From the NCBI GenBank assembly GCA_002867475.1, contig PKTL01000043.1, forward strand, positions 16,192 to 80,191: 64,000 bases of DNA, read 5' to 3'. A program made the translations under genes and the position numbers. This stretch comes from Candidatus Woesearchaeota archaeon. GTDB taxonomy: Archaea > Nanobdellota > Nanobdellia > Woesearchaeales > BM511. The notes beneath the pieces were generated by a model. It ran no database searches. It worked only from the letters and a program-made list of their open reading frames with translations, and was not told where the DNA came from. Below, one piece after another: positions 1-64,000 of this stretch (within the stretch, counting starts at the first letter, position 1; every line of letters starts with the position of its first letter).

Positions 1-3000
1 ATCATCTGCGATATGCATTTGAGGATTATAAAAAGATTTAGAAAACTCATCAATAGATTCTTCACCTATTTGACTTCTAAAAGTATAGTCTTTAGCAATA
101 GCATTTTTTAACTCATCCATAGACATTTTTTTCCCATAATAACTTTCAGCCTTTGCAAACATGTCTAACATGAAAGGTTCATTTACAATTACATGATTAT
201 TAGTCTCTCTTATATAAAGGCCTCTTCTACCATCCTCAAAATTAGATTTCATTACAAATTTAATCTCTCCATAATCTGAAGAAAGACCATATCTAAATTG
301 TGCCCCTCTACTTATAGGATCCTCCTTAAAAGATTTTATAACTCCCGAATCAAAAATTGCATTAATACTAGTTATAGGTGCATTATGAGTCCATTGCAAA
401 TCAACAAATTCTCCCCGTACATCTTGACCTGTAGTAATCTTATCTTGTACCCTTCCATATTCAGGGTTTTCAGAATTACGAACAACCCTTCCAAGATCTT
501 GTGTATCGACTAGTTCTTCTGTTACAGATAATGAAAATGAATCTGTTATTCCTGGTTCAATATTAACAACCACATCAGAAACTGAATCTGAAGTTTCTAA
601 GAAAATTTCAGAAGGAGAAGGAGTATCGTCCAACACCCTGGATCCTGGAAGAATCAAATCTTGGTCAGGAACTGAATGAATAGCAATAGAAAGTGAAGGA
701 TTAGTATCTACCAAATCATCTGCAGCGGTTATCAATCCTTGAGATAAAGAGATTTTCTCTGCTTCTTCTAAAGCTTCAGTAATTTGACTAGAGAGCACAA
801 AATTTTCTTCATCTAAAGATCTAGTAGGTGATACAACCAATGTAGAGGATTCAGCATTTCGTATCAGTATACCCTCATCCATTTCAATTATGGCATCACC
901 ATCAGCTTGAGCAACCAATTGTCTATACCCTGAATCATCTGAAGCTCTTAATACAGGAGATATACTTCCATCAGAATGCCTAAAAACTGCCTCAACGGAA
1001 TCTACTACCAAATCATCTACAGATTCTCTAACCGCTTTTTTAGCACCGCCACCACCTGTTAATACATCTCCAATAACACCTAAACTTGGATGTATAAAAT
1101 CACCACCTATACCTACACCAGCTTCAAAACCAAATCTTGCACCTGAAATGCTTACAACACCATCGGTTGTTATTAATCCTTCAGATGTACTTAATAATTT
1201 CATATCATCTAATTTGCTTAAAACATTTGATGAATAGCTACCTAATTTTTGAAGACCTAATTTTGAAACTGCTGAAGTCGCTTTCGATGCTAATCCAGAA
1301 TACTGCAAACCTTTGATTCCTAACTTTGCAACACCACTGACAAAGATACCACCACCAACCATCTCACCGATAAAATTTGCAGAAGTATCACCAAAATTAT
1401 CAAGTGAAGAATCACTCCAATCAAAAAAATCAGTTCCTACCATGTCATCATATTCAGCTTTTGCAACAGGATCATTCTCCATTACCAAAGCATACATTTG
1501 AGCAGCATCATTATAATAACCTTGTTCTCTAAAATTTCTTGCTTGTGCCAAAAAAAGGTCATTTTGTATCTCTCCACTAAAACCTAGATTGGATTGCACC
1601 AATTCTTCTACTTTCAATTGAGTATTTAATGTAGGGTTTTGATAAAACATTGTACTAAGTTCATTTCGAGTCATATCTCTTTGAGAATCAGAATCATCCT
1701 CGTTTGTTCTTTCAACAGATAATCTATCTGCAAATTCTGGAAATTGATCTGCTAAACTACCTTCACCATTTTCAATAATATTATAAACATCAGTCATTGT
1801 TGATGCTTCACCTTTTTTTATCAAATCTTTGGCAATATCTAATACGACACCTGTAACCTGAGTTTCATAATCTAATCTTTCATTATCTCTTCCAACTGAT
1901 GTTTTATACCACTGCCAAGGGTTTAGCACACTATAACCTGCTTCGATAAGTGTCTGCCAACCTTCTCTAGCATTTTTCCCAGTATATTCCAATTCGCCTG
2001 ACATTGTCTTTTCATAATATTTCATCCAAGGATGTTTATCTCTAGTAGCTTCATCATAAACCCCTAATTGTTCTAATGCCCCTTCTAGAATGGCAAGTTT
2101 TGCTGCTTTATTTTGCTCTAGAAAATTTTGTGCAACTTTATTTTGTTCAGGAGTTCCTTTTCCTAAGACTGATTCATATAATTTAACTGCGCCAACAAAA
2201 TTACCTGAGATAAGCTCTAATGAAGCTAATTTAAAATTAATAGTTGGATTATCTGAAATTTCAGAAAATCTTTCAAGATCCTCTTTTAGAACATTAAAAT
2301 TAAGTTGACCATTTTCAGTATTTCTCATTACTAAAGCTTCAATTATTAAATCTTCATTAGAGATCTTATCACCATAACTTTCTTTTACAATCCTTGGGTC
2401 CATCAATAAAGCTTTATCCTCTCCTTTAACAAAAGCAATAGACCTCATATTTTTACCATCAACCTCTAGATTAACAGAACTGACAATACCTCCTGTATCA
2501 CCTAATTGAATCACAAAATCATCAAAAGAATCAATAAAATGATCCCCAGTGGCTCCAAAAATTTTATTTATTTCATCTAGATTAGAAATGACAACATCAT
2601 CCTCTTTAGATATTAACATAGGAAATTCTAGTATTTCTTTATTTAAACTTAAATCATTTACACTATACCCATCAAATTTTTTAGCAAAAGTTGCAATATC
2701 CCCTTTCTCATCTGCATCAATATATATTTGTTCTACTTCATTGAATGCTCTTATTAAAGTTGAAGAATCTACTAAACCTTCATAAGTATAAGTAGAAGCC
2801 TCAACATCACATTTGCCATAAACCTGATCAAAATTATCACTGTGTAAAACTAATGAACCTATTTCAAACTTGGAGGGATCTAATTTTTTAGTTTTAGAAT
2901 AATCTTCTAAAAATTTAGAATGTTCTATTAAGAATTCTGAAGAATCTTCAATTGATTCCTTAGATTTGGAACTAAACTCTCCTTGTGATGTTGAAAATTG

Positions 3001-4461
3001 ACCAAAGGCCATGAAATCATCACCATATTGAACTAAACCATTAAATTCTCCAAGATTATTTATATCTGTAGACCCATAAGGAGTTATAGCTAAAGGTCTT
3101 CCAATACTATTTGCTTTAAAATTTTTACTTAAATCTACAAAAGTAGAATCATAATCTTTAGTGCTTTTAAGCAAAACCGATCCTTTATCTGTATATATAA
3201 AATCACCTTCTACTGTTTTGGTTGTTACTTTCAATTCTCCAGACTTTAATTTATTCAACAGTTCCGTATTTTGTGCTGAAGTCCCACCGAATTCACCTAA
3301 ACCTAAAGATTCATATGCCTCTTTTCTTGCTTGATAATTATCTTGTCCGGTTCCATATCCTAATTCAGTAAATGTATCAGAAGCACTTGAACCAATAAGA
3401 TTAGAATTAAGTGTTCCTTTTATTGATATCTTTGAATCAATCCCAAAAATTTGAGTATCACTTATTGTTAATGATTGTTCTGATCTAAAATCTATCACTT
3501 CATGATCTGGACCAAAAGTTATTGTTCCTTTTACTATATCTCCAATATCTGTTTCAAAATCAATAGGAGTAAGAATACTTAATGAATTACCATTATCATG
3601 AACTGTTATATCTCCTTGAGATTCATCAATCTCAGCGATTCCATATTTTGAAACCATAACTACTTTTGATCCGGCTGTTAATTGATAATCATCATACTGA
3701 TTATCTGGCAGTTCTAAACCTACACGTAAATCGCCAATTTGTGTTATTCTTGAAAATGTTCCATCTAATTTCACATTTGCATTTGCGATTTCTGCCCCAT
3801 CTTTTAGCCATAATTTTCCACTATCATCAATCCCATCAACAATCCCATCATTAATATTGAATGAACCAGTTATATCTATACCACCCTCTTCTTCAGATAA
3901 TCCTTTTCCTATAGAAATTTCACCAGATTCTTTATCGAAACTGCCTATTTTAGTATTTTCAGAAGCAACGATATAACCTCCTTTTTGACCAAACCAGGTA
4001 GTTACTGCATCAGGATTATTATTCAAAAATGTTGCATCTTTATCAAGCTGTGTATCGACTGAATCTAAAACAGCAGACTCCATCATTAGATCAATATTTG
4101 CATCAACTGCTCTTTTCAAATCTTCAGATTCTAATTTACTTGAATAAGCAGGATTTTTACTAAGTGCTTTTGCTAAGTCAATATCTGTCAATTCTTCTGC
4201 AAGACCTTCACTAGATTCTAACAACATTCCCAAATCTTCAGAAGATATATCCTCAGCATATTTAGCAAGATCAACGCTACTAATCTGAGATAATTGATCT
4301 ACATTTGCATTATCTATAACATGCATAGGATCAGTGGTAAAAACCATCTGCAATTGAGAAGGATCACTCAAGCTACAATCACTGACTACTTCAGGGCATT
4401 CAGCATAGATTAAACTAGTTGAAAGTGTCAGTAATAATATGAGCATGATTACTTTTTTCAT
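1..4461 (-). CDS. Very large secreted protein, partial (C-terminus lies beyond window start); paralog of 6328..8640 product
   Basis: Continuous minus-strand reading frame from ATG (rc of 4459-4461) to the window edge, >1480 codons. The ORF track misses it because there is no stop in the window. N-terminal signal peptide MKKVIMLILLLTLSTSLIYA followed by an ECPxxxxDC motif. ATGA overlap with the upstream gene. Shares N-terminal motifs (DLxKALxS, FLNNNxxAxxxWFxxKGG, SFDKES) with the 770-aa paralog. Confidence 0.7.
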   Translation of the reverse strand, partial: MKKVIMLILLLTLSTSLIYAECPEVVSDCSLSDPSQLQMVFTTDPMHVIDNANVDQLSQISSVDLAKYAEDISSEDLGMLLESSEGLAEELTDIDLAKALSKNPAYSSKLESEDLKRAVDANIDLMMESAVLDSVDTQLDKDATFLNNNPDAVTTWFGQKGGYIVASENTKIGSFDKESGEISIGKGLSEEEGGIDITGSFNINDGIVDGIDDSGKLWLKDGAEIANANVKLDGTFSRITQIGDLRVGLELPDNQYDDYQLTAGSKVVMVSKYGIAEIDESQGDITVHDNGNSLSILTPIDFETDIGDIVKGTITFGPDHEVIDFRSEQSLTISDTQIFGIDSKISIKGTLNSNLIGSSASDTFTELGYGTGQDNYQARKEAYESLGLGEFGGTSAQNTELLNKLKSGELKVTTKTVEGDFIYTDKGSVLLKSTKDYDSTFVDLSKNFKANSIGRPLAITPYGSTDINNLGEFNGLVQYGDDFMAFGQFSTSQGEFSSKSKESIEDSSEFLIEHSKFLEDYSKTKKLDPSKFEIGSLVLHSDNFDQVYGKCDVEASTYTYEGLVDSSTLIRAFNEVEQIYIDADEKGDIATFAKKFDGYSVNDLSLNKEILEFPMLISKEDDVVISNLDEINKIFGATGDHFIDSFDDFVIQLGDTGGIVSSVNLEVDGKNMRSIAFVKGEDKALLMDPRIVKESYGDKISNEDLIIEALVMRNTENGQLNFNVLKEDLERFSEISDNPTINFKLASLELISGNFVGAVKLYESVLGKGTPEQNKVAQNFLEQNKAAKLAILEGALEQLGVYDEATRDKHPWMKYYEKTMSGELEYTGKNAREGWQTLIEAGYSVLNPWQWYKTSVGRDNERLDYETQVTGVVLDIAKDLIKKGEASTMTDVYNIIENGEGSLADQFPEFADRLSVERTNEDDSDSQRDMTRNELSTMFYQNPTLNTQLKVEELVQSNLGFSGEIQNDLFLAQARNFREQGYYNDAAQMYALVMENDPVAKAEYDDMVGTDFFDWSDSSLDNFGDTSANFIGEMVGGGIFVSGVAKLGIKGLQYSGLASKATSAVSKLGLQKLGSYSSNVLSKLDDMKLLSTSEGLITTDGVVSISGARFGFEAGVGIGGDFIHPSLGVIGDVLTGGGGAKKAVRESVDDLVVDSVEAVFRHSDGSISPVLRASDDSGYRQLVAQADGDAIIEMDEGILIRNAESSTLVVSPTRSLDEENFVLSSQITEALEEAEKISLSQGLITAADDLVDTNPSLSIAIHSVPDQDLILPGSRVLDDTPSPSEIFLETSDSVSDVVVNIEPGITDSFSLSVTEELVDTQDLGRVVRNSENPEYGRVQDKITTGQDVRGEFVDLQWTHNAPITSINAIFDSGVIKSFKEDPISRGAQFRYGLSSDYGEIKFVMKSNFEDGRRGLYIRETNNHVIVNEPFMLDMFAKAESYYGKKMSMDELKNAIAKDYTFRSQIGEESIDEFSKSFYNPQMHIADD

Positions 4462-5534
4462 TGTGGGATAAATGTTACCTCTCTGCAATGCTTGTCTCGT
4501 TGGTCATATGCACAAAATTCTATTGTTTTCTCTTCAGAAGTTCTTGCAGTATATGAAACCATTCCTGTAATTGGATTGACAAATACGTTTCTCTCTTCAG
4601 TGTAATAATTTATCATATCACCATCATAATCTGTTGCGTTTAAGTAAAAAGTGAAAGGTTCGTTTATTCCAACTACATGATCTGGAATGAATTCTAGTCT
4701 TGGTGCACTATTCACTTTCTTGTTTATTGCTAGATTGAATATTAAAGGCACTTCATATTCATCATATTCTGAAATTATTGAGATGACATAATCTGTTCCT
4801 GAATAAGGATTTAAGATTATCTTTTCATCAAATGATGTGAGTAGTTCAAAGCTTAATTCTTGTGAAAGGCTTCCATCTCCAAGAAGATCTTCTGCTTGTT
4901 CATCTTCTATACCAAAACCGGATAAGTATTCTTGCGATATTAGTTCATCAACTTTTATGCTTGTTTTTATCTCATCTGCTGCACCAAGTATTTTTAAGAT
5001 GTTTATAGGTACTTTAAAGCTGTATTCTTCAACCAACAAGTTAGAATTGTCCCTTTCTAAGGATATTGGATAATTAAGGTCTACCCTCACATTTTTATAT
5101 TCGAAATTAACTGAAGCTTTTGGCTCACCATAAACTATATCATTAACGGCGAATAGATCCGATCTTTTTACACATAAAGATATCGTATCTTCAACAAACT
5201 TTCCTAATTCAGATTCCATGAATTCTACGTTTGGACTAGTATCTATACCATCATAAATGTGATAAGCTACAGGGTTGTTTATGACTAGAAATATGTCTGA
5301 ATAATCATAGATAAATCCACCTCTATTTGCAAGCAAATAAATTCCTGGAACTGATACATCCTCAATGCACCTTTCCACATATTCCTCCACTATTCCTTTT
5401 GTAAGGATAGTGTTAGATATATCTAGTTGATCAATATCAACATCATCTTTCATAAGGTAGTAGAATGAGATAACTCCTAGTATCAATATACCTATTATTA
5501 TGAATACTGTCACCTGTCCCTTCTTATTCATCAT
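4458..5534 (-). CDS. Class III signal peptide (archaeal type IV pilin-like) protein, 358 aa
   Basis: N-terminus MMNKKGQVTVFIIIGILILGVISF: basic residues, then KG|Q, then a hydrophobic helix, as in archaeal prepilin-peptidase substrates. Its stop TGA overlaps the ATG of the downstream secreted-protein gene (ATGA). Paralog of 8637..9677. Confidence 0.6.
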   Translation of the reverse strand: MMNKKGQVTVFIIIGILILGVISFYYLMKDDVDIDQLDISNTILTKGIVEEYVERCIEDVSVPGIYLLANRGGFIYDYSDIFLVINNPVAYHIYDGIDTSPNVEFMESELGKFVEDTISLCVKRSDLFAVNDIVYGEPKASVNFEYKNVRVDLNYPISLERDNSNLLVEEYSFKVPINILKILGAADEIKTSIKVDELISQEYLSGFGIEDEQAEDLLGDGSLSQELSFELLTSFDEKIILNPYSGTDYVISIISEYDEYEVPLIFNLAINKKVNSAPRLEFIPDHVVGINEPFTFYLNATDYDGDMINYYTEERNVFVNPITGMVSYTARTSEEKTIEFCAYDQRDKHCREVTFIPQ

Positions 5535-5550
5535 TGTTTTAAGTAACTAG

Positions 5551-5576
5551 ATACTATATAAAGTTTAAGAAAAAGA
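5551..5576 (-). promoter_or_regulatory. BRE/TATA promoter for the pilin-like gene (leaderless); 26 nt identical to 9700..9725
   Basis: ATACTATATAAAGTTTAAGAAAAAGA on the + strand; rc gives AAACTTTATATAGT with the TATA box about 22-29 nt upstream of the ATG at 5534. Identical copy upstream of the paralogous gene. Confidence 0.55.
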
Positions 5577-5655
5577 GAGATAATTCATTTATTTATTACT
5601 TATTAGTGACTACAAAAACGAAAGCTTTATATAGTAATAGATATTATGATAAGAT

Positions 5656-6327
5656 ATGGATAGAAGAACTTTTTTAAAAAATCTTGGACTTGCTACTGCA
5701 AGCTTAACCATGCCAAAAACAGCGTTAGCTTCATTAGAAGATACAATAAAATACCTAGATGGAACAAGAGAAAGAAAAATTGGTAACACCTTAAAAGTAC
5801 AAAAAGCATATGAACTTTCAAATGAAAAAGGACTATCCTTACTAGTTGATAAAACAAACTATTCCCTACAAGTATTATCAAAAGGTAAAGTTATCCATGA
5901 ATATCCTATTGAACTTGGTTTTGATCCGAAAAATGATAAAGAAGTTGAAGGAGATGGAAGAACTCCTGAAGGACATTTTTTCATCTGCAAAAAAAATCCT
6001 TATAGTAATTTCCATAAATCACTTGGAATAAGCTATCCAAACCTAGAAGATGTTGAAAGAGGATTACATGAAGGATTAATCACTCAAAAAGAAGCAGATT
6101 CTATTGAATACCAGATAAAAAATGAGATGCAACCTTTATGGAAAACAGCACTTGGTGGTGAAGTTATGATTCACGGAAGTGGCTCAGGAAAAACACCTAA
6201 TCAAGGTGGAAGAAACTGGACATGGGGCTGTATATCGTTAGCTGATAACCATATCGATGAAGTATATGATATATCAAAAGTAGGAACACCTTTAATCATC
6301 GTGAAAAACAATCCTTATCTTAGATAA
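5656..6327 (+). CDS. L,D-transpeptidase (YkuD/ErfK catalytic domain) with Tat-type signal peptide
   Basis: N-terminus MDRRTFLKNLGLATASL matches the (S/T)RRxFLK twin-arginine consensus. C-terminus has MIHGSGSGKTPNQGGRNWTWGCISLADN, a His...Cys catalytic pair with YkuD-like spacing and context. Confidence 0.65.
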   Translation: MDRRTFLKNLGLATASLTMPKTALASLEDTIKYLDGTRERKIGNTLKVQKAYELSNEKGLSLLVDKTNYSLQVLSKGKVIHEYPIELGFDPKNDKEVEGDGRTPEGHFFICKKNPYSNFHKSLGISYPNLEDVERGLHEGLITQKEADSIEYQIKNEMQPLWKTALGGEVMIHGSGSGKTPNQGGRNWTWGCISLADNHIDEVYDISKVGTPLIIVKNNPYLR

Positions 6328-8640
6328 TTACCATTCATCTAATTCAGTGTTTGTTGCAACAGAATTAGTTTCTGCATAAATTCTTTCACTTTCAACAAAA
6401 TTTAATTCTACCCCCTTAATTTTTTCTGCTGAATAATATTTCCAAACACCACTCTCATCCTTATAATAATAAGCCATCCTTTGACCTTCATTCTTACCAT
6501 TTTCCATATTATATCTCCATCCTGTAGAATCTTGAGATTTTCCTAGCCAAGAATTTTTTTTAGATTCTTTAATGACTAAATCACCCATAGCTTTATAACC
6601 TTCTCGTTGAAGAACATCAACATTAACTATTTTTCCAACAACAGGATCCCTACCTGGAGCTACAGTTTCCCAACCAGCAATTAATCTAACATTAGGATAG
6701 GCCTTTTCCATAGTAGAAACAAATTTTTCAGCAGTTTGAAATTCAGGATTTGCATTATCTGTATATCTAAATTCACCATAATGAGAAGTTTGAGAATTAT
6801 CATAATATTGAGAATAGACCAAAGAATCACCATTTGCTACTTTTTCTCTTAAATATTCAGGATCCATAACTGTATGACAAGCACTAAAAGTTACAACTTC
6901 AATATTGGGATTTCTAGGCAAAGATTCAAAAGAGATAGTTTCTGCAAATTGATTAAATATACCATTTTGTCCGGTATAATGATGTCCTGAAAAAGACAAA
7001 ATTGTAGCATCAGTAGTTGCTAATTTTTGAAATAGTTCAGGATCACCATTTTGTACTGAATCATAATACATTGAAGAAGGAATAATTCGCTGAATAGTTT
7101 CCCCAACATTTGTAAATTCTGGATTTCCAGTTAATTGAAAAACACCATTTACTTCTGAAGGTTTTGAAGGATAATTTCCACAATTACCTTTTTCTTGACA
7201 AGAAGAACAAATAAAAAATTCTCCATCAATAAGGTTTATTGTATGCGCACCTTCTAAAGAAGTCTCAACCTGATCAAAATTAAAATCATAACGTATATCA
7301 GGAGTAATTTCAGTCATTATTCCTTCAATAATAATAGGATTATTAGGATCTGCAGAAAAAATCAAATGAGAGTTATCTGTATTTAAATTAATTATACTTT
7401 CATCGGTTATTTCATCAATATCAATATCTACTAAATTATCTAAATTGACAATCTCCATATTATTATCTACGCTTTTAACAAAAATTGTTCCTTTTTCTTT
7501 AGTATGGGAAATACATGAAACTTGAGAATTTTCACAATAATTAACAGAAGAATAATCATCTAGATTTTCATAATAACATAATCCATTTTCACAAATTTGA
7601 GCTGGTTCCAATATAGGCTGTGAATCTACATAATAATATGTCTCCTCTTCCGCATTAAAAAAAAATGATTTTTCACCATCAAAATAGGGCATAAATTTAG
7701 TATTTTCACCAATTATAAAATCCTCATCATCATAGATAACCTTTCCTGAAAATTCGAAAGAAACTTCATTATTAGATTTATCAAAAACTATAAGATTTTC
7801 TCCTTCAAAAGTTTTTTTATTACCCTCAAGATCAACATTGAGAAATCCACCTTCCATCGTACTATATCTTTTATCTATATCTTGAATCTCCCCATTAATT
7901 ATATTTACATTAGTATTTTGAGAATTTGAAATATCTGTGACGCCACCAACGACTACCACATCACCATTTTCATTTATACCGATATTGCCTGAAGAAATTT
8001 CTGTACCTGTAATCAATATTAATCTTCCTTCACTTGTAATTTGAGCCCCCGGATGATCATTTATATTAAAAGTGGTAGATTCAGAACCTCCTGTTTTAAC
8101 AATGTTTGACTCCTTATCAAAACTTGAAATAGAAGCACCATTTTGAGGAATTATACCTCCTTTTGTTTCAAACCAAGAGGCTAACGCTTCATGATTATTA
8201 TTTAAAATAAAAGTATTTCCATTACTAACTTCATCATCAATCTTACTCAACACCACAGGATTACCAATTAAACCAGCCGCATCTGATTCAAGCGCTTTAG
8301 ATAAATCATCAGAATCCAACTTATTAACAGAGTCAGGCTTTGCTAAAATACACGCACTTAATTTTTCTGGAGTCATACCATTATACTTTGCAAGCTCCGG
8401 CCTTTGTAATAATACTTCGCCTATCTCATCAGGAAAATCACTTGCAAAATCACTAAGCGTAGAACTATCCAAACCCATTAAATCATTAACACTCACCCTT
8501 TCATCACTAGGACTCAAATCACCTGACTGTAAACCAATCAACCGATCACTTTGACTTGAATAATCACAATCAGGAGGACAATCAGCAAAAACAAAATTAC
8601 ATAATAATAAAATCATAATAAATAAAACTATTTTTTTCAT
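6328..8640 (-). CDS. Large secreted protein, 770 aa, paralog of the partial gene at 1..4461
   Basis: Signal peptide MKKIVLFIMILLLCNFVFA followed by DCPPDC. Shared motifs with the paralog. ATGA overlap with the upstream pilin-like gene. C-terminal region carries a candidate Cys/His pair (FSGHHYTG ... VVTFSACHT). Confidence 0.7.
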   Translation of the reverse strand: MKKIVLFIMILLLCNFVFADCPPDCDYSSQSDRLIGLQSGDLSPSDERVSVNDLMGLDSSTLSDFASDFPDEIGEVLLQRPELAKYNGMTPEKLSACILAKPDSVNKLDSDDLSKALESDAAGLIGNPVVLSKIDDEVSNGNTFILNNNHEALASWFETKGGIIPQNGASISSFDKESNIVKTGGSESTTFNINDHPGAQITSEGRLILITGTEISSGNIGINENGDVVVVGGVTDISNSQNTNVNIINGEIQDIDKRYSTMEGGFLNVDLEGNKKTFEGENLIVFDKSNNEVSFEFSGKVIYDDEDFIIGENTKFMPYFDGEKSFFFNAEEETYYYVDSQPILEPAQICENGLCYYENLDDYSSVNYCENSQVSCISHTKEKGTIFVKSVDNNMEIVNLDNLVDIDIDEITDESIINLNTDNSHLIFSADPNNPIIIEGIMTEITPDIRYDFNFDQVETSLEGAHTINLIDGEFFICSSCQEKGNCGNYPSKPSEVNGVFQLTGNPEFTNVGETIQRIIPSSMYYDSVQNGDPELFQKLATTDATILSFSGHHYTGQNGIFNQFAETISFESLPRNPNIEVVTFSACHTVMDPEYLREKVANGDSLVYSQYYDNSQTSHYGEFRYTDNANPEFQTAEKFVSTMEKAYPNVRLIAGWETVAPGRDPVVGKIVNVDVLQREGYKAMGDLVIKESKKNSWLGKSQDSTGWRYNMENGKNEGQRMAYYYKDESGVWKYYSAEKIKGVELNFVESERIYAETNSVATNTELDEW

Positions 8641-9677
8641 ATTGCATCACCAGATTTATTAAAAGTTATAAAACTTATATCTTCTCTACCTAAATCATCT
8701 CTAATTTTAATTATATATGAACTAATTCCATAGTCTAAAATCGAAGTATTAAAATAGATGATACCTTGATTTTCATCAATATTAAATTTTTCAGAATTAT
8801 CATAGAATTTTAGATTGTTACCAGAAGCAGTAACTTTAAAATCAAATATTAGATTATTTTCAATATTAAAAATATCTGTATCAACAATTAGAGGATGATT
8901 CTCTTCAATTAATTGATTCCAATACATATAATCCCATTGATAATAAGTAGCATAATTATACCTAAAATCATCTTGATTAGGAATTGTAAAATTAAATGAA
9001 AATAATACTTCAGAAAAACCTTTATGAATAATATTGAAAGTATAATTATATTTCATAGAATTGATAAGGATATTACCAAAAATTATTTCATTAGGATATT
9101 TTTCCTGTTCATCTATTATATTGGAGATTATATCATATTTTTCTTTGAAACTATTATCAACTACTGCATCATACTTTGTTCGTTTTATTATAGTGTCATC
9201 TTTGATTAATTCCAGATATAGTTCTAGGTCTGCTTCTATATTTTTTTGATTTATGTTTGCATCGACATCTTTTAGTTCATATTGCAAGATTGAGACCTTA
9301 TCCTTAAAGGAGTTATAATCATCTATGCAATTTTCTAGATTATAATACACATATTTATTCAATTCACCTTCAATTATTTCTATTGAAGGGATCTTTTTTT
9401 CACCATCCCAATAATATGCAACTTTCATATTTTCAAAATCTATATAATCTAATTGAAGGTCATAATAACCCCCTCTTAATGCTAGATATCTTATCCCCTC
9501 ATCTATTGTTTTTGAAAGACATAATTTTGTAAACTGATCAATCTCTTCAAAAACTTCAACTTGTCCTGTTTCTTCAAAAGAATCAGATTCTTTTTTTGTT
9601 AGAATCAGAAAAGAAACCGCTATAACTATCAATATACCTATTATTATGAATATTGTTACTTGACCTTTTCTTCCCAC
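8637..9677 (-). CDS. Class III signal peptide (type IV pilin-like) protein, 346 aa
   Basis: N-terminus MGRKGQVTIFIIIGILIVIAVSF (KG|Q plus hydrophobic helix); paralog of 4458..5534. Confidence 0.6.
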   Translation of the reverse strand: MGRKGQVTIFIIIGILIVIAVSFLILTKKESDSFEETGQVEVFEEIDQFTKLCLSKTIDEGIRYLALRGGYYDLQLDYIDFENMKVAYYWDGEKKIPSIEIIEGELNKYVYYNLENCIDDYNSFKDKVSILQYELKDVDANINQKNIEADLELYLELIKDDTIIKRTKYDAVVDNSFKEKYDIISNIIDEQEKYPNEIIFGNILINSMKYNYTFNIIHKGFSEVLFSFNFTIPNQDDFRYNYATYYQWDYMYWNQLIEENHPLIVDTDIFNIENNLIFDFKVTASGNNLKFYDNSEKFNIDENQGIIYFNTSILDYGISSYIIKIRDDLGREDISFITFNKSGDAI

Positions 9678-9699
9678 TTTATACTAAATTTAGAATTTA

Positions 9700-9725
9700 A
9701 TACTATATAAAGTTTAAGAAAAAGA
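9700..9725 (-). promoter_or_regulatory. BRE/TATA promoter for the second pilin-like gene; identical 26-mer
   Basis: ATACTATATAAAGTTTAAGAAAAAGA, identical to 5551..5576; TATA about 28-35 nt upstream of the start at 9677. Confidence 0.55.
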
Positions 9726-10025
9726 TTAATGAAATAACTTCTCATATTTTTCAAGTTGTCTCTTTGATAATTTATATATTATGTCATGATGCTCATAATC
9801 TACGAAATGAATAGTTCCATCATCTCCAAAGAAGAGTATAACATAAGAATTGTTAACATGTGCTCGTTTAAATCTTTTTAATTTATATTTCAAATTTTTG
9901 TAATGATTAATATCTTCAGAACATATTATTTCATCAATTTTATTCATAAGATTTTTTAATTCTTGGCCTCTAAGCTTACTAACTTTCTTTTCAAAATCTG
10001 GAGAAGTTTTAGCTTTTCTTTTCAT
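9726..10025 (-). CDS. RelE/ParE-family toxin
   Basis: C-terminal KRFKRAHVNNSYVILFFGDDGTIHFVDYEHHDIIYK resembles the RelE/ParE core (Rxxxx YRiiY ... hRkdiY). One-nt overlap with the upstream antitoxin gene. Confidence 0.55.
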   Translation of the reverse strand: MKRKAKTSPDFEKKVSKLRGQELKNLMNKIDEIICSEDINHYKNLKYKLKRFKRAHVNNSYVILFFGDDGTIHFVDYEHHDIIYKLSKRQLEKYEKLFH

Positions 10026-10324
10026 TATTTGAGATCGGCTTTTTTTCTCATTTTATCAAGAAATTTTTTTGAATCTTCAACGCTACTAAAAGTGTTTACT
10101 TCTTTGCTATTAAGCAAAAAATTAGCATATTCTTCTCTAACTTCTAAATCATCAAATATTTTATCTCTTAAAGCCTCTCGAATAAGTTCTTGGATACTCA
10201 TATAACCTTTTTCTTCTGCATATTTTTTTGCAAGACCAAAAAAATTATCTTGAAATTTAAGATTTACTTGCGTAACCATAGTATCTTGAGATATCTTAAG
10301 ATATTTAAAACTTGTGTTTACCAT
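10025..10324 (-). CDS. Ribbon-helix-helix (CopG-like) antitoxin
   Basis: VNLKFQDNFFGLAKKYAEEKGYMSIQELIREALRDKIF: beta-strand followed by two helices, as in RHH antitoxins. Located immediately upstream of the RelE-like gene. Confidence 0.5.
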   Translation of the reverse strand: MVNTSFKYLKISQDTMVTQVNLKFQDNFFGLAKKYAEEKGYMSIQELIREALRDKIFDDLEVREEYANFLLNSKEVNTFSSVEDSKKFLDKMRKKADLK

Positions 10325-10366
10325 ACTCTAAAATAAAAATATTTAATTTAAAAATCTCACGTGAAA

Positions 10367-10376
10367 ATGTCCAGTG
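10367..10376. promoter_or_regulatory. Copy of the recurring intergenic motif ATGTCCAGTG (context GTGAAAATGTCCAGTGAAAAAA)
   Basis: Seen directly in the sequence. Related copies at 28077, 40144, 40161, 56411 and 56461; all are intergenic. Confidence 0.5.
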
Positions 10377-10443
10377 AAAAAAAGATGTAAAAATAGATCA
10401 TCTCATTAAATTTTAAAAAAAATTAAACATGAACCTAAAAGAA

Positions 10444-10839
10444 TTATTTTTTCTTTTTTCTTTTAGCAATTTCTTGCTGTTCTGTCAATAGTTGAATCTT
10501 GTTTGGGTCTTTCTTGATCTCTTTAACTATGCTTGCTGGACCTATTATTGTTAATCCTTGTCTGTTTCCTAGAAGTTTGCTTGCGAGTGCAAGCTTCATT
10601 TTTTCCATGCCTGTAGCGTTTGATCCTTGTGGGTCTACTACTGCTAGTTCTATTCCTTTGAATTCGTCATCGATCTCTTCCATGGTTGTCTTGATAAGTT
10701 CTGCTTCTTCTTCTTTTTCAAGTCTTCCTTCTAGAAGAACTATCTTATTTTCCTTTGCAACCTTGAGTAGTTTTTTTATCCTGCCTATACTGCTTAGGCC
10801 TTCGATTGCAGCGTATGGTACGAATTCAAGTGTTAACAT
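10444..10839 (-). CDS. Conserved archaeal protein (DUF2073-like), partner of the adjacent GTPase
   Basis: 131 aa; conserved synteny with a small GTPase in archaea (recalled). GGAGG RBS 6-11 nt upstream of the start. Confidence 0.35.
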   Translation of the reverse strand: MLTLEFVPYAAIEGLSSIGRIKKLLKVAKENKIVLLEGRLEKEEEAELIKTTMEEIDDEFKGIELAVVDPQGSNATGMEKMKLALASKLLGNRQGLTIIGPASIVKEIKKDPNKIQLLTEQQEIAKRKKKK

Positions 10840-10903
10840 GCTAAAAAACCTCCTGTTTTTGGCATGCTAAAAATTTTGATTTTTATCATATTAATATCCT
10901 CTT

Positions 10904-11533
10904 TTAAGCAGATTTTACCAGTTCCTCATAAAAGTCTTCAATGTTTGTGCCTTGTTTTGCACTTATTCCGACTACTTTGTATTGAGGGAATGCTTCCTCC
11001 ACTTTTTTTATGTCAGCTTTTTTCAGGTCTACCTTGTTTGCAAGTATTATTACTGGTATATCTCTTGCTTGAAGGTTTCCTATGATTGTTATATTTACTT
11101 GACTGTATGGATCTTTTGTTGCGTCTAATACAACCACCACTACTTCCATGTCATCTAGCCATTTTATTGAATCGATTATTCCTTTTGTCGCTTCTTTTGC
11201 TCTAGCTTTTGCTTCGTCTTCTTTCATTCCAGCTTTTAAGAAATCTTCATAATCGATTCTTGTTGCGATTCCAGGGGTATCTACTAAGTTAAATGTGAGT
11301 TCTTTTCCTTTAGATTTTATTACTACTTGCTCTTTTACTTGGATCTCTCTTGTTTCATGTGCCATGCTTGATACACTACCCATTTCTTCTCCAAGCCAAT
11401 CTTGACAAATCCTGTTTGCTAAAGTAGTTTTCCCTCCATTTGGAGGCCCATATAGACCTATCTTAAAATTCTTTTTCTTCTTGAAAAACCCACCGAAAAT
11501 TCCGTTCATTACGGATTTTAACTTCTTAATCAT
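10904..11533 (-). CDS. Small GTP-binding protein (MMR_HSR1/Era-like family)
   Basis: G1 GPPNGGKTT, G3 DTPG, G4 NKVD. Confidence 0.7.
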   Translation of the reverse strand: MIKKLKSVMNGIFGGFFKKKKNFKIGLYGPPNGGKTTLANRICQDWLGEEMGSVSSMAHETREIQVKEQVVIKSKGKELTFNLVDTPGIATRIDYEDFLKAGMKEDEAKARAKEATKGIIDSIKWLDDMEVVVVVLDATKDPYSQVNITIIGNLQARDIPVIILANKVDLKKADIKKVEEAFPQYKVVGISAKQGTNIEDFYEELVKSA

Positions 11534-11555
11534 ATGAGAATTAATGGTTAATGAC

Positions 11556-11567
11556 TACTATATAAAG
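11556..11567 (-). promoter_or_regulatory. TATA box/promoter of the GTPase gene (ACTATATAAAG)
   Basis: Same ACTATATAAAG core as the pilin-gene promoters, 26-33 nt upstream of the start at 11533. Confidence 0.4.
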
Positions 11568-11639
11568 ATTACTATTTAATCTTATACAAAAGCGTTTAGA
11601 ATAAATATTTTTATATATTTAATCAAGATTCCTGTTAAG

Positions 11640-11900
11640 ATGAAACCAACAGATTTATACCATTCTGTTATTCAAGTTGATACGTTGATTTCTAGAATGG
11701 ATCAAAAAGAAACAAATAATATTGCAAGACTATTGGAAAAAGGCAATATACAAGATATTTTAGATGTCAATTTGAAACTAAAAGACCTATTTGGAAAATA
11801 TGTTTCACATTATAATGAGGGCGATAGATTAATTCAAGTTATAAGTGAAACACATTATAGTGCCGCTATGAATGCTCTTGATAGAAAAATGTATCAATAA
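11640..11900 (+). CDS. Hypothetical protein, 86 aa
   Basis: ORF only; no recognisable motif. Confidence 0.3.
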   Translation: MKPTDLYHSVIQVDTLISRMDQKETNNIARLLEKGNIQDILDVNLKLKDLFGKYVSHYNEGDRLIQVISETHYSAAMNALDRKMYQ

Positions 11901-11976
11901 TTCTTATTGGAATATTTTTGTCAATAGTTTATTTAAAAGAAATATACATTCTTGTCTAGAAACGTGAAAACGGGGC

Positions 11977-12318
11977 GTGATAAATATGAATGCAGGATAT
12001 GATTTTGATACACAAAGCGATAGAGATTTTGGAAGAATTCTTAGTCTATTAAGAAAAGGTGAAACTTTTAATACCACATTACAAGATGCTAATTTTTTGA
12101 TTGGCGAACTTGAAGAACTTGTTTCCGTAGTGCCTTTAGAAAACAAGACTCAATTATATCAAGTGAATGTTACATTTAAAGAATATGAAACTTTACTTAC
12201 AAGTTATGAAACTGTGAAAGATATGGAAATAAGAGCAGTATATGGAGCAGGAAATATGAGAAAAGATCCTGATTTTACTAGATGGTCTGCTGTTGATGTC
12301 CCTAAATTATATGATTAA
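11977..12318 (+). CDS. Hypothetical protein (~110 aa; ATG at 11986 more likely than GTG at 11977)
   Basis: ORF only. Confidence 0.3.
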   Translation: MINMNAGYDFDTQSDRDFGRILSLLRKGETFNTTLQDANFLIGELEELVSVVPLENKTQLYQVNVTFKEYETLLTSYETVKDMEIRAVYGAGNMRKDPDFTRWSAVDVPKLYD

Positions 12319-12676
12319 GATGAAAATGGAAAACTCAAATTTGATAGATAAAATAAATGGATTAGAAGTTGATGAGTTAGAGATTTTGGCTTCGGCATTT
12401 GTCAAAGGAAAACATTTTGACCTAGAACTTGCTAGAGTTAAGATAAGAAAACCTCATAATGGTTCTAAAGATTATGCTAGTGTTCTTGAAAATCTTTTGC
12501 CAGATAATATAAGAAGAACTGATGATGGAAAAGAAAATTATAGGATGATTATGAAATCAGATGTATATCTTGGACTAAGAAATCTATTGATTAATGAATA
12601 TGATAAGCATCCAGATTCTCACTTATTAGGACTTCCAGATATGAATAAAGATTATGAAAGATATTATAATGCTTGA
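12293..12676 (+). CDS. Hypothetical protein (~120 aa)
   Basis: ORF only; start ambiguous (several in-frame Met). Confidence 0.3.
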   Translation: MMSLNYMIKMKMENSNLIDKINGLEVDELEILASAFVKGKHFDLELARVKIRKPHNGSKDYASVLENLLPDNIRRTDDGKENYRMIMKSDVYLGLRNLLINEYDKHPDSHLLGLPDMNKDYERYYNA

Positions 12677-13060
12677 TCAGATTATTATCTGTAGTTTCAA
12701 TTCTTGTAATTGATTTCTTTCTTTTAGATTTTGTATATCTTCTTTAGTAAGTAACGAACGTGCATAAGCCATAGAATGTTCTATATTGAACATATCACTA
12801 AAAACCAATTTTTCTAAAGACTTTTGAGTTTCATCTTTTAAATTTATAGCACGAATATATTCTTCTCCACTTATAGGTATTCGTTTATATGAATTAATGA
12901 TTTGTTCATCAGGTAAATATCCTATTTGAACAGCGTAAGCTTGGTCTTTATGTACAAGATATGCTTTTCTGTGTCTTAAATTATTAATATGAGAATCTGG
13001 AGCATCTTCTATTGTAAATAGTTCATCTTCTACAAACATAGAATTTATTGTTTCAATCAT
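12677..13060 (-). CDS. Hypothetical protein, 127 aa
   Basis: ORF only. Confidence 0.3.
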   Translation of the reverse strand: MIETINSMFVEDELFTIEDAPDSHINNLRHRKAYLVHKDQAYAVQIGYLPDEQIINSYKRIPISGEEYIRAINLKDETQKSLEKLVFSDMFNIEHSMAYARSLLTKEDIQNLKERNQLQELKLQIII

Positions 13061-13094
13061 GACTCTTTTAGAATAATAACAATTATTTAAACTT

Positions 13095-14024
13095 TTAGAA
13101 TTTTTTCATCAATTCTAATTTTAAGGTTTCACCAATTGGTTCGCCTTTGAAGTAATCGACCTTTGCACAAATGCTTATCTTGTCTGCTAGTGCTCTTGCT
13201 GCTTTTCCTTTATCTTTTCTTGGTACGCCTGTAACTATTGGATGGTTTATTATGAAACCATGCTTTGGAGGTTTTGAACCGCTTTTTATATGCCTAAAAA
13301 GCGCTGTTTCTGCACCTAGAAGCTGTATTGTTCCTGCAGGCATTAAGCTTAGTTGTCTAACGCTTCCTGCAAAGGTTATTAGTTTTGAACCTATCATTGT
13401 GCCTACTATTTCATAAACGTTTGGTGCATGTCGTTTCATTAAGGTTTCAAGATATTTCTCTTTAGCTTTCTTTTCATCGAATAATTCTTTTACTTGTTTT
13501 GCTAATTTTATTATCTCTTCAACATCAGATTTTTTTAGGCTTGCACCCATTGATTCAGTTATTTTTAATTCTGAAAAAAGTTCATCTTTTGTTTTTATTG
13601 ATACCGCTTTACTAAATCCTTCATTGTCACCTATCTTGTTTGATATTTCTGGCGCGTATAAACTGTGCCATTCCCTTAATCTTTTTGAAAGCGTATTATT
13701 TACTTTTTCTAAGTCTTCAATGAGCCCTACTGTTTGTATTATTAGATTATCATCACTTACTGATTCTCTAATATTTTTCTTTGTATTTTTAGTGTCAAAA
13801 TCTTTGAATTTTTTAGCATCATTTTTTAATATTTGAAGTATCTTTTTCAATTGGTCATTCGTTGGTTCTTCACCAGAAAACTTTTTCTTTATTGAATCAA
13901 TTCCTTTAGTTACTAATTCTTCCTGTTCTTTTTTAGAGAATTCTCTTGAATCTATCAAGAATAGTTTCCCATTTTTTTCTTCGAACAAATATTCTCCTAT
14001 TATATTAACAAAACTTATTTTCAT
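13095..14024 (-). CDS. nop5: Nop5 (Nop56/58 homolog), C/D box sRNP scaffold, short form
   Basis: C-terminal Nop domain LLGAETALFRHIKSGSKPPKHGFIINHPIV plus a coiled-coil middle region. Confidence 0.75.
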   Translation of the reverse strand: MKISFVNIIGEYLFEEKNGKLFLIDSREFSKKEQEELVTKGIDSIKKKFSGEEPTNDQLKKILQILKNDAKKFKDFDTKNTKKNIRESVSDDNLIIQTVGLIEDLEKVNNTLSKRLREWHSLYAPEISNKIGDNEGFSKAVSIKTKDELFSELKITESMGASLKKSDVEEIIKLAKQVKELFDEKKAKEKYLETLMKRHAPNVYEIVGTMIGSKLITFAGSVRQLSLMPAGTIQLLGAETALFRHIKSGSKPPKHGFIINHPIVTGVPRKDKGKAARALADKISICAKVDYFKGEPIGETLKLELMKKF

Positions 14025-14211
14025 AAAGAGAAGTTTATTGACACTATTTATAAAACTTTACACTGAAGTTTTATGCCCAAATCTGCCCAGATTCAAAAAA
14101 AGAATTTGTTTGTATAAAAGTAACTGTGTCACTTTTAAAAAGCATTATGAAATTTGCTTGCGATTTTTATTTACGGCAATGTTTATAAACAACCCAGAAT
14201 TTCTATTAGGT

Positions 14212-15327
14212 ATGTCAGATAAGCTAAGAATGAGTGCTAAGGATAGGCATAAGTTGAAGAGTTTCTTAAAAGAGATTTCTCAAATTAAAGGTAGAGGTAC
14301 CGAACTTGTTAGCGTTTACGTTCCTGCAGGTTATGATTTGAATAAGATTGTTGCTCACTTGCAAGATGAACAAGGTACTGCAACCAATATCAAAAGTAAG
14401 CAGACTAGAGATAATGTTATAGCTTCACTTGAAAAAATGATCCAGCACTTGAAGCTTTATGATAAGACTCCCGAGAATGGACTTGTTGTCTTTGCAGCAA
14501 ACACTGCTGAGCGTGAAGGTCAACAAGATTACAAAGCTTGGAGCTATATCCCTGTAATCCCTATGAATCAAAGGCTTTACAGATGCGATAAGGAGTTTGT
14601 TCTTGAACCATTAGAAGAGCTTGCTAGTGATGAGAGCATCTATGGTCTTGTTGTTATGGATAAAAGAGAAGGTAACATCGCTCTGTTAAAAGGTAAAACC
14701 ATTGTTCCACTTACGAATGCTCAAAGCGCTGTTCCTGGAAAGCATAAGACTGGTGGTCAGTCTGCTCAAAGGTTTGAAAGATTAAGAGATCTTGCTAGTT
14801 TAGAGTTCTATAAAAGAATTGCAGATCACATGCAGACTAATTTTTTGGATATGATAACTGAATTGAAAGGTATTATTATTGGGGGCCCTGGTCATTCCAA
14901 ATATGATTTTGCTGAAGGAAATGTTATCAATGATCAATTGAAAAGAAAAATTATTGGTATTAAAGACCTTAGTTATACTGGAGAGTTTGGACTTCAGGAA
15001 TTAGTTGAGAAAAGTGAGGATTTGCTTGCTTCTGAAGAGATCATGGGTGAGAAAAGGATTATGGGTGAATTCTTTGAAAAACTATCAAAAAATGATAAGA
15101 TTGTTGCTTATGGAGTAAAAGAAGTTAAAGCTGCTCTTGAGATGGGCGCTGTTGAAAAGCTTCTTCTTAGTGAAACTTTGGATGATTCAACAATCGAAGA
15201 ATTTGAGAAGATCAATGAGCAATATGGTGGTGAAACACATTTTATAAGTACTGAGACTAGAGAAGGTGTTCAATTGAAAGATCTTGGTAAAATGGGTGCA
15301 ATCCTCAGATACCCTTTACAAGGATAA
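14212..15327 (+). CDS. prf1: Peptide chain release factor aRF1
   Basis: TATNIKS (NIKS motif) and KHKTGGQSAQRFERLR (GGQ motif). Start chosen at ATG 14212 (MSDKLRMS...) rather than the upstream alternative start. Confidence 0.9.
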   Translation: MSDKLRMSAKDRHKLKSFLKEISQIKGRGTELVSVYVPAGYDLNKIVAHLQDEQGTATNIKSKQTRDNVIASLEKMIQHLKLYDKTPENGLVVFAANTAEREGQQDYKAWSYIPVIPMNQRLYRCDKEFVLEPLEELASDESIYGLVVMDKREGNIALLKGKTIVPLTNAQSAVPGKHKTGGQSAQRFERLRDLASLEFYKRIADHMQTNFLDMITELKGIIIGGPGHSKYDFAEGNVINDQLKRKIIGIKDLSYTGEFGLQELVEKSEDLLASEEIMGEKRIMGEFFEKLSKNDKIVAYGVKEVKAALEMGAVEKLLLSETLDDSTIEEFEKINEQYGGETHFISTETREGVQLKDLGKMGAILRYPLQG

Positions 15328-15358
15328 CATTATAAATAATCTTTATCAAACAATTCTT

Positions 15359-16024
15359 ATGAGTGTTGATTTTTTATGTAAAGCATATGTTGGGCTTCTT
15401 GAAAGAGAACCAATCTATGAATTGAAAGTTCGTTATAGTAAAGCTTTTGAACCTTACAATGCTAATGTCAAATATACACGACGCGAAATGGTCTTTTCCC
15501 TTAGCCATCTTTGGAAAGATACTAGCGTTGAGATAAAGATTGGACTTATACAGTTCTTGCTTTCTAAAGTGTTCAAGACTAAACGTAAGACTTTGAACAT
15601 GGATTTATATGAGATATTTTTGAAAAATGTTCATATTGGTATTGAAAAGGATAAGATTGATCCTTTGTTGAAGTCTGTTTTCGATAAGATGAATGATATG
15701 TATTTTGCTGGAATGCTTGACATGCCTAACCTTGTTTGGGGTGGAAGAAATCTCTCAAAACTGGGGTCATACACATATAGTTCTGATACTATCATGATTA
15801 GTGACGTTTTAAGAAAGGATTCTATGTTACTTGAATATGTCATGTATCATGAGATGCTCCATAAGAAGCTTAAATTTAACCGTAGTAAGACTGGAACAAA
15901 AACTTTCCATCACACAAAAGAGTTCAAAGAGCTCGAAGCTAAGTTCTATGATAAAGATGCTGAACAGAAACTAAAGATTTTCTTACGAAAACAAAAGCTG
16001 AAAAGAGCTTTCTTCCTCGATTAA
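15359..16024 (+). CDS. Zinc metallopeptidase-like protein (DUF45/YgjP/SprT-like, HExxH)
   Basis: EYVMYHEMLHKKLKFNRSKTGTKTFHHTKEFKELEAKF fits the HExxH...H...F pattern of the DUF45 family. Confidence 0.5.
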   Translation: MSVDFLCKAYVGLLEREPIYELKVRYSKAFEPYNANVKYTRREMVFSLSHLWKDTSVEIKIGLIQFLLSKVFKTKRKTLNMDLYEIFLKNVHIGIEKDKIDPLLKSVFDKMNDMYFAGMLDMPNLVWGGRNLSKLGSYTYSSDTIMISDVLRKDSMLLEYVMYHEMLHKKLKFNRSKTGTKTFHHTKEFKELEAKFYDKDAEQKLKIFLRKQKLKRAFFLD

Positions 16025-16093
16025 GTTGAATACCACTAATAAGTGACAAAAAAGGAAACATTTATAAAGGAAAGAGGGTTTCGAATTAGTAAT

Positions 16094-17143
16094 ATGAGCA
16101 AATTAGAAGCAAGATTAGCCTCCATCGAAATTGGGCTTGAAAGTGAAGATTATAATAGAGTGATTGAGGATCTTAACAAAATAAAAAAAGAAAATCCAGA
16201 TTATCCACTTGAAAAAGAAGGTTATTTAATAGATTTTTATATGGGTCAAGCAATTTTTAGAAAAGAAATTAGTTCTAAAACCAAACCTAAACAACTAGAA
16301 AAAGCAAGACAACATCTCAAAAAATCTTTAGAATCAATTTCAACTTTTGCAGACGGACATTTAATGCAAGCTTATAATTCAATGGTATTAGGACAAATCC
16401 TAAATTCTGAATTTTATAGATTAGAATCCAAATATGAATTTCAAGAAGCATTAAAAATAAATCCTTTTCTTCAAAATGAAGTATCTCCAAAAATTTCAGC
16501 ACTTAATCAAAGTATTAAACAAGATTATGATATAACAATTTGTGCCAATAATGAAGAAGTGATTTTAGAATTGATGATAGAATTTGAAAAATTTCCTTGG
16601 ATAAAAATTGAATATGGAGATATAACTACTCAAAAAGCAGATGCGATTGTGAGTCCAGCTAATAGTTTCGGTTTTATGGATGGAGGATTAGATCATACAT
16701 TGAGTGAATATTTTGGTTGGGATCTTCAAGAAAAACTTCAAAAAATTATTAAAGAAAAACATCATGGAGAATTATTGGTTGGAAAAGCAGAAATACTCGA
16801 AACTGGAAATGAAGAAGTTCCATATCTAATTTCAGCACCGACAATGAGAGTTCCGATGGAAATTAAAGATAGTATGAACCCCTATTTAGCTACTCGTGCA
16901 GTATTTATTGCACTTGAAAAATTCAATTCTGAAGAAAAAAGAATAAATAGTGTTTTAATACCTTCTATGGGAACAGGCATAGGTAAAGTTCCTTATGATA
17001 TCTCAGCAAGACAAATGAGAGCTGCATATGAAGATATACTTCTTAATCAAAATAAGTTCCCTCAAGATTTTGCAGATGCTCAACATAAAAATAAAGTATT
17101 ATCAATGGACCACTTTTATCAATTATATAAAGGACAATATTAA
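16094..17143 (+). CDS. Macro domain (ADP-ribose binding/processing) protein with N-terminal TPR-like helical domain
   Basis: YGDITTQKADAIVSPANSFGFMDGGLDHTLSEYFG ... SAPTMRV ... IPSMGTGIGKVPYD: canonical macro-domain motifs in the C-terminal half. Confidence 0.7.
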   Translation: MSKLEARLASIEIGLESEDYNRVIEDLNKIKKENPDYPLEKEGYLIDFYMGQAIFRKEISSKTKPKQLEKARQHLKKSLESISTFADGHLMQAYNSMVLGQILNSEFYRLESKYEFQEALKINPFLQNEVSPKISALNQSIKQDYDITICANNEEVILELMIEFEKFPWIKIEYGDITTQKADAIVSPANSFGFMDGGLDHTLSEYFGWDLQEKLQKIIKEKHHGELLVGKAEILETGNEEVPYLISAPTMRVPMEIKDSMNPYLATRAVFIALEKFNSEEKRINSVLIPSMGTGIGKVPYDISARQMRAAYEDILLNQNKFPQDFADAQHKNKVLSMDHFYQLYKGQY

Positions 17144-18003
17144 GCAACCAAATCAAATACTGCTTCTTCTAAACATTCTGGGTGAAAATAATGCTCTTTA
17201 CCAAAATTTCCCGTCCCTCTTATAATTGCTTTTTTACCATGAGATTCAACTTTTTTATTATCAGTTAAAAGTGAAGAATGTCTGTTTAACCACTTTTCTG
17301 TTTCACCCATTTCAAAACTATCAAGTAAATCAACATCAAAAGGTTTAAAATCTTCTAAAGATCTTTTAGAAAAAGAAACTTTTACTATATGGAGTTTAGG
17401 AATTTCAATACCTTCATTTTTACATCTGTCTGTAATTAATTTTTTATATTTTCTTGCATGTTTGATATCATCAAATGAATATAGACCAGGACCAAAATGA
17501 GCTTTAGTAGGAGTTATTGGCCAAGTACCTTTACCATGAACAATCCTATTTACACCTTCTTTATCTTGAACTGTATAAAAACTTATAAGCTTAATTCCTA
17601 ATTCTTTTACTTGTTTATGAGTCATCCCTCTTATTAATCTTATATCTTGAATATCTTGTTTTAACAAACTATTCAATTCAAAAAGAATTTTTTCTCCTAA
17701 TTCAAGTTTATCTTTAGGAACATTTTGATTTAAATTTTTTAATTTCATTATCAAATCCAAATCATCTTTCAATTGAGCAGCAAGAAAATTTATTTTATTG
17801 TACAAATTATTATTACCTTTAACTAACCTATGTAACTTTCTAATTGTCCTAATCAATTGCAAATCTAATTCCTCAAGATCTTTAAGACCTTTTAATTTAG
17901 AATCCTTCCAAATCCATTTTTCAGATAAAAATTTTGTTGATTTTCCTAAATCAGAAATGAGTTCATCTAATTCTTCTAATAATTTTTTTCTAAACAAACC
18001 CAT
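17140..18003 (-). CDS. Hypothetical protein, N-terminal coiled coil; C-terminal domain with possible ART-like R/S/E residues
   Basis: ORF convergent with and overlapping the end of the macro gene. Residues NRIVHG ... VSFS ... GETE have spacing reminiscent of R-S-E ADP-ribosyltransferases (weak). Confidence 0.3.
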   Translation of the reverse strand: MGLFRKKLLEELDELISDLGKSTKFLSEKWIWKDSKLKGLKDLEELDLQLIRTIRKLHRLVKGNNNLYNKINFLAAQLKDDLDLIMKLKNLNQNVPKDKLELGEKILFELNSLLKQDIQDIRLIRGMTHKQVKELGIKLISFYTVQDKEGVNRIVHGKGTWPITPTKAHFGPGLYSFDDIKHARKYKKLITDRCKNEGIEIPKLHIVKVSFSKRSLEDFKPFDVDLLDSFEMGETEKWLNRHSSLLTDNKKVESHGKKAIIRGTGNFGKEHYFHPECLEEAVFDLVA

Positions 18004-18159
18004 AAAATATTTATTTAAAATTAAATATTTAAAACTATCGAAAATAAAAATCTAAAACCTCCTGTTTTACCAAATATAACAAGCATGGAAAAGTTTATAA
18101 ATAAACCTCGTCCCCCAAAAGAATATTAATTATTAATATATATTTAATTGGTGATATTC

Positions 18160-18561
18160 ATGGAAGGAGAAATCAAACTTACAAGCATCGGACACTTAAA
18201 GAAAGGCAACTATGTTGTTATAGATGGTGTTGCATGCGTCGTTAAAGATACACAAACTTCAAGACCTGGAAAGCACGGTCACGCTAAGGTTAGGCTTTCA
18301 GCTACAGGAATTCTTGATGGAAAATTAAAAGTTATTGTTATGCCAGGTCATGATAATATTGAAACACCAGTTATTGACAAAAGAACTGCTCAAGTATTAT
18401 CCATTGCAGGAAAAATGGCAAACATCATGGATGGCGAAACATATGAAACTTTCGACATTGAAATTCCTGAAGAACTAAAGGATGAAGTTGTTGAAGGTGT
18501 TTCAGTACTTTACTGGGTAATCCTAAAAGACAAAGTAATAAAGCAGGTTAAGAACGATTAA
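18160..18561 (+). CDS. eif5a: Translation initiation factor 5A (aIF-5A)
   Basis: Hypusine loop TSRPGKHGHAKVRL. Confidence 0.85.
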   Translation: MEGEIKLTSIGHLKKGNYVVIDGVACVVKDTQTSRPGKHGHAKVRLSATGILDGKLKVIVMPGHDNIETPVIDKRTAQVLSIAGKMANIMDGETYETFDIEIPEELKDEVVEGVSVLYWVILKDKVIKQVKND

Positions 18562-18572
18562 GAGGATTTAAA

Positions 18573-18734
18573 ATGGCAAAATTCGCAGAAGCTGACGCAA
18601 GACTTTTCAAAAACATTTTTGTATGCAGAAAATGCAAGAACAAGGTTAGGGCACCTAACATGAAAGTTCTAGCTGGAAAAGTTAAATGCAGAACATGCAA
18701 TGGGAAAGCTTTACGGACTGTTCGTAAAAAATGA
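18573..18734 (+). CDS. rpl40e: 50S ribosomal protein L40e (53 aa; absent from the ORF track)
   Basis: Translation MAKFAEADARLFKNIFVCRKCKNKVRAPNMKVLAGKVKCRTCNGKALRTVRKK, a C4 zinc ribbon typical of L40e. AAGAGGA RBS upstream. Confidence 0.7.
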   Translation: MAKFAEADARLFKNIFVCRKCKNKVRAPNMKVLAGKVKCRTCNGKALRTVRKK

Positions 18735-19921
18735 TCATTGATGGATTTACTAGCGTGCTTATCAAATATTGGCACGTATTTTTATTCTATATTTCACTTA
18801 TAATCTTATTATATCTTAACAGGAATAAATTTGAGATGCAAGGAAGGTTTGTTTTCTTGTACAAGACCAAATTTGGTTTGAAATTGATGGATTCTATTGC
18901 TGAAAAATATAATAGAACCGTGAAATTTCTTGGAACTATTGGAATATATGTAGGCTACATCGGTTTCTTGTTCATAACTTATGCTTTGCTCATGACATTT
19001 TATAATGTTTTGAAAAAACCTGATACTGTTGCTATAAGTCCAGTACTTCCTGGAGTTCCAATTGCTGGTACAAATCTTATATTTCCTTTGATTACAGGTT
19101 GGATAGCGCTTTTAATAATAATAATTGTTCATGAGTTTTCCCATGGAGTTGTTGCTAGAGCTTACAAGCAAAAGATCCTTTCAAGTGGTATCGCTTTTTT
19201 TGGTCCTATAATGGGTGCTTTTGTTGAACCTGATGAGAAACAGATATCTAAGCAAAATAAAAAAGTTCAGAATTCTATCTATGCAGCTGGACCTTTTTCA
19301 AATATTTTGTTGACTTTGGTTGCAGCATTATTGCTTTTTTTTGTTGTGAGTCCTATCTCTGCATCTATCAGCAGTGTTGATGGTCTTGATATAGGTCCCA
19401 TACCTGATCTTCCTGCTGAAGAAGCTGGACTTATTGAAAATTCGTTACTTACCAAGATAAATGATGTTGATATAAGAGAAAATGTTTCTTTGTTTTATGA
19501 GGTAACTAGTGACCTTTCACCAGGTGATGTTGTCAAGCTTGAAACAAGTAGTGGAACTTATGAATTTGCTACAACTTCAAATCCTGCTAATGAATCCATG
19601 GCTTATATGGGAATCTACATTCATGATATTGTAAGATCTGGGAACACTTTTGAATTGAACATATTATATATTATTTTGACTTGGTTTTCAAGCCTTCTTT
19701 TCTGGGTTGGTTTCATCAGCATAAATATCGGCCTTATCAATCTTTACCCGATCTATATTACCGATGGTGCTAGGATGCTAAAGACTCTTCTTGATGACAA
19801 GATGGAAGACAAGAAAAGAGCTGAGACTTTCTGGATCAAGATAAATAATTTCGCAGTTCTTATACTTCTTGGTATAATATTTTTGCAGGTTGGAAATTTC
19901 TTTCTTGGTTTTTTTGCATAA
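18731..19921 (+). CDS. Site-2 protease (M50 family membrane metalloprotease) with PDZ-like domain
   Basis: HEFSHG (HExxH) in a TM helix and an NLYPIYITDG (LDG-type) motif. Confidence 0.75.
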   Translation: MIIDGFTSVLIKYWHVFLFYISLIILLYLNRNKFEMQGRFVFLYKTKFGLKLMDSIAEKYNRTVKFLGTIGIYVGYIGFLFITYALLMTFYNVLKKPDTVAISPVLPGVPIAGTNLIFPLITGWIALLIIIIVHEFSHGVVARAYKQKILSSGIAFFGPIMGAFVEPDEKQISKQNKKVQNSIYAAGPFSNILLTLVAALLLFFVVSPISASISSVDGLDIGPIPDLPAEEAGLIENSLLTKINDVDIRENVSLFYEVTSDLSPGDVVKLETSSGTYEFATTSNPANESMAYMGIYIHDIVRSGNTFELNILYIILTWFSSLLFWVGFISINIGLINLYPIYITDGARMLKTLLDDKMEDKKRAETFWIKINNFAVLILLGIIFLQVGNFFLGFFA

Positions 19922-19952
19922 GTTTAAATAAAAAAATAGCTTTTTGTTTAAT

Positions 19953-20621
19953 ATGGTTGAAAACGCAATACTGAAAAAAACCTTAAAGATCGAATTTTGG
20001 ATAAGTATTTTTGTAAGGCTTAGTATATTAGGGGTTTTGATTCCTTCAATCATTGAGAAGCAGTACATGCTTGTTTTCGCAGCTAGTTCAATGCTCATAA
20101 TCTCATTTGTTCCTTCAATTATAGGAAAAAGATATCAGTTGGTCTTACCACCTGAATTTGAGATTATTGTGAGCTTGTTTTTATATGCCACTTTTATACT
20201 TGGTGAGATGAAAAGCTATTACTTTACGTATTGGTGGTGGGATATCCTTCTTCATAGCTTTAGCGCATTCATCCTTGGTTTGATTGGCTTTGTGATATTA
20301 TACACATTCCATTACGTTGAGAAAATTAATTTAAGCCCTATAATTGCTGCAATATTTAGTTTCAATTTTGCTGTAACCCTTGGAGTTATGTGGGAAATAT
20401 TTGAGTTTGCAGCTGATCAGTTCTTAGGATTGAACATGAAAAAAAGCGGTATAATGGATACAATGACTGACTTGATAGTTGATTCTATTGGTGCTTTGAT
20501 TGGTGCAGTCATGGGTTACTTCTATCTTAAAGGAGGAGACTCATTAATAATAAAAAGAATTGTTGAGAAATTTGTTAGACAAAATTTCAATAGGAAAAGA
20601 AAGATAACTTTTAGTCTTTAA
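19953..20621 (+). CDS. Polytopic membrane protein of unknown function
   Basis: Multiple hydrophobic helices (WWDILLHSFSAF ... WEIFEF). Confidence 0.4.
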   Translation: MVENAILKKTLKIEFWISIFVRLSILGVLIPSIIEKQYMLVFAASSMLIISFVPSIIGKRYQLVLPPEFEIIVSLFLYATFILGEMKSYYFTYWWWDILLHSFSAFILGLIGFVILYTFHYVEKINLSPIIAAIFSFNFAVTLGVMWEIFEFAADQFLGLNMKKSGIMDTMTDLIVDSIGALIGAVMGYFYLKGGDSLIIKRIVEKFVRQNFNRKRKITFSL

Positions 20622-20643
20622 TTAAAAAATATATAATAAATAA

Positions 20644-21183
20644 TTATTTAGGTTTGTATTTGCTTTTTTCAGCTTTATCGCTGATTATTGCAGAATTGCC
20701 TGTTGGGTCTTCGATTGTTATTGTTATTGAGTCGTTTCCCCACATAATGTTTTGGATTTTCTTAAGCATGTTTTTTGCTTTTTTTCTTTCGTCCTTATCT
20801 TCAGAATTGTCCCTTGCAGTTTCCAATTGATGCTTTACCCTATTGAAGATCCCTTCAATATTTGTTACGTATCCATTGCTTGCTGGGCCTGGCTCGATTG
20901 TCATTATCCTTGGGATCTTTATTGTTGCATCCCCAGATTTCACAACTCTTACTTTCATATCTTCTTCAGAATCTATCTTGAAAGTAAATTTTACAGGTTC
21001 ATCACTGCTTTCAGTTTCCACATCTGCTTTATGATATTTACAGTTTGAACAATTCATGCTAAATAAATACACCATTCCAAAATATGGAACTTCTCTTTCA
21101 TCTTCCATAAGGGTAAGATTATTAGTACCGCACATCGGACAAGGTTGCCCTTCAAGCATTGCTGGACCTGTTTCTTCTGCCAT
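20644..21183 (-). CDS. ZPR1-type zinc finger protein
   Basis: CPMCG ... VPYFG ... CSNCKY arrangement. Confidence 0.6.
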   Translation of the reverse strand: MAEETGPAMLEGQPCPMCGTNNLTLMEDEREVPYFGMVYLFSMNCSNCKYHKADVETESSDEPVKFTFKIDSEEDMKVRVVKSGDATIKIPRIMTIEPGPASNGYVTNIEGIFNRVKHQLETARDNSEDKDERKKAKNMLKKIQNIMWGNDSITITIEDPTGNSAIISDKAEKSKYKPK

Positions 21184-21273
21184 GTAATCTTTTAAGAATT
21201 AAGTGTTTATAAGGATTTGTTTTTTAAAAAATATATACTTGTAAATCGATATAAAAAAATATTAAAAAAAAAA

Positions 21274-21480
21274 TTATTCACTGTCTTCTTCATCAGCTTC
21301 TTCGCCGTCATCATATTCAGCTAGGATCTGTTGAAGTTTATCAGCATATTCTTCTTCAGTAAAAACATTTTTCTCGATTAATAACTCAATCAATGCGTCT
21401 ACTTTGTCATGTGCACCGTAAACCATTTCTTCAACTGTAAGAAGCTCTTCTTCTGTAACGTTTTGTTCTTCGTTTGTCAT
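21274..21480 (-). CDS. Small acidic hypothetical protein, 68 aa
   Basis: ORF only. Confidence 0.3.
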   Translation of the reverse strand: MTNEEQNVTEEELLTVEEMVYGAHDKVDALIELLIEKNVFTEEEYADKLQQILAEYDDGEEADEEDSE

Positions 21481-21641
21481 GTGATATCACCCTCCGTTTT
21501 GGATTTATTTTAGGATTGAGACCTTGTTTTTAAATCTTCGCATTAAAACAGGCAACAAGTAATTGATGCCGATTAGAGTAATGAAGTTAATTATAAATCT
21601 TACTCTAAAAATTTATATACTGGATATACATCCTTCTCGTT

Positions 21642-22208
21642 ATGGACATTTTAACAAAAGAGGAATTCATGCTTCAAAAAGAAGCATTCATGGCTGACTT
21701 AGAAGATGGAGAACTATTCATCTACCCAACCGACACAATATATGGCATTGGTTGTGATGCTACTAATGAGATAGCTGTATATAACCTTAGAAATATTAAG
21801 AAGATTCCAACAAGGCCTGTGTCGATTATTGCTCCTTCAAAAGAGTGGATTAAAGAACATTTTGAAGTTAATGACAAGGCTTCTGAATGGATCGATAAGC
21901 TTCCAGGACCTTACACTTTAGTTCTGAAATGCAAGAATGGTTGCATGCCTAGCAATATAAGCGATACAGGTAGTATTGGTGTTCGAATTCCTGATCATTG
22001 GATAAGCTCATTTGTTTCTGAATTTGGAAAACCTATTGTTACTACTAGTGCTAACATAACAGGTAAAAGTTTCATGACAAACATTGATGATTTAGATACT
22101 AGTATAAAGAAAAAAACCTTGTTCTTCATTGATGAAGGAGATATTCAAGGCAAGCCTAGCGATATCATTTTCTTGGATAAAAATAAAGTTGAAATAAAAG
22201 AAAGATAG
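21642..22208 (+). CDS. tsaC: L-threonylcarbamoyladenylate synthase (TsaC/YrdC/Sua5 family)
   Basis: IYPTDTIYGIGCDA motif. Confidence 0.8.
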   Translation: MDILTKEEFMLQKEAFMADLEDGELFIYPTDTIYGIGCDATNEIAVYNLRNIKKIPTRPVSIIAPSKEWIKEHFEVNDKASEWIDKLPGPYTLVLKCKNGCMPSNISDTGSIGVRIPDHWISSFVSEFGKPIVTTSANITGKSFMTNIDDLDTSIKKKTLFFIDEGDIQGKPSDIIFLDKNKVEIKER

Positions 22209-22236
22209 ATAAACTGAATTGATTTCTTTTAGTTTT

Positions 22237-23094
22237 ATGAGTTGGTTATTTTTTGGACTTGGAAATGCGATTTTCAAAACGCTTGAAGATTTAACTTTGA
22301 AAAAAGCAAGTTTTGAAGAAGACCCAATATTTTTACTATTTGTTTTACATACCATAAATGTTGTTTTGCTAATTATACCTTTATTTCTTTTTGGAATACC
22401 TTCTTTTAATAGCAAATTTATTTTTGCGGTTTTTATTAATTCAATAATCTATCTTGCTACGGGGATAATGTATGTTAAAGCAATTAAAATTTCTGAGATA
22501 AGCTTAATAGCTCCTATACTTTCTTTTGTCCCTTTATTTCTACTGATTACTTCCCCATTGATTCTTGGAGAGTTTCCAAATCCTATTAGTCTTATAGGCG
22601 TTATATTGATTGTTGCTGGGACTTATATAATAAATATGAATTCTAAAAAAGATTTTATGGATCCTTTAACTTCTATTTTTAGGCATAAAGGAACAAGGCT
22701 TGTTTTGTTTGTGACTATCTTATGGTCTTTTGCTGCAAATTTTGATAAGATGGCAATAGTAAATTCAAATCCTTTTTTTTATCTGGTTATTGTTAACTTG
22801 TTACAAACAATTTACTTGCTTCCAATAATCATTCTATCAAAGAAAAAGATAAGCAATAAAACAAATATCAAGTGGATCCTTTTAGCTGGCCTTTTTGGAA
22901 CATTGATGATCTTGAGCGCGATGTATGCCATTCAATTGACACTAGTTGCATATGTGGTTTCAGTGAAAAGATTGAGTATCATATTAACAGTTATTGTTGG
23001 AAGCTTATTATTCAAAGAACATGACTTGAAAAAAAGATCACTTGGCTCAGTAATAATGGTCATTGGTGCGATATTGATTGGATTAAACTCATAA
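22237..23094 (+). CDS. EamA/DMT-family transporter
   Basis: About 10 TM helices in two repeats. Confidence 0.5.
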   Translation: MSWLFFGLGNAIFKTLEDLTLKKASFEEDPIFLLFVLHTINVVLLIIPLFLFGIPSFNSKFIFAVFINSIIYLATGIMYVKAIKISEISLIAPILSFVPLFLLITSPLILGEFPNPISLIGVILIVAGTYIINMNSKKDFMDPLTSIFRHKGTRLVLFVTILWSFAANFDKMAIVNSNPFFYLVIVNLLQTIYLLPIIILSKKKISNKTNIKWILLAGLFGTLMILSAMYAIQLTLVAYVVSVKRLSIILTVIVGSLLFKEHDLKKRSLGSVIMVIGAILIGLNS

Positions 23095-23129
23095 AAGGTT
23101 TTATATAGTCTTTTTCATTAATTTTCATA

Positions 23130-23933
23130 ATGCTTGAAGTCAGTAAGGTTTATTGGAAAGAGGCTTTTGCTTATAGGGCTCAGTATTATTTTACATTACT
23201 TCTTAATCCTTTAAGGTTTCTTGTAATGATCTTTGTTTGGGGTGCTATCTATTCGCAAAATAGTATTGATGCCATCCAAGGATATTCATATGAAAACCTC
23301 ATAACCTATTTTATCCTTACAAATATATCTTTTACACTTATTTATAATCAAGTGACTGAGAAGATGGAAGAGTATAATAAGAAAGGTGATTTTATGGTTT
23401 TCATGATTAAACCTTGGAGTTTCTTCAAGCTTAGTCTTGTTATGACAATATCTAAAAGAATTTTTGCAATATTTGCAGAGATTTTACCTTTGCTTATCAT
23501 ACTCTTACTATTTTTCAAAGATTATTTTATCTTTGGTAATTTACCCCTGTATATTGTGTCTATAGGTCTTGCTTTCTTGATATCTTATCTTTTGGCAATG
23601 ATTATTGGTGCATTTGCTTTTTGGATGGTAAGCATTAGAAGCTTGACTTGGCTTTTGAATTTTATAATGAGCATCTTTGCAGGGTTGTATGTTCCTATCA
23701 CTTTTTTTCCTGGTGCTCTTGTTAGAGTTCTTGATCTTCTTCCTTTCAAGTATATGATATTTGTTCCTATAAATATATATCTTGGAAAGATTCCTATTTC
23801 AATAGAGAATGGTTTTTTTGGAAGCGTTTGGCATAGTTTGTCTATACAGATTTTTTGGTGTTTAGCGCTGTATTTTATCGTTGTGGTTTTTTGGAAGATT
23901 AGCCTTAAAAAGTTTGGAGGTGTTGGAGCATGA
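23130..23933 (+). CDS. ABC-2 family transporter permease
   Basis: Polytopic membrane protein upstream of an ABC ATPase, overlapping the next gene. Confidence 0.55.
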   Translation: MLEVSKVYWKEAFAYRAQYYFTLLLNPLRFLVMIFVWGAIYSQNSIDAIQGYSYENLITYFILTNISFTLIYNQVTEKMEEYNKKGDFMVFMIKPWSFFKLSLVMTISKRIFAIFAEILPLLIILLLFFKDYFIFGNLPLYIVSIGLAFLISYLLAMIIGAFAFWMVSIRSLTWLLNFIMSIFAGLYVPITFFPGALVRVLDLLPFKYMIFVPINIYLGKIPISIENGFFGSVWHSLSIQIFWCLALYFIVVVFWKISLKKFGGVGA

Positions 23934-24706
23934 GCAATCTTGTTACATGGTTCAAGTATATCAGATCAAGCTTTTTGATAAGGATGGCTTACAGAGGTGA
24001 ATTCTTGATAAGTTTGGTTTCCATGTTTGCACTTGAAATGGTAGGACCTCTTTTTGCATATACTATTTACTTGAATTCTCCAGGTTTTGCTGGTTGGACA
24101 TTTTATCAGATCATACTACTTCAAGGAATACTTTTGTTTATCAAAGGTTTTAGTTATGTTCATTTTTTTGGGATAGTTTGGAACAGCAACATCAGTATTT
24201 GGAGAGGTACTTTGGATTTCATATTCTTGAAACCTAGAAATTTATTGTTGACTTTTATTTTTAGCTCATATGATGTTGAGGATAATGCTAAAATGCTTGG
24301 TGGAATAGCACTTATTGGATTTGCACTTTATCATATTGAATTCACTTTTACAAAGATTCTTCTTATGATTTATTTGATAATTTTAGGAATAGTGTTATTT
24401 TTTGCATTTGCACTTTTGTTCAGTGCTTTTATCATAAGGTTTATTCAGACTTGGAGATTGTATGAGTTTCTTGAGATAATTCTTATGATTGCTCAGTACC
24501 CAAATAAGATCTATCCTCAATATGTTTCAGTGATATTTACTTCTATCATTCCTTTGTTTGTCGCAGGGGTTTTCCCTGCAGAAGCTTTGATTGGTAGTGT
24601 TGTGCCTAATGTTTTATTAATGACTTTTTCGGTAGTTTTTATATTTTCAATTAGTTTATATACTTGGTTTAATGTATTAAAGCATTATTCAAGCGCAGGT
24701 GGATGA
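23930..24706 (+). CDS. ABC-2 family transporter permease (second subunit)
   Basis: Polytopic; ATGA-type overlaps on both sides. Confidence 0.55.
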   Translation: MSNLVTWFKYIRSSFLIRMAYRGEFLISLVSMFALEMVGPLFAYTIYLNSPGFAGWTFYQIILLQGILLFIKGFSYVHFFGIVWNSNISIWRGTLDFIFLKPRNLLLTFIFSSYDVEDNAKMLGGIALIGFALYHIEFTFTKILLMIYLIILGIVLFFAFALLFSAFIIRFIQTWRLYEFLEIILMIAQYPNKIYPQYVSVIFTSIIPLFVAGVFPAEALIGSVVPNVLLMTFSVVFIFSISLYTWFNVLKHYSSAGG

Positions 24707-25689
24707 TGGAAAAGATTATTATTGTTGAAAGATTGAAAAAAGAATTTAAGAGTTTCAATAGAAGTGAGTCTTTTGTTGAAGCTTTGAAATCTTTGGTTAA
24801 GCGTGATTACAAAGTTACTAAAGCTGTTGATGATATCAGTTTTTCTATTTCTAAGGGAGAAATTGTCGGTTTTCTTGGTCCTAATGGTGCGGGTAAAAGT
24901 ACAACTATCAAGATGCTTTCAGGAATCGTTTATGCTGACTCAGGAAATATTGAAGTTTTAGGTTTCAATCCGTGGAAGGAAAGGATAAAGTATGTTGGTA
25001 ATATTGGCGTTATATTTGGTCAGAAATCTCAGCTTTTTTGGGACTTACCACCTATTGATGCATTTTACATGAATAAAGAGATATATAATATTGATAAGAA
25101 AATCTTTGATGATACTCTTGAGTATTTTGTCAGATTGCTTGATCTTTTTGAGATCATGAAAAAGCCGACTAGGCAGCTTAGCCTTGGTGAGCGTATGAAG
25201 TGCGAGTTTGTAATGAGCATGCTTCATAGACCTAAAGTGGTTTTTTTAGATGAACCAACAATTGGTTTGGATGTCTTTGCTAAAGAGACTATACGTAAGT
25301 TCATCAAAGATATGAATAAGAAGTTTGGAACAACTTTTATAGTTACAAGTCATGACCTAGAAGATATTGAAAACCTTTGTGATAGAGTTATCATTATCAA
25401 CCATGGAAAAATAGTGTTCGATGATGATGTTTCAAAATTAGTTGTTAAAGACAAAAAGTACATCACTGTCAAGTTTTATGAAAAAATTGATTTTGATAAG
25501 TTGAGTAAGGTTAAAGAGATTAAGATTCTTGATAGAATTTCTGAGCATTCTGTAAGACTTGAAGCCAATGTGAAAAAGATCTATGTTGATGAATTAATAA
25601 AAAAGATTCGAATGGGTAAAAGGATTGAAGATTTAGAAATATCTAATCCTCCTATAACTGAAATAATAAAGAAATTATATAAGGATTGA
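24703..25689 (+). CDS. ABC transporter ATP-binding protein
   Basis: Walker A GPNGAGKST, ABC signature LSLGERMKC, Walker B VVFLDEPTIGLD. Confidence 0.85.
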   Translation: MMEKIIIVERLKKEFKSFNRSESFVEALKSLVKRDYKVTKAVDDISFSISKGEIVGFLGPNGAGKSTTIKMLSGIVYADSGNIEVLGFNPWKERIKYVGNIGVIFGQKSQLFWDLPPIDAFYMNKEIYNIDKKIFDDTLEYFVRLLDLFEIMKKPTRQLSLGERMKCEFVMSMLHRPKVVFLDEPTIGLDVFAKETIRKFIKDMNKKFGTTFIVTSHDLEDIENLCDRVIIINHGKIVFDDDVSKLVVKDKKYITVKFYEKIDFDKLSKVKEIKILDRISEHSVRLEANVKKIYVDELIKKIRMGKRIEDLEISNPPITEIIKKLYKD

Positions 25690-27117
25690 TTATCCTTTTA
25701 TTACACCTAACGGTTTGACTTTTGCTACAAGTTTTCCTATTCCTGCTTCGTGTGAAACTTTCACCACTTCGTCAATATCTTTGTATGCTTCTGGTGCTTC
25801 TTCAACTATTCCTTTTTTAGATGCTGACTTAATATGAATATTATGTGATTCTAGTTCCTTTACTACTTCGTCTGCTTGCATGCTTTTCATCGCTTGGAAC
25901 CTGCTCATCTTTCGCCCTGCTCCATGAGCTGTTGAACCGAATGATTCTTCCATTGCTTTTTCTGTTCCTACTAGTATATAGCTTGATGTTCCCATTGAAC
26001 CTGGCAATAGTATTGGTTGTCCTGTTGGTTTATAGTCTTCTGGGAGTTCAGGTCTGTTTGGTGCGAATGCTCTTGTTGCTCCTTTCCTATGGACTATAAG
26101 TTCCTTTTCTTCTCCGTTTATAGTATGCTTTTCTAGTTTTGCGATGTTATGTGCTACATCATAGACTGTCTTTAAAGTTGCTTCTTTTCCAAATACTTCT
26201 TCAAAACTTTTTCTTACATTGTGTGCTATGATATGTCTGTTTGCCCATGCAAAGTTTGCAGCACCAATCATTGCACTGTAATAATCCTGGCCGAGTTTTG
26301 AACTGAATGGTGCGTAGATAAGATCTTTTTCTGGAAGTTCTTCTATTATATTTGGATACTCGTCTTCCATCTTTCTTAAGTAGTCACTGCATACTTGGTG
26401 ACCTAAGCCTCTACTTCCGCAGTGTATCATTACAACGATCTGGTTCTTTTCTTTTATTCCGAAAACACTTGCTTTTTCTTTATCGTAAATTTCATCTACT
26501 ATCTGCACTTCTAAGAAATGGTTTCCTGCACCTAGTGTTCCTAGTTGCCTTCTTCCTCTTCCTTTGCATTTCATTGAAATCAGTTTTGGGTCGCACCCAG
26601 GCATTGATCCTTCTTCTTCAGAGTGTTTTAAGTCGTCTTCGTTTCCAAAGCCTTGTTCGACTGCCCATCTCGCACCGTTTTTTAGGACTGCGTCTACTTC
26701 GTCGTCTGACAGTTTCATCTCTGATTCGCTGCCTACGCCTGACGGTACATTTTTGAAAAGTGATTCTAGTAAAGGTTCTATTTTTGGTTCTACTTCTTCT
26801 TTTGTTAGATTTGTTGCTAGAAGTCTTACTCCACAATTTATGTCAAAACCGATTCCGCCTGGAGTTATAATTCCTTCTTCTTTGTCGAAAGCTGCCACTC
26901 CACCTATGGAGAAACCGTAGCCCTTATGTGAGTCGGACATCATGATACTTGCTTTCTGTATTCCAGGTAATTTACTTACATTTATTCCTTGAGCTAGCGC
27001 TCCATCCGCTTCTATAGCATCTATTAATTTATCTGACGCGAACACTTTTACAGGGACATTCATATCCTCTTCTTTTTCTACAGTATACATTGAATCAGTG
27101 GTTTTTTCTAGTTTCAT
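25690..27117 (-). CDS. rtcB: RNA-splicing ligase RtcB
   Basis: GSMGTSSYIL and STAHGAGRKMSR motifs; 475 aa. Confidence 0.9.
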   Translation of the reverse strand: MKLEKTTDSMYTVEKEEDMNVPVKVFASDKLIDAIEADGALAQGINVSKLPGIQKASIMMSDSHKGYGFSIGGVAAFDKEEGIITPGGIGFDINCGVRLLATNLTKEEVEPKIEPLLESLFKNVPSGVGSESEMKLSDDEVDAVLKNGARWAVEQGFGNEDDLKHSEEEGSMPGCDPKLISMKCKGRGRRQLGTLGAGNHFLEVQIVDEIYDKEKASVFGIKEKNQIVVMIHCGSRGLGHQVCSDYLRKMEDEYPNIIEELPEKDLIYAPFSSKLGQDYYSAMIGAANFAWANRHIIAHNVRKSFEEVFGKEATLKTVYDVAHNIAKLEKHTINGEEKELIVHRKGATRAFAPNRPELPEDYKPTGQPILLPGSMGTSSYILVGTEKAMEESFGSTAHGAGRKMSRFQAMKSMQADEVVKELESHNIHIKSASKKGIVEEAPEAYKDIDEVVKVSHEAGIGKLVAKVKPLGVIKG

Positions 27118-27165
27118 AGTTTTCTTGGATTTAATTTTTCTTTAAAAAGATTATGTATAATTAAT

Positions 27166-28034
27166 TTATTTTAGAATTTTCTTCTTTTTCATATCAAGAT
27201 TATTATTTTTAGACATTACTGTTCTTCCTATTCTTTTTTCTATACTTTTTCTTGTTTCATTTGCTACTTCTCCACCTTCTTTAGCAGATTCGTTACATTC
27301 ATCAAAACCTTGAGAATCATTTTCTATTGTTATATCAGTTGTAGCTTTTTCACCAACCATAGTTAGTATCAATTCCCAATCATTCACACATGAAGACTAT
27401 AAGTCTTCAGTGCACAGAAGAATACTAATTCTTCTTGTGTGTGATCTCTTAAGTTCTGCTTTTTTAATTTTTTAAAATCCTTATATTCTCCAACAGTTTT
27501 ACCAAATGTTGCTTTACTAATTTCATTTGTCAATATTGCGAATTCATTTTCGTTTTTTACATCTCTATTTTTCCATTCGTCGGTTAATTCTTGTCTTATT
27601 ACAATACCTCTTAATCTTTTATCTATCCACTCTTTTGGATATCCTTTTAATTCATAATATTCTTTGATTCTATCTTGACCCAATTCAGGATTTTCTATCT
27701 CTTGTATTCTTTCATAACCTGTTTTAGCTAACCATTGTTTGAAAGGTTCAGCTTTTTTTGAAGGAATCGATTGAATTATACGAAAAAGATTCTTTGTATT
27801 TGCACAATCAGTAAAATAAGATTTTCCATCTGAAGAAGATAATTTCAGTTGTACCCAAATTGGGGACAACTCAAGCACTTTAAATTCTCTATCTTTAACT
27901 TTTCCCCAATATTGTCTTGGCTTGGGACTTTCAGTTAAAACTTCAACAACATCAACTATTGAGAAATACCATTCATCATTGAACCAAATCCTTCTAATGT
28001 TCTTATCTTGGAAAACTATTATTTTATCATTCAT
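27166..28034 (-). pseudogene. DinD-like Bro-N (KilA-N superfamily) gene split into 216-aa and 73-aa pieces
   Basis: N-terminal Bro-N domain (IRRIWFNDEWYFSIVDVVEVL); C-terminal ILTNEISKATFG ... NLRDH, then a stop. The remainder (ELILTMVGEKATTD ... GGEVANETRK ... VMSKNN) continues in another frame with a 4-nt overlap. Hairpin gaagactATAagtcttc at the junction. Confidence 0.5.
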
Positions 28035-28076
28035 AGATTATTATAAACTCTTTTTATTTAAATACTCTATGTGGCT

Positions 28077-28086
28077 ATGTCCAGTG
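28077..28086. promoter_or_regulatory. Copy of the ATGTCCAGTG motif in the divergent intergenic region
   Basis: Seen directly in the sequence. Confidence 0.45.
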
Positions 28087-28230
28087 TTTAACATATAATT
28101 AACTCCTTAGTGGTAACAAAATCGAAAGATTTATATACTCATCCACATTAAACAATATATTAAATATGGCAAGTTTTATAAAAGAAAAACACTGTATTTA
28201 GTAAAAACTAATATTCACAAGGTGATAGAT

Positions 28231-29037
28231 ATGAAGAAAAAACTAGTTACTTTAGCAGCAATCACAGCTTTTGGTGCTACACCAGCTGTTGCTTTAGATC
28301 AAGAAGAAATCGACGCAATGTTTTCTGCTCCTAACGCTCCAAAACAAGAAGAAGTTATGGGAATAGCACAAAAAGGCGGACTTATAGACATCGTAACAAA
28401 AGATAATAAGATTCTAAGATTCAATGATGAATGGACAACTCTACAAGATGCAAATGGAGGAGATTATCACACTCTTGGTGCAACAGGAGTTACAAGAACA
28501 AAAAAGACCTCATTCTCAGATCCTGAAGATGTATTCACAGTAAGTGATTATGGACTTGACCAATCAAAAGTTGATGAAAACGGACAACTATCCCTTTTTG
28601 CTTCATACCTTATTGATGGACCTGCAAAGATTGATGGAATATCCGCAGCTACCAATCCTAGAAAAGATGGATATGATTTTTTAGTATTATCAGAAGGTAA
28701 CCTATACGAATCAAACATGGTTGATGGAGTACTAGTTGTTGACACAACACCAGTTGACAGTATTGACGCAGCAGTTGTTGGTTTTGACAACATGAACGGC
28801 GGAAAAAGAGCAACAGTCACAAACAATGATTACACACTGACTAAAGAAAAAGACGGCAGAGTTATCTTTGAAAGAAGCACAGACCTACAACCAGGAGAAA
28901 CAGAATATCCAATAATCATCGCACCAGGAGAAGCTTGCAGTCTTGACTTGATTGCAGCAGGAGAACAAGCATGCCAAGATGGATATGTTTGCAAAGCAAA
29001 TGATTATCCAATAAAATACAACTGCTTATTAGAATAA
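28231..29037 (+). CDS. Secreted protein with C-terminal 4-Cys module
   Basis: AGGTGA RBS; signal peptide MKKKLVTLAAITAFGATPAVA; C-terminus GEACSLDLIAAGEQACQDGYVCKANDYPIKYNCLLE. Confidence 0.6.
   Translation: MKKKLVTLAAITAFGATPAVALDQEEIDAMFSAPNAPKQEEVMGIAQKGGLIDIVTKDNKILRFNDEWTTLQDANGGDYHTLGATGVTRTKKTSFSDPEDVFTVSDYGLDQSKVDENGQLSLFASYLIDGPAKIDGISAATNPRKDGYDFLVLSEGNLYESNMVDGVLVVDTTPVDSIDAAVVGFDNMNGGKRATVTNNDYTLTKEKDGRVIFERSTDLQPGETEYPIIIAPGEACSLDLIAAGEQACQDGYVCKANDYPIKYNCLLE
28981..29037 (+). repeat. 57-nt exact direct repeat (copy 1) encoding GYVCKANDYPIKYNCLLE plus stop
   Basis: Identical to 29231..29287. Confidence 0.9.
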
Positions 29038-29068
29038 AAATATGAAACAATTTTGGAGGAAACACGAA

Positions 29069-29287
29069 ATGAAATTTTTTGCAATATTTATGTTAATACT
29101 TAGCTTTTTAGCTAGTTTTTTTGGACCAGTAGATTCACCAACAGGAGAGGTTATAGTTAATCCAGAACCTGCACCTATTGAAGCTGGAGAAATCTGTGAC
29201 CCAAATGACTCAAATCAAATTTGTGAAGAAGGATATGTTTGCAAAGCAAATGATTATCCAATAAAATACAACTGCTTATTAGAATAA
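29069..29287 (+). CDS. Small secreted cysteine-rich protein (~72 aa) sharing the C-terminal module
   Basis: GGAGG RBS 10 nt upstream of ATG 29069; signal/TM MKFFAIFMLILSFLASFFG; C-terminus EICDPNDSNQICEEGYVCKANDYPIKYNCLLE. Confidence 0.55.
   Translation: MKFFAIFMLILSFLASFFGPVDSPTGEVIVNPEPAPIEAGEICDPNDSNQICEEGYVCKANDYPIKYNCLLE
29231..29287 (+). repeat. 57-nt exact direct repeat (copy 2)
   Basis: Identical to 28981..29037. Confidence 0.9.
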
Positions 29288-29369
29288 TTACTTATCTAAT
29301 AAGTATTTTTTCTTTATTTTACTTATCATAATCGATATTTTTATATATTATTACTTATTTAATAAGTAT
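29288..29369 (+). promoter_or_regulatory. Three phased TTACTTAT-containing sites; two are full palindromes (TTACTTATCTAATAAGTAT, TTACTTATTTAATAAGTAT). Candidate operator
   Basis: Sites at 29288, 29319 and 29351, spaced 31-32 nt; the last ends 3 nt before the ATG of the HTH gene. Confidence 0.45.
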
Positions 29370-29371
29370 TT

Positions 29372-29668
29372 ATGACTGGTCAAGGAGATGATATTAGAGA
29401 TAAATTCAATTCTTTAGTTAGTAATCTCCAAAAATTAGGGTTTTCTTTTGATGAAATACTTTCCATGATGAGTTCTGATTTTGAATCTGATAAAACCCTT
29501 ATTCCCTTAGAAGTATTTCGAACCCGAGACCTTGGAGCGCTTGAAAGCTTAACTGTTTTTCTAAAAGAGAAAAAGGACATGAAATTCTCTGAAATAGGCA
29601 AAGCCTTGGAAAGAGATCAAAGAACTATCTGGACAACATACAATAAAGCAAAGAAGAAACTAGAATGA
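29372..29668 (+). CDS. Sigma-70 region 4-like / LuxR-type HTH DNA-binding protein
   Basis: IPLEVFRTRDLGALESLTVFLKEKKDMKFSEIGKALERDQRTIWTTYNKAKKKLE matches the sigma70_r4 pattern; ATGA overlap with the giant gene. Confidence 0.55.
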   Translation: MTGQGDDIRDKFNSLVSNLQKLGFSFDEILSMMSSDFESDKTLIPLEVFRTRDLGALESLTVFLKEKKDMKFSEIGKALERDQRTIWTTYNKAKKKLE

Positions 29669-32600
29669 GAACCAATAAAACCATAATCAAAATATTGATG
29701 ATTCTTCTAGTTAGTGTTATCTTTTCTCAAATAGGTTTGAGTTTTAATTTCAATTGCACTTCAGATAGTGTTCTAACAGAATTTAGTGGATCTGACACTG
29801 TGAATTGGATTATTGAAAATGATACTATATGTGAAAATGTATACATTGAACTTTCAAGAAATATTACAATAAGTACAAATGGAAGATTAGAATTTAGAAA
29901 TGTAACACTTGACATGAATGTTTTAGGAAATGATGGAAATATAGGAATAGAAGTTGAACCAAATAGCAATGGAATATTCATTTATGATTCAAGAATTCAA
30001 AGTATGACAGCTAATAATTATTTCTGGATTGTGAATCAAAGTTTTATAATGGATAGAACTAATGTAAGTAATTGTGGATATGCAATACCTAGCAATAACC
30101 CTGGAATAAATTTATTTTATGGAAATTCAAAAATTAATAATTCTAAAATAAATGAAGGTTTCATCAATTTATATATTAATTCAGAAAATAATACTATTGA
30201 GAATACACAAATATCAGATTCGAATTATTATCCAATCTTCTTTGCAACATCCAATAATAAAATAATAAATTCAAACATTACTAATGGAACAAGAGGTATT
30301 TATTTTGATTCTAATGTAAATAACATTACTATTAATAAAATAATTATAAAAGATATTTCTAGTTCCGCATATTATCTTGAATTCACTAATAATGACCAAA
30401 TATTAATTAATAATTCTATAATTAATATTACAAGTATAAATCATGGAATTTATGACTCGGCAAATACTTTAAAATTAACAATTATAAATTCGAAAATTGA
30501 TAATAATTTTGATAAAAAAAGTATCACAATAGATAACGAATTTTCAAATATTAAAATATATAATTCTACTATTGATAAAAATAAAATTACCATAACAGGA
30601 ACTCAAGCCAATATCACATTCAAGGAATATGTTAATTTTCATGTTAATGGATCTGATGGAGCTGATTATTTGAATGATGTTGTTGTGAAGTTATATGATA
30701 ATAGCACTAATTCATACGGACCAACAGCAAATTATACATTAACAACTGGAACACCCTATGATCCAGGTTACACTGCGATGCTTACAGTTATAGATATGAT
30801 AATGTATAATGGATATAACACCTCATACAGCCCATACAATGTTACATTCAACAAAACAGGTTATAAGTTCTATTGGAACAATAGTTATTTCTTCAACAAA
30901 TCAGAAACGCATTACGTAACCCTTGACCCAATAACACCTCTAACATGTGAGGGATTATTTTCTGATAATGGAAATGTTATAATCACTGAAGACTTAACTT
31001 GTGAAAACTTAACAATAATAGCACAAAACGTTACAGTCAACAACAGTGCAAGGTTGATATTGAAAAACACCACGCTAATAATAAATGAAACAGCCATAGG
31101 ACATCCATCAATAATCAATATAACAAATGAAGCAGCAGGTATTGAATTACAAAACAGTACGATAAAAGGTCTTAATGATAATGATTATGATTTTATATCT
31201 TATTCAAATACATTAATAAATCATAGTTTAATAAAAGATGTTGGCAGTTCAACAACTATAAATGGATTACATATATACACAAATAATGCGATTATCATAA
31301 ATTCTAGATTTGAAAATAATTATGAAGACCTAGTATTAAAAGGAGATAACTTTACATTAGAAAATCTTGAACTCATAAACTCATACAATAACGGAATAAG
31401 AATTGGAGCTGATTCATTTAATCCTTTAACAAATAGTAAATTCAAAAATATAAGTATAAATAGTTCAGGAAAAGGAATAATAATACAGGATAATTCAAAT
31501 AATCATTATTTTGAAAAATTATTTATAACAAATGATGAAATTGACACAGGAGAGGTATTAATATCCTTAAACAAAGCATATAATTTAACTTTTAATGATT
31601 CAATTTTTAACATATCACAATCTACTGGAAGCAGTGCATTTTCTATTGATTTTAATTCTGCTAATTTTACATTAATAAATTCAAAAATCTATAATCTTGG
31701 AGAAAGTGCAACCGAAATAAAACTCATTGGAAATTCATTTATTAATATAATAAACTCTTCTTTTGATAGATCAAAGATAGAATATGTTTCTTTCACAGGG
31801 AATATCTCTTTCTATGAATATATTAAATTTAAGATATATAATGACAGTGTCTATACAGAGGCGTTATTTGATGTTAACCTAACCTTGAAAGACAACATAT
31901 CCAAAAATGAAAAATATAATCTTACAACTGATGAAAGTGGTTACACAAACACCATTTTAGTTCTTGATGGAGTTGGAAACAGCTCATATGATGGAGTGCA
32001 TTATAATTATGCATACAGCCCTTATAATATAACCTTTGAAAAGGAAGGTTACATTACTAAAAACTTAACTTTCTACCTTAATGAATCAACAACTTTTGAA
32101 GCTAACATATCAATGATAGCTGAACCATCTTCAGATTACATTTTAGTGGAACTGATCAATCCTATAACTATAAGTGAGAACAAGACACCTACAGTTACGT
32201 TCAAGGTTAATGGGAGCATGACAGGATACTTTAATTGCTCATTAAGAACAAATATCACAGGTCATGATTATGAATATAATGAAAGTGTGGTAAATAATAC
32301 TCCTACAAGCCTAACCTTTGCTACTGACTTACCTACAGGATCCCATAAGTATTGGGTTAACTGCTCAAATAATGAGATAAATAATGTTTCAAATAACATA
32401 ACATTATTGATTGTTGAAGAGAACCCTTCAATAAACTTGTTAAGCCCAAAAAATAATAACGTAACAACAAATACTAGCCAAATATTCACTTTTAATTTCA
32501 CAGATACTTATTCAAGTACGGCAAACTGTTCGCTTATAATAAACGGATCCATATACAGGTATAACAGCACTGTTTTGAACAACACACCAACAGATATAAA

Positions 32601-35600
32601 CCAGGAATTAAGTATTGGAAACTATAACTGGACTATTAACTGTACAGACATATATGGTAATATTGGAAGCGATGATGGAAGAAACCTGACAATAGAAGCG
32701 TTAGATCAAACAGGACCAACACCGATAACCTATTCACCAACAACTGGCACAAGTAGAGAATATGATAAATACAGGCAAGATTATTTCAATGTTACATGGA
32801 CAGATATTAGTGGAATAGAAAATGTAAGAATCTATAATAATTTTTCAAATGGAATATGGAATAATTATGAAGTTTCTAACATCAGCAACTCATATTATTA
32901 TAATACCACTAATATCAAACCAGGAAGATATGCTTGGTATATGAATGCAAGTGATACAGAAGGAAACTCGAACTGGACAGGATACATAGATTATATAATA
33001 ACAAAAAGCACAAACGATCAATTGATATTAACAATAAATGGAACAGAATCAAGCACCCCATTTTTGCAAAGAAAAACTTCTCTTTGGATAAATGGTTCAA
33101 GCAATAACCAAGACATAGGATTGACACTTTTTGTAGATTATGAAAATTTGAGCTATGGAATAAATGTCAGCAACTTTTATTTTTTCAATGAATCAGGATT
33201 GAAGATTGTTAATTTAACAATGGATGCAAATGATAGATTTGAAATAACGAATAAAGTTCTTACAGTCCAAGTTAATGACACTATCCCTCCAGCAAAGATA
33301 AATAATCTTCAAGCAACCCACATAACTTATGATATGATAAACTGGACATGGACACTTCCATCAGGAGAGGATGATATCAATAAGGCTGAAGTTTGGATAG
33401 ATGGAGAGCTAGTTGAAAACATAACGAACCCTTATGGACAAACCTATTTCGATTACTCAACCACTCAAAACACACTTGTTAATATTAGTGTTAGACTAGT
33501 GGATGATTATAATAATACTGGCGAAGAATTTAATACGTCTAATAGGACATTAAGGATAAATTATGCTCCAACAACATACTTAGAAAAACCAGATAACAAC
33601 ACCCAGATAAATAATAGTTTGAGTGTTACTTTCAATTTCACAGCATATGATGAGCTTCCCATCTATTTAAATTGCTCATTAAAAGTTATGGATAATATAG
33701 ATAGTAATATAACAATCTTTAACTTATCAGCCTATAGCGGAACACCTAGAATCTATACAAATAGTTCAATATTTTCATATAATCATTCATACTCTTGGTC
33801 TGTGAACTGTACAGATGGTGAATATTATAATATCTCAGACACATATTATTTCAACATAGCAGACACTTTACCTCCTGCAAAGATAAATAATCTTACTAAC
33901 TTAACTGGAGACAGTTGGATATATATCACTTGGTACAATCCTTCTACTGATTTCAATCACACAGAAGTTTGGTTTAATGATTCATATTATGACACTTTTA
34001 ATGACACATATCAAACCTTAAACATTACAGGATTGGATGACAATACAATTTATAATTTTAACATCACAGCGTATGACATATATAATAATGGTAACACAAC
34101 ATTGTTTAATATAACTACTGAAGTTGGGGATTATTCTGCCCCCTATATCAACTATCCTCAAATGCCTGAAAGTGGAACAATAACAAATAATGAAAGCGTG
34201 ATTTTCAATATCACTGCAAGTGATGATTCAGGAGGAACAATATCCTGTAATCTTACAATATATAATTCATCATCAACCATGATTGAATCCCAAACATTGA
34301 ACATATTAAGCGGCACATATGGATCAACAACTGTAAATCTTCCTGATGGAGAATATCATTGGAATTTTACCTGTGTTGATTATGATAGCAATCAAGCAAA
34401 TAGCACAACCTACCTATTGACTGTTGATACAACTCCACCATTTTATAGCGACCTATGGAATAATACTGATGGAGGATCAACATTTAATGAATCATATGAT
34501 TATCTTTTCAAGATCAGATGGAATGATACGATTACAGAAATTACAAATGTTTGGTTCGAAAACAACTTAACAAATAATCCTCTAGTAAATAGCACACCTT
34601 CACAAAATGGAAACTTATACACATATTCACCATCTACACCTCTTAAGCCAGGAACATATGCATATAAATGGTATGCAAGAGACAATGCAAATAATTTCAA
34701 TAATACAGAACTATTCACATTCACAATCAATAAAGCTGAACCAGCCTTAATGCTAAAATTAGATGGATCAGAACAGAACATCACTTATCTTGAAAGAAAG
34801 GATAACGTGACAGTTTATGCAATGATCACTAAGCCTAGCACAGAAACAATAACTGTGACATTACAGAACAGCTCAGGAACTTTTAGCATAGATCAATATA
34901 CAACCTTGCAATTTAATGAAGTAGGAATCTCAAACATCACTGCATCTTTTGAAGGAAACGAAAATTACACATCAAAAAACATAACGTATTATGTGAATGT
35001 TTCTGATAATGTAGGGCCTGAAGATGTGGTTATAGATCAAACAGTTATTACTACTTCTTATTTTTTCATACAATGGAATGATTCAACATCTGATGATTTC
35101 AATCATACAGAAGTATTGATAGATAATATTAATTATGACCATGGAGCTGATACTTTTATTAACCTTAATACTCCATCAGAGACAGAATATGAAGTGCTTA
35201 TAAGACATTTTGATATATATGGAAATAATGGTTCATGGACAAATATCACAATAACTACATTATCAAACATTCCAAGTATAGAATTATTATATCCAACAGA
35301 TTATTTGCTCATAAGCAACATGAAATCTGTTAATCTAACATTCAATGTCACAGATGAATCAGATTATGTTAATTGCACAGCTTATATTTATGGAAGAACT
35401 AATACATCCTTCTCAAAAACATATAACAATCTCTACACACAGGTTGGAACCCCTTATACTTTCAATACAGGAGAAATATTAGAATATAACAATACCTATA
35501 ATTGGTCAGTAAATTGTAGCGATCCTTACAATTACAGTGTTTCAAACACCCAAGCTTTTGGTATTATAGATACAAATCCTCCAATAATATCAAACATCAA

Positions 35601-38600
35601 CATCTATAACATAACAGATTCCAGCGCGATAATCAATTGGACAACAAACGAACCTTCAAACTATAGCATTGAACTAAAAGACATTCCAAGAATAGACTTT
35701 TCAACACTTGATACAACTCATGCTAGACTGATAGAAGGATTATCACCTTCAACATATTATGATATCAACATAACAGCATGTGACCTATATAATAATTGCA
35801 TAAAAGATGATTCAAAAAATCTGACAACAACCAATTTCGTATATGATATTTCAGTATCTTTGATCAACCCAATAGCTGATGCTTGGATACCCTATAACAA
35901 CAACATAACTTTTAATTTTTCAGTGAATGGAAATGTTGAGATAATGAGCTGTAACCTATCTATTGATGATAACAGAAGCGAATACTTCAACAAGATAAAT
36001 ACAACAATAGAAAATTATAGTACAACCTTCTACAATCTAGAATTTAAATACCATAATTGGAGCGTTACCTGCAATCATTCTGATAATGTATGGAGCGATA
36101 TTAGATATTTCAACCTAACAAACGATTACGATAACGACACTTATAATATTGGAACAGGAACAAATGAAGACTGTGATGATACAAACCCAAATATACACCC
36201 AGGAGTTGCAGATAACACAGATGATAATATAGATAACGATTGTGATGGAGACATTGATGAAGATTATAGTCCACCAAGTTCTAGTGGAGGAGGAAGCGTA
36301 AGTTTGCCTCCTGAAGAAGAAATTATTGAAGAAGAACCAAAAAATGAAACCGTTGAAGAAATAATAAATGAAACAATTGAGATAACTGAAGAGATTCCAG
36401 GAATAATAAATGAGACAAATGAGACTTCTGTTTGGGATTTCATAAATGAAAGCATAAATTTGTTCAATGAAACAGATATACCTGAAGAGATAAATGAAAC
36501 TGTTGAAGAAATCAAAAATGAAACAATTGAAGAAATCATAAATGAAACAATAGTAATAGAAAATGATGATAACTCAACAGATACTGATGATGAGTTGGTT
36601 GAGAAAAATGAATCGATATTTGAACTTCCTTCAAAACTTGATCTTGAAACTCCAAAAAAGGAAGCTGAAACACCTGATGAGAAAAAGGAGAAATCCACTA
36701 GTTCAGGAATAACTGGAATAACTGATAGGATAGGTGTAAAAAAGGAATATTACCATAAAGAAAATAATACTGTCATAAATTTCACGATAAAAAATAAAGG
36801 TATAGTGCCTTACAAAAAACTTGGCATTTTCATAAATATACCAAAATTCATAGCTGAAAGCACTGATAAGATGATAGGTAATTTCTATATAATCAGAAAA
36901 GATCCACAGATAGCTTATGTTTTCACAAATTTTAGCGGAAAAACATCAAAGACTATAGAGTTTCAAATAAAAGACAGACTTCTTAGTGATGAAGAGATTG
37001 AAAAGATCACATACTATACTAATTCAGAGATATCAAAGGAATATGTAGATTCCTTGAAAAAGAAAGCAAACGAGACGTACGATGCTATTAAGATTAAAAA
37101 AGAGATAATCCAATATGATGATAAGACAGAGTTCACAATAGAGCTTGAACCTATAAACGAGACAGAGAACGTCACATTATATTTGGATATTCCTAAATGC
37201 TTAGCTGAAAAGATCGAAGAGATAGAATTCGAACTAGAAGATTATGAGATCCTTGATGATGACCCTTTAATAGCATTTAATTTTGCAACCCTAACTGACA
37301 CTAAAACCTTGAATTTTGAAGTGTTAAAAGCAATCGACCCAGATTGCTGGGAGCTAGTAAAAACCACACCGATCGCTGAAAAGATAAAAGATAAGATAAT
37401 TGTAAAAGATGAGAAAAGCATGTTCTTCTCTATTGGCATCCTTCTTTTTGTACTCTTATCTACACTATCATTCAACTATTTGCAAATGCAAAGCAAGAAA
37501 AAGCATGGTAAAGGAATATTAGAAAAACTTGAATTTGGAATGGTCGAAATAATCTTAATACTAATAATAACTCTTAACATAATGGATTTCTTCAAGCTTC
37601 TAAATCCGGATCTTGATTTTGCAAAAAAGATTCTTTCATGGTCTCTTCTTGGAATACTTCTATATGAAGCAAGGCTTGAAAAAATATTTTATGGCACTGA
37701 AAGAAGATTTGAAACCTTACTTTTAATTATCGCTAATTTCTTCATGTTCTCAAGAGTGTTTGTTGATGTAGTCTTTGTATTATATAATGAGATTGTTGAG
37801 AAAAGGCTTGATTCATATGTTATTCACCTATATCAATTCGTGATTGACTTTGAACTTTCCCACCCTGGATTAATTGTAAGCATCGGAAGCATCATAGGAT
37901 TTAGTATGTTAATAATCCTTTCCTTCCTTGATGTTTTCAAAAATGTGAAGAAACCGAGCCTGCTTGAAGTACTGCATGTTGATGGAAAACCGAAAGGAAT
38001 AGGACAAGGTATCAAGAGATTCCTTATAAGTATGATGCTTTACTTGACATTTTTCATAGTGTTCTTCAATTTCTTCATGGAATGGCTTGCTATAAGTGTT
38101 GATGCTGCATTGATGGTTGTTGCAATAGTAGTATATGGAATAAGGTTTATAGTTAAGCAATATCATCATTACCATGAGGATCATATAATAAACAAGATAG
38201 GTAATATAGGTGAAGAATTTTATGAACAGTTCATAAATCTTTTCAAGTACAAGCACACAGTTTTCTTTGGCCTTGCTGGAATACTTGTACTTCACTTAAT
38301 AGTTGATATTGGAAATTTCATAATGCCTTTCATATTCAATTTTGAAGACATGATGTATTTCATACAAAGCGGAGTACCACACTTAAGCCTTCTTCATATA
38401 CTGATGAATCTTTATAGCCAAGATATATTAGCAAACATTGTCATAACCCTAAATTATTTGCTAAATATAAGTTTCATAATAATGATTTTGATATTCCCAG
38501 CATACATCTGGTATGACACATATAAGAATCATATAATAAATTTTAGAAGGTGGATCGTCGCATTTTTTTACATCGCAGTATCTAACTATCTAATCTCCCC

Positions 38601-39204
38601 TCTAGTGAAACTATCAAGCATAAGCAATGCTGACATATTAGGTGTTGATCTAATATTCAAGTCAAGCGTTACAGGCGATCCTTTGATGACACTACTAATA
38701 AGCATAGGTGTTGGAATAGTTGCATTTATCCTATCTTATAATCTTATATTGAAAACAGTGATAAAACTCATTGGATTTATTCCCGTATTAATATTTATAA
38801 TGATATATGTCACTTATTATGTGAATAGTTGGATAAGCAATCTTTTCCCACAGATTGTTGCTGCTGTTGCTAGTGCTACTTTGATCAATCTTTTCCTAGG
38901 AATACTTATGAGCTTCTTCATGACTGCGATAGTCATATTCTACATAGGTTCATTCATATATTTCATAAAACTCATATACACTCAATGGTTCGTGAAAAAA
39001 TATGCTTTTGCACACCTTGCAAAAAAATACAAGGATGTTATAAAAGAGCACTGCAAGACAGATCAAGATAAGCAAGTGATCTATAAAGCGATAAAATACA
39101 TTGAGTATATGAGGAAAAGAGAAGTGTCTGACCTTGAGATTGAAGAAACTTTAGCAAATAAAGGTATGAAAGAAGAAGTGATAAAGGACATCATATACCT
39201 ATAA
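29665..39204 (+). CDS. Giant (3179 aa) membrane-anchored surface protein: signal peptide, parallel beta-helix (PbH1) repeats, FN3-like domains, Cys-rich D/C motif, acidic NET repeats, C-terminal polytopic membrane domain
   Basis: Uninterrupted 9.5 kb ORF. N-terminus MRTNKTIIKILMILLVSVIFSQIGLSF. NxxIxNN-type beta-helix repeats (NSKINNSKINEGFINLYINSENNTIENTQISDS ... NGIRIGADS ... GKGIIIQDNSNN). Numerous N-x-S/T sequons. FN3-like PPAKINNL ... WTWTLP segments. DCDDTNPNIHPGVADNTDDNIDNDCDGDIDED at nt 36169-36267. EEIINETIE repeats. About 12 or more TM helices from nt ~37420. Confidence 0.85.
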   Translation: MRTNKTIIKILMILLVSVIFSQIGLSFNFNCTSDSVLTEFSGSDTVNWIIENDTICENVYIELSRNITISTNGRLEFRNVTLDMNVLGNDGNIGIEVEPNSNGIFIYDSRIQSMTANNYFWIVNQSFIMDRTNVSNCGYAIPSNNPGINLFYGNSKINNSKINEGFINLYINSENNTIENTQISDSNYYPIFFATSNNKIINSNITNGTRGIYFDSNVNNITINKIIIKDISSSAYYLEFTNNDQILINNSIINITSINHGIYDSANTLKLTIINSKIDNNFDKKSITIDNEFSNIKIYNSTIDKNKITITGTQANITFKEYVNFHVNGSDGADYLNDVVVKLYDNSTNSYGPTANYTLTTGTPYDPGYTAMLTVIDMIMYNGYNTSYSPYNVTFNKTGYKFYWNNSYFFNKSETHYVTLDPITPLTCEGLFSDNGNVIITEDLTCENLTIIAQNVTVNNSARLILKNTTLIINETAIGHPSIINITNEAAGIELQNSTIKGLNDNDYDFISYSNTLINHSLIKDVGSSTTINGLHIYTNNAIIINSRFENNYEDLVLKGDNFTLENLELINSYNNGIRIGADSFNPLTNSKFKNISINSSGKGIIIQDNSNNHYFEKLFITNDEIDTGEVLISLNKAYNLTFNDSIFNISQSTGSSAFSIDFNSANFTLINSKIYNLGESATEIKLIGNSFINIINSSFDRSKIEYVSFTGNISFYEYIKFKIYNDSVYTEALFDVNLTLKDNISKNEKYNLTTDESGYTNTILVLDGVGNSSYDGVHYNYAYSPYNITFEKEGYITKNLTFYLNESTTFEANISMIAEPSSDYILVELINPITISENKTPTVTFKVNGSMTGYFNCSLRTNITGHDYEYNESVVNNTPTSLTFATDLPTGSHKYWVNCSNNEINNVSNNITLLIVEENPSINLLSPKNNNVTTNTSQIFTFNFTDTYSSTANCSLIINGSIYRYNSTVLNNTPTDINQELSIGNYNWTINCTDIYGNIGSDDGRNLTIEALDQTGPTPITYSPTTGTSREYDKYRQDYFNVTWTDISGIENVRIYNNFSNGIWNNYEVSNISNSYYYNTTNIKPGRYAWYMNASDTEGNSNWTGYIDYIITKSTNDQLILTINGTESSTPFLQRKTSLWINGSSNNQDIGLTLFVDYENLSYGINVSNFYFFNESGLKIVNLTMDANDRFEITNKVLTVQVNDTIPPAKINNLQATHITYDMINWTWTLPSGEDDINKAEVWIDGELVENITNPYGQTYFDYSTTQNTLVNISVRLVDDYNNTGEEFNTSNRTLRINYAPTTYLEKPDNNTQINNSLSVTFNFTAYDELPIYLNCSLKVMDNIDSNITIFNLSAYSGTPRIYTNSSIFSYNHSYSWSVNCTDGEYYNISDTYYFNIADTLPPAKINNLTNLTGDSWIYITWYNPSTDFNHTEVWFNDSYYDTFNDTYQTLNITGLDDNTIYNFNITAYDIYNNGNTTLFNITTEVGDYSAPYINYPQMPESGTITNNESVIFNITASDDSGGTISCNLTIYNSSSTMIESQTLNILSGTYGSTTVNLPDGEYHWNFTCVDYDSNQANSTTYLLTVDTTPPFYSDLWNNTDGGSTFNESYDYLFKIRWNDTITEITNVWFENNLTNNPLVNSTPSQNGNLYTYSPSTPLKPGTYAYKWYARDNANNFNNTELFTFTINKAEPALMLKLDGSEQNITYLERKDNVTVYAMITKPSTETITVTLQNSSGTFSIDQYTTLQFNEVGISNITASFEGNENYTSKNITYYVNVSDNVGPEDVVIDQTVITTSYFFIQWNDSTSDDFNHTEVLIDNINYDHGADTFINLNTPSETEYEVLIRHFDIYGNNGSWTNITITTLSNIPSIELLYPTDYLLISNMKSVNLTFNVTDESDYVNCTAYIYGRTNTSFSKTYNNLYTQVGTPYTFNTGEILEYNNTYNWSVNCSDPYNYSVSNTQAFGIIDTNPPIISNINIYNITDSSAIINWTTNEPSNYSIELKDIPRIDFSTLDTTHARLIEGLSPSTYYDINITACDLYNNCIKDDSKNLTTTNFVYDISVSLINPIADAWIPYNNNITFNFSVNGNVEIMSCNLSIDDNRSEYFNKINTTIENYSTTFYNLEFKYHNWSVTCNHSDNVWSDIRYFNLTNDYDNDTYNIGTGTNEDCDDTNPNIHPGVADNTDDNIDNDCDGDIDEDYSPPSSSGGGSVSLPPEEEIIEEEPKNETVEEIINETIEITEEIPGIINETNETSVWDFINESINLFNETDIPEEINETVEEIKNETIEEIINETIVIENDDNSTDTDDELVEKNESIFELPSKLDLETPKKEAETPDEKKEKSTSSGITGITDRIGVKKEYYHKENNTVINFTIKNKGIVPYKKLGIFINIPKFIAESTDKMIGNFYIIRKDPQIAYVFTNFSGKTSKTIEFQIKDRLLSDEEIEKITYYTNSEISKEYVDSLKKKANETYDAIKIKKEIIQYDDKTEFTIELEPINETENVTLYLDIPKCLAEKIEEIEFELEDYEILDDDPLIAFNFATLTDTKTLNFEVLKAIDPDCWELVKTTPIAEKIKDKIIVKDEKSMFFSIGILLFVLLSTLSFNYLQMQSKKKHGKGILEKLEFGMVEIILILIITLNIMDFFKLLNPDLDFAKKILSWSLLGILLYEARLEKIFYGTERRFETLLLIIANFFMFSRVFVDVVFVLYNEIVEKRLDSYVIHLYQFVIDFELSHPGLIVSIGSIIGFSMLIILSFLDVFKNVKKPSLLEVLHVDGKPKGIGQGIKRFLISMMLYLTFFIVFFNFFMEWLAISVDAALMVVAIVVYGIRFIVKQYHHYHEDHIINKIGNIGEEFYEQFINLFKYKHTVFFGLAGILVLHLIVDIGNFIMPFIFNFEDMMYFIQSGVPHLSLLHILMNLYSQDILANIVITLNYLLNISFIIMILIFPAYIWYDTYKNHIINFRRWIVAFFYIAVSNYLISPLVKLSSISNADILGVDLIFKSSVTGDPLMTLLISIGVGIVAFILSYNLILKTVIKLIGFIPVLIFIMIYVTYYVNSWISNLFPQIVAAVASATLINLFLGILMSFFMTAIVIFYIGSFIYFIKLIYTQWFVKKYAFAHLAKKYKDVIKEHCKTDQDKQVIYKAIKYIEYMRKREVSDLEIEETLANKGMKEEVIKDIIYL

Positions 39205-40101
39205 ATCTAATTTATTTAACATATTGAAAGTTTCTTTATCAAATCTAGAAAAAGCAAACCACTTCTTTCCAAGATCTTTAAGTGATGCTCCAAAATGAAA
39301 CACTTCTTTTTCATCTATGATTAAAAACCTATCATGTGAATCTTTAAATTCCTTAATTTCTATATTTGGATTTTGAGAATTATATTTTTTTAGGTCAAGA
39401 ATTAATTTCTTTGTTAAATTTTTTGTTAAAATAGTTGCTTTAACATTTTTATCTCTTTTACTTAAAATAGTTAAAACAGAATCATCAATGTAATTATCTA
39501 TTAATATTATTGATTTATTAGCACTTCTAATAATATCAGATACTAATTTATATGCATCAAAAATTTCTCCATCATAAAATATTCATTTATTTAAATTAAT
39601 ATTATTATTTTCTAATTTACTAAATATTTCCTTAAAATTTTTATCATGAATCAATTGCTTTGATTCAATATGATCTAATCTATTATTAATATTAAAATTA
39701 TTTGATATGATTTTTCTTAATTCTACAAAAGTATCTATTATTTGAAGACTTACAGTTATTGCAACTTTACTTCTTAAAACAGAAGAAAGCATAGCAACAC
39801 CTTGTTCTGTAAAAACATAAGGAAGAGAACCACCCAACTGCTGGTTAGAAGGTATCGCAAAATGCGATACCTTTTCTTTTGTGATCACAGATTGTGACCT
39901 TAAATTTTCAATTTCTTCTAAAGTTAATTGAAACATAAATCTTGAAGGAAACCTTTCAATATTTCTTTTTACTTGTTCTCTAATACGGATGGGTTTTACT
40001 TGATATAATTCTGCTAAATCCTTATCAAACATTACTTGTTTTCCCCTTATTTTATAAATTTTATTTTTTATATTATTCTCTAATATGATTTCATTAATCA
40101 T
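39199..40101 (-). pseudogene. ORF6N-domain (KilA-N superfamily) gene interrupted by an in-frame TGA at 39583-39585
   Basis: N-terminal part KIRGKQVMFDKDLAELYQVKPIRIREQVKRNIERFPSRFMFQLT ... GGSLPYVFTEQGVAMLSSVLRS is an ORF6N domain. After the TGA the same frame stays open for 127 codons with no start codon (IFYDGEIFDAYKL ... HDRFLIIDEKEVFHFGASLKDLGKKWFAFS), resembling the usual C-terminal region of this family. Confidence 0.55.
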
Positions 40102-40143
40102 ATGATTTTACAAGAAACCTTGTTTAAAAGCCTCACTTGAGAA

Positions 40144-40170
40144 TGTCCACTGATATTTTTTGTCCAGTGG
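40144..40170. promoter_or_regulatory. Two copies of the TGTCCA(C/G)TG motif forming an 8-bp inverted repeat (GTCCACTG ... CAGTGGAC)
   Basis: GAATGTCCACTGATATTTTTTGTCCAGTGGAC; a further partial copy TCCAGTG at 40202-40208. Confidence 0.5.
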
Positions 40171-40216
40171 ACGTCTGAATTATTTCATAATTCATGAAAG
40201 TTCCAGTGTCTAGTGA

Positions 40217-40615
40217 CTATAAATCCATGACCATTATCACATGATCATCTGCATATTCGAAGTCATTATAAGTTATTGCTTTTATGTGCCCATGGGTTTC
40301 GTAGTTCTTGTATGAATCGCCAACTACTGTTGCTTTCACATTATTATCTTTTACTTCAATGCTTAAAACTTTATTCAATACGAAATCTTCAACGTCATGA
40401 TAATATAATAGTTCATCAAGAAAATCATATAGTAAGCCTCGTAGATTCTTTGCTTCAACTTCAATAGATATCTCTTTTACTGGTTTAACCTCTTTAGGAT
40501 TCACGATTATTCCAAACATTGCATATGCACAGTTCTCAAACTTCTCAGAGTCATTTCTTCCATATGCTTTGAACTTTGCGTCAGCAGTATGAGTCAAGTA
40601 TTCATATCTCATCAA
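40217..40615 (-). CDS. Archease (RtcB cofactor)
   Basis: YEYLTHTADAKFKAYG and HGHIKAITY motifs; 132 aa. Confidence 0.8.
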   Translation of the reverse strand: MMRYEYLTHTADAKFKAYGRNDSEKFENCAYAMFGIIVNPKEVKPVKEISIEVEAKNLRGLLYDFLDELLYYHDVEDFVLNKVLSIEVKDNNVKATVVGDSYKNYETHGHIKAITYNDFEYADDHVIMVMDL

Positions 40616-40721
40616 TAAAAGAAAAAGAGAACCTTATTTAAAAAATATTGGATTGTGTATTTCTTATTTTTCTCAATAAATACAGAAATCTTTATAAAAA
40701 CAAATTGGAAACTTAATCTTC

Positions 40722-41282
40722 ATGGAAGAGATAATCAATAAATCCAAGGAATTATTTCTAAAAAACATTTCAGATTTTGATTCAGACCCTTTCAATCTCA
40801 AGTCTCATATAATTGAGCTTGAGAAATGGGCTTTGTATATGCACAAAAAATACCCTGATTTTGATCTTGAGATAGTAAGACTTGGAATATATCTGCATGA
40901 TATAGGTCATTATCCATTGCAGGATGAGGATCATGCGGTAATCAGTGAGAAAAAGGCTAGGATCTTTTTAGAAGATGAGAAGTATCCAAAGCTTGATGAA
41001 GTTCTTCATTGCGTTAGAAGTCATAGATGTAAAGATGTTATGCCTGATTCTTATGAGGCTAAGGTTTTAGCTTTTATTGATTCCGCGTCTCACATGACTG
41101 ATTCAATGTATCTGGATATAGCTAAGAAGCAAAAAGAGGTTGAAGGATATTATGACGTTTTTGGAAAGATTGATAGAGATTTTAGAGATCTTGCTCATTT
41201 TCCTGAAGTGAAAGAAGAATTGAAAGAGCTTCATGATGCTTGGAAGATTCTTCTTAAGGCTTATAACAAAATTGATATATAA
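40722..41282 (+). CDS. HD-domain phosphohydrolase
   Basis: YLHDIGH (H..HD) motif. Confidence 0.6.
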   Translation: MEEIINKSKELFLKNISDFDSDPFNLKSHIIELEKWALYMHKKYPDFDLEIVRLGIYLHDIGHYPLQDEDHAVISEKKARIFLEDEKYPKLDEVLHCVRSHRCKDVMPDSYEAKVLAFIDSASHMTDSMYLDIAKKQKEVEGYYDVFGKIDRDFRDLAHFPEVKEELKELHDAWKILLKAYNKIDI

Positions 41283-41314
41283 CAAAAAAAAGAAAAAAAT
41301 ATTTTTTTATATAT

Positions 41315-41566
41315 TTAGATTAGCATCATGAAAGAACTATACTTTTGATTCTTATTTTTATCATAATTTCTGTTTTCTTCATTTCCAATAGGATACAAAG
41401 AATTTTTTGAAATTGTTACATTTCTAGAATATCTAGGGTCAGGTATTTTTAGCTGTTCGATCAAGCTTATTGGAAGTTGTCCTTCTATATTTGAATTTAC
41501 GAATTCATCTTGATATGTACTTTTTACTTTTTTGTCTATTGTTTCATTCATTTTTATTTGCCTCAT
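41315..41566 (-). CDS. Hypothetical protein, 83 aa
   Basis: ORF only. Confidence 0.25.
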   Translation of the reverse strand: MRQIKMNETIDKKVKSTYQDEFVNSNIEGQLPISLIEQLKIPDPRYSRNVTISKNSLYPIGNEENRNYDKNKNQKYSSFMMLI

Positions 41567-41639
41567 TTAAGTTTATTTTTTATTAGAAAATTAGATTTTG
41601 ATCAAGTCCAATTTTTAAGATTTGGTTAATGTCGTGCTC

Positions 41640-41741
41640 TTATAGTAAGATGAGAAGGAGTAAGAGATTTAGAAATAAGATATTATTGAAAATAGTTTTT
41701 TTGTTTTCTTGTTTTTTGCTTGTTTTTGTTTTGTAATTCAT
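41640..41741 (-). CDS. Possible small membrane protein (33 aa) with strong RBS
   Basis: AGGAGG 10 nt upstream of the ATG; MNYKTKTSKKQENKKTIFNNILFLNLLLLLILL (basic N-terminus, hydrophobic C-terminus). Confidence 0.25.
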   Translation of the reverse strand: MNYKTKTSKKQENKKTIFNNILFLNLLLLLILL

Positions 41742-41935
41742 TTTTTTATTTCCTCCTATAGATTATTTTTAAAAAATGTGCGTGTTAGCTTTTGATCGCT
41801 AACTTAGAGTAAGAGCAGTAGAACTAAGAGAAATGATAATTGGATTGTTTTAGTTCTAAAAAATATCATAATAATATTAATGCATTAATGATTTATAAAG
41901 ATAACTAAAAATGATCAAAACTCAATATCTTATTA

Positions 41936-42424
41936 TCATATTGAAACTTTTTTAAGGTTTGAAATAAAATTATCAATTTTTTTCCAATCTCTAAGGTCAT
42001 TATATTTTGAATAATCTAAAGGTGTTCCTTCCTTTTCATTGATTTTTCGAACAATAAATTTTTCTATAAAATTCATTTTTGAATTCTTTGTAAAGTCAAA
42101 TACTGGACCAAAAGCAGCTTTTGCAATAAATTTTTTCCCAATTGGATCTATATATTCAGATATTGCTTTTTTTTCATCTCTATAAGCCTCACCACAAGTA
42201 ACAAATATTGCAATATTTTTAAAATCATTTTCTAAGAATTTTCTGCTTTTTTTAGTGATCCTTCCAATCTTTATTCCAGCTCCGAAAACAACCAAGTCAT
42301 AATTCTCAACATTAGGATTTTCTTTTTCTATATTGATTACATCTGCTTTGAGTTTTTTCGCTATATACTTAGAAACTTCTTCACAATTCCCATATCGCGA
42401 TGCGTGTGCAATTAATATTTTCAT
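41936..42424 (-). CDS. Flavodoxin-like domain protein
   Basis: MKILIAHASRYGN N-terminus and overall flavodoxin-like pattern. Confidence 0.5.
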   Translation of the reverse strand: MKILIAHASRYGNCEEVSKYIAKKLKADVINIEKENPNVENYDLVVFGAGIKIGRITKKSRKFLENDFKNIAIFVTCGEAYRDEKKAISEYIDPIGKKFIAKAAFGPVFDFTKNSKMNFIEKFIVRKINEKEGTPLDYSKYNDLRDWKKIDNFISNLKKVSI

Positions 42425-42472
42425 AATAGATTATTATAATTAAATTATTTAAAAAATTTTTCTTAAAAAAAG

Positions 42473-43576
42473 CTACAATTCTTCAATCTCTATTGGAAAC
42501 GCATCCTTTGTTGGATACTCTTCAATTATGTATGCCTTGTATTTCTTTTTCTTTAGTTCATCAAGATGTTTCTTCAATATTTTTGGAGTTGTAATAACCC
42601 TTGCAAAATCCTCATCTAAAAATAGCTTTTTTTCTTTCACTCCAAGTGAGACCATTAAATCATAGATTTTTTTGGCTTTTTCTATATCGCTTTTTGTGAC
42701 TTTTTTATGTTGAAGCTCCTTGAAATACACTGCGCCTCGAATAAGCATTCCTTCTCTTGTTAACTTATCTGTTTTTAGCTTGACATTTTTTGCTCTTTTC
42801 TTTATACGTTTTGCAAGCTGATGAGAATCTTTCAATTTTGCTGTACAAAAATGAACATTAGAAATACCTAACTTATTTGCATATTCCATTATTTCAAGAG
42901 CAGTTTCTTTAGATCCTTTAACTGCATAACTAACATCATCAATGGTTTCATATTCTTTTCCAGTTTTGCTAAAACTATTATCTGCAACTTCTAATTCGTT
43001 AAGATTCAAGTAATCAATGTATTTACTAGTTTTATCAAGTAATTTTTTTATCTTTTCAAGGTCTTTTGGTATTGCAGGTATCTCAATGACTATTTTCCAA
43101 TCATAAATGCTTGCTAGTTTTAGCCTTTCCCATTGGGTTTCCTTATTGAAGTCTGGGTGGAATCTTATCTCATCAAGGCCTGCTTCATATAATTTATTTA
43201 GATAGTCCTTATTTACTAGATCAAGGCTTGTGTACAAGTGTATATGAAATTTTTTTCCAAAAGTATCTTTTAGTAATTTAATGTAATCAGCAGTTCTTTG
43301 AATTGTCACTAAAGGATCGCCTCCAGTAATCCCCACACCTTTACTACCACATAATTTTATTTCAGAAATAACATCTTTCTCATTTTTTATTTCCCACTCA
43401 TTGATGTAGGTTACATCCTTATCCTTTTTAGCATCGCTTATTGGACAATATGTGCATCTTCTTGGACATAGCCCTGTTATGAAAAATACTGATTTTTCTC
43501 CTTTTACGCATTGTTTACAACCATTTGACAATTTCCCTGTTTTTAGACTATCAAATCCTGTTTTTTTTATTCGCAT
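42473..43576 (-). CDS. Radical SAM enzyme
   Basis: CPRRCTYCP (CxxxCxxC) and GITGGDP motifs. Confidence 0.7.
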   Translation of the reverse strand: MRIKKTGFDSLKTGKLSNGCKQCVKGEKSVFFITGLCPRRCTYCPISDAKKDKDVTYINEWEIKNEKDVISEIKLCGSKGVGITGGDPLVTIQRTADYIKLLKDTFGKKFHIHLYTSLDLVNKDYLNKLYEAGLDEIRFHPDFNKETQWERLKLASIYDWKIVIEIPAIPKDLEKIKKLLDKTSKYIDYLNLNELEVADNSFSKTGKEYETIDDVSYAVKGSKETALEIMEYANKLGISNVHFCTAKLKDSHQLAKRIKKRAKNVKLKTDKLTREGMLIRGAVYFKELQHKKVTKSDIEKAKKIYDLMVSLGVKEKKLFLDEDFARVITTPKILKKHLDELKKKKYKAYIIEEYPTKDAFPIEIEEL

Positions 43577-43604
43577 AAAGAAAAAGAAAAAGTAGTGGTT
43601 TAAA

Positions 43605-44120
43605 TTAGTATTGTTTTAGTAGGTTTGGCACTGCAGAACCTATTGCGCCAGCCATAGTTATTATAACCACTGCTTTCATAGTATTATGAAAATCACCCAC
43701 TCTTTCATTTATATTCAATAGGTATACAAGTATCAATGCTATAGATAAGCTTATTACATATAATGTCACAAGCCTTTTTGTCAAGAATTGTCCAAAAGGC
43801 CTTAATCTTTTATCTTCAACCCTACTATATCCTATAAAGTATATTTCTGCTACAAGTATTAAGAATGTGAAAGCAATTATTGCTTCAATATGAAAAGTGT
43901 TTAAGCTTATTGCTGTATCGACTAAACCCCCTTTAAGTGCAAAAGTTAAGCTTATTATCAAAGCACCAAAAAACGCGTTGATTATATCACGCCTACTAAA
44001 ATGACTTGGTCGTTTGTCAAGAAGCTTGCTTCGCATAAATGCAAGGTTTTCCTTTACTTCCTCAAGCTCTTTTTCTTCTTTTTCTATCTCTTTAATTACT
44101 GATTTCTTCTGTTTCTTCAT
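43605..44120 (-). CDS. Membrane protein of unknown function
   Basis: Charged coiled N-terminus followed by 4 TM helices. Confidence 0.35.
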   Translation of the reverse strand: MKKQKKSVIKEIEKEEKELEEVKENLAFMRSKLLDKRPSHFSRRDIINAFFGALIISLTFALKGGLVDTAISLNTFHIEAIIAFTFLILVAEIYFIGYSRVEDKRLRPFGQFLTKRLVTLYVISLSIALILVYLLNINERVGDFHNTMKAVVIITMAGAIGSAVPNLLKQY

Positions 44121-44122
44121 CT

Positions 44123-44419
44123 TTAATAGGGTATGACTTGTACTTTTGGTTCATCACTGTTTTCTTCTGATAATTCAGGTTTTTCTTCATCTGAACTTGC
44201 TTGTTCGATCGTTGATGAAGGATTATCATCAGAAAAGATACTAAACATATCATTATTATCAGCATGAGAGTCAACAGATGCACTAGAGGCTGAATCTGAG
44301 AACATATCGACAAATCCCGAATCTGAAGAATTATCCTCACCTATTATCTTCTGTAAAAATTTGATTATTTCCCTTATATGTTCTGGAGAATCCTTATCAG
44401 TATCTATTCTTATCTGCAT
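44123..44419 (-). CDS. Acidic Ser/Asp-rich hypothetical protein
   Basis: ORF only. Confidence 0.3.
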   Translation of the reverse strand: MQIRIDTDKDSPEHIREIIKFLQKIIGEDNSSDSGFVDMFSDSASSASVDSHADNNDMFSIFSDDNPSSTIEQASSDEEKPELSEENSDEPKVQVIPY

Positions 44420-44546
44420 ACTTTAATTCCTTGTTTTTTTCTTTATAAAACTTTTGATAAATGAGATAAAACAACGACTTGAAAACAACAAACTTTAAAT
44501 AAAGGCGATAATTGCTATTTTTATTAAATAATATTAAGGTGGGAAA

Positions 44547-44960
44547 ATGAGTATAATCGCATTCAATTTTACAAAAATCTCAGCAGAGAAGAAACAAGCA
44601 AAGAAAGCAAGCAAGATTGAGATCCAAAACAATGTAGCGATCAAAGAGATCGGTGAACCAGGATTGAACCTTGCATCAGGAGATAATGTTGCAGTAAAGG
44701 TCGAGTTTGAATTTGAGACAAAGTTCGAACCTGAAATGGGAAACATAGTTATCGCTGGAAATCTTATCTCTCTTGAGAAAAAAGACGCAGGTGAGAAGCT
44801 ATTAAATGGATGGAAAGACGGTAAAAAGGTTGATGCAGAATTGATGAAACCTATAATGAATTCTATCCTTGCAAAGGCAAATGTCCAAGCATTAATAATG
44901 AGTAGAGACGTTAATCTGCCTTCGCCAATACAACTTCCTAAAGTCACTATTAAAAAATAG
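44547..44960 (+). CDS. Hypothetical protein, 137 aa
   Basis: AAGGTGGG RBS; ORF only. Confidence 0.4.
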   Translation: MSIIAFNFTKISAEKKQAKKASKIEIQNNVAIKEIGEPGLNLASGDNVAVKVEFEFETKFEPEMGNIVIAGNLISLEKKDAGEKLLNGWKDGKKVDAELMKPIMNSILAKANVQALIMSRDVNLPSPIQLPKVTIKK

Positions 44961-45026
44961 GTGATTTTTTCTTTTTTTTAGTAACATTTATCTATAACAT
45001 ATAATTTACATTTAGCAGGTGTTGAA

Positions 45027-47534
45027 ATGAGTCAAGAATTAAAACTAAAAGTTGTTGAAGCGATACAGGATGACCTGTATAAAGGAATCGTAAGGATAGA
45101 TATCAATTATATGCAGCAAATTGGTGTGCGTCCTGGAGACATAGTAGAGATTATAGGGCAGAAAACAACTGTTGCAATTGTTGACAGAGCATACCCTGGA
45201 GATATGGGACTAAACATTGTTAGAATGGATGGTCTTATCAGACGTAATGCAAAAACAGGTATCGGCGAATTTGTAAGAGTAAAACCAATAACTGTTAAAG
45301 AAGCAAAAAAGATTACTATTGCCCCTGCTAAAAAAGGCATCATGATAAAAGCGTCACCCGACATATTCAAGCAAGCTTTGATTGGAAGACCCGTATGTAA
45401 AGAGGATCTAATAAGTCTTGGCGGAACGAAAAGAAGAAGGCAAAATTTTGACAACCCTATGTTTGATGATGTTTTCAATATGCTTGATGAAAGCTTGATG
45501 AGTTTTGGTCTTGGTGACCTAAAATTTATTGTTGTTGATGTTAAGCCTGATGAACCTGTTATGATAACACAGAATACTGAGATGATATTCAACCCTGAAG
45601 CTGTAGAGCTAAAAGAGCAGAAAGTTATGGAAGTTACCTATGAAGATATAGGTGGCTTGGAAGAAGAAGTAAAAAAAGTTAGAGAAATGGTTGAGCTTCC
45701 TCTTAAAAGACCTGAAGTTTTTGAAAGGCTTGGGATTGACGCACCAAAAGGAGTATTACTACATGGACCTCCTGGAACTGGAAAAACCCTACTTGCAAAA
45801 GCTGTAGCTAATGAAACTAACAGTAATTTTATTCTTATTAACGGGCCAGAAATCATGAGTAAATATTATGGTCAATCAGAAGAGAATTTGAGAAAAAAGT
45901 TTGAAGAGGCTGAAAAGAACGCTCCAAGCATCATATTCATAGATGAGATTGATGCTATCGCATCAAAAAGAGAAGAAAGCAAGGGAGAGGTTGAAAGAAG
46001 GGTTGTGGCACAGCTTCTTGCGATTATGGATGGACTAAAATCCAGAGGAAGAGTTGTTGTTATGGCTGCAACAAACATACCAAACTCACTCGACCCAGCA
46101 CTAAGAAGACCTGGAAGGTTCGATAGAGAAATAGAGATAGGCGTTCCTAGTAAAGAAGGAAGAGAAAGCATACTTAAAATCCACACCAGAAACATGCCAA
46201 TATACACACCTTATGATAGTCTTAATGAAATGGATAAAAAAGTAAATGAAGATATCAAAGATTTCTTGAAATACACAATAAATCTATATAAGGATAAGCA
46301 AAAATTTACTCAAAAAGATCTTGAATCAAGCATAAATAAATACTTAAAAGACCATCCTGAAAAAAATGATGTAGCTAAAGATTTTGATATGATTGAAATA
46401 AAAAAAATTATTGATAACATGACATCTAATCCTAACATTGTCAATCTAAATGGTATAGCTAGCATAACCCATGGTTTTGTAGGTGCAGATTTAAGTGCTT
46501 TAAGTAAGGAAGCTGCTATGATACTTCTTAGACGTATACAACCAGACCTGAAATTGAATGAGGATAGTGATAAACCACTTCCTAAAGAAGTTCTGGATAA
46601 GATAAAAATAACTCAAAAAGATTTCATAGAATCACTAAAAGTTGTTAGACCTAGTGCTTTAAGAGAAGTATTGATTGAAGTTCCTAATATAAAATGGAAA
46701 GATATTGGAGGACTTGAAAAAGCAAAGCAAGAACTTGTTGAAAGTGTTGAATGGCCTTTCAAGAACCCTGAAGTTTTTAATAGGCTTGGTGTAAAACCAC
46801 CAAAAGGTATACTTCTTTATGGACCACCTGGAACAGGTAAGACTCTTCTAGCAAAAGCTGTAGCAAATGAAAGCGAAGCTAATTTCATAAGCGTTAAAGG
46901 ACCTGAGATGCTTAGTAAATGGGTTGGTGAATCTGAAAAAGCAGTAAGGGAAATATTCAAGAAAGCTAGACAAGCTAGTCCAACAATCATATTCTTTGAT
47001 GAAATTGATAGTATTGCACCAAGAAGAGGAAGCAGTAGCGATTCGAATGTTACTGAAAGAGTTGTGAATCAATTATTGACTGAAATTGATGGTTTGGAAG
47101 CATTGCATGACATTGTTATAATTGCTGCAACAAATAGGCCAGATATTGTTGACACAGCACTCCTTAGACCTGGCAGGTTTGATAGGATAGTTCTTGTAAC
47201 TGCACCTGATGAGAAAGCAAGAAAAGACATATTCAAAGTACACACCAAAGGAATGAAGATAGCAAAAGATGTGAACATTGAAGAGCTTGCCATCAAGACC
47301 CATGGTTATGTCGGTGCTGATATTGAAGCGATATGTAGAGAAGCAGCGCTTCTGACACTACGTGATAACATGGAAGCTAAAGAAGTTACTATGGAATATT
47401 TCGAAAAAGCTATAGAAAAAGTTGCTCCAAGCGTGTCAGATGATGTTGAAAAAGCATATGAAGAACTTCAAAAACAATTTAGTAGCGCTAAAGGAAAAGA
47501 GATGAAAGATCAAAAGCCAAGTTATTATGGCTAA
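45027..47534 (+). CDS. cdc48: CDC48/VCP-like AAA+ ATPase (two AAA domains) with ~70-aa insertion in the D1 lid
   Basis: N-domain plus two copies of [20 protein letters not shown] Walker A, DEID Walker B and RPGRFDR arginine finger. Confidence 0.9.
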
Positions 47535-47549
47535 AATTATTTTTTTATT

Positions 47550-47897
47550 TTATTGTTCTATTGGATTAAAACTATAATCCATCAATACCCCATTATATAT
47601 TATCTGTTTTTTGTCAGTAAGAGAATTTCTTAAAACATCAATTTGTCCTTTTAACGAAACATAATCACATATTTTTGAGATATCAACACCATATTTATCT
47701 CCTTGATTTATCATAATCTCAACTTCTTTAAGGACAGTTCCTAATTCACCTTCAGTTAAGGACCTGTTTCTTTTATAGGAATTCCTAGCAGAAGAAATAT
47801 ATGCTTCAAAAACAGCATCTGCGTTTCCTTCTACTTCAAAGAGCTCGTTATTTACTATCCGTTCAAGCAATACTCCACCATAACTAGCTTTTTTCAT
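47550..47897 (-). CDS. Hypothetical protein, 115 aa
   Basis: ORF only. Confidence 0.3.
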   Translation of the reverse strand: MKKASYGGVLLERIVNNELFEVEGNADAVFEAYISSARNSYKRNRSLTEGELGTVLKEVEIMINQGDKYGVDISKICDYVSLKGQIDVLRNSLTDKKQIIYNGVLMDYSFNPIEQ

Positions 47898-47971
47898 AAT
47901 TATTTTAAAGTAAATACATCTATTTAAAGATATATGATAATTTTATAAATAAGAATCTCTTATCATCCTAC

Positions 47972-48730
47972 ATGGTTAAGCTAAAAGATATTGTTGACTA
48001 CCTTGATGGTGAATTGGATATAAAGAGTTTTGAAGATTCTTCAAATAATGGATTACAAGTTGAAACAAAAAAACCTATAAAAAAAATAGGTTTTGCAGTC
48101 GATGGTTGCTTGGAAGTATTTGAGAAAGCAAAAGAGAAATCTTGCGATCTAGTTATTGTTCACCATGGTATTAGTTGGAATGATTCATTGAAGCATATCA
48201 CAAATATGAATTATAGTCGGCTTAGTTATCTCATAAAAAATGATATAGGGCTTTATGGTTGCCATCTTCCTCTTGACGCGCATAGCAAGTATGGTAATAA
48301 TATAACTATGGGCAAATTATTAGGTTTGAAAAAGCTCAAGAAATTTGGTGATTATCATGGCATTCCTATTGGTTATGGAGGAGAACTGGAAAAAAAGTTA
48401 AGTATTGATAAGTTTGCAAAGCTTGTTGAGAATAAGCTTGATACTATAATCAGGATAGTTGGCCATGGAAAGGATGATATCAAAAAAGTTGCGATAGTCT
48501 CAGGTGGTGGAAGCAGTTCACTCAATGAAGCGATAAGAAATGATTATGATGTATTGATTGTTGGCGAAGCACCACATAATAAATATCATGAAAGTAAGGA
48601 AGGAAATATCAATCTTGTTCTTGCAGGACATTATAATACTGAAGTTTTTGGTGTCAAAGCACTTATGCCTGTTCTTGAAAAGAAGTTCAAGGTAAAGACT
48701 GAATTCATCGATGTCCCTACTGGTTTTTGA
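47972..48730 (+). CDS. NIF3-family dinuclear metal centre protein (GTP cyclohydrolase 1 type 2 homolog)
   Basis: VIVHHGISW ... GCHLPLDAH ... GNN ... AGHYNTE motifs. Confidence 0.7.
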   Translation: MVKLKDIVDYLDGELDIKSFEDSSNNGLQVETKKPIKKIGFAVDGCLEVFEKAKEKSCDLVIVHHGISWNDSLKHITNMNYSRLSYLIKNDIGLYGCHLPLDAHSKYGNNITMGKLLGLKKLKKFGDYHGIPIGYGGELEKKLSIDKFAKLVENKLDTIIRIVGHGKDDIKKVAIVSGGGSSSLNEAIRNDYDVLIVGEAPHNKYHESKEGNINLVLAGHYNTEVFGVKALMPVLEKKFKVKTEFIDVPTGF

Positions 48731-48780
48731 AAAGATTTTTATACCTCTAAATAAATTAAACAATTAGAGGTGGTATTTTA

Positions 48781-49008
48781 ATGTATGAGGCGAATGATTA
48801 TTTAGATTCTATGGGAGTTTGTTTATTTAGCTTGTATAGTACAGCTTATGATAATAATCTAAAGAATGTTGGGTGTGGTGCTTGTGAAAGTGAAAACCCA
48901 CAAAATAGATGTTATCTGTATCAAAAGATAAAGAGTAACATAAAATTGCTTAATTTAGAACCTAAAGAAGGTCTTGAATGGATAATTAAAAAACAAGAAG
49001 CTGCATAA
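48781..49008 (+). CDS. Hypothetical small protein
   Basis: ORF only. Confidence 0.2.
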   Translation: MYEANDYLDSMGVCLFSLYSTAYDNNLKNVGCGACESENPQNRCYLYQKIKSNIKLLNLEPKEGLEWIIKKQEAA

Positions 49009-49052
49009 AATTTTTCATAAGATTTTTATATGAATCATATTCAATTAATGTT

Positions 49053-49487
49053 ATGTATGAACGAAAAAAAGTAATTTGGGAAACTTTAATCTTAATCTCA
49101 GTAGTTCTTGTTATAACTTTATTAATATTAGAATTCTTTGTTGATTTAACACATTATGAAGGATATATTTTATGGTTTGAAGGAGTAATTTTTGGAATAT
49201 TTCTTAGTGATTTAATTATACTTTATCGAAGAAGTAAAAATTATAAAGATTTTTTAAAAAAAAATTGGCTTGATATTATTGCTACAATTCCTTTAGGGCA
49301 AGCTTTTAGACTTGCAAAATTCATTAGATTTTTTAAAATATTAAAAACTTTAAAAATTTTTAAAAGTATTAAATTATTAAAAGCACTTGAATCTGTAAGA
49401 CTTGTTCATGTTGACAGAATATTGAAAATTTTCTCAAAAAAAGATAGATCTATGCCAGCTCCGAATTCTAACGAAAAAAGAAATTAA
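49053..49487 (+). CDS. Small membrane protein with S4-like periodically basic helix (ion-channel voltage-sensor-like fragment)
   Basis: RLAKFIRFFKILKTLKIFKSIKLLK: a basic residue at every third position. Confidence 0.35.
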   Translation: MYERKKVIWETLILISVVLVITLLILEFFVDLTHYEGYILWFEGVIFGIFLSDLIILYRRSKNYKDFLKKNWLDIIATIPLGQAFRLAKFIRFFKILKTLKIFKSIKLLKALESVRLVHVDRILKIFSKKDRSMPAPNSNEKRN

Positions 49488-49644
49488 GTATGAAAATTTG
49501 TATGCAAACTTTATACTAACTGTAAGTCAGTCTAAATTTGTAAAGTTGCTTACGTAAGTTTTATACAAAAAGAGTCTAATAGGACTCTAGGCATAAAATT
49601 TACAGAAGGCAAATTTTATAAATAAATCTTTATTTATTTGAACT

Positions 49645-50937
49645 ATGTCAAAGCAATATGATTATGGTGATAAAATAAAGGTTCTTACTGATTCAAAGGA
49701 GATTGTAGGAACAAGCCTCCCAAGACCCGAAATTCTTGATGAAAACATCCTAGTATTGAAACTTGAAAATGGGTATAATATAGGTATTGATAAGAAAAAA
49801 ATCAAAAAAGTTGAAGTATTAGAAAAATATAAAGCTAAAACTATAAAAAATAAGACTATCAGTCACAAAAAAGGTTTGCCAACAGTTTCAATTATTAGTG
49901 CTGGTGGTACGATCAGTAGTAAAATTGATTATAAGACTGGTGGAACAGTAGCTGATTACACTGCAGAAGATTTTATGGATATGATTCCAGAGATTCAAGA
50001 TATAGCAAATGTTAAAGCAGTGAAATGCCTTAATGTTATGAGCGAAGATATGAATGAATCAGATTGGAAAACAATTGCTAAGTCAATTGAAAAAGAATTA
50101 GAAACAGCAGAGGGGATTGTTCTTAGTCAAGGAACAGACACACTTCATTATACTTCAGCGATTTTAAGTTTTTATTTCAAAGATGTTAAAAAACCCATTA
50201 TTTTAACAGCTGCTCAACGTAGCATTGATAGAGGAAGCAGTGATGCATTTATGAACTTAGCATGTGCTACTAATGCCGCTGCTAATTTTGAAGGAGCAGG
50301 AGTTTTTGTTTGTATGCATGCAAATAGTAGTGATGATTTTTGTCAACTTATTAGAGGAACTAAAGTTAGAAAGATGCATACTAGTAGAAGAGATGCATTT
50401 AGACCTATTAATTCAAGCCCTGTTGCTGAAATTTACACAGATAAAATTAATATTTTAGATAAGGATTTTACTAAAAAAGATTTAAAAAATAAAACAAAAA
50501 CTAGTATTTCTTTTGAGGAAAAAGTTGGACTTTTATACATCCAACCATTAATTGATCCTAAAATTGTTGATTTCTATGTTAAAGAAGGTTACAAAGGTTT
50601 AGTTATTAGCGCAACAGCCCTAGGACATGTTCCAAGCGAGGGTAAAAATAATTTGATTACAGCTTTAGAAAAAGCTAAGAAAAAAGGATTAACAATTGTT
50701 GTTGCAAGTCAAACTCTTTATGGTTCAACTAATGAATTTGTTTATGCAAATCTTAGAAAATTAAGTGTTGCATTAAATCTTATTTTTGCTAAAGATATGA
50801 GTCCTGAAACTAGCCTTGTTAAACTTGGTTGGATCCTTGGACAAACAAATGATGAAAATGAAATTAAAGAGATGTTTGAAACTAATTATGCATATGAATA
50901 TAATGACAAGATTAGTGAGGATGAATTTCTAAATTAG
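49645..50937 (+). CDS. gatD: Glutamyl-tRNA(Gln) amidotransferase subunit D
   Basis: N-terminal GatD domain plus asparaginase-like ISAGGTISS and GTDTL motifs; adjacent gatE. Confidence 0.85.
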   Translation: MSKQYDYGDKIKVLTDSKEIVGTSLPRPEILDENILVLKLENGYNIGIDKKKIKKVEVLEKYKAKTIKNKTISHKKGLPTVSIISAGGTISSKIDYKTGGTVADYTAEDFMDMIPEIQDIANVKAVKCLNVMSEDMNESDWKTIAKSIEKELETAEGIVLSQGTDTLHYTSAILSFYFKDVKKPIILTAAQRSIDRGSSDAFMNLACATNAAANFEGAGVFVCMHANSSDDFCQLIRGTKVRKMHTSRRDAFRPINSSPVAEIYTDKINILDKDFTKKDLKNKTKTSISFEEKVGLLYIQPLIDPKIVDFYVKEGYKGLVISATALGHVPSEGKNNLITALEKAKKKGLTIVVASQTLYGSTNEFVYANLRKLSVALNLIFAKDMSPETSLVKLGWILGQTNDENEIKEMFETNYAYEYNDKISEDEFLN

Positions 50938-50946
50938 GTGGATTAA

Positions 50947-52743
50947 ATGAGTAAGAAACAAGAAATAGATTATGAAAAAATTGGCCTTATTTGTGGTTTA
51001 GAAATCCACCAGCAACTTGACACTAATAAATTATTTTGTAACTGTCCAAGCATTATTCGTGATGATAAACCAGACGTTGAAGTCAGACGTAGATTAAAAG
51101 CAGTTATTGGAGAAGATGGACATATTGATAAAGCAGCTCTTGCAGCAGCTAATAGAGATAAATTTTATGATTATCAAGGTTACACTGATTCAACTTGCTT
51201 AATCGAGTTTGATGAACAACCCCCTGAAACTATGAATAAAAATGCGTTAGAGGTTGTTTTACAAGTTAGTAAAATGATTAATGCAGAAATAGTTGATGAA
51301 ATTCAGGTTATGAGAAAAACCGTTGTTGATGGAAGTAACACTAGTGGATTTCAAAGAACTAGCCTTGTTGGTCAATATGGTTACTTAACTGTTAATAATA
51401 AAAGAATTGGAGTTCCAACTATTTGTATAGAAGAAGATAGTGCTAAAATAGTTTCAAGAAATAAAAATTATGATGTTTATAATTTAAGTAGGCTTGGAAT
51501 TCCTTTAATCGAATTAGCAACAGATCCCGACATAAATCATCCCGAAGAAGCAAAAGAAGTTGCTTCAATGATTGGAATGATCCTTAGAAGTACTGGGAAA
51601 GTTAAAAGAGGCCTTGGAACGATCAGGCAAGATGTAAATGTAAGTATCAAAGGTGGTCTTAGGGTTGAGATAAAAGGTGCTCAAGATTTAAAGATGATAC
51701 CTACCTTAATAGATAATGAGATTATTAGGCAAAAATATTGTATCAATTTCAAGACTCCAAAAACAAGTGATCTAATTGATGTAAGTAAAACATTGGAAAA
51801 ATGTGAATCTAAAGTGATAAGATCCGCACTTGATAACAAAGGTGTTGTTCTTGCAATAAAGATTGAAGGATTCAATGGGAAACTTGGCGAGCATATAAGT
51901 CCAGGAAAAAGATTAGGTTCTGAACTTTCGGATTATGCAAAAGGCCATGCTGGAGTTAAAGGACTTTTCCATAGCGATGAACTTCCAAAATATGGCATCA
52001 CTGAAAAAGAGGTTGAAAGCATAAAGAAAAAGCTTGTTTGCAAAAAAGATGATGCATTCATAATAATAGGAGATAATGAGGAAGTTTCTAAAAGAGCTTT
52101 GAAGTCTGTTAAGGACAGGTTTAAGAATATTTTGACTAAAGAGGTCAGGAAAGCAAATGAGGATGGTACAACAAGTTATATGAGACCCATGCCTGGCGCT
52201 GCGAGAATGTATCCTGAAACTGATTGCGTGCCCATAAAACCTAATGTGAAAGATATCAAGCTTCCTGAACTTATATCTGATAAGATATTAAGATTTGAAA
52301 AGGATTACAAGATTAGCAAGGATCTAGCAAGCCAGCTTGCAAAACAAAGTATTGACTTTGATGATTATACTAAAAGATTTAAGGATCTTACACCAAGTTA
52401 TATTGCAGACAATTTGATAAACACACCTAAATTATTAAAGACTAGATATAAGCTGAATCTAGATATATTTAGCCATATTGATGAATTATTCCTAAAGGTT
52501 GAGGAAGGCGTCATTCCAAAAGATAGCATAACTGATATACTTTTAGATATCGGGTCTGGGAAAAAGATTGATTTCAATAATTATGCAATGATGAGTGATG
52601 ATGACATATCTAAAGTTATAAAAGAGGTTATTGCTTCTAATAAAGGAGCTCCCATGGGTGCTTTAATGGGTGAAGCTATGAAGCGACTTAAAGGTAAAGC
52701 TGAAGGTAAAAAGATAAGCGAAATATTAAGGAAATTAATGTAA
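50947..52743 (+). CDS. gatE: Glutamyl-tRNA(Gln) amidotransferase subunit E
   Basis: GLEIHQQL ... CNCP N-terminal GatB/E motif; 598 aa. Confidence 0.85.
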   Translation: MSKKQEIDYEKIGLICGLEIHQQLDTNKLFCNCPSIIRDDKPDVEVRRRLKAVIGEDGHIDKAALAAANRDKFYDYQGYTDSTCLIEFDEQPPETMNKNALEVVLQVSKMINAEIVDEIQVMRKTVVDGSNTSGFQRTSLVGQYGYLTVNNKRIGVPTICIEEDSAKIVSRNKNYDVYNLSRLGIPLIELATDPDINHPEEAKEVASMIGMILRSTGKVKRGLGTIRQDVNVSIKGGLRVEIKGAQDLKMIPTLIDNEIIRQKYCINFKTPKTSDLIDVSKTLEKCESKVIRSALDNKGVVLAIKIEGFNGKLGEHISPGKRLGSELSDYAKGHAGVKGLFHSDELPKYGITEKEVESIKKKLVCKKDDAFIIIGDNEEVSKRALKSVKDRFKNILTKEVRKANEDGTTSYMRPMPGAARMYPETDCVPIKPNVKDIKLPELISDKILRFEKDYKISKDLASQLAKQSIDFDDYTKRFKDLTPSYIADNLINTPKLLKTRYKLNLDIFSHIDELFLKVEEGVIPKDSITDILLDIGSGKKIDFNNYAMMSDDDISKVIKEVIASNKGAPMGALMGEAMKRLKGKAEGKKISEILRKLM

Positions 52744-52745
52744 AA

Positions 52746-53378
52746 ATGAATAATTTAATAGTTTCAATAATAGTTACAGTTGTTTCTTTACCTCTTATTT
52801 TCTTTGCATTTTGGAAGCTTTGGTTCTTAAGAAATCCTAAAAGAGTCATCCCTAAAGGAAATAATTTAATATGTCCTGCTGATGGAAAAGTTATAGATGT
52901 AATCCCTTTCAATAAGAAAGAAATTGTTTTCAATAAGGGCAATAAAAGAATTTTTGGTCAAATTAGAACACTTACAAAAGATATTGCAGATGAAGGTTTC
53001 ATGATTAGCATTTTCATGAGCCCATTTAATGTTCATTACAACAGAGCTCCTATTTCTGGAAAGATCAAAAGCGTTATCCATAAACCTGGAAAGCTTTTAG
53101 CAGTTAACACCATCAATGCAGGTCTTGTTAATGAGAAAACTGAAACGATAATTGAGAATAAAGATCTTAAGATCAAAGTTATCCAAATCGCTGGTTTTCT
53201 TGCTAGAAGAATAGAAACTTTTGTACAGTCAAATGACAATGTCAAGAAAGGGGATGTTTATGGACTCATCAATCTTGGAAGCCAGGTTAGCATAATAATT
53301 ACAAAAAATGTAAATGTTCTTGTTAAGAAAGGTGAAAAGGTAAAGGCTGGAGAAACAATACTTGGTGAATTGAAATGA
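52746..53378 (+). CDS. psd: Phosphatidylserine (archaetidylserine) decarboxylase proenzyme
   Basis: FMSPFNVHYNRAPISG and LGSQ self-cleavage-type motifs; N-terminal TM. Confidence 0.7.
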   Translation: MNNLIVSIIVTVVSLPLIFFAFWKLWFLRNPKRVIPKGNNLICPADGKVIDVIPFNKKEIVFNKGNKRIFGQIRTLTKDIADEGFMISIFMSPFNVHYNRAPISGKIKSVIHKPGKLLAVNTINAGLVNEKTETIIENKDLKIKVIQIAGFLARRIETFVQSNDNVKKGDVYGLINLGSQVSIIITKNVNVLVKKGEKVKAGETILGELK

Positions 53379-53869
53379 GATTAAAACTTGCTGATTATTT
53401 CACTTATGGAAACCTAATATCTGGACTACTTAGCATATATTTTTCTATAAATAACAGTTTTACACTCGCAGCGATTTCTATATTGGTTGGAGTTTTCTTT
53501 GATTATATTGATGGTAAGGTTGCTAGGATGAGAAAAGAGGAAAGCGAGCTTGGTGCTCAACTTGACAGTTTTGCTGATGCAATAACTTTTGGTGTTAGTA
53601 TTGCAGTTCTTTTACATATTAGATTTCAAAGCACATATTTAGATATTGTATTATTGTTTTTTGTTTGTGCAGGAATATACCGTCTCGCAAGATTCAATAT
53701 GAAAAAAGACTCAAAACCTACAAAATATTTTGAAGGAACTCCTATAACAATCAATGGAATAGTATTTCCTTTAGTTATAATATTCTACCCAAACATTTAT
53801 CTAATAGAAGTCTTATTGATAGTATTATCAGCCACTATGGTTAGTAAGCTGAAGATAAAACATTGGTGA
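53375..53869 (+). CDS. pssA: CDP-alcohol phosphatidyltransferase (archaetidylserine synthase-like)
   Basis: DYIDGKVARMRKEESELGAQLDSFAD matches the DxxDGxxAR ... G ... D ... D motif. Confidence 0.75.
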   Translation: MRLKLADYFTYGNLISGLLSIYFSINNSFTLAAISILVGVFFDYIDGKVARMRKEESELGAQLDSFADAITFGVSIAVLLHIRFQSTYLDIVLLFFVCAGIYRLARFNMKKDSKPTKYFEGTPITINGIVFPLVIIFYPNIYLIEVLLIVLSATMVSKLKIKHW

Positions 53870-53875
53870 ATTAAT

Positions 53876-54412
53876 TTGATTGATGAAATATTAGGTCTTT
53901 TGTATCTGCTTATCCCTGCTTATTTTGCAAATATGGCTCCAGTATTTTTCAAAAGATTGGATTTCTTGAATTACCCTATTGATTTTGGTAAAAAGATCAG
54001 AAAGAAAAGAATATTTGGTAAAAATAAGACTTTTAGAGGTCTTTTTTTTGGAATGATTCTAGCAATGTTAGTCTTTTACATCCAAAAGATCTTTTTTCTA
54101 GAAGGATTTGTAAGCTTTTCATTGATAGATTACAGCCTTTATAGTGTTTGGTTTGGTGCTGTTATAGGACTAGTCACTATATTGGGTGATGCTATTGAAA
54201 GCTTTTTCAAAAGACAGCTTGGGAAAAAACCTGGGAAGCCTTGGGTTCCTTTTGATCAATTAGATTTCGTGATCACTAATTTCATATTTTTTGCATTCTT
54301 TATAGATATCAGCATCTTGTCTTATTTGATCGCTGCAATAATAATAACATTATGTGATATGATAATACAATACACAGGTTATAAGCTTAAACTAAAAGAG
54401 GATTTCTTATGA
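53876..54412 (+). CDS. carS: CDP-archaeol synthase
   Basis: LIPAYFAN ... KTFRG ... FKRQLG ... PFDQLD motifs; TTG start. Confidence 0.7.
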   Translation: MIDEILGLLYLLIPAYFANMAPVFFKRLDFLNYPIDFGKKIRKKRIFGKNKTFRGLFFGMILAMLVFYIQKIFFLEGFVSFSLIDYSLYSVWFGAVIGLVTILGDAIESFFKRQLGKKPGKPWVPFDQLDFVITNFIFFAFFIDISILSYLIAAIIITLCDMIIQYTGYKLKLKEDFL

Positions 54413-55050
54413 AAAAAGCTATAATCACAGGAGCCTCAAGTGGATTAGGATTAGAAATTGGGAATTTACTAAAAAATGATTCTTTTGAGGTTATTAATAT
54501 TTCTAGAAAAGATTCACCTTTTAATGACATTAAATGTGATCTTAGCTTAGATACAATGATTGGTGATGTAATTGAAAAAATCAAAAAAGAACATGATAAA
54601 TTTGATGTGATAATTCTTAATTCTGGTATAATGCCTTTAGCAAAAATAGGTCAAACAAATTTTGATATTGATAATCTTTTTAAGATAAATGTTACTGGTG
54701 CAATAAAGATCATTGATGGTTTATTAGATCTGATTAAGAAAAATGGAGCAGACATAATAATAGTTGGTTCTACTGCTGCAAAACAAGGGTATGATGAACA
54801 TGGAATATACTGTGCCACAAAACATGCACTTGATGGTTACATCAAATCCTTGCAAGCAGAACTGAAAGAAGAAAAGGTCAGAGTTATTGGTTTTCATCCT
54901 GGAGGATTCAATTCTAATCTTAGAGGAGGTATAGTAAAAGAAGGTTATATGGATCCTAGGGAATTAGCAAAATTGATAATCCAATTGATCAATCTTCCTA
55001 AAGTTATGGAAGTTTCAGACATTGTTATTACACGTAAAAAAAATTATTAA
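54409..55050 (+). CDS. Short-chain dehydrogenase/reductase
   Basis: TGASSGLG Rossmann motif and YCATKHAL (YxxxK). Confidence 0.75.
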   Translation: MKKAIITGASSGLGLEIGNLLKNDSFEVINISRKDSPFNDIKCDLSLDTMIGDVIEKIKKEHDKFDVIILNSGIMPLAKIGQTNFDIDNLFKINVTGAIKIIDGLLDLIKKNGADIIIVGSTAAKQGYDEHGIYCATKHALDGYIKSLQAELKEEKVRVIGFHPGGFNSNLRGGIVKEGYMDPRELAKLIIQLINLPKVMEVSDIVITRKKNY

Positions 55051-55051
55051 A

Positions 55052-56101
55052 TTATAATTTTATCTTGAAAAAATTTCTCTTATTTTCAAAAAGTGTCTTG
55101 AACTTGAAACTTTTATAGAATAAAAATATCATCCCGATTAGGCCTATCGTTACGTCCCTAGATCTTATAAGGAAACTTAATGCGTAAGCTTTTCCTACAT
55201 CTATCTTTAAAAAATTAAATATGCTTGCTTGTGATATCTCTAAAACTCCAAGGGCTGCAGGGATAGGAATAAGATATGCAAGACCTACAACAGTTATTAT
55301 AAGGAAAAGTTCATAAAAACCTGCATCATACCCTAACATTAGAAGAGCTACCTTAAATTCTGCAAACATGAGCAACCAAAGTATCGCACTTATAATCACA
55401 GATACCTTAAATTCAAATGTATGCTTATTATAGAAATTATATATGTTATCTCTTATAGTTTTAAGCTCCCTTACATAGTTCTTCAAATATTTCAAATCTT
55501 TTATCCTATCAAAAAATATGTTCAAAAAAACTCCTTTCTTTATCATCAGATAATATGCTGTAACTATCAAAAATAGCAATAAGGATATTATGAAAAATAA
55601 AAACTTATTATGTATAGTTGTTAAAAGCAATATTAAGCTTCCAGTAACTGCAAAAAAGGAGTTCATACCCATCTCCATACTTTTATCAATCAATACTGTT
55701 GATATTCCTTTTGGAAAAGGCATATCATAACGTTTTAACATCAATGCCCTTATAGGTTCACCTCCAACGTGCGCTGTCGGAGTGAAATAATTCAGACTAT
55801 AACCTATCGTCCTATAAACCCATAGTTTTGTAAATGGTATTTTTTGACCATGAGCAGAAATTATTATCTTCCACCTCAACACAAGAAATAACTGAATCAA
55901 CAAACTTATACCCAGATATGCTGAAAACAATATCAATGATGTATATATAAAGTTCTGAAAAATAGTTATTAATCCTTTATTTGTATATAGGAGAATAACT
56001 GTAAATAAGCCAATTAGTACAGATAAGAGTATCAACCATTTTTGAGTTTTAAATCGTTCAGCATATGCCAATTTTGACTTCTTTTTTGCAAAAAGTTCCA
56101 T
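55052..56101 (-). CDS. UPF0104/MprF-type (lysylphosphatidylglycerol synthase TM region, flippase-like) membrane protein
   Basis: Polytopic; GYSLNYFTPTAHVGGEPIRALML motif. Confidence 0.55.
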   Translation of the reverse strand: MELFAKKKSKLAYAERFKTQKWLILLSVLIGLFTVILLYTNKGLITIFQNFIYTSLILFSAYLGISLLIQLFLVLRWKIIISAHGQKIPFTKLWVYRTIGYSLNYFTPTAHVGGEPIRALMLKRYDMPFPKGISTVLIDKSMEMGMNSFFAVTGSLILLLTTIHNKFLFFIISLLLFLIVTAYYLMIKKGVFLNIFFDRIKDLKYLKNYVRELKTIRDNIYNFYNKHTFEFKVSVIISAILWLLMFAEFKVALLMLGYDAGFYELFLIITVVGLAYLIPIPAALGVLEISQASIFNFLKIDVGKAYALSFLIRSRDVTIGLIGMIFLFYKSFKFKTLFENKRNFFKIKL

Positions 56102-56124
56102 TATACTTGTTTAGGTCCAATCAT

Positions 56125-56364
56125 TTATAAAATATTTGCTTGTGATTTAAATTCAAATTCCAGATTTAGATTTAAATTTTCATTATATAATCTTAATGCT
56201 AAATGATCAAAACTTTTTTCTACATCTTTCAATATTATGAACTCTTGGTCTAATAAGTCAAGCAATCTTCTTTTCACATCATATTTTAGCCATAAGACTT
56301 CTCTTATGTATTGTTTTTCTTCTAGATATCTGTTTGCAATCTTTATTATCTTCAAACATATCAC
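56125..56364 (-). CDS. Hypothetical protein, 79 aa
   Basis: ORF only. Confidence 0.3.
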   Translation of the reverse strand: MICLKIIKIANRYLEEKQYIREVLWLKYDVKRRLLDLLDQEFIILKDVEKSFDHLALRLYNENLNLNLEFEFKSQANIL

Positions 56365-56410
56365 CTCTATAAAATATTAGAACATATTAGTTTAAAAGAG
56401 TGATTTGAGA

Positions 56411-56470
56411 ATGTCCAGTGAGAAAATAGTTAGTAATATTATAATATATAATATTAAGGATTGTCCAGTG
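56411..56470. promoter_or_regulatory. Two copies of the ATGTCCAGTG motif (GAGAATGTCCAGTGAGAAAA and GGATTGTCCAGTGAATCAG) in a divergent intergenic region
   Basis: Seen directly at 56411-56420 and 56461-56470. Confidence 0.5.
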
Positions 56471-56511
56471 AATCAGTTAATTATTTAAAAGCATGAATCA
56501 AATATCTCATT

Positions 56512-57453
56512 ATGGCTTATGATTTAATAACTGTTGGAAGTGCAACTTTTGATGTGTTTGCAAAAACAGATAATGAGACTATAGAGATTCATTCGAGAAG
56601 CGGTGATGAAAAACTTATAGCTTACCCTCTTGGCACTAAGATATTGATGAAAGACCTTGAATTCCATGTTGGAGGCGGTGGGACAAATACTGCTGTTGCT
56701 GCTTCGAGATTAGGGTTAAAGACTGGATATCTTGGAAATGTTGGAAAAGACACTAATGGAGATCAAGTAATATCTCTTTTGAAAAAAGAAAAAGTTGATT
56801 TTTTGGGTACAAGAACAAACGACCTGACAAATTATAGTATAATTCTTGATTCATTTGATGAGGATAGAACAATACTTGTTCATAAGGGAGCTAGTCAAAA
56901 GTTTGATTTTGATAAGATTCCAAAATCAAGATTGAAAACTAAATGGTTCTACCTTTGTGCAATGGTGGATAAAGGTTTCAAGCAGTTAGAAAAGATAAGC
57001 GAATATGCTAATAAAAATAATATAAGTGTCGCATTTAATCCTAGCAGCTATATTGCAAGCAAAGGAAAAAGATATCTTTCAAAAATCTTGAAAAATACTG
57101 ATCTATTGATCCTTAACCTTGAAGAAGCTAAGATGATCTGTGGGAATGACTCAAAAAAAGAACTTACAAAAGAGCTTAAGAAACTTGGCCCTAAAAATAT
57201 TATAATAACTGATGGTAAAGATAAAATAGGTGTTCTTTATGAGGATAATTATTTGGAGATCCTTCCAAAAAAAGTGAAAAGTAAAGAAACTACCGGCGCA
57301 GGAGATTCTTTTGGATCCACACTTGTTAGTGGATTGATAATGAGTAAAGACATCAAAACTTCAATCAATATGGCATTGAAGAATAGTGCTTCAGTTATAA
57401 TGAATATCGGAGCAAAAAAAGGATTATTAACAAAAAAAGAATTGATTAGATAA
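56512..57453 (+). CDS. PfkB-family carbohydrate/nucleoside kinase
   Basis: GGGGTNTAVAASRLG and TTGAGDSFGS motifs. Confidence 0.75.
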   Translation: MAYDLITVGSATFDVFAKTDNETIEIHSRSGDEKLIAYPLGTKILMKDLEFHVGGGGTNTAVAASRLGLKTGYLGNVGKDTNGDQVISLLKKEKVDFLGTRTNDLTNYSIILDSFDEDRTILVHKGASQKFDFDKIPKSRLKTKWFYLCAMVDKGFKQLEKISEYANKNNISVAFNPSSYIASKGKRYLSKILKNTDLLILNLEEAKMICGNDSKKELTKELKKLGPKNIIITDGKDKIGVLYEDNYLEILPKKVKSKETTGAGDSFGSTLVSGLIMSKDIKTSINMALKNSASVIMNIGAKKGLLTKKELIR

Positions 57454-57531
57454 AAAGTTATTTTAACATGGCTCATAAATTTTATATAGTAGAACTAAAA
57501 ACCCAATATTTAACATTAGGTGATTTAATTA

Positions 57532-57690
57532 ATGATGCAGTATGATATGACTCTTTGCAATAAGGAGCCAAAAAAAGAAGTGAACCTTGATGATGAAAAG
57601 ATAAGACTCAGTGAGAATCTTAGCTATGTTTTTAGAATGTTTCTTGCATCTATGCTTTTTATTGCATTCATTCTTTCCATTTCATCCTAA
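57532..57690 (+). CDS. Possible small tail-anchored membrane protein (52 aa)
   Basis: AGGTGA RBS; hydrophobic C-terminus RMFLASMLFIAFILSISS. Confidence 0.3.
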   Translation: MMQYDMTLCNKEPKKEVNLDDEKIRLSENLSYVFRMFLASMLFIAFILSISS

Positions 57691-57731
57691 TTATAGTTAA
57701 TTATATAAATCTTTGAATTTGTTGATTCTGT

Positions 57732-58646
57732 ATGTTAAAGACTAACTTATTCTTGCAAAAAAATGCTAAAGCTAAAGGGTATGCTGTTCCAGCATTCAAT
57801 ATCAATAATCTTGAGATCACTAAAGCAGTGATTAATACTGCCTCGAAAATGAAAAGCCCTGTAATTTTACAGACTAGCGAAGGTGCTATAAAATATGCTG
57901 GAATGAAAAATCTTATATCTCTTGCAAAAAATGCTGAAGATGAAAATAGGATTCCTTTATCATTGCATCTTGATCATGGACAGGATTTTGATGTGATTAG
58001 AAAATGTATAAAACTTGGTTATTCAAGTGTGATGTTTGATGGGTCTCATATGGAATTTAAGGATAATGTAAAAAACACAAAAAAAGTTGTTAATTTGGCT
58101 CACAAAAAAGGTATCAGTGTTGAAGGAGAGCTTGGTGTCTTAGCAGGAATTGAAGAAAACATAAAGTCTAAAAATCATATATATACTGATCCCGATCAAG
58201 CAAAAGAGTTTACTCTTAAAACAGGAGTTGATACTCTTGCTATTGCTATTGGTACTAGCCACGGAGCATATAAGTTCAGTGGTGAATCAAAACTTGATAT
58301 AAAAAGATTGAAAGAGATCGAAAAAAAAGTTAAAACCCCTCTTGTTCTTCATGGTGCTAGTGGGGTGCCTGAAGAATTGAAAAAAAAGCTTTTAGGCACA
58401 GGATTGAATATTGGTAAGGCTAAAGGAGTGTCAGATCAAGAAATAAGAAAGGCTGTAAAAGCTGGTATAACCAAAGTTAATATAGATACTGATTTGAGGC
58501 TTGCTTTCACTTATGGACTGAGAAATTTCATAAAAAAGAATAATGAAGATTTTGATCCTAGAAAGATAATGAAACCTGCTATGGATGAGATTGAAAAAGT
58601 TGTTGAGGCCAAGATCAAAGTGCTTGGCTCAAATAGAAGGTATTGA
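57732..58646 (+). CDS. fba: Class II fructose-bisphosphate aldolase
   Basis: LHLDHG, GELG and VLHGASG motifs. Confidence 0.85.
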   Translation: MLKTNLFLQKNAKAKGYAVPAFNINNLEITKAVINTASKMKSPVILQTSEGAIKYAGMKNLISLAKNAEDENRIPLSLHLDHGQDFDVIRKCIKLGYSSVMFDGSHMEFKDNVKNTKKVVNLAHKKGISVEGELGVLAGIEENIKSKNHIYTDPDQAKEFTLKTGVDTLAIAIGTSHGAYKFSGESKLDIKRLKEIEKKVKTPLVLHGASGVPEELKKKLLGTGLNIGKAKGVSDQEIRKAVKAGITKVNIDTDLRLAFTYGLRNFIKKNNEDFDPRKIMKPAMDEIEKVVEAKIKVLGSNRRY

Positions 58647-58648
58647 TA

Positions 58649-60555
58649 TGGGATCTATAATTCAGTTTGATAAGATTGATGAAAACTTGAAAGAAGTTTT
58701 TGGTGAAAAAGCATATAATCTTGCTAGTGCAAGAAAGTATGCTAATATCCCTAATGGTTTTGTGCTTAATGATGAGATTATGAGAAGATTTCTTGATCAT
58801 AATGGTTTGATTAGTTTAATAGGAAGGTATCTTGATAATCTTATGGTTGATAATGAGAATATAATCCCTATTGTAAATGCTATTCAAAAAGCGATAATAA
58901 GTGGTAATTTTCCAAGTGATATAAAAGAAGATATTTCTGAATTTTATGAAAGTTTGTCGCATACTTCTATTCATGGTGCTAAAGATTTTCTAAAAAATGA
59001 TTCTTTACCATTAGTATGTATAAGAAATGGTGTTTATTCTGATAATGATAGTATTTATCAGCTTAACATAAAAGGGATGGATAACCTTCTGAATAACATA
59101 AAAATAATTTTTGCATCAAATTATACTAGTCAAAAGATTATCAAAAGAAAGGATGAGAATGAAGACCTTATTGAAAATGGGATAAATCCTGTGATCATCC
59201 AGAAGATGATTGGCGTCCAAAGAAGCGGAATATCTTATTCATATAATCCCAATATTAATGTTTCAAATGAATGTGTTATAAAAGCTATGTTTGGTCTTGG
59301 TATAGGTAAGGATGATAGAAAATTATCTTTCGATGAATACATCATTGATAAGGACTATGAGATTATTGGTTCAAAAATCGCTAAACAGGATTATGCTTAT
59401 GAGAAGGATCTTGAAAGTGATAAGACTGTAAAATATTCTCTTGATGAGAATGCTGCAATGCAGAAATTAAGTGAAAGCATGATAAAAGAAGTTGCTCAAA
59501 CAACAAGGAAACTAAAAAGAATATTTGATAGAGAAGTTATTTTAGAATTTGGTTTTTTGAAAAACACATTAATCTTGTTTGATATCAAACCCCAAGAAAT
59601 CATGTTAAAAGAACCTCAAAATATTGATGAAGATAAAGTTATAATACCTGAGAATAGAATTGAAGATATTAATGTAACCGAAACTATAGAGATTGTTGAT
59701 ATTGAACCTAATGATAGTAAGGATATAGGGTTTGAGATCGAAGAAGATATCAAAGAATATCCTGAAGAAATATTTGTAGAGGAAAAACGAGATGAAGAGG
59801 ATACTATTGAAGAGATTTTAACTCTTGATGATCTAGAATCAGATGAAGTTGTTCCAATCATTGAAGAAGAAGTAATTATTGAAAAAGATGATGATTCAGA
59901 TGTATATATCTCAAATATTGATGAACTCCAATCAGATGAAAATGAGGATGATATTGTTGATATTTATGAAGAAAATATAGAAAATATTGAAGATGAATCT
60001 AAAGATAGTGAATTCGGTTATAATTTTATAGATGATAATGATAATGAGAAGATAATTGCTGAAGAGCAAGAGATTGAAAAAATATTTGATGAAGAGATTG
60101 AACATGTTGAAACTGATAAAGAGAATTTGGTTGATGACTATAAGAATATAGGGATACCTGAAGTTTCGAAGGTTGAAGAAGAAGATGCTGATGAACCTAA
60201 AAAGGAGAATATCTTATTTTCTAAAGAAAAAGATAATGAAGAAGTAATAGAGGGTGATAATGACTTTTTTGAAAATCTAAATGAGGATGATAATAAAAAC
60301 AATTTCATCTTTGATAATTCAAATAATGAAAAAGAAGAATTATTAGATTACCCTGAAAAAAACATATTTGATAATGGAATAAATGAAGAATCTAATCTAT
60401 TTGAAACTGCTGGTGAAGAGTTGAGTATAGAAAAAGATGCTGATGAAAAAACTGAAAGTGATGATGATTTTTTTAGTAGAATAGAAGTTGAAGATGATGG
60501 AGATTTCATCTTTGATAATTCAGATAATGAAAAGAAAAAAGAAGAAGATTTCTGA
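58649..60555 (+). CDS. PEP-utilising-enzyme N-terminal (PPDK_N-like ATP-grasp) domain protein with ~330-aa acidic repetitive C-terminal tail
   Basis: FGEKAYNLASARKYANIPNGFVL matches the PPDK_N start. The tail contains repeated DDDFFSRIEVEDDGDFIFDNSDNEK / DNDFFENLNEDDNKNNFIFDNSNNEK units. Confidence 0.55.
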
Positions 60556-61455
60556 TTATTTTTTTAATACTATTATATTTTTACTAAGAGTACTATGAAG
60601 ATATATCTCATATCTGGTTTCTATTTTCCAGTTGCCAAAAAGTATTTTTTTATCCATATAAGAAGGTATACCTACAACCATGACATCACAAAGATCATAA
60701 TATTTTTCAAAAAAATTTTTGTACAATGATTTTAAGTTTTCAGTTATTTTCGTATTTTTCCCATAAGGCAGATCGGTTACTACAACATCAAACTTATCAC
60801 CATTTTTCAATGCGTCTTTTTTTGATAGATCATATTTTTTTATATTGTAATAATGAAGATTTACCTTTGCTTTTTTTAAGGTTATTTCATCTATATCAAA
60901 TCCGATAATATCATAATTCATGAGACCTGCTTCTACAAGGATTCCTCCGGTTCCACAAAAAGGGTCACACAATTTTCCATCGATCTTCCCTGTCAAATTT
61001 ATCATCGCCATAGCTATTCTAGGGTTTAAACTTGTCGGAGACATTTCAGGTTTTAAATGTGGAAGCCTTTTCTTCCAATCTGTTGATATTTTAGTTTCAA
61101 GCTTACAAATAAAGGTTTCATCTCCTTTTTTTATTATTTCGATTTCTGTTTTTGGATTTTTTAGATCCACAGAAGGATTATTTACCATGTTCCAAATGAT
61201 TTTCGCATACTTTTTTTCATCTTCTTTTTTTCCTGTCACCTTAAATGGAGATATTATTATTTTATCCCACTCGATTTCTTGTTCCAGAACTTGATATACT
61301 TTTTTTGTTAAAGATAGCCTATTAGAAAAATTAAGCGTGGTTTCAAATATCAATATATCTTCAATAATCATATGTTTTTTTGGTTTGTAGAGATTCAGTA
61401 CTTCATCTTTTGAAAGATCAAGGTTCTCTTTTGAAAGCAAAAATAATTTTTTCAT
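60556..61455 (-). CDS. THUMP-domain tRNA (guanine-N2) methyltransferase (Trm11/Trm-G10-like)
   Basis: DPFCGTGGILVEAG (SAM binding) and DLPYG motifs. Confidence 0.65.
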   Translation of the reverse strand: MKKLFLLSKENLDLSKDEVLNLYKPKKHMIIEDILIFETTLNFSNRLSLTKKVYQVLEQEIEWDKIIISPFKVTGKKEDEKKYAKIIWNMVNNPSVDLKNPKTEIEIIKKGDETFICKLETKISTDWKKRLPHLKPEMSPTSLNPRIAMAMINLTGKIDGKLCDPFCGTGGILVEAGLMNYDIIGFDIDEITLKKAKVNLHYYNIKKYDLSKKDALKNGDKFDVVVTDLPYGKNTKITENLKSLYKNFFEKYYDLCDVMVVGIPSYMDKKILFGNWKIETRYEIYLHSTLSKNIIVLKK

Positions 61456-61494
61456 AGGATTAAGTTTTTAAATCATATTAATAATGCTTTTGTT

Positions 61495-61842
61495 ATGAAA
61501 AGAAAACCAGGTAGACCAAAAGGCAGTCCAATCAGACAAAATATTATTGAGATACTTTATTTTATGGGTGAAGGTTATGGGTATGAGATCCATAAAATCT
61601 ATAATGAGCTTTTTGATCCTGTAACCCAGGAAAGCATATATTATAACCTTAAACGTGGAGTCAATAATAATGAATTCATCCTTAAAGAGATAAAGATTGA
61701 AAAGGGTGAATTTAGTTGGGGTCAAACTGCTGAAAAATATATTTATGTTCTTGGTCCTCAAGCAAACGCTAGAATACTCAATGAAATAAAAGAATTCTTT
61801 GATACACGAAGAGACAAAGAATCTCTTGTGCACAAAAGTTGA
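61495..61842 (+). CDS. PadR-like winged-helix regulator with N-terminal AT-hook (KRKPGRPKG)
   Basis: IIEILYFMGEGYGYEIHKIYNELFDPVTQESIYYNLKRG fits the PadR pattern. Confidence 0.45.
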   Translation: MKRKPGRPKGSPIRQNIIEILYFMGEGYGYEIHKIYNELFDPVTQESIYYNLKRGVNNNEFILKEIKIEKGEFSWGQTAEKYIYVLGPQANARILNEIKEFFDTRRDKESLVHKS

Positions 61843-61873
61843 AAATTTTTAGTGAAAGAAAAAAGAAAGCTAA

Positions 61874-62566
61874 TTATTTTACCTTCTTGAAAAGACCTAT
61901 CAATGCAATTAATTCTCGTTTACTTGGTGCTGCTTTCAATATTACCCTTTTCAATGCTTTATATGCAGTGTTTCTTTTAGTATCTGTTGTAAACTCTAGA
62001 TTATTAAGGGCATCATTTATTGTCTTATCAAGCACTTCCTTCTCTTTTCCTGTAGGCTCAGTGAAATGGCTTATTATATCATCTTTTTGAAATACCTTGC
62101 TTGCTTCATAACTTACTATGCTTACCGCATGGCTTAAGTTTAAAGCAGGATTTTCTTTATTTGTAGGTATGGTTACAACAATATCAGTCAATTCTAGCTC
62201 TTCATTTTTCAATCCATGGTCTTCTCTACCAAAAATAAATGCAACATTTTTCTTTTTAGATTCCTTCAATCTTTTTGCTATATCTACAGAGCTTATGCTT
62301 GTTCTAAGGATATTGTAGTTTGTACCTATAACTCCTGTCGTCGCGATTGAAAGTTCAAAATCTTTTATGAAATCCAATTTTTTTTCAACTTTAGCTTCTT
62401 TTAGTACATTTTTTGCATGGCAACTTCTGTCAAGGGCTTCTTTATTTAAATGATCTGCTTTGGGATTTACAAGAATAAGATTACCAAAACCAAAATTATT
62501 CATTGCACGAGCTACGGCTCCGATGTTTCCTGAATTTTGTGGTTCAACAAGTATTACTGTAACCAT
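61874..62566 (-). CDS. SpoU/TrmH-family (SPOUT) RNA 2'-O-methyltransferase
   Basis: ILVEPQNSGNIGAVARAMNNFGF N-terminal motif. Confidence 0.7.
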   Translation of the reverse strand: MVTVILVEPQNSGNIGAVARAMNNFGFGNLILVNPKADHLNKEALDRSCHAKNVLKEAKVEKKLDFIKDFELSIATTGVIGTNYNILRTSISSVDIAKRLKESKKKNVAFIFGREDHGLKNEELELTDIVVTIPTNKENPALNLSHAVSIVSYEASKVFQKDDIISHFTEPTGKEKEVLDKTINDALNNLEFTTDTKRNTAYKALKRVILKAAPSKRELIALIGLFKKVK

Positions 62567-62648
62567 AGAAGCTGAAAATTAATATTTAATTAAAAAACTA
62601 TCTAAAAAAATAAGATAAAAAAAATAAAAAAAATAAAATAATAAATAT

Positions 62649-63818
62649 TTATTCCAATGCAGCTTTTAGCTCTTCTACCTTATCTTTTGCTTCCCATGTG
62701 AAGTCTGGATCTTCACGTCCAAAATGGCCATAAGCAGCAGTTTTTTGATAGATTGGTCTTTTAAGCTTTAAATGACTTATAAGTGCTGCTGGTTTTACTG
62801 GAAATACTTTCGGTATGACTTCAATAAGCTTATCTTCACTGACTTTTCCTGTATCAAAAGTGTTTACATTGATGCTTACTGGTTCTGGATATCCTATAGC
62901 ATATGCAAGTTGTACTTCGCATTTATCTGCGAATCCAGCTGCGACAATGTTTTTTGCTATATATCTTGCTGCATATGCTGCGCTTCGGTCAACTTTTGAT
63001 GGATCTTTTCCTGAGAATGCTCCCCCTCCGTGTCTACCCATCCCACCATAAGTGTCCACTATTATCTTTCGCCCTGTAAGTCCTGCGTCTGCATATGGAC
63101 CACCTTTTACAAAAGTTCCTGTAGGGTTGACGTGATATACACAATCTTCACTTAACCATTTCCCACAAACAGGTTTTATGACATTTTCTATAATATCTTT
63201 TTTTATCTGTTCATGTTTGATTCCTTCATCATGCTGATTTGAGATTACTACTGTTGTTACTTTTTGAGGTTTTCCTTGATCATATTCAACTGTTACTTGG
63301 CTTTTTCCATCTGGGCCAAGGTATGGGAGAACTCCAGTTTTTCTTATTTCAGCTAATTTTTCGGTTAGTTTATGTGCAAGACTTATTGGGAGAGGCATAA
63401 GTTCGGGTGTTTCGTTTGTTGCATATCCAAACATCATTCCCTGATCCCCTGCGCCTTGCTCTTCTGTGTCTTTTCCTTCTGCTGCTGCTTCGTTTACTCC
63501 TTGAGCAATATCTGGTGATTGTTCTTCAATATGAGATAGAACTGCACATGAGTCATAGTCGATTCCATGGCTTGGTTTTGTATAACCTATAAATTTTAAT
63601 GTTTCACGTGCTATCTTTGGGAAATCAACATAACCTTTTGTTGTGATTTCTCCTGCTAGAAGAACCATTCCAGTCTTTGTTGCTGTTTCACACGCAACTC
63701 TTGATTCTGGATCTTGCCTTAAACATTCGTCAAGTACTCCGTCTGAGATCATATCGCAAATCTTGTCTGGGTGTCCTTCTGTCACGCTTTCGCTTGTGAA
63801 TAAATATTTTCCTTTCAT
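62649..63818 (-). CDS. metK: S-adenosylmethionine synthetase, bacterial/eukaryotic MetK type
   Basis: [28 protein letters not shown] and [19 protein letters not shown] motifs; strong AGAGGGGG RBS. Confidence 0.9.
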
Positions 63819-64000
63819 TTTTTACCCCCTCTTTAATTCGAGTTTTTATATATTTGAGAATTAAAGGTTCTTTTATATATTGTATTGAATGTTTTATTCT
63901 CATAGGAATATTATTTATCAGAAAATCACTGATTAAATAAAATGTTTATATATTAAAAAAATATTCTTAATTTTACCGACTTGAAATAAGATTTAATTCA

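Follow-up and report, generated by a model that had tools for sequence, protein, structure and literature searches.

A giant woesearchaeal surface protein that ends in a twelve-helix membrane domain, and a possible adhesin and membrane-base system

The attachment of DPANN archaea to their hosts and their exploitation of them is an open question, and very few of the molecular players are known. Large surface proteins have been reported for DPANN, and the giant adhesin-like proteins of archaea are not known to be anchored other than by a single helix, a lipid anchor or the cell wall. Such giants include the adhesin-like proteins of methanogens (PMC11532034). The protein analysed here is encoded in a 64,000-nucleotide stretch of DNA from a Candidatus Woesearchaeota archaeon (the window). 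It resembles such giants in its beta-helix and Ig-like/Big repeats, its dense N-glycosylation sequons, its probably symbiotic organism and its presumed role in contact, whereas it differs from them in ending in a conserved 12-TM domain that also occurs free and lineage-wide. Literature searches on DPANN and Woesearchaeota surface proteins gave no description of this 12-TM family or of the architecture of the giant, and a broader search likewise brought up nothing relevant.

The eukaryotic adhesion GPCRs and polycystin-1 combine a giant adhesive ectodomain with a GAIN domain near the membrane and a domain of 7 or 11 TM helices. Like them, the giant joins an ectodomain of adhesion type that varies among relatives to a folded, conserved domain near the membrane, a polytopic domain with a conserved core of its own and a cytoplasmic tail; the likeness is one of functional analogy only. 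Its membrane-proximal module holds no GAIN domain with a GPS autoproteolysis site, and its membrane domain has neither the 7-TM (GPCR) nor the polycystin TM fold; homology of the beta-sandwich module to GAIN and adhesion GPCRs was rejected on test. Exosortases and archaeosortases sort PEP-CTERM and PGF-CTERM targets, and there as here one polytopic protein is genetically linked to many surface proteins in which a common C-terminal region precedes a TM helix and a tail of basic character; a target gene is often found next door. Unlike these sorting enzymes, the 12-TM family shows no Cys among the conserved columns of its 88-member alignment, a beta-sandwich of 120–250 aa replaces the short motif and the two genes are repeatedly fused; the exosortase and archaeosortase models of Pfam and NCBIfam gave no match.

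The giant gene and its ectodomain

The gene is a single unbroken reading frame of 3179 aa (window 29665..39204, + strand), and its product is identical in sequence to the hypothetical protein PLW80313.1 from a MAG of Ca. Woesearchaeota. An earlier note, made from the letters alone, had proposed a single gene of about 9.5 kb from a DPANN-like source, and both points hold, as the frame is one and Woesearchaeota are DPANN archaea. The surroundings of the closest fused relatives (L004 and L005) have nothing in common with the window except the giant itself. The features along the protein are collected in Table 1.

Table 1. Features of the giant protein from its N-terminus to its C-terminus
Feature	Residues (aa)	Window positions	Strand	Basis
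Signal peptide (predicted)	1-25	29665..29739	+	Hydropathy peak aa 7-25; basic n-region, 14-residue hydrophobic core
Distal module 1: right-handed beta-helix, then ~100-aa beta-rich domain	26-427	29740..30945	+	Pfam Beta_helix PF13229
Distal module 2: duplicate of module 1	428-835	30946..32169	+	Internal similarity
Stalk: about 14 Ig-like/FN3-like domains of ~95 aa	836-2160	32170..36144	+	Internal repeats, Cys positions, sub-threshold fn3/Big_13
MopE-type Cys/Asp-rich putative metal-binding motif	2169-2199	36169..36261	+	Pfam PF11617
Acidic sequon-rich 'EEIINETI' linker	2200-2355	36262..36729	+	Tandem and internal repeats
Tandem beta-sandwich module at the membrane	2356-2574	36730..37386	+	'IPKxxAE ... 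DPxIxF' motifs; Cys pair in second sandwich
TM0, connecting helix, outside to inside	2583-2612	37411..37500	+	Hydropathy; helix 254-283 of composite model
12-TM domain, N-in/C-in	2618-3111	37516..38997	+	Homologue family, AF2 model, conservation, topology
Cytoplasmic tail, ending in small helical motif 'DLEIEETLANKGMKEEVIKDIIYL'	3112-3179	38998..39201	+	Three short helices in model

Two PbH1-type beta-helix modules and several FN3-like domains had been proposed for the extracellular part, and each proposal stands in part. In module 1, residues 170–319 matched Pfam Beta_helix with E 5.4e-6 and 26.6 bits, above the curated gathering score of 25.9. Module 2 has no Pfam match of its own and is tied to module 1 by internal similarity, residues 43–180 aligning to 433–567 (E ~1e-6) and residues 301–410 to 698–811 (E 7e-12). 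The stalk is indeed a run of repeated domains, six of which carry a conserved Cys pair, and contains a large internal duplication (aa ~1040–1480 and ~1615–2050); on the other side, the best fn3 (PF00041) scores in the giant, 19.8, 19.6 and 17.6 bits, fall below the 25-bit gathering score, and Big_13 reaches up to 26.6 bits, still below its cut-off. Size and repeat pattern alone thus weakly suggest an Ig/FN3-like nature for these domains.

The dense N-glycosylation sequons, the Cys-rich motif of myxobacterial type and the acidic NET repeat linker, all three pointed out before, were each borne out. N-X-S/T sequons are dense along the stalk, and the ectodomain carries 169 of them against 68 ± 7 expected from composition-preserving shuffles (z = 14.7), a density of 6.6 per 100 aa compared with 0.46 in the neighbouring proteins. 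The ectodomain is thus adhesin-like and under strong selection for sequons, and its domain content makes a role of the giant in host attachment plausible. The Cys-rich motif matched Cu-binding_MopE above threshold and over the full length of the profile (positions 1–30; E 1.2e-6, 29.1 bits against a gathering score of 27), and recurs in the fused relative P0011 and, in four copies, in a separate partner protein at locus L042. What differs from the myxobacterial proteins is that one 31-residue copy sits here in an archaeal stalk, as a minor part of the protein and with metal binding putative. The linker that follows is built of 24-nt tandem repeats (36331–36551) and has an 18-aa internal repeat of 83% identity. 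The composite AF2 model has low pLDDT at its start, in this region, and the linker is probably a flexible glycosylated spacer.

The twelve-helix domain and its family

Twelve strong hydropathy segments lie in aa 2585–3094, and the AF2 models contain TM0 and 12 TM helices, 13 in all; both models are confident, with pLDDT 91 and pTM 0.89 for the 12-TM domain and pLDDT 88.9 for the composite model. Following the positive-inside rule, K+R in 88 family members amounts to 17.9 per 100 aa in the predicted cytoplasmic loops against 5.4 in the predicted outside loops. The C-terminus is thus supported as a true polytopic membrane domain and not a simple anchor, as the earlier note had held.

Judged by homology, the domain is a member of an undescribed Woesearchaeota/Nanoarchaeota family, whose taxonomic range is drawn from motif-seeded scans and MAG labels. 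A profile of the 88 members matched the window at full length by hmmsearch (E 5e-134, aa 2625–3114), and the family comprises at least 421 homologous sequence clusters that carry neither annotation nor a solved fold. Its members are mostly stand-alone proteins of ~490 aa (470–520 aa) that start exactly at TM1 of the giant's domain, and these free homologues, a search for which the earlier note had suggested, support the view of the domain as an autonomous conserved module. Further homologue searches returned one match for the membrane-domain profile and none for the module profile, apparently because hydrophobic or diverse words overwhelm the word index.

No Pfam or NCBIfam family covers the 12-TM domain, Pfam having also been run on the 88 members; the family profile matched no PDB sequence and the predicted fold no PDB structure. 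Fold similarity to known transporter and channel superfamilies (MFS, APC/LeuT, MATE, ABC, RND, GltPh and others) was likewise not found. An internal 6+6 repeat was sought by aligning the N-half with the C-half of the family alignment (hhalign), which gave a probability of 0.2%, structural repeats being often invisible in sequence. GT-C glycosyltransferases (AglB/STT3, PMT, ArnT) resemble the domain in being polytopic and in a context of heavily glycosylated proteins, and acidic residues occur at outer-face ends of helices and in the first extracellular loop, here as a D-x-D of moderate conservation and of a type that is not specific; the fold comparison, Pfam on the 88 members and the family profile against PDB sequences gave no match to them.

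The giant contains the family motifs 'FN(L/F)xMEWLA..VDA', 'LHLxxDxGxFxxP', 'PxxxWY' and 'GVD' and retains all conserved polar residues of the family. In giant numbering the conserved residues are N2802, E2806, W2807, D2813, H2877, D2881, Y2898, H2906, N2934, W2949, G2993, D2995, Y3048 and Y3093. Conservation of the outward-facing polar residues (E, W, D, H, D/E, N, Y) is as strong in 34 fused proteins as in 127 stand-alone ones (E2806 97%, W2807 100%, H2877 100%, Y3048 100%). The topology predicted from loop K+R places a conserved polar cluster on the outer side, with E2806/W2807/D2813 at the TM5-6 turn, H2877/D2881 in TM7 and also N2934, D2995, Y3048 and Y3093. The extracellular elements of the base include the helix at aa 2719–2732, the loop at 2892–2920 and the GVD hairpin at 2981–2998. 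At the outer membrane interface there are acidic residues, His, two Lys and the D-x-D, and TM1 is followed by 'P-x-D-L-D' (D2649 conserved 60–74%, D2651 71–75%), a motif type that is not specific.

Association with other surface proteins

The earlier note had overlooked the conserved tandem beta-sandwich beside the membrane, and also that this module, not the stalk, ties surface proteins to the 12-TM family by neighbourhood and fusion. The module is common to many Woesearchaeota surface proteins. Unfused partners keep the order of the giant, namely ectodomain, module, one TM helix and tail, and a TM helix follows the module within 60 aa in 28 of 35 complete C-termini. The conserved element ahead of it is a folded beta-sandwich of 120–250 aa, not a short motif, and behind the TM helix the proteins end in a tail that is basic or helical. 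In the giant, TM0 is followed by the basic cytoplasmic turn KKKHGK and is the counterpart of the one helix that anchors the unfused partners at their C-terminus.

Across 78 GTDB-species loci of the 12-TM family, 34 have a module-bearing gene, either fused (8) or separate within 3 kb (26, of which 18 within 300 bp). Module genes near stand-alone 12-TM genes lie within 3 kb in 33 cases against one farther away (binomial p = 8e-8). In the reverse test, 50 metagenome loci were seeded on the module motif alone, and 16 of them contain the 12-TM domain, 14 fused and two adjacent. Since a stand-alone 12-TM gene has no module gene within ±6 kb at 43 of the 78 loci, and since the flanks available at 34 of the 50 module-seeded loci (many of them on short contigs) lack a 12-TM gene, the pairing is not obligatory in gene order. 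The proximity statistics and the Rosetta-stone evidence of fusion suggest that the module-bearing surface proteins and the 12-TM family work together.

Among the best 150 homologues, all 12 fused relatives (>750 aa) carry the beta-sandwich module, and their ectodomains vary, including CBM96, cadherin-like and Big_9 domains. Fused proteins split into two separate clades in an NJ tree (drawn without support values), and fusion seems, from this tree, to have occurred at least twice. In clade-II fusions the stretch that joins TM0 to TM1 still holds the tail motif of the partner, which a read-through fusion would leave there. This motif, 'LxxxG(W/Y/M)xxxxIxx', is the one that closes the cytoplasmic tail of the giant; it also terminates the tails of unfused partner proteins and is N-terminal in some stand-alone 12-TM proteins. 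In the giant it has no Pfam assignment, and an identity as SAP, HeH or UBA was set aside after ten tails gave scattered sub-threshold Pfam matches. Around the stand-alone 12-TM genes, a search for conserved operon partners found loose recurrences (S49 peptidase, ABC-2 exporter, HIT, RDD). The first stand-alone locus inspected has proteasome and aCPSF1 neighbours.

Possible roles of the membrane base

Our preferred reading, which we hold tentatively, is that the giant is the covalently fused version of a lineage-specific adhesin-plus-membrane-base system, with docking and coupling that we infer from the patterns above. The two-part surface system appears to be specific to Woesearchaeota/Nanoarchaeota. 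One half would be a Sec-exported, heavily N-glycosylated adhesin-like ectodomain, composed from the tip inward of binding modules of beta-helix type, the Ig/FN3-like stalk, the metal knot of MopE type, an acidic spacer and the tandem beta-sandwich directly above the membrane. The other would be the 12-TM base with its predicted fold, a free protein in most relatives. The beta-sandwich module may be seated on the extracellular face of the base, a docking that would set the long adhesin on a footing of 13 helices, and what happens at the ectodomain, for instance when it binds another cell or a glycan surface, may be coupled to the base. The base itself would not be passive: it keeps the outward-facing polar cluster, whose probable target, to be bound or acted upon, is a small ligand at the outer leaflet such as an ion or a lipid head group. 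The cytoplasmic helical motif shared by both components may link them to a common intracellular partner.

A bolder version of this two-part reading, which we regard as doubtful, would make the 12-TM family the membrane core of an unrecognised DPANN-specific contact machine, into which fused or exchangeable giant adhesins plug by the tandem beta-sandwich. Engagement of a host surface would gate or activate the outward polar site, which would import a host lipid or metabolite or else signal across the membrane; prokaryotes would then have a counterpart to adhesion receptors whose membrane fold matches nothing in the PDB. Should the base turn out to transport or transduce in coupling with adhesion, membrane machines would gain a new class; as a mere dock, it would still explain how very long glycoprotein fibres are mounted. 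A hypothetical giant protein has become a defined, testable system, and the IPK/DP module, the GVD hairpin and the polar residues E2806/W2807/D2813/H2877/D2881 offer concrete targets.

It is also conceivable, though rather unlikely, that the base is a transporter or conduit at the contact site, namely a new secondary transporter or channel that imports host lipids or metabolites and that a fused or docked adhesin positions at the cell-cell contact. Twelve TM helices with N-in/C-in topology are the commonest transporter layout, conserved acidic, His, Asn and Tyr residues lie within TM5-8, TM11 and TM12, and most members stand alone and away from a partner gene, so that the domain must do something by itself. 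With their reduced genomes, Woesearchaeota probably rely on other organisms as partners. The transporter, channel or membrane-remodelling label given in the earlier note stays a proposal; among known transporters, channels and enzymes, neither sequence nor fold comparison gave a match to the domain.

The gene order looks like one base serving many partners, which would be just as expected of an enzyme or a biogenesis factor. In such a scheme, which we consider improbable, the base would be an outward-facing enzyme or insertase (compare sortase, glycosyl- or lipid-transferase, accessory insertase) that processes, modifies or inserts all surface proteins with module, TM helix and tail, and the fusion would hold one substrate in cis. 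Many different surface proteins share this C-terminal arrangement and only some are adjacent to a base gene, which recalls the exosortase/archaeosortase systems; the residues at the outer membrane interface would suit an enzyme, and at 7 loci the gene immediately upstream, in the same orientation, encodes an S49 peptidase of SppA type. However, with no conserved Cys the archaeosortase-type Cys/Arg/His triad is absent, and no fold match was found to GT-C enzymes, O-antigen ligase, rhomboid, CPBP or YidC. What the surface proteins have in common is a folded domain of 120–250 aa and not a short sorting motif, and an enzyme fused to its giant substrate, as in the 14 fused module-seeded loci, would be single-turnover.

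Large adhesins need firm anchoring, which a big fused membrane domain would supply, and the 13 helices might merely resist extraction of a long adhesin under load. This passive role is very improbable, since the near-invariant polar residues of the bundle are kept equally strictly in fused and free proteins, the free 12-TM protein is widespread without any ectodomain, and a single helix is evidently enough to anchor most module-bearing proteins.

Since the two components are adjacent but unfused in other genomes, a mis-assembly or sequencing error might have joined an adhesin gene to a downstream membrane-protein gene, an origin by frameshift or chimera that is scarcely credible and was ruled out by three public gene calls (NCBI, JGI and ENA) and by 34 other fused proteins from unrelated samples with the same junction architecture, which in the giant's clade includes a short conserved basic loop between TM0 and TM1. 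The protein has been assembled independently, the JGI entry (P0159) differing from the giant at one residue and the ENA entry (P0158) being the same sequence with its start called at Met12.

Gene and ectodomain

The 3179-aa surface protein (the giant) is the product of one gene and bears a glycosylated, adhesin-type ectodomain. An exact-sequence look-up matched the product of its single uninterrupted ORF to PLW80313.1 ('hypothetical protein C0585_03275'), from a Candidatus Woesearchaeota MAG; JGI's independent call of the gene departs from it at one residue, and the ENA call is identical from Met12. The G+C content of the window is ~30%, and the gene lies among archaeal housekeeping genes (RtcB, archease, Cdc48, Sua5) and an ABC-2 transporter. 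Because of the intact ORF, the Woesearchaeota record, the independent calls and these neighbours, the earlier note was right to read one ORF in a DPANN-like organism, and its proviso of multiple genes joined by a frameshift does not apply.

The same note had described the ectodomain as two beta-helix modules, FN3-like domains, a Cys-rich D/C motif and an acidic NET linker. The first ~400-aa module matches Pfam Beta_helix above threshold and the second is its paralogue by internal similarity. The repeated ~95-aa beta domains that follow, among which a large block is duplicated, are real, but their matches to Pfam fn3 and Big_13 stay below threshold, so 'FN3-like' is a description and not a membership. 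The Cys-rich motif proved to be a true MopE match with putative metal binding, and the linker is borne out by tandem repeats at the DNA level. These repeats are a possible site of between-strain length variation; the giant's three public copies are equal in length there. Dense N-glycosylation sequons were also found as described: the ectodomain holds 169 N-X-S/T sequons where its own composition would predict 68 ± 7 (z = 14.7). Their density is 6.6 per 100 aa, compared with 0.46 in neighbouring proteins, and the whole membrane domain holds one. Such an excess argues strongly for an extracellular location and glycosylation of the N-terminal 2,550 residues. A conserved tandem beta-sandwich (hereafter the module) stands next to the membrane.

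Coordinates of features in the window, in the giant and in loci of relatives (L0xx)
Feature	Where	Position	Detail
ABC-2 type exporter	window	23130-25689 (+)	two permeases and ATPase; ~4 kb upstream of giant
RtcB RNA ligase	window	25690-27117 (-)	
Bro-N protein	window	27384-28034 (-)	
Small Cys-motif ORFs	window	28222-29037 (+); 29042-29287 (+)	
98-aa ORF	window	29372-29668 (+)	
Giant	window	29665-39204 (+)	3179 codons
Tandem repeats	window	36331-36551	acidic NET linker; 24-nt (8-codon) repeats encoding EEIINETI-type units
ORF6N (KilA-N-type) protein	window	39583-40101 (-)	
Archease	window	40217-40615 (-)	RtcB cofactor
Signal-peptide-like N-terminus	giant	aa 1-25	
Two paralogous ~400-aa modules	giant	N-terminal part of ectodomain	similar to each other
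Chain of ~95-aa beta domains	giant	aa 836-2160	six with conserved Cys pair
Cys/Asp motif	giant	aa 2169-2199	PF11617 (MopE), Pfam
Module	giant	aa 2356-2574	
TM0	giant	aa 2583-2612	
Near-invariant residues	giant	N2802, E2806, W2807, D2813	TM5-6 turn
	giant	H2877, D2881	TM7
	giant	Y2898, H2906	loop after TM7
	giant	N2934	TM8
	giant	G2993-V-D2995	hairpin
	giant	Y3048, Y3093	
Small helical motif of partner tails	giant	aa ~3156-3179	C-terminal end
12-TM gene	L006	5998-7476	
Q/N/P/Y-rich extension carriers	L018; L023; L036	5776-7521; 3719-5551; 1313-3100	also proteins P0030, P0071
Stand-alone and fused paralogues	L029	219-1685 (+); 1757-6370 (-)	adjacent, convergent
ABC ATPase / ABC-2 permease	L058; L069	8198-9169; 9192-11165	
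Bro-N homologues	L055; L009	913-1743; 3512-4393	
ORF6N homologue	L060	1536-2192	

The membrane domain and its family

The membrane region has 13 helices, the last 12 of which (the 12-TM domain) constitute a family of their own: autonomous, confined to the lineage, unannotated and without a solved fold. Hydropathy gave 12 strong hydrophobic segments (aa 2585-3094), in keeping with the dozen helices first proposed. A search of 1.84 billion cluster representatives with aa 2572-3179 returned 421 relatives at E <= 1e-3, 171 of them at E <= 1e-30; most are stand-alone proteins of 470-520 aa, such as the earlier note had suggested looking for, in which a short basic N-terminus leads directly into the helix matching the giant's second hydrophobic segment. 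Among the best 150 of the 421, 12 are long (790-3179 aa) and carry the domain C-terminally. None has a Pfam domain there, 88 aligned members scanned against Pfam gave no recurrent family, an NCBIfam search with the giant gave nothing, and the family profile matched no PDB sequence. GT-C enzymes and standard transporter folds were excluded for the domain at the level of fold search.

Taxonomic range was assessed from motif-seeded scans and MAG labels: with each GTDB species represented by one genome, 80 loci were recovered, nearly all labelled Woesearchaeota, Nanoarchaeota, Nanobdellota or Nanoarchaeia. Many hits come from TPA bins that bear the name 'uncultured Methanosarcinales', apparently a placeholder. 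In L006 (JAFCCF010000030.1, labelled Candidatus Aminicenantes bacterium) the 12-TM gene lies on a bacterium-binned contig and its end is overlapped by ~10 bp by a module-bearing gene on the opposite strand; most likely, a Woesearchaeota contig was wrongly binned into a bacterial MAG. A stand-alone gene and a fused giant paralogue can occur together in one genome, as in L029 and in MAG MP5_5_87 (L007 and L033). Some stand-alone proteins have Q/N/P/Y-rich, low-complexity cytoplasmic N-terminal extensions of 75-180 aa with a prion-like look.

Since the ectodomain lies outside, TM0 must run from outside to inside, and the 12 helices after it therefore form an N-in/C-in bundle; across 88 stand-alone members, K+R per 100 residues is 17.9 in predicted cytoplasmic loops and 5.4 in predicted outside loops. 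On this predicted topology the near-invariant polar residues fall in the outer half of the membrane or on its outer face, and right after TM1 comes a D-x-D of moderate conservation, then two Lys. The polar cluster, every residue of which the giant has, is at least as strictly conserved in 34 fused as in 127 stand-alone proteins: in the fused set W2807, H2877, Y2898, W2949, G2993, Y3048 and Y3093 reach 100%, E2806 97%, D2813 91% and D/E2881 97%. Functional-site conservation is thus retained, and because a passive anchor would not need conserved polar residues, the domain's intrinsic function is, to judge from sequence, kept in cis in the fused proteins.

Linkage of module and membrane domain, and possible function

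The module is strongly linked to the 12-TM family by neighbourhood and by fusion. Among 78 loci with a family gene, taken from the GTDB-species scan and surveyed with a simple ORF caller, 8 hold fusions, 26 have a separate module gene within 3 kb (18 of these within 300 bp, usually as immediate neighbour) and 43 have none within +/-6 kb; over comparable flank lengths, 33 module genes lie within 3 kb against 1 further out (p = 8e-8). The adjacent partners (separate module-bearing surface proteins) start with a signal peptide and a variable ectodomain, which often bears MopE motifs; the module comes next, with one TM helix immediately behind it and then a short tail, a layout that matches the giant as far as TM0. 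In the reverse test, 50 metagenome loci seeded solely on the module motif, the 12-TM domain was fused in 14 and adjacent in 2. In most other module proteins the module is followed by one TM helix and a tail (28 of 35 complete C-termini), so the module is a general membrane-proximal element of the lineage's surface proteins, a sizeable subset of which is physically or genetically joined to a 12-TM protein.

In an NJ tree built on the 12-TM domain, drawn without support values, the two architectural types of fusion fall into separate clades. Clade I, with the giant, has a short basic TM0-TM1 loop; clade II keeps there a small helical motif, 'LxxxG(W/Y/H)xxxxIxxA', which also ends the tails of unfused partners and is what read-through fusion of a partner gene into the base gene would leave. 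The motif, to which Pfam assigns no family, also ends the giant, follows TM12 in one to three copies in other fusions and, in some stand-alone members, lies at the N-terminus on the cytoplasmic side.

Since domains found fused tend to interact (the Rosetta-stone argument), the module component and the 12-TM base would form a complex, with the module on the base's outer face and adhesion coupled to whatever the base does. We rank this docked, active-base complex first, though tentatively. A transporter acting at the contact site is a less probable reading, and slightly less probable again is a maturation or biogenesis enzyme for module-TM-tail proteins, which would suit the apparent one-to-many ratio of base to partners but sits poorly with the absence of a conserved Cys and of any known enzyme fold, and with how often stable fusions occur. 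A pure anchor is improbable given a polar cluster kept as strictly in fused as in stand-alone proteins, and that the giant is an artefact is scarcely credible.

The whole protein is best classed as a membrane-anchored giant adhesin whose membrane half comes from an undescribed family. Its ectodomain belongs among ordinary archaeal adhesin-like proteins; the closest analogy for the whole architecture, without homology, is with eukaryotic adhesion GPCRs and polycystin-1, whose defining GAIN and 7-TM features were looked for and not found. Exosortase/archaeosortase sorting systems show a similar genetic pattern, but their defining catalytic Cys is absent from the 12-TM family. Literature searches turned up no described counterpart of the two-component system.

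Genomic setting

In 13 loci the stand-alone 12-TM gene is followed, at a distance of 1-3 genes downstream, by genes for an ABC ATPase and an ABC-2 permease (clusters 3 and 4), and in 7 it has a gene for an S49 (SppA-like) peptidase directly upstream; these may represent a loose envelope-biogenesis neighbourhood. Two small ORFs lie directly upstream of the giant gene; both are hydrophobic at the N-terminus and close with almost the same 19 residues, Cys among them, '(D/E)GYVCKANDYPIKYNCLLE'. Neither belongs to a Pfam family or has relatives in the 80 related loci. The 98-aa ORF, whose stop overlaps the giant's ATG by 4 nt (ATGA), has no Pfam match and was not found beside fused relatives; its basic C-terminus, '...RDQRTIWTTYNKAKKKLE', resembles an HTH, so it may encode a small regulator co-transcribed with the giant.

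Bro-N and ORF6N genes flank the giant gene and could be recurrent regulators or mobile-element remnants: Bro-N homologues (58% identity) adjoin a module-bearing gene in L055 and lie ~1.6 kb from the 12-TM gene in L009, and in L060 the fused gene has an ORF6N homologue (42% identity) upstream of it. RtcB and archease are on the same strand ~13 kb apart, with the Bro-N gene, the small Cys-motif ORFs, the giant gene and the ORF6N gene between them, and it looks as if a giant-containing block had been inserted into an RtcB-archease neighbourhood.

What the first reader, a model, noticed from the sequence alone, without database searches (positions are those of the whole stretch)
39199..40101. ORF6N-family gene with an in-frame TGA: nonsense pseudogene or read-through
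The ORF6N domain ORF ends at TGA 39583-39585 (...NINLNK*), but the same frame stays open for 127 more codons with no start codon. That stretch encodes a plausible conserved C-terminal region (IFYDGEIFDAY ... HDRFLIIDEKEVFHFGASLKDLGKKWFAFS). The region ends at TAG 39199-39201, overlapping the 3' end of the giant gene by 6 nt. This is either a very recent nonsense mutation in a mobile-element gene, consistent with island decay, or a programmed stop-codon read-through.
Basis: partly seen in the sequence, partly recalled or inferred. Interest (0 to 1): 0.55.

Follow-up and report, generated by a model that had tools for sequence, protein, structure and literature searches.

The report
Nonsense-broken ORF6N defence-candidate gene
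A single G-to-T change has put a stop codon at a conserved glycine between the two domains of a widespread candidate anti-virus gene in a small archaeal genome, cutting off its second domain; this looks like an ordinary, recent gene-inactivating mutation and not programmed read-through.

Summary
On the minus strand, a 172-codon ORF6N reading frame (40101..39586) ends at TGA 39585..39583. The same frame stays open for 127 more codons to TAG 39201..39199, which overlaps the end of the 3179-aa gene by 6 nt.

More than 8000 single-chain proteins of about 290-300 aa cover both halves at 60-66% identity. In them the TGA position is a nearly invariant glycine, so the simplest origin is GGA to TGA.

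The two halves tile one PADLOC model, the phage-defence candidate PDC-S05. The C-terminal part is not ORF6C. It is a confidently predicted phospholipase-D-fold domain with an H-x-R-x4-D...G-A-S-x-K motif, and that motif is intact here.

TGA is a normal terminator elsewhere in the window. I found no stimulatory RNA structure, no Rfam match and no suppressor tRNA. None of about 95 related full-length loci has a stop at this site; one has a TAG at a different position. There is no usable start codon after the TGA.

The best reading is a recent nonsense mutation that removes the PLD-like domain and leaves an ORF6N-plus-helix protein about as long as natural short ORF6N proteins. I found no integrase or other mobile-element genes nearby. 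Read-through, a sequencing or polymorphism artefact, and a relic of a TGA=Gly donor remain minor possibilities. Interest is low.

The parts
39583..40101 (-). Truncated reading frame as it stands: 172 codons plus TGA. It encodes the ORF6N domain and a long helical linker.
   Evidence: Pfam PF10543 ORF6N E=6.1e-33. PADLOC PDC-S05 model PDLC04869, positions 10-168 of 306, E=1.5e-57.
39778..40065 (-). ORF6N (KilA-N-like) DNA-binding domain, residues 13-108. It includes a lineage-specific insertion, VITKEKVSHF, in a loop that varies across the family.
   Evidence: AF2 pLDDT is about 82-89 outside the loop.
39610..39768 (-). Long helical linker, residues 112-164 (two helices, probably a coiled coil or dimerisation stalk).
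   Evidence: DSSP helices 112-134 and 136-164 in the AF2 model.
39583..39585 (-). In-frame TGA at the position of the nearly invariant hinge glycine (K/Q-G-I-F-F/Y-D-G). Inferred ancestor codon GGA, so a G-to-T change at window 39585 on the coding strand.
   Evidence: Gly in 23 of 23 aligned homologues, 118 of 120 and 90 of 101 related loci, with codon GGA in 22. The hinge has low pLDDT at residues 168-178.
39202..39582 (-). 127 open codons after the stop: a complete PLD-fold domain, now cut off from translation.
   Evidence: PADLOC PDLC04869 positions 174-300 of 306, E=5.1e-52. 62-76% identity to homologues. AF2 pLDDT 88.9, pTM 0.81. All top-50 Foldseek PDB hits are PLD superfamily, TMq up to 0.68.
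39277..39336 (-). HKD-like motif of the PLD-fold domain, HDRFLIIDEKEVFHFGASLK (H256-x-R258-x4-D263-x7-G271-A-S273-x-K275). All family-invariant residues are intact.
39199..39204 (.). Interlocked stop codons of the ancestral full-length gene (TAG, minus strand) and the 3179-aa gene (TAA, plus strand): a 6-nt convergent overlap.
39199..39303 (-). 34-aa remnant ORF starting at the first in-frame GTG. The JGI annotation calls it a gene, but it is only the tail of the PLD-like domain.

Best explanation
This is a long-form ORF6N-PLD-like gene of the PADLOC phage-defence candidate family PDC-S05, in a small AT-rich archaeal genome that is probably DPANN. A single G-to-T substitution (GGA Gly173 to TGA), exactly at the flexible hinge between the helical linker and the C-terminal domain, has broken the gene.

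What is shown: the intact family is one polypeptide made of an N-terminal ORF6N DNA-binding domain, a long helical stalk, and a C-terminal PLD-fold domain with an H-x-R-x4-D...G-A-S-x-K motif. Here translation should stop after residue 172. The PLD-like domain has no start codon of its own.

What is inferred: the event is evolutionarily recent. The downstream 127 codons are still open and keep every family-invariant residue, which limits neutral divergence since the stop to less than about 13%. The product is a 172-aa ORF6N-plus-stalk protein, about the length of natural short ORF6N proteins. It may still bind DNA, but whatever activity needs the PLD-like domain is lost.

The family's mechanism is also inferred: DNA recognition by ORF6N, dimerisation through the stalk, and a nuclease-like or sensor PLD-fold module. 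That fits its placement inside type I R-M operons.
For: - **Homologues span the stop.** More than 8000 homologues, the best 120 of them 282-415 aa single chains, cover 96-100% of the fused frame at 53-64% identity by BLASTP, or 61-66% in the alignment.
- **The stop sits on a conserved glycine.** Gly aligns with the TGA in 23 of 23, 118 of 120 and 90 of 101 loci, with GGA used in 22.
- **Both halves belong to one model.** They tile PADLOC model PDLC04869 at positions 10-168 and 174-300.
- **The post-stop region is a real domain.** It is more conserved than the N-terminal half (62.6% vs 51.5% mean identity to 96 loci) and folds confidently as a PLD-superfamily domain.
- **TGA is a genuine terminator in this genome.** 14 of 46 long ORFs end in TGA, the 3179-codon gene has no in-frame TGA, and genes ending in TGA have only 2-9 trailing codons.
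- **No recoding signals.** Fold z = -0.02, no Rfam family, no tRNA.
- **No recurrence.** Of about 95 full-length related loci, none has a stop at this codon. One (L121) has a TAG elsewhere, so sporadic nonsense decay does occur in the family.
- **No start codon.** No ATG, GTG or TTG for 93 codons after the stop.
- **Seen twice.** The same TGA is in a second assembly (JGI Ga0102541_1042388) that differs from the window by one SNP in 20.5 kb.
- **Limit on age.** 6.0% of possible point changes in the downstream part create stops, so an open frame implies fewer than about 48 neutral substitutions at 95%.
- **Short forms exist.** Natural short ORF6N proteins of 170-190 aa end near the same hinge (PADLOC short models PDLC04856 and PDLC04849).
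Against: - No reads were available, so a consensus error or a minority or majority allele cannot be excluded. The two assemblies may share reads.
- No close relative exists (best 66% identity), so the mutation cannot be dated by comparison.
- The stop falls exactly at a domain boundary and on a Gly codon. A mutation-only model explains that as coincidence: 5 of 44 one-step-to-TGA codons are GGA, p about 0.11.
- The copy has somewhat more changes at family-conserved columns than members of similar divergence (8 vs 3.5 expected, z = 1.9), spread over both halves. The decay could therefore be older, or selection could have been relaxed before the stop arose.
Confidence: 0.8

Rival explanations
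1. Programmed or leaky UGA read-through. One gene makes a short ORF6N-only isoform and, at lower level, a full ORF6N-PLD-like isoform.
For: The stop lies exactly at the inter-domain hinge. The downstream domain is fully intact. Short ORF6N proteins ending at the same place exist naturally, so both isoforms would be plausible proteins.
Against: There is no stimulatory structure (z = -0.02), no Rfam or SECIS-like match and no suppressor tRNA in the window. TGA terminates other genes cleanly. None of about 95 related loci has a stop at this codon, so nothing is conserved. An intact downstream region is equally expected for a recent mutation.
Confidence: 0.04
2. Sequencing or assembly error, or strain polymorphism. 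The functional allele in the population is GGA and the gene is intact in most cells.
For: The pristine downstream domain fits this. The population is heterogeneous: there is one SNP between two assemblies of the same 20.5 kb.
Against: Two assemblies both carry TGA. Single-base substitution errors are rare in consensus sequence built from short reads at reasonable depth (general knowledge). The independence of the two assemblies is unknown.
Confidence: 0.09
3. Relic of a donor that uses genetic code 25 (TGA = Gly, as in Gracilibacteria and Absconditabacteria). The gene arrived by horizontal transfer already carrying TGA for this glycine and was dead on arrival in a code-11 archaeon.
For: The TGA sits on an invariant Gly. 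The family is transferred across domains on a large scale, with 50-65% identity between Archaea and many bacterial phyla. The gene is more AT-rich than its surroundings (22.8% vs 31% GC). One TGA among 8 Gly codons is about what such a donor could give (my estimate, not tested).
Against: An in-situ GGA-to-TGA change lands on Gly by chance with p about 0.11. None of about 95 full-length related loci has an in-frame TGA. The best matches by identity include DPANN archaea and Altiarchaeales, and none is labelled as a code-25 lineage. Synonymous codon use fits the host's preferences (higher score than 95% of host ORFs).
Confidence: 0.03
4. Genome-wide reassignment of TGA to a sense codon in this organism, so the gene is simply intact.
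For: None beyond the single in-frame TGA.
Against: 14 of 46 long ORFs end at TGA. The 3179-codon gene and about 20 other long ORFs have no in-frame TGA. This is the only frame in the window where a TGA separates two long homologous segments.
Confidence: 0.01

Closest known systems
PADLOC phage defence candidate PDC-S05 (model PDLC04869; 'guilt-by-embedding' candidates, bioRxiv 10.1101/2024.01.29.577857)
   Same: Both halves of the frame match this single 306-position model (E=1.5e-57 and 5.1e-52). Relatives sit between HsdM and HsdS of type I R-M systems in about 10 of 72 genome loci. DPANN archaea are reported to be enriched in PDC systems, and PDC-S05 was one of the systems for which that paper built a phylogenetic tree (PMC12988326).
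   Different: This copy is interrupted by a stop and stands alone among housekeeping genes. The only PDC-S05 tested for phage protection that I found is described as having a Virulence_RhuM domain (about 1000-fold drop in plating efficiency for T7 and T5, bioRxiv 10.1101/2024.09.26.614923). This subfamily matches Pfam ORF6N, not RhuM, so the activity is not shown for it.
ORF6N domain proteins (Pfam PF10543; KilA-N-like DNA-binding, phage anti-repressor-like)
   Same: The N-terminal domain matches over the full model, 1-86 (E=6.1e-33). An intact homologue (P0004) matches PHROG anti-repressor families through its N-terminal region.
   Different: The classical partner domain ORF6C is absent. The partner here is a PLD-fold domain with no Pfam model.
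PLD-superfamily single-HKD proteins (Nuc/NucT, Zucchini) and non-catalytic PLD-like domains (FAM83 DUF1669, MITD1, TrmBL2 C-terminal domain)
   Same: The predicted fold of the 127 aa matches them (E down to 1.5e-6, TMq 0.5-0.68). The motif spacing H-x-(K/R)-x4-D...G-x-S is similar. TrmBL2 has the same overall plan of a DNA-binding domain, a helix and a PLD-like domain.
   Different: The canonical Lys of HxK is Arg, the spacer is one residue longer, and the Asn is replaced (GASLK). No Pfam family, PLDc included, matched at E up to 1. Catalytic competence is unknown.
Ordinary nonsense pseudogenes of defence or mobile genes
   Same: A single premature stop in an otherwise intact gene. A second, independent example exists in the family (L121, TAG).
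   Different: Nothing notable, apart from the stop falling exactly at the domain boundary.

Membership tests
ORF6N domain family (PF10543) | Match to the Pfam model above its gathering score | tested here: met
   113.4 bits against a cut-off of 27.8, model positions 1-86 of 86
   No Pfam hit to the 127-aa region at E up to 1 apart from a chance DUF3568 match. The fold is PLD-like.
PADLOC PDC-S05 | Sequence match to a PDC-S05 HMM over its full length | tested here: met
   N-terminal part covers positions 10-168 and the post-stop part 174-300 of PDLC04869. The intact homologue P0004 scores E=6.5e-118.
PADLOC PDC-S05 | Intact single open reading frame | tested here: not met
   In-frame TGA at 39583-39585
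PADLOC PDC-S05 | Embedded in or next to known defence systems | tested here: not met
   Neighbours in the window are archease, HD, flavodoxin, radical SAM and a giant surface-type protein. Among relatives, HsdM is upstream in 10 of 72 and HsdS downstream in 9 of 73.
PADLOC PDC-S05 | Protects against phage | not testable with these tools
   Only literature on a RhuM-type representative (bioRxiv 10.1101/2024.09.26.614923)
PLD (HKD) superfamily | PLD fold | tested here: met
   AF2 pLDDT 88.9. All top-50 Foldseek PDB matches are PLD-superfamily chains, TMq up to 0.68.
PLD (HKD) superfamily | Canonical HxK(x)4D(x)6G(S/G)xN catalytic motif | tested here: not met
   The motif here is H-D-R-x4-D-x7-G-A-S-L-K, with Arg for Lys, a spacer one residue longer and no Asn
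Programmed stop-codon read-through / selenocysteine recoding | Recoding signal (downstream structure or SECIS) and conservation of the stop among relatives | tested here: not met
   z = -0.02. No Rfam match. 0 of about 95 related loci have a stop at this codon.
Alternative genetic code with TGA as sense (tables 4 and 25) | TGA used in-frame across genes and not as a terminator | tested here: not met

The most novel reading that the evidence does not exclude
The hinge TGA is partly read through (or is a fossil of a TGA=Gly donor), so one locus yields both a short ORF6N-only protein and a full ORF6N-PLD-like protein. That would be a two-isoform switch for a candidate defence gene in a DPANN archaeon, mirroring the natural short and long forms of the family.
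Probability: 0.04. Interest if true: 0.6.

Novelty: new member of a known kind. Interest (0 to 1): 0.15.

Why it matters
It matters little on its own. It should be annotated as a nonsense-interrupted (pseudo)gene of the PDC-S05 candidate defence family, not as a 172-aa ORF6N gene plus a 34-aa orphan ORF.

Two modest points have wider use. First, the so-far unnamed C-terminal domain of this very widespread, cross-domain family is a PLD-fold module with an HxR variant motif, which gives a testable idea of how these candidates act. Second, a stop at the domain hinge produces a protein about as long as natural short ORF6N proteins, which suggests a simple route by which short forms could arise from long forms.

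Tried and rejected
- **Genome-wide TGA recoding:** rejected from stop-codon usage.
- **Recoding signals:** RNA fold of the 111 nt around and after the stop, Rfam scan at permissive E-values (only a sub-threshold ctRNA hit on the opposite strand) and a tRNA scan of the window all gave nothing.
- **Insertion scars or repeats flanking the gene:** only short, AT-rich, imperfect matches.
- **Sequence-profile search of the PDB:** no meaningful hit. Fold search was needed instead.
- **Closer relatives to date the mutation:** the metagenome scan gave at most 58% identity by tblastn. The protein database gave at most 64% by BLASTP, or 66% in the alignment. Only the same contig holds the exact 172-aa product.
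- **Codon-usage test for foreign origin:** the gene follows host synonymous preferences, so the test does not discriminate.
- **Literature on ORF6N:** no functional study of this architecture found.
Full report
**Observation**

On the minus strand an ORF starts at ATG 40101 and runs 172 codons to TGA (39585..39583). The same frame then stays open for 127 codons to TAG (39201..39199). The 3179-aa plus-strand gene ends at 39204, so the two convergent frames overlap by 6 nt, CTATAA.

After the TGA there is no in-frame ATG, GTG or TTG until a GTG at codon 94, which leaves only a 34-aa ORF. The JGI annotation of the same contig calls that ORF a gene. The open frame is not chance: 0 of 20000 shuffles of the 381 nt remain open, and the other two frames have 15 and 25 stops.

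**What the two halves are**

The N-terminal 172 aa match Pfam ORF6N over the whole model (E=6.1e-33). The 127 aa after the stop match no Pfam family, and in particular not ORF6C.

A search with the fused frame returned more than 8000 significant proteins. The best 120 are single chains of 282-415 aa (most about 290-300) that cover 96-100% of the fused frame at 53-64% identity. They come from Woesearchaeota, Nanoarchaeota, Aenigmarchaeota, Altiarchaeales and also Campylobacterota.

Genome scans add Bacteroidota, Methanosarcinales, CPR bacteria, Desulfobacterota and many others at 47-63% identity. The family is therefore unusually conserved and moves between domains.

In the alignment the TGA aligns with the Gly of a K/Q-G-I-F-F/Y-D-G motif. 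Gly is there in 23 of 23, 118 of 120 and 90 of 101 related loci, with GGA used 22 times. GGA to TGA is a single G-to-T change.

Both halves tile one PADLOC model, PDC-S05 PDLC04869: positions 10-168 (E=1.5e-57) and 174-300 (E=5.1e-52).

**Structure**

An AlphaFold2 model of the fused protein shows four parts:
- an ORF6N domain;
- two long helices (residues 112-164);
- a low-confidence hinge (residues 168-178) that contains the stop;
- a C-terminal alpha/beta domain with pLDDT about 90.

Modelled alone, the 127 aa reach pLDDT 88.9 and pTM 0.81. Every one of the top 50 Foldseek PDB matches is a PLD-superfamily chain, with E down to 1.5e-6 and TMq up to 0.68. They include NucT, vaccinia F13, PLD1/2/3/4, Zucchini, FAM83 DUF1669, MITD1 and the C-terminal domain of TrmBL2.

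The family-invariant motif H256-D-R258-x4-D263-x7-G271-A-S273-L-K275 (window 39336..39277) resembles the HKD motif. It has Arg for Lys and one extra spacer residue. Fold membership is supported, but catalytic competence is open.

**Is TGA read as sense here?**

No. Of 46 long ORFs, 14 end at TGA, and the 3179-codon gene has no in-frame TGA. Where TGA ends a gene, only 2-9 codons follow before the next stop. This locus is the only one where TGA separates two long homologous segments.

The gene content (GatD, CDC48, archease) points to an archaeon. The best homologues suggest a DPANN lineage, though I did not test the taxonomy formally.

**Is there programmed read-through?**

I found no sign of it.
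- The 111 nt around and after the stop fold no better than shuffles (z = -0.02).
- A permissive Rfam scan finds nothing relevant.
- The window has no tRNA gene.
- Among about 95 full-length related loci none has a stop at this codon. Two apparent stops (L012, L060) lie upstream of the start. One real in-frame TAG occurs inside the PLD-like domain of L121.

Sporadic nonsense decay therefore occurs in this family, and a conserved recoding site does not.

**How old is the stop?**

The post-stop part is, if anything, more similar to relatives than the N-terminal part (62.6% vs 51.5% mean identity to 96 loci). It keeps all invariant residues. Because 6.0% of possible point changes in it would create a stop, an open frame implies fewer than about 48 neutral substitutions, or about 13%, at the 95% level.

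The copy does carry more changes at family-conserved columns than members of similar overall divergence (8 vs 3.5 expected, z = 1.9; only 1 of 36 comparable members reaches 8). These are spread over both halves (9 and 7 in the earlier count). This is a weak hint of relaxed constraint on the whole gene, or of AT pressure (gene GC 22.8% vs 31% for the window). It is not decisive.

**Is the base call real?**

A JGI metagenome contig (3300007102, Ga0102541_1042388, 54.6 kb) encodes exactly the same 172-aa product. It differs from the window at one position in 20.5 kb, at window 30566 inside the giant gene. Two assemblies therefore agree on the TGA. I cannot tell whether they share reads, and the SNP shows strain heterogeneity, so a polymorphism remains possible.

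**Context**

Locally the gene sits between archease and the giant gene, among housekeeping genes. There is no integrase and no convincing flanking repeats. 'Island decay' is not supported for this window.

Across 80 genome loci of relatives, the immediate neighbours are as follows:
- a roughly 695-aa topoisomerase III upstream in 15 of 72 loci, with DUF1896 downstream in 5 (my reading: this resembles Bacteroidota conjugative elements);
- HsdM upstream in 10 of 72 and HsdS downstream in 9 of 73;
- occasionally Cas3/Csy1, Schlafen/AlbA_2 or HEPN.

This matches how PADLOC's PDC candidates were defined, as genes embedded in BREX, DISARM or type I R-M loci (bioRxiv 10.1101/2024.01.29.577857). DPANN archaea are reported to be enriched in PDCs, and PDC-S05 was one of the systems for which that paper built a phylogenetic tree (PMC12988326). 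A PDC-S05 representative protected E. coli about 1000-fold against T7 and T5, but it is described as a RhuM-domain protein, so this does not transfer directly to the present subfamily (bioRxiv 10.1101/2024.09.26.614923).

**Consequence**

As it stands, the gene should yield an ORF6N-plus-stalk protein of 172 aa. Natural short ORF6N proteins of 170-190 aa end within about 20 residues of the same point. PADLOC also holds short PDC-S05 models of 177 and 183 positions that match this part. The truncated product is therefore plausibly stable and may still bind DNA. Any activity that depends on the PLD-like domain is lost. These last statements are inference.

**Rivals**

- **Read-through:** about 4%, for the reasons above.
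- **Error or polymorphism:** about 9%.
- **Relic of a code-25 donor:** about 3%. TGA encodes exactly Gly in genetic code 25, so the gene might have arrived from a Gracilibacteria- or Absconditabacteria-type donor. However, 5 of the 44 codons one step from TGA in the intact gene are GGA, so Gly is hit by chance with p about 0.11. No related locus carries an in-frame TGA. The gene's synonymous codon use fits the host.

**Verdict**

This is an ordinary, probably recent nonsense mutation in a divergent member of a known candidate-defence family. Interest is low (0.15). The family-level points (a PLD-fold effector or sensor domain with an HxR motif, and a stop at the hinge mimicking natural short forms) are the only parts worth carrying forward.

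Noticed in passing
L006, L045, L104, L106, L120; L108, L112, L113, L119: Long-form ORF6N-PLD-like genes occur as tandem pairs in five related loci. In four others a full copy is accompanied by C-terminal-only fragments (three fragments in L108). This could reflect recombination or decay among paralogues.
   Followed up: no
L121:304-1149 (stop at 1051): A Lentimicrobiaceae MAG copy has an in-frame TAG inside the PLD-like domain (IIDEN*VYHIGASLKDLG). This is a second, independent nonsense-interrupted member.
   Followed up: partly
L122:5137-5997 and L124:5100-5921: In a Woesearchaeota genome and a Sulfuricurvum genome, a 273-286 aa tyrosine recombinase ends 3-80 nt upstream of the ORF6N-PLD-like gene, in the same orientation.
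   Followed up: no
L051-L062, L070, L075, L080, L081, L098 (upstream of the match): In 15 of 72 genome loci, mostly Bacteroidota, a roughly 695-aa topoisomerase III ends 0-33 nt before the ORF6N gene. DUF1896 follows in 5. This resembles the layout of a conjugative element.
   Followed up: partly
window 30566: The only difference between the window and JGI contig Ga0102541_1042388 over 20.5 kb: TCT (Ser) in the window against TAT (Tyr) in the contig, at codon 301 of the 3179-aa gene. This is evidence of strain heterogeneity.
   Followed up: partly
window 29665-39204 (+): A giant 3179-aa ORF, rich in Asn, Ser and Thr, with many predicted transmembrane-looking segments near its C-terminus and only a weak MopE-like Pfam hit. 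It is probably a DPANN-type giant surface protein.
   Followed up: no
window 39199-40101: The ORF6N gene is distinctly more AT-rich (22.8% GC) than the window (31%) and than any 2-kb window in it (25.7-34.7%). This is typical of horizontally acquired defence genes.
   Followed up: partly
L129-L208 (IMG/VR): About 20 viral contigs carry long-form copies at 34-48% identity. Many more carry short, N-terminal-only ORF6N genes at about 50% identity.
   Followed up: no
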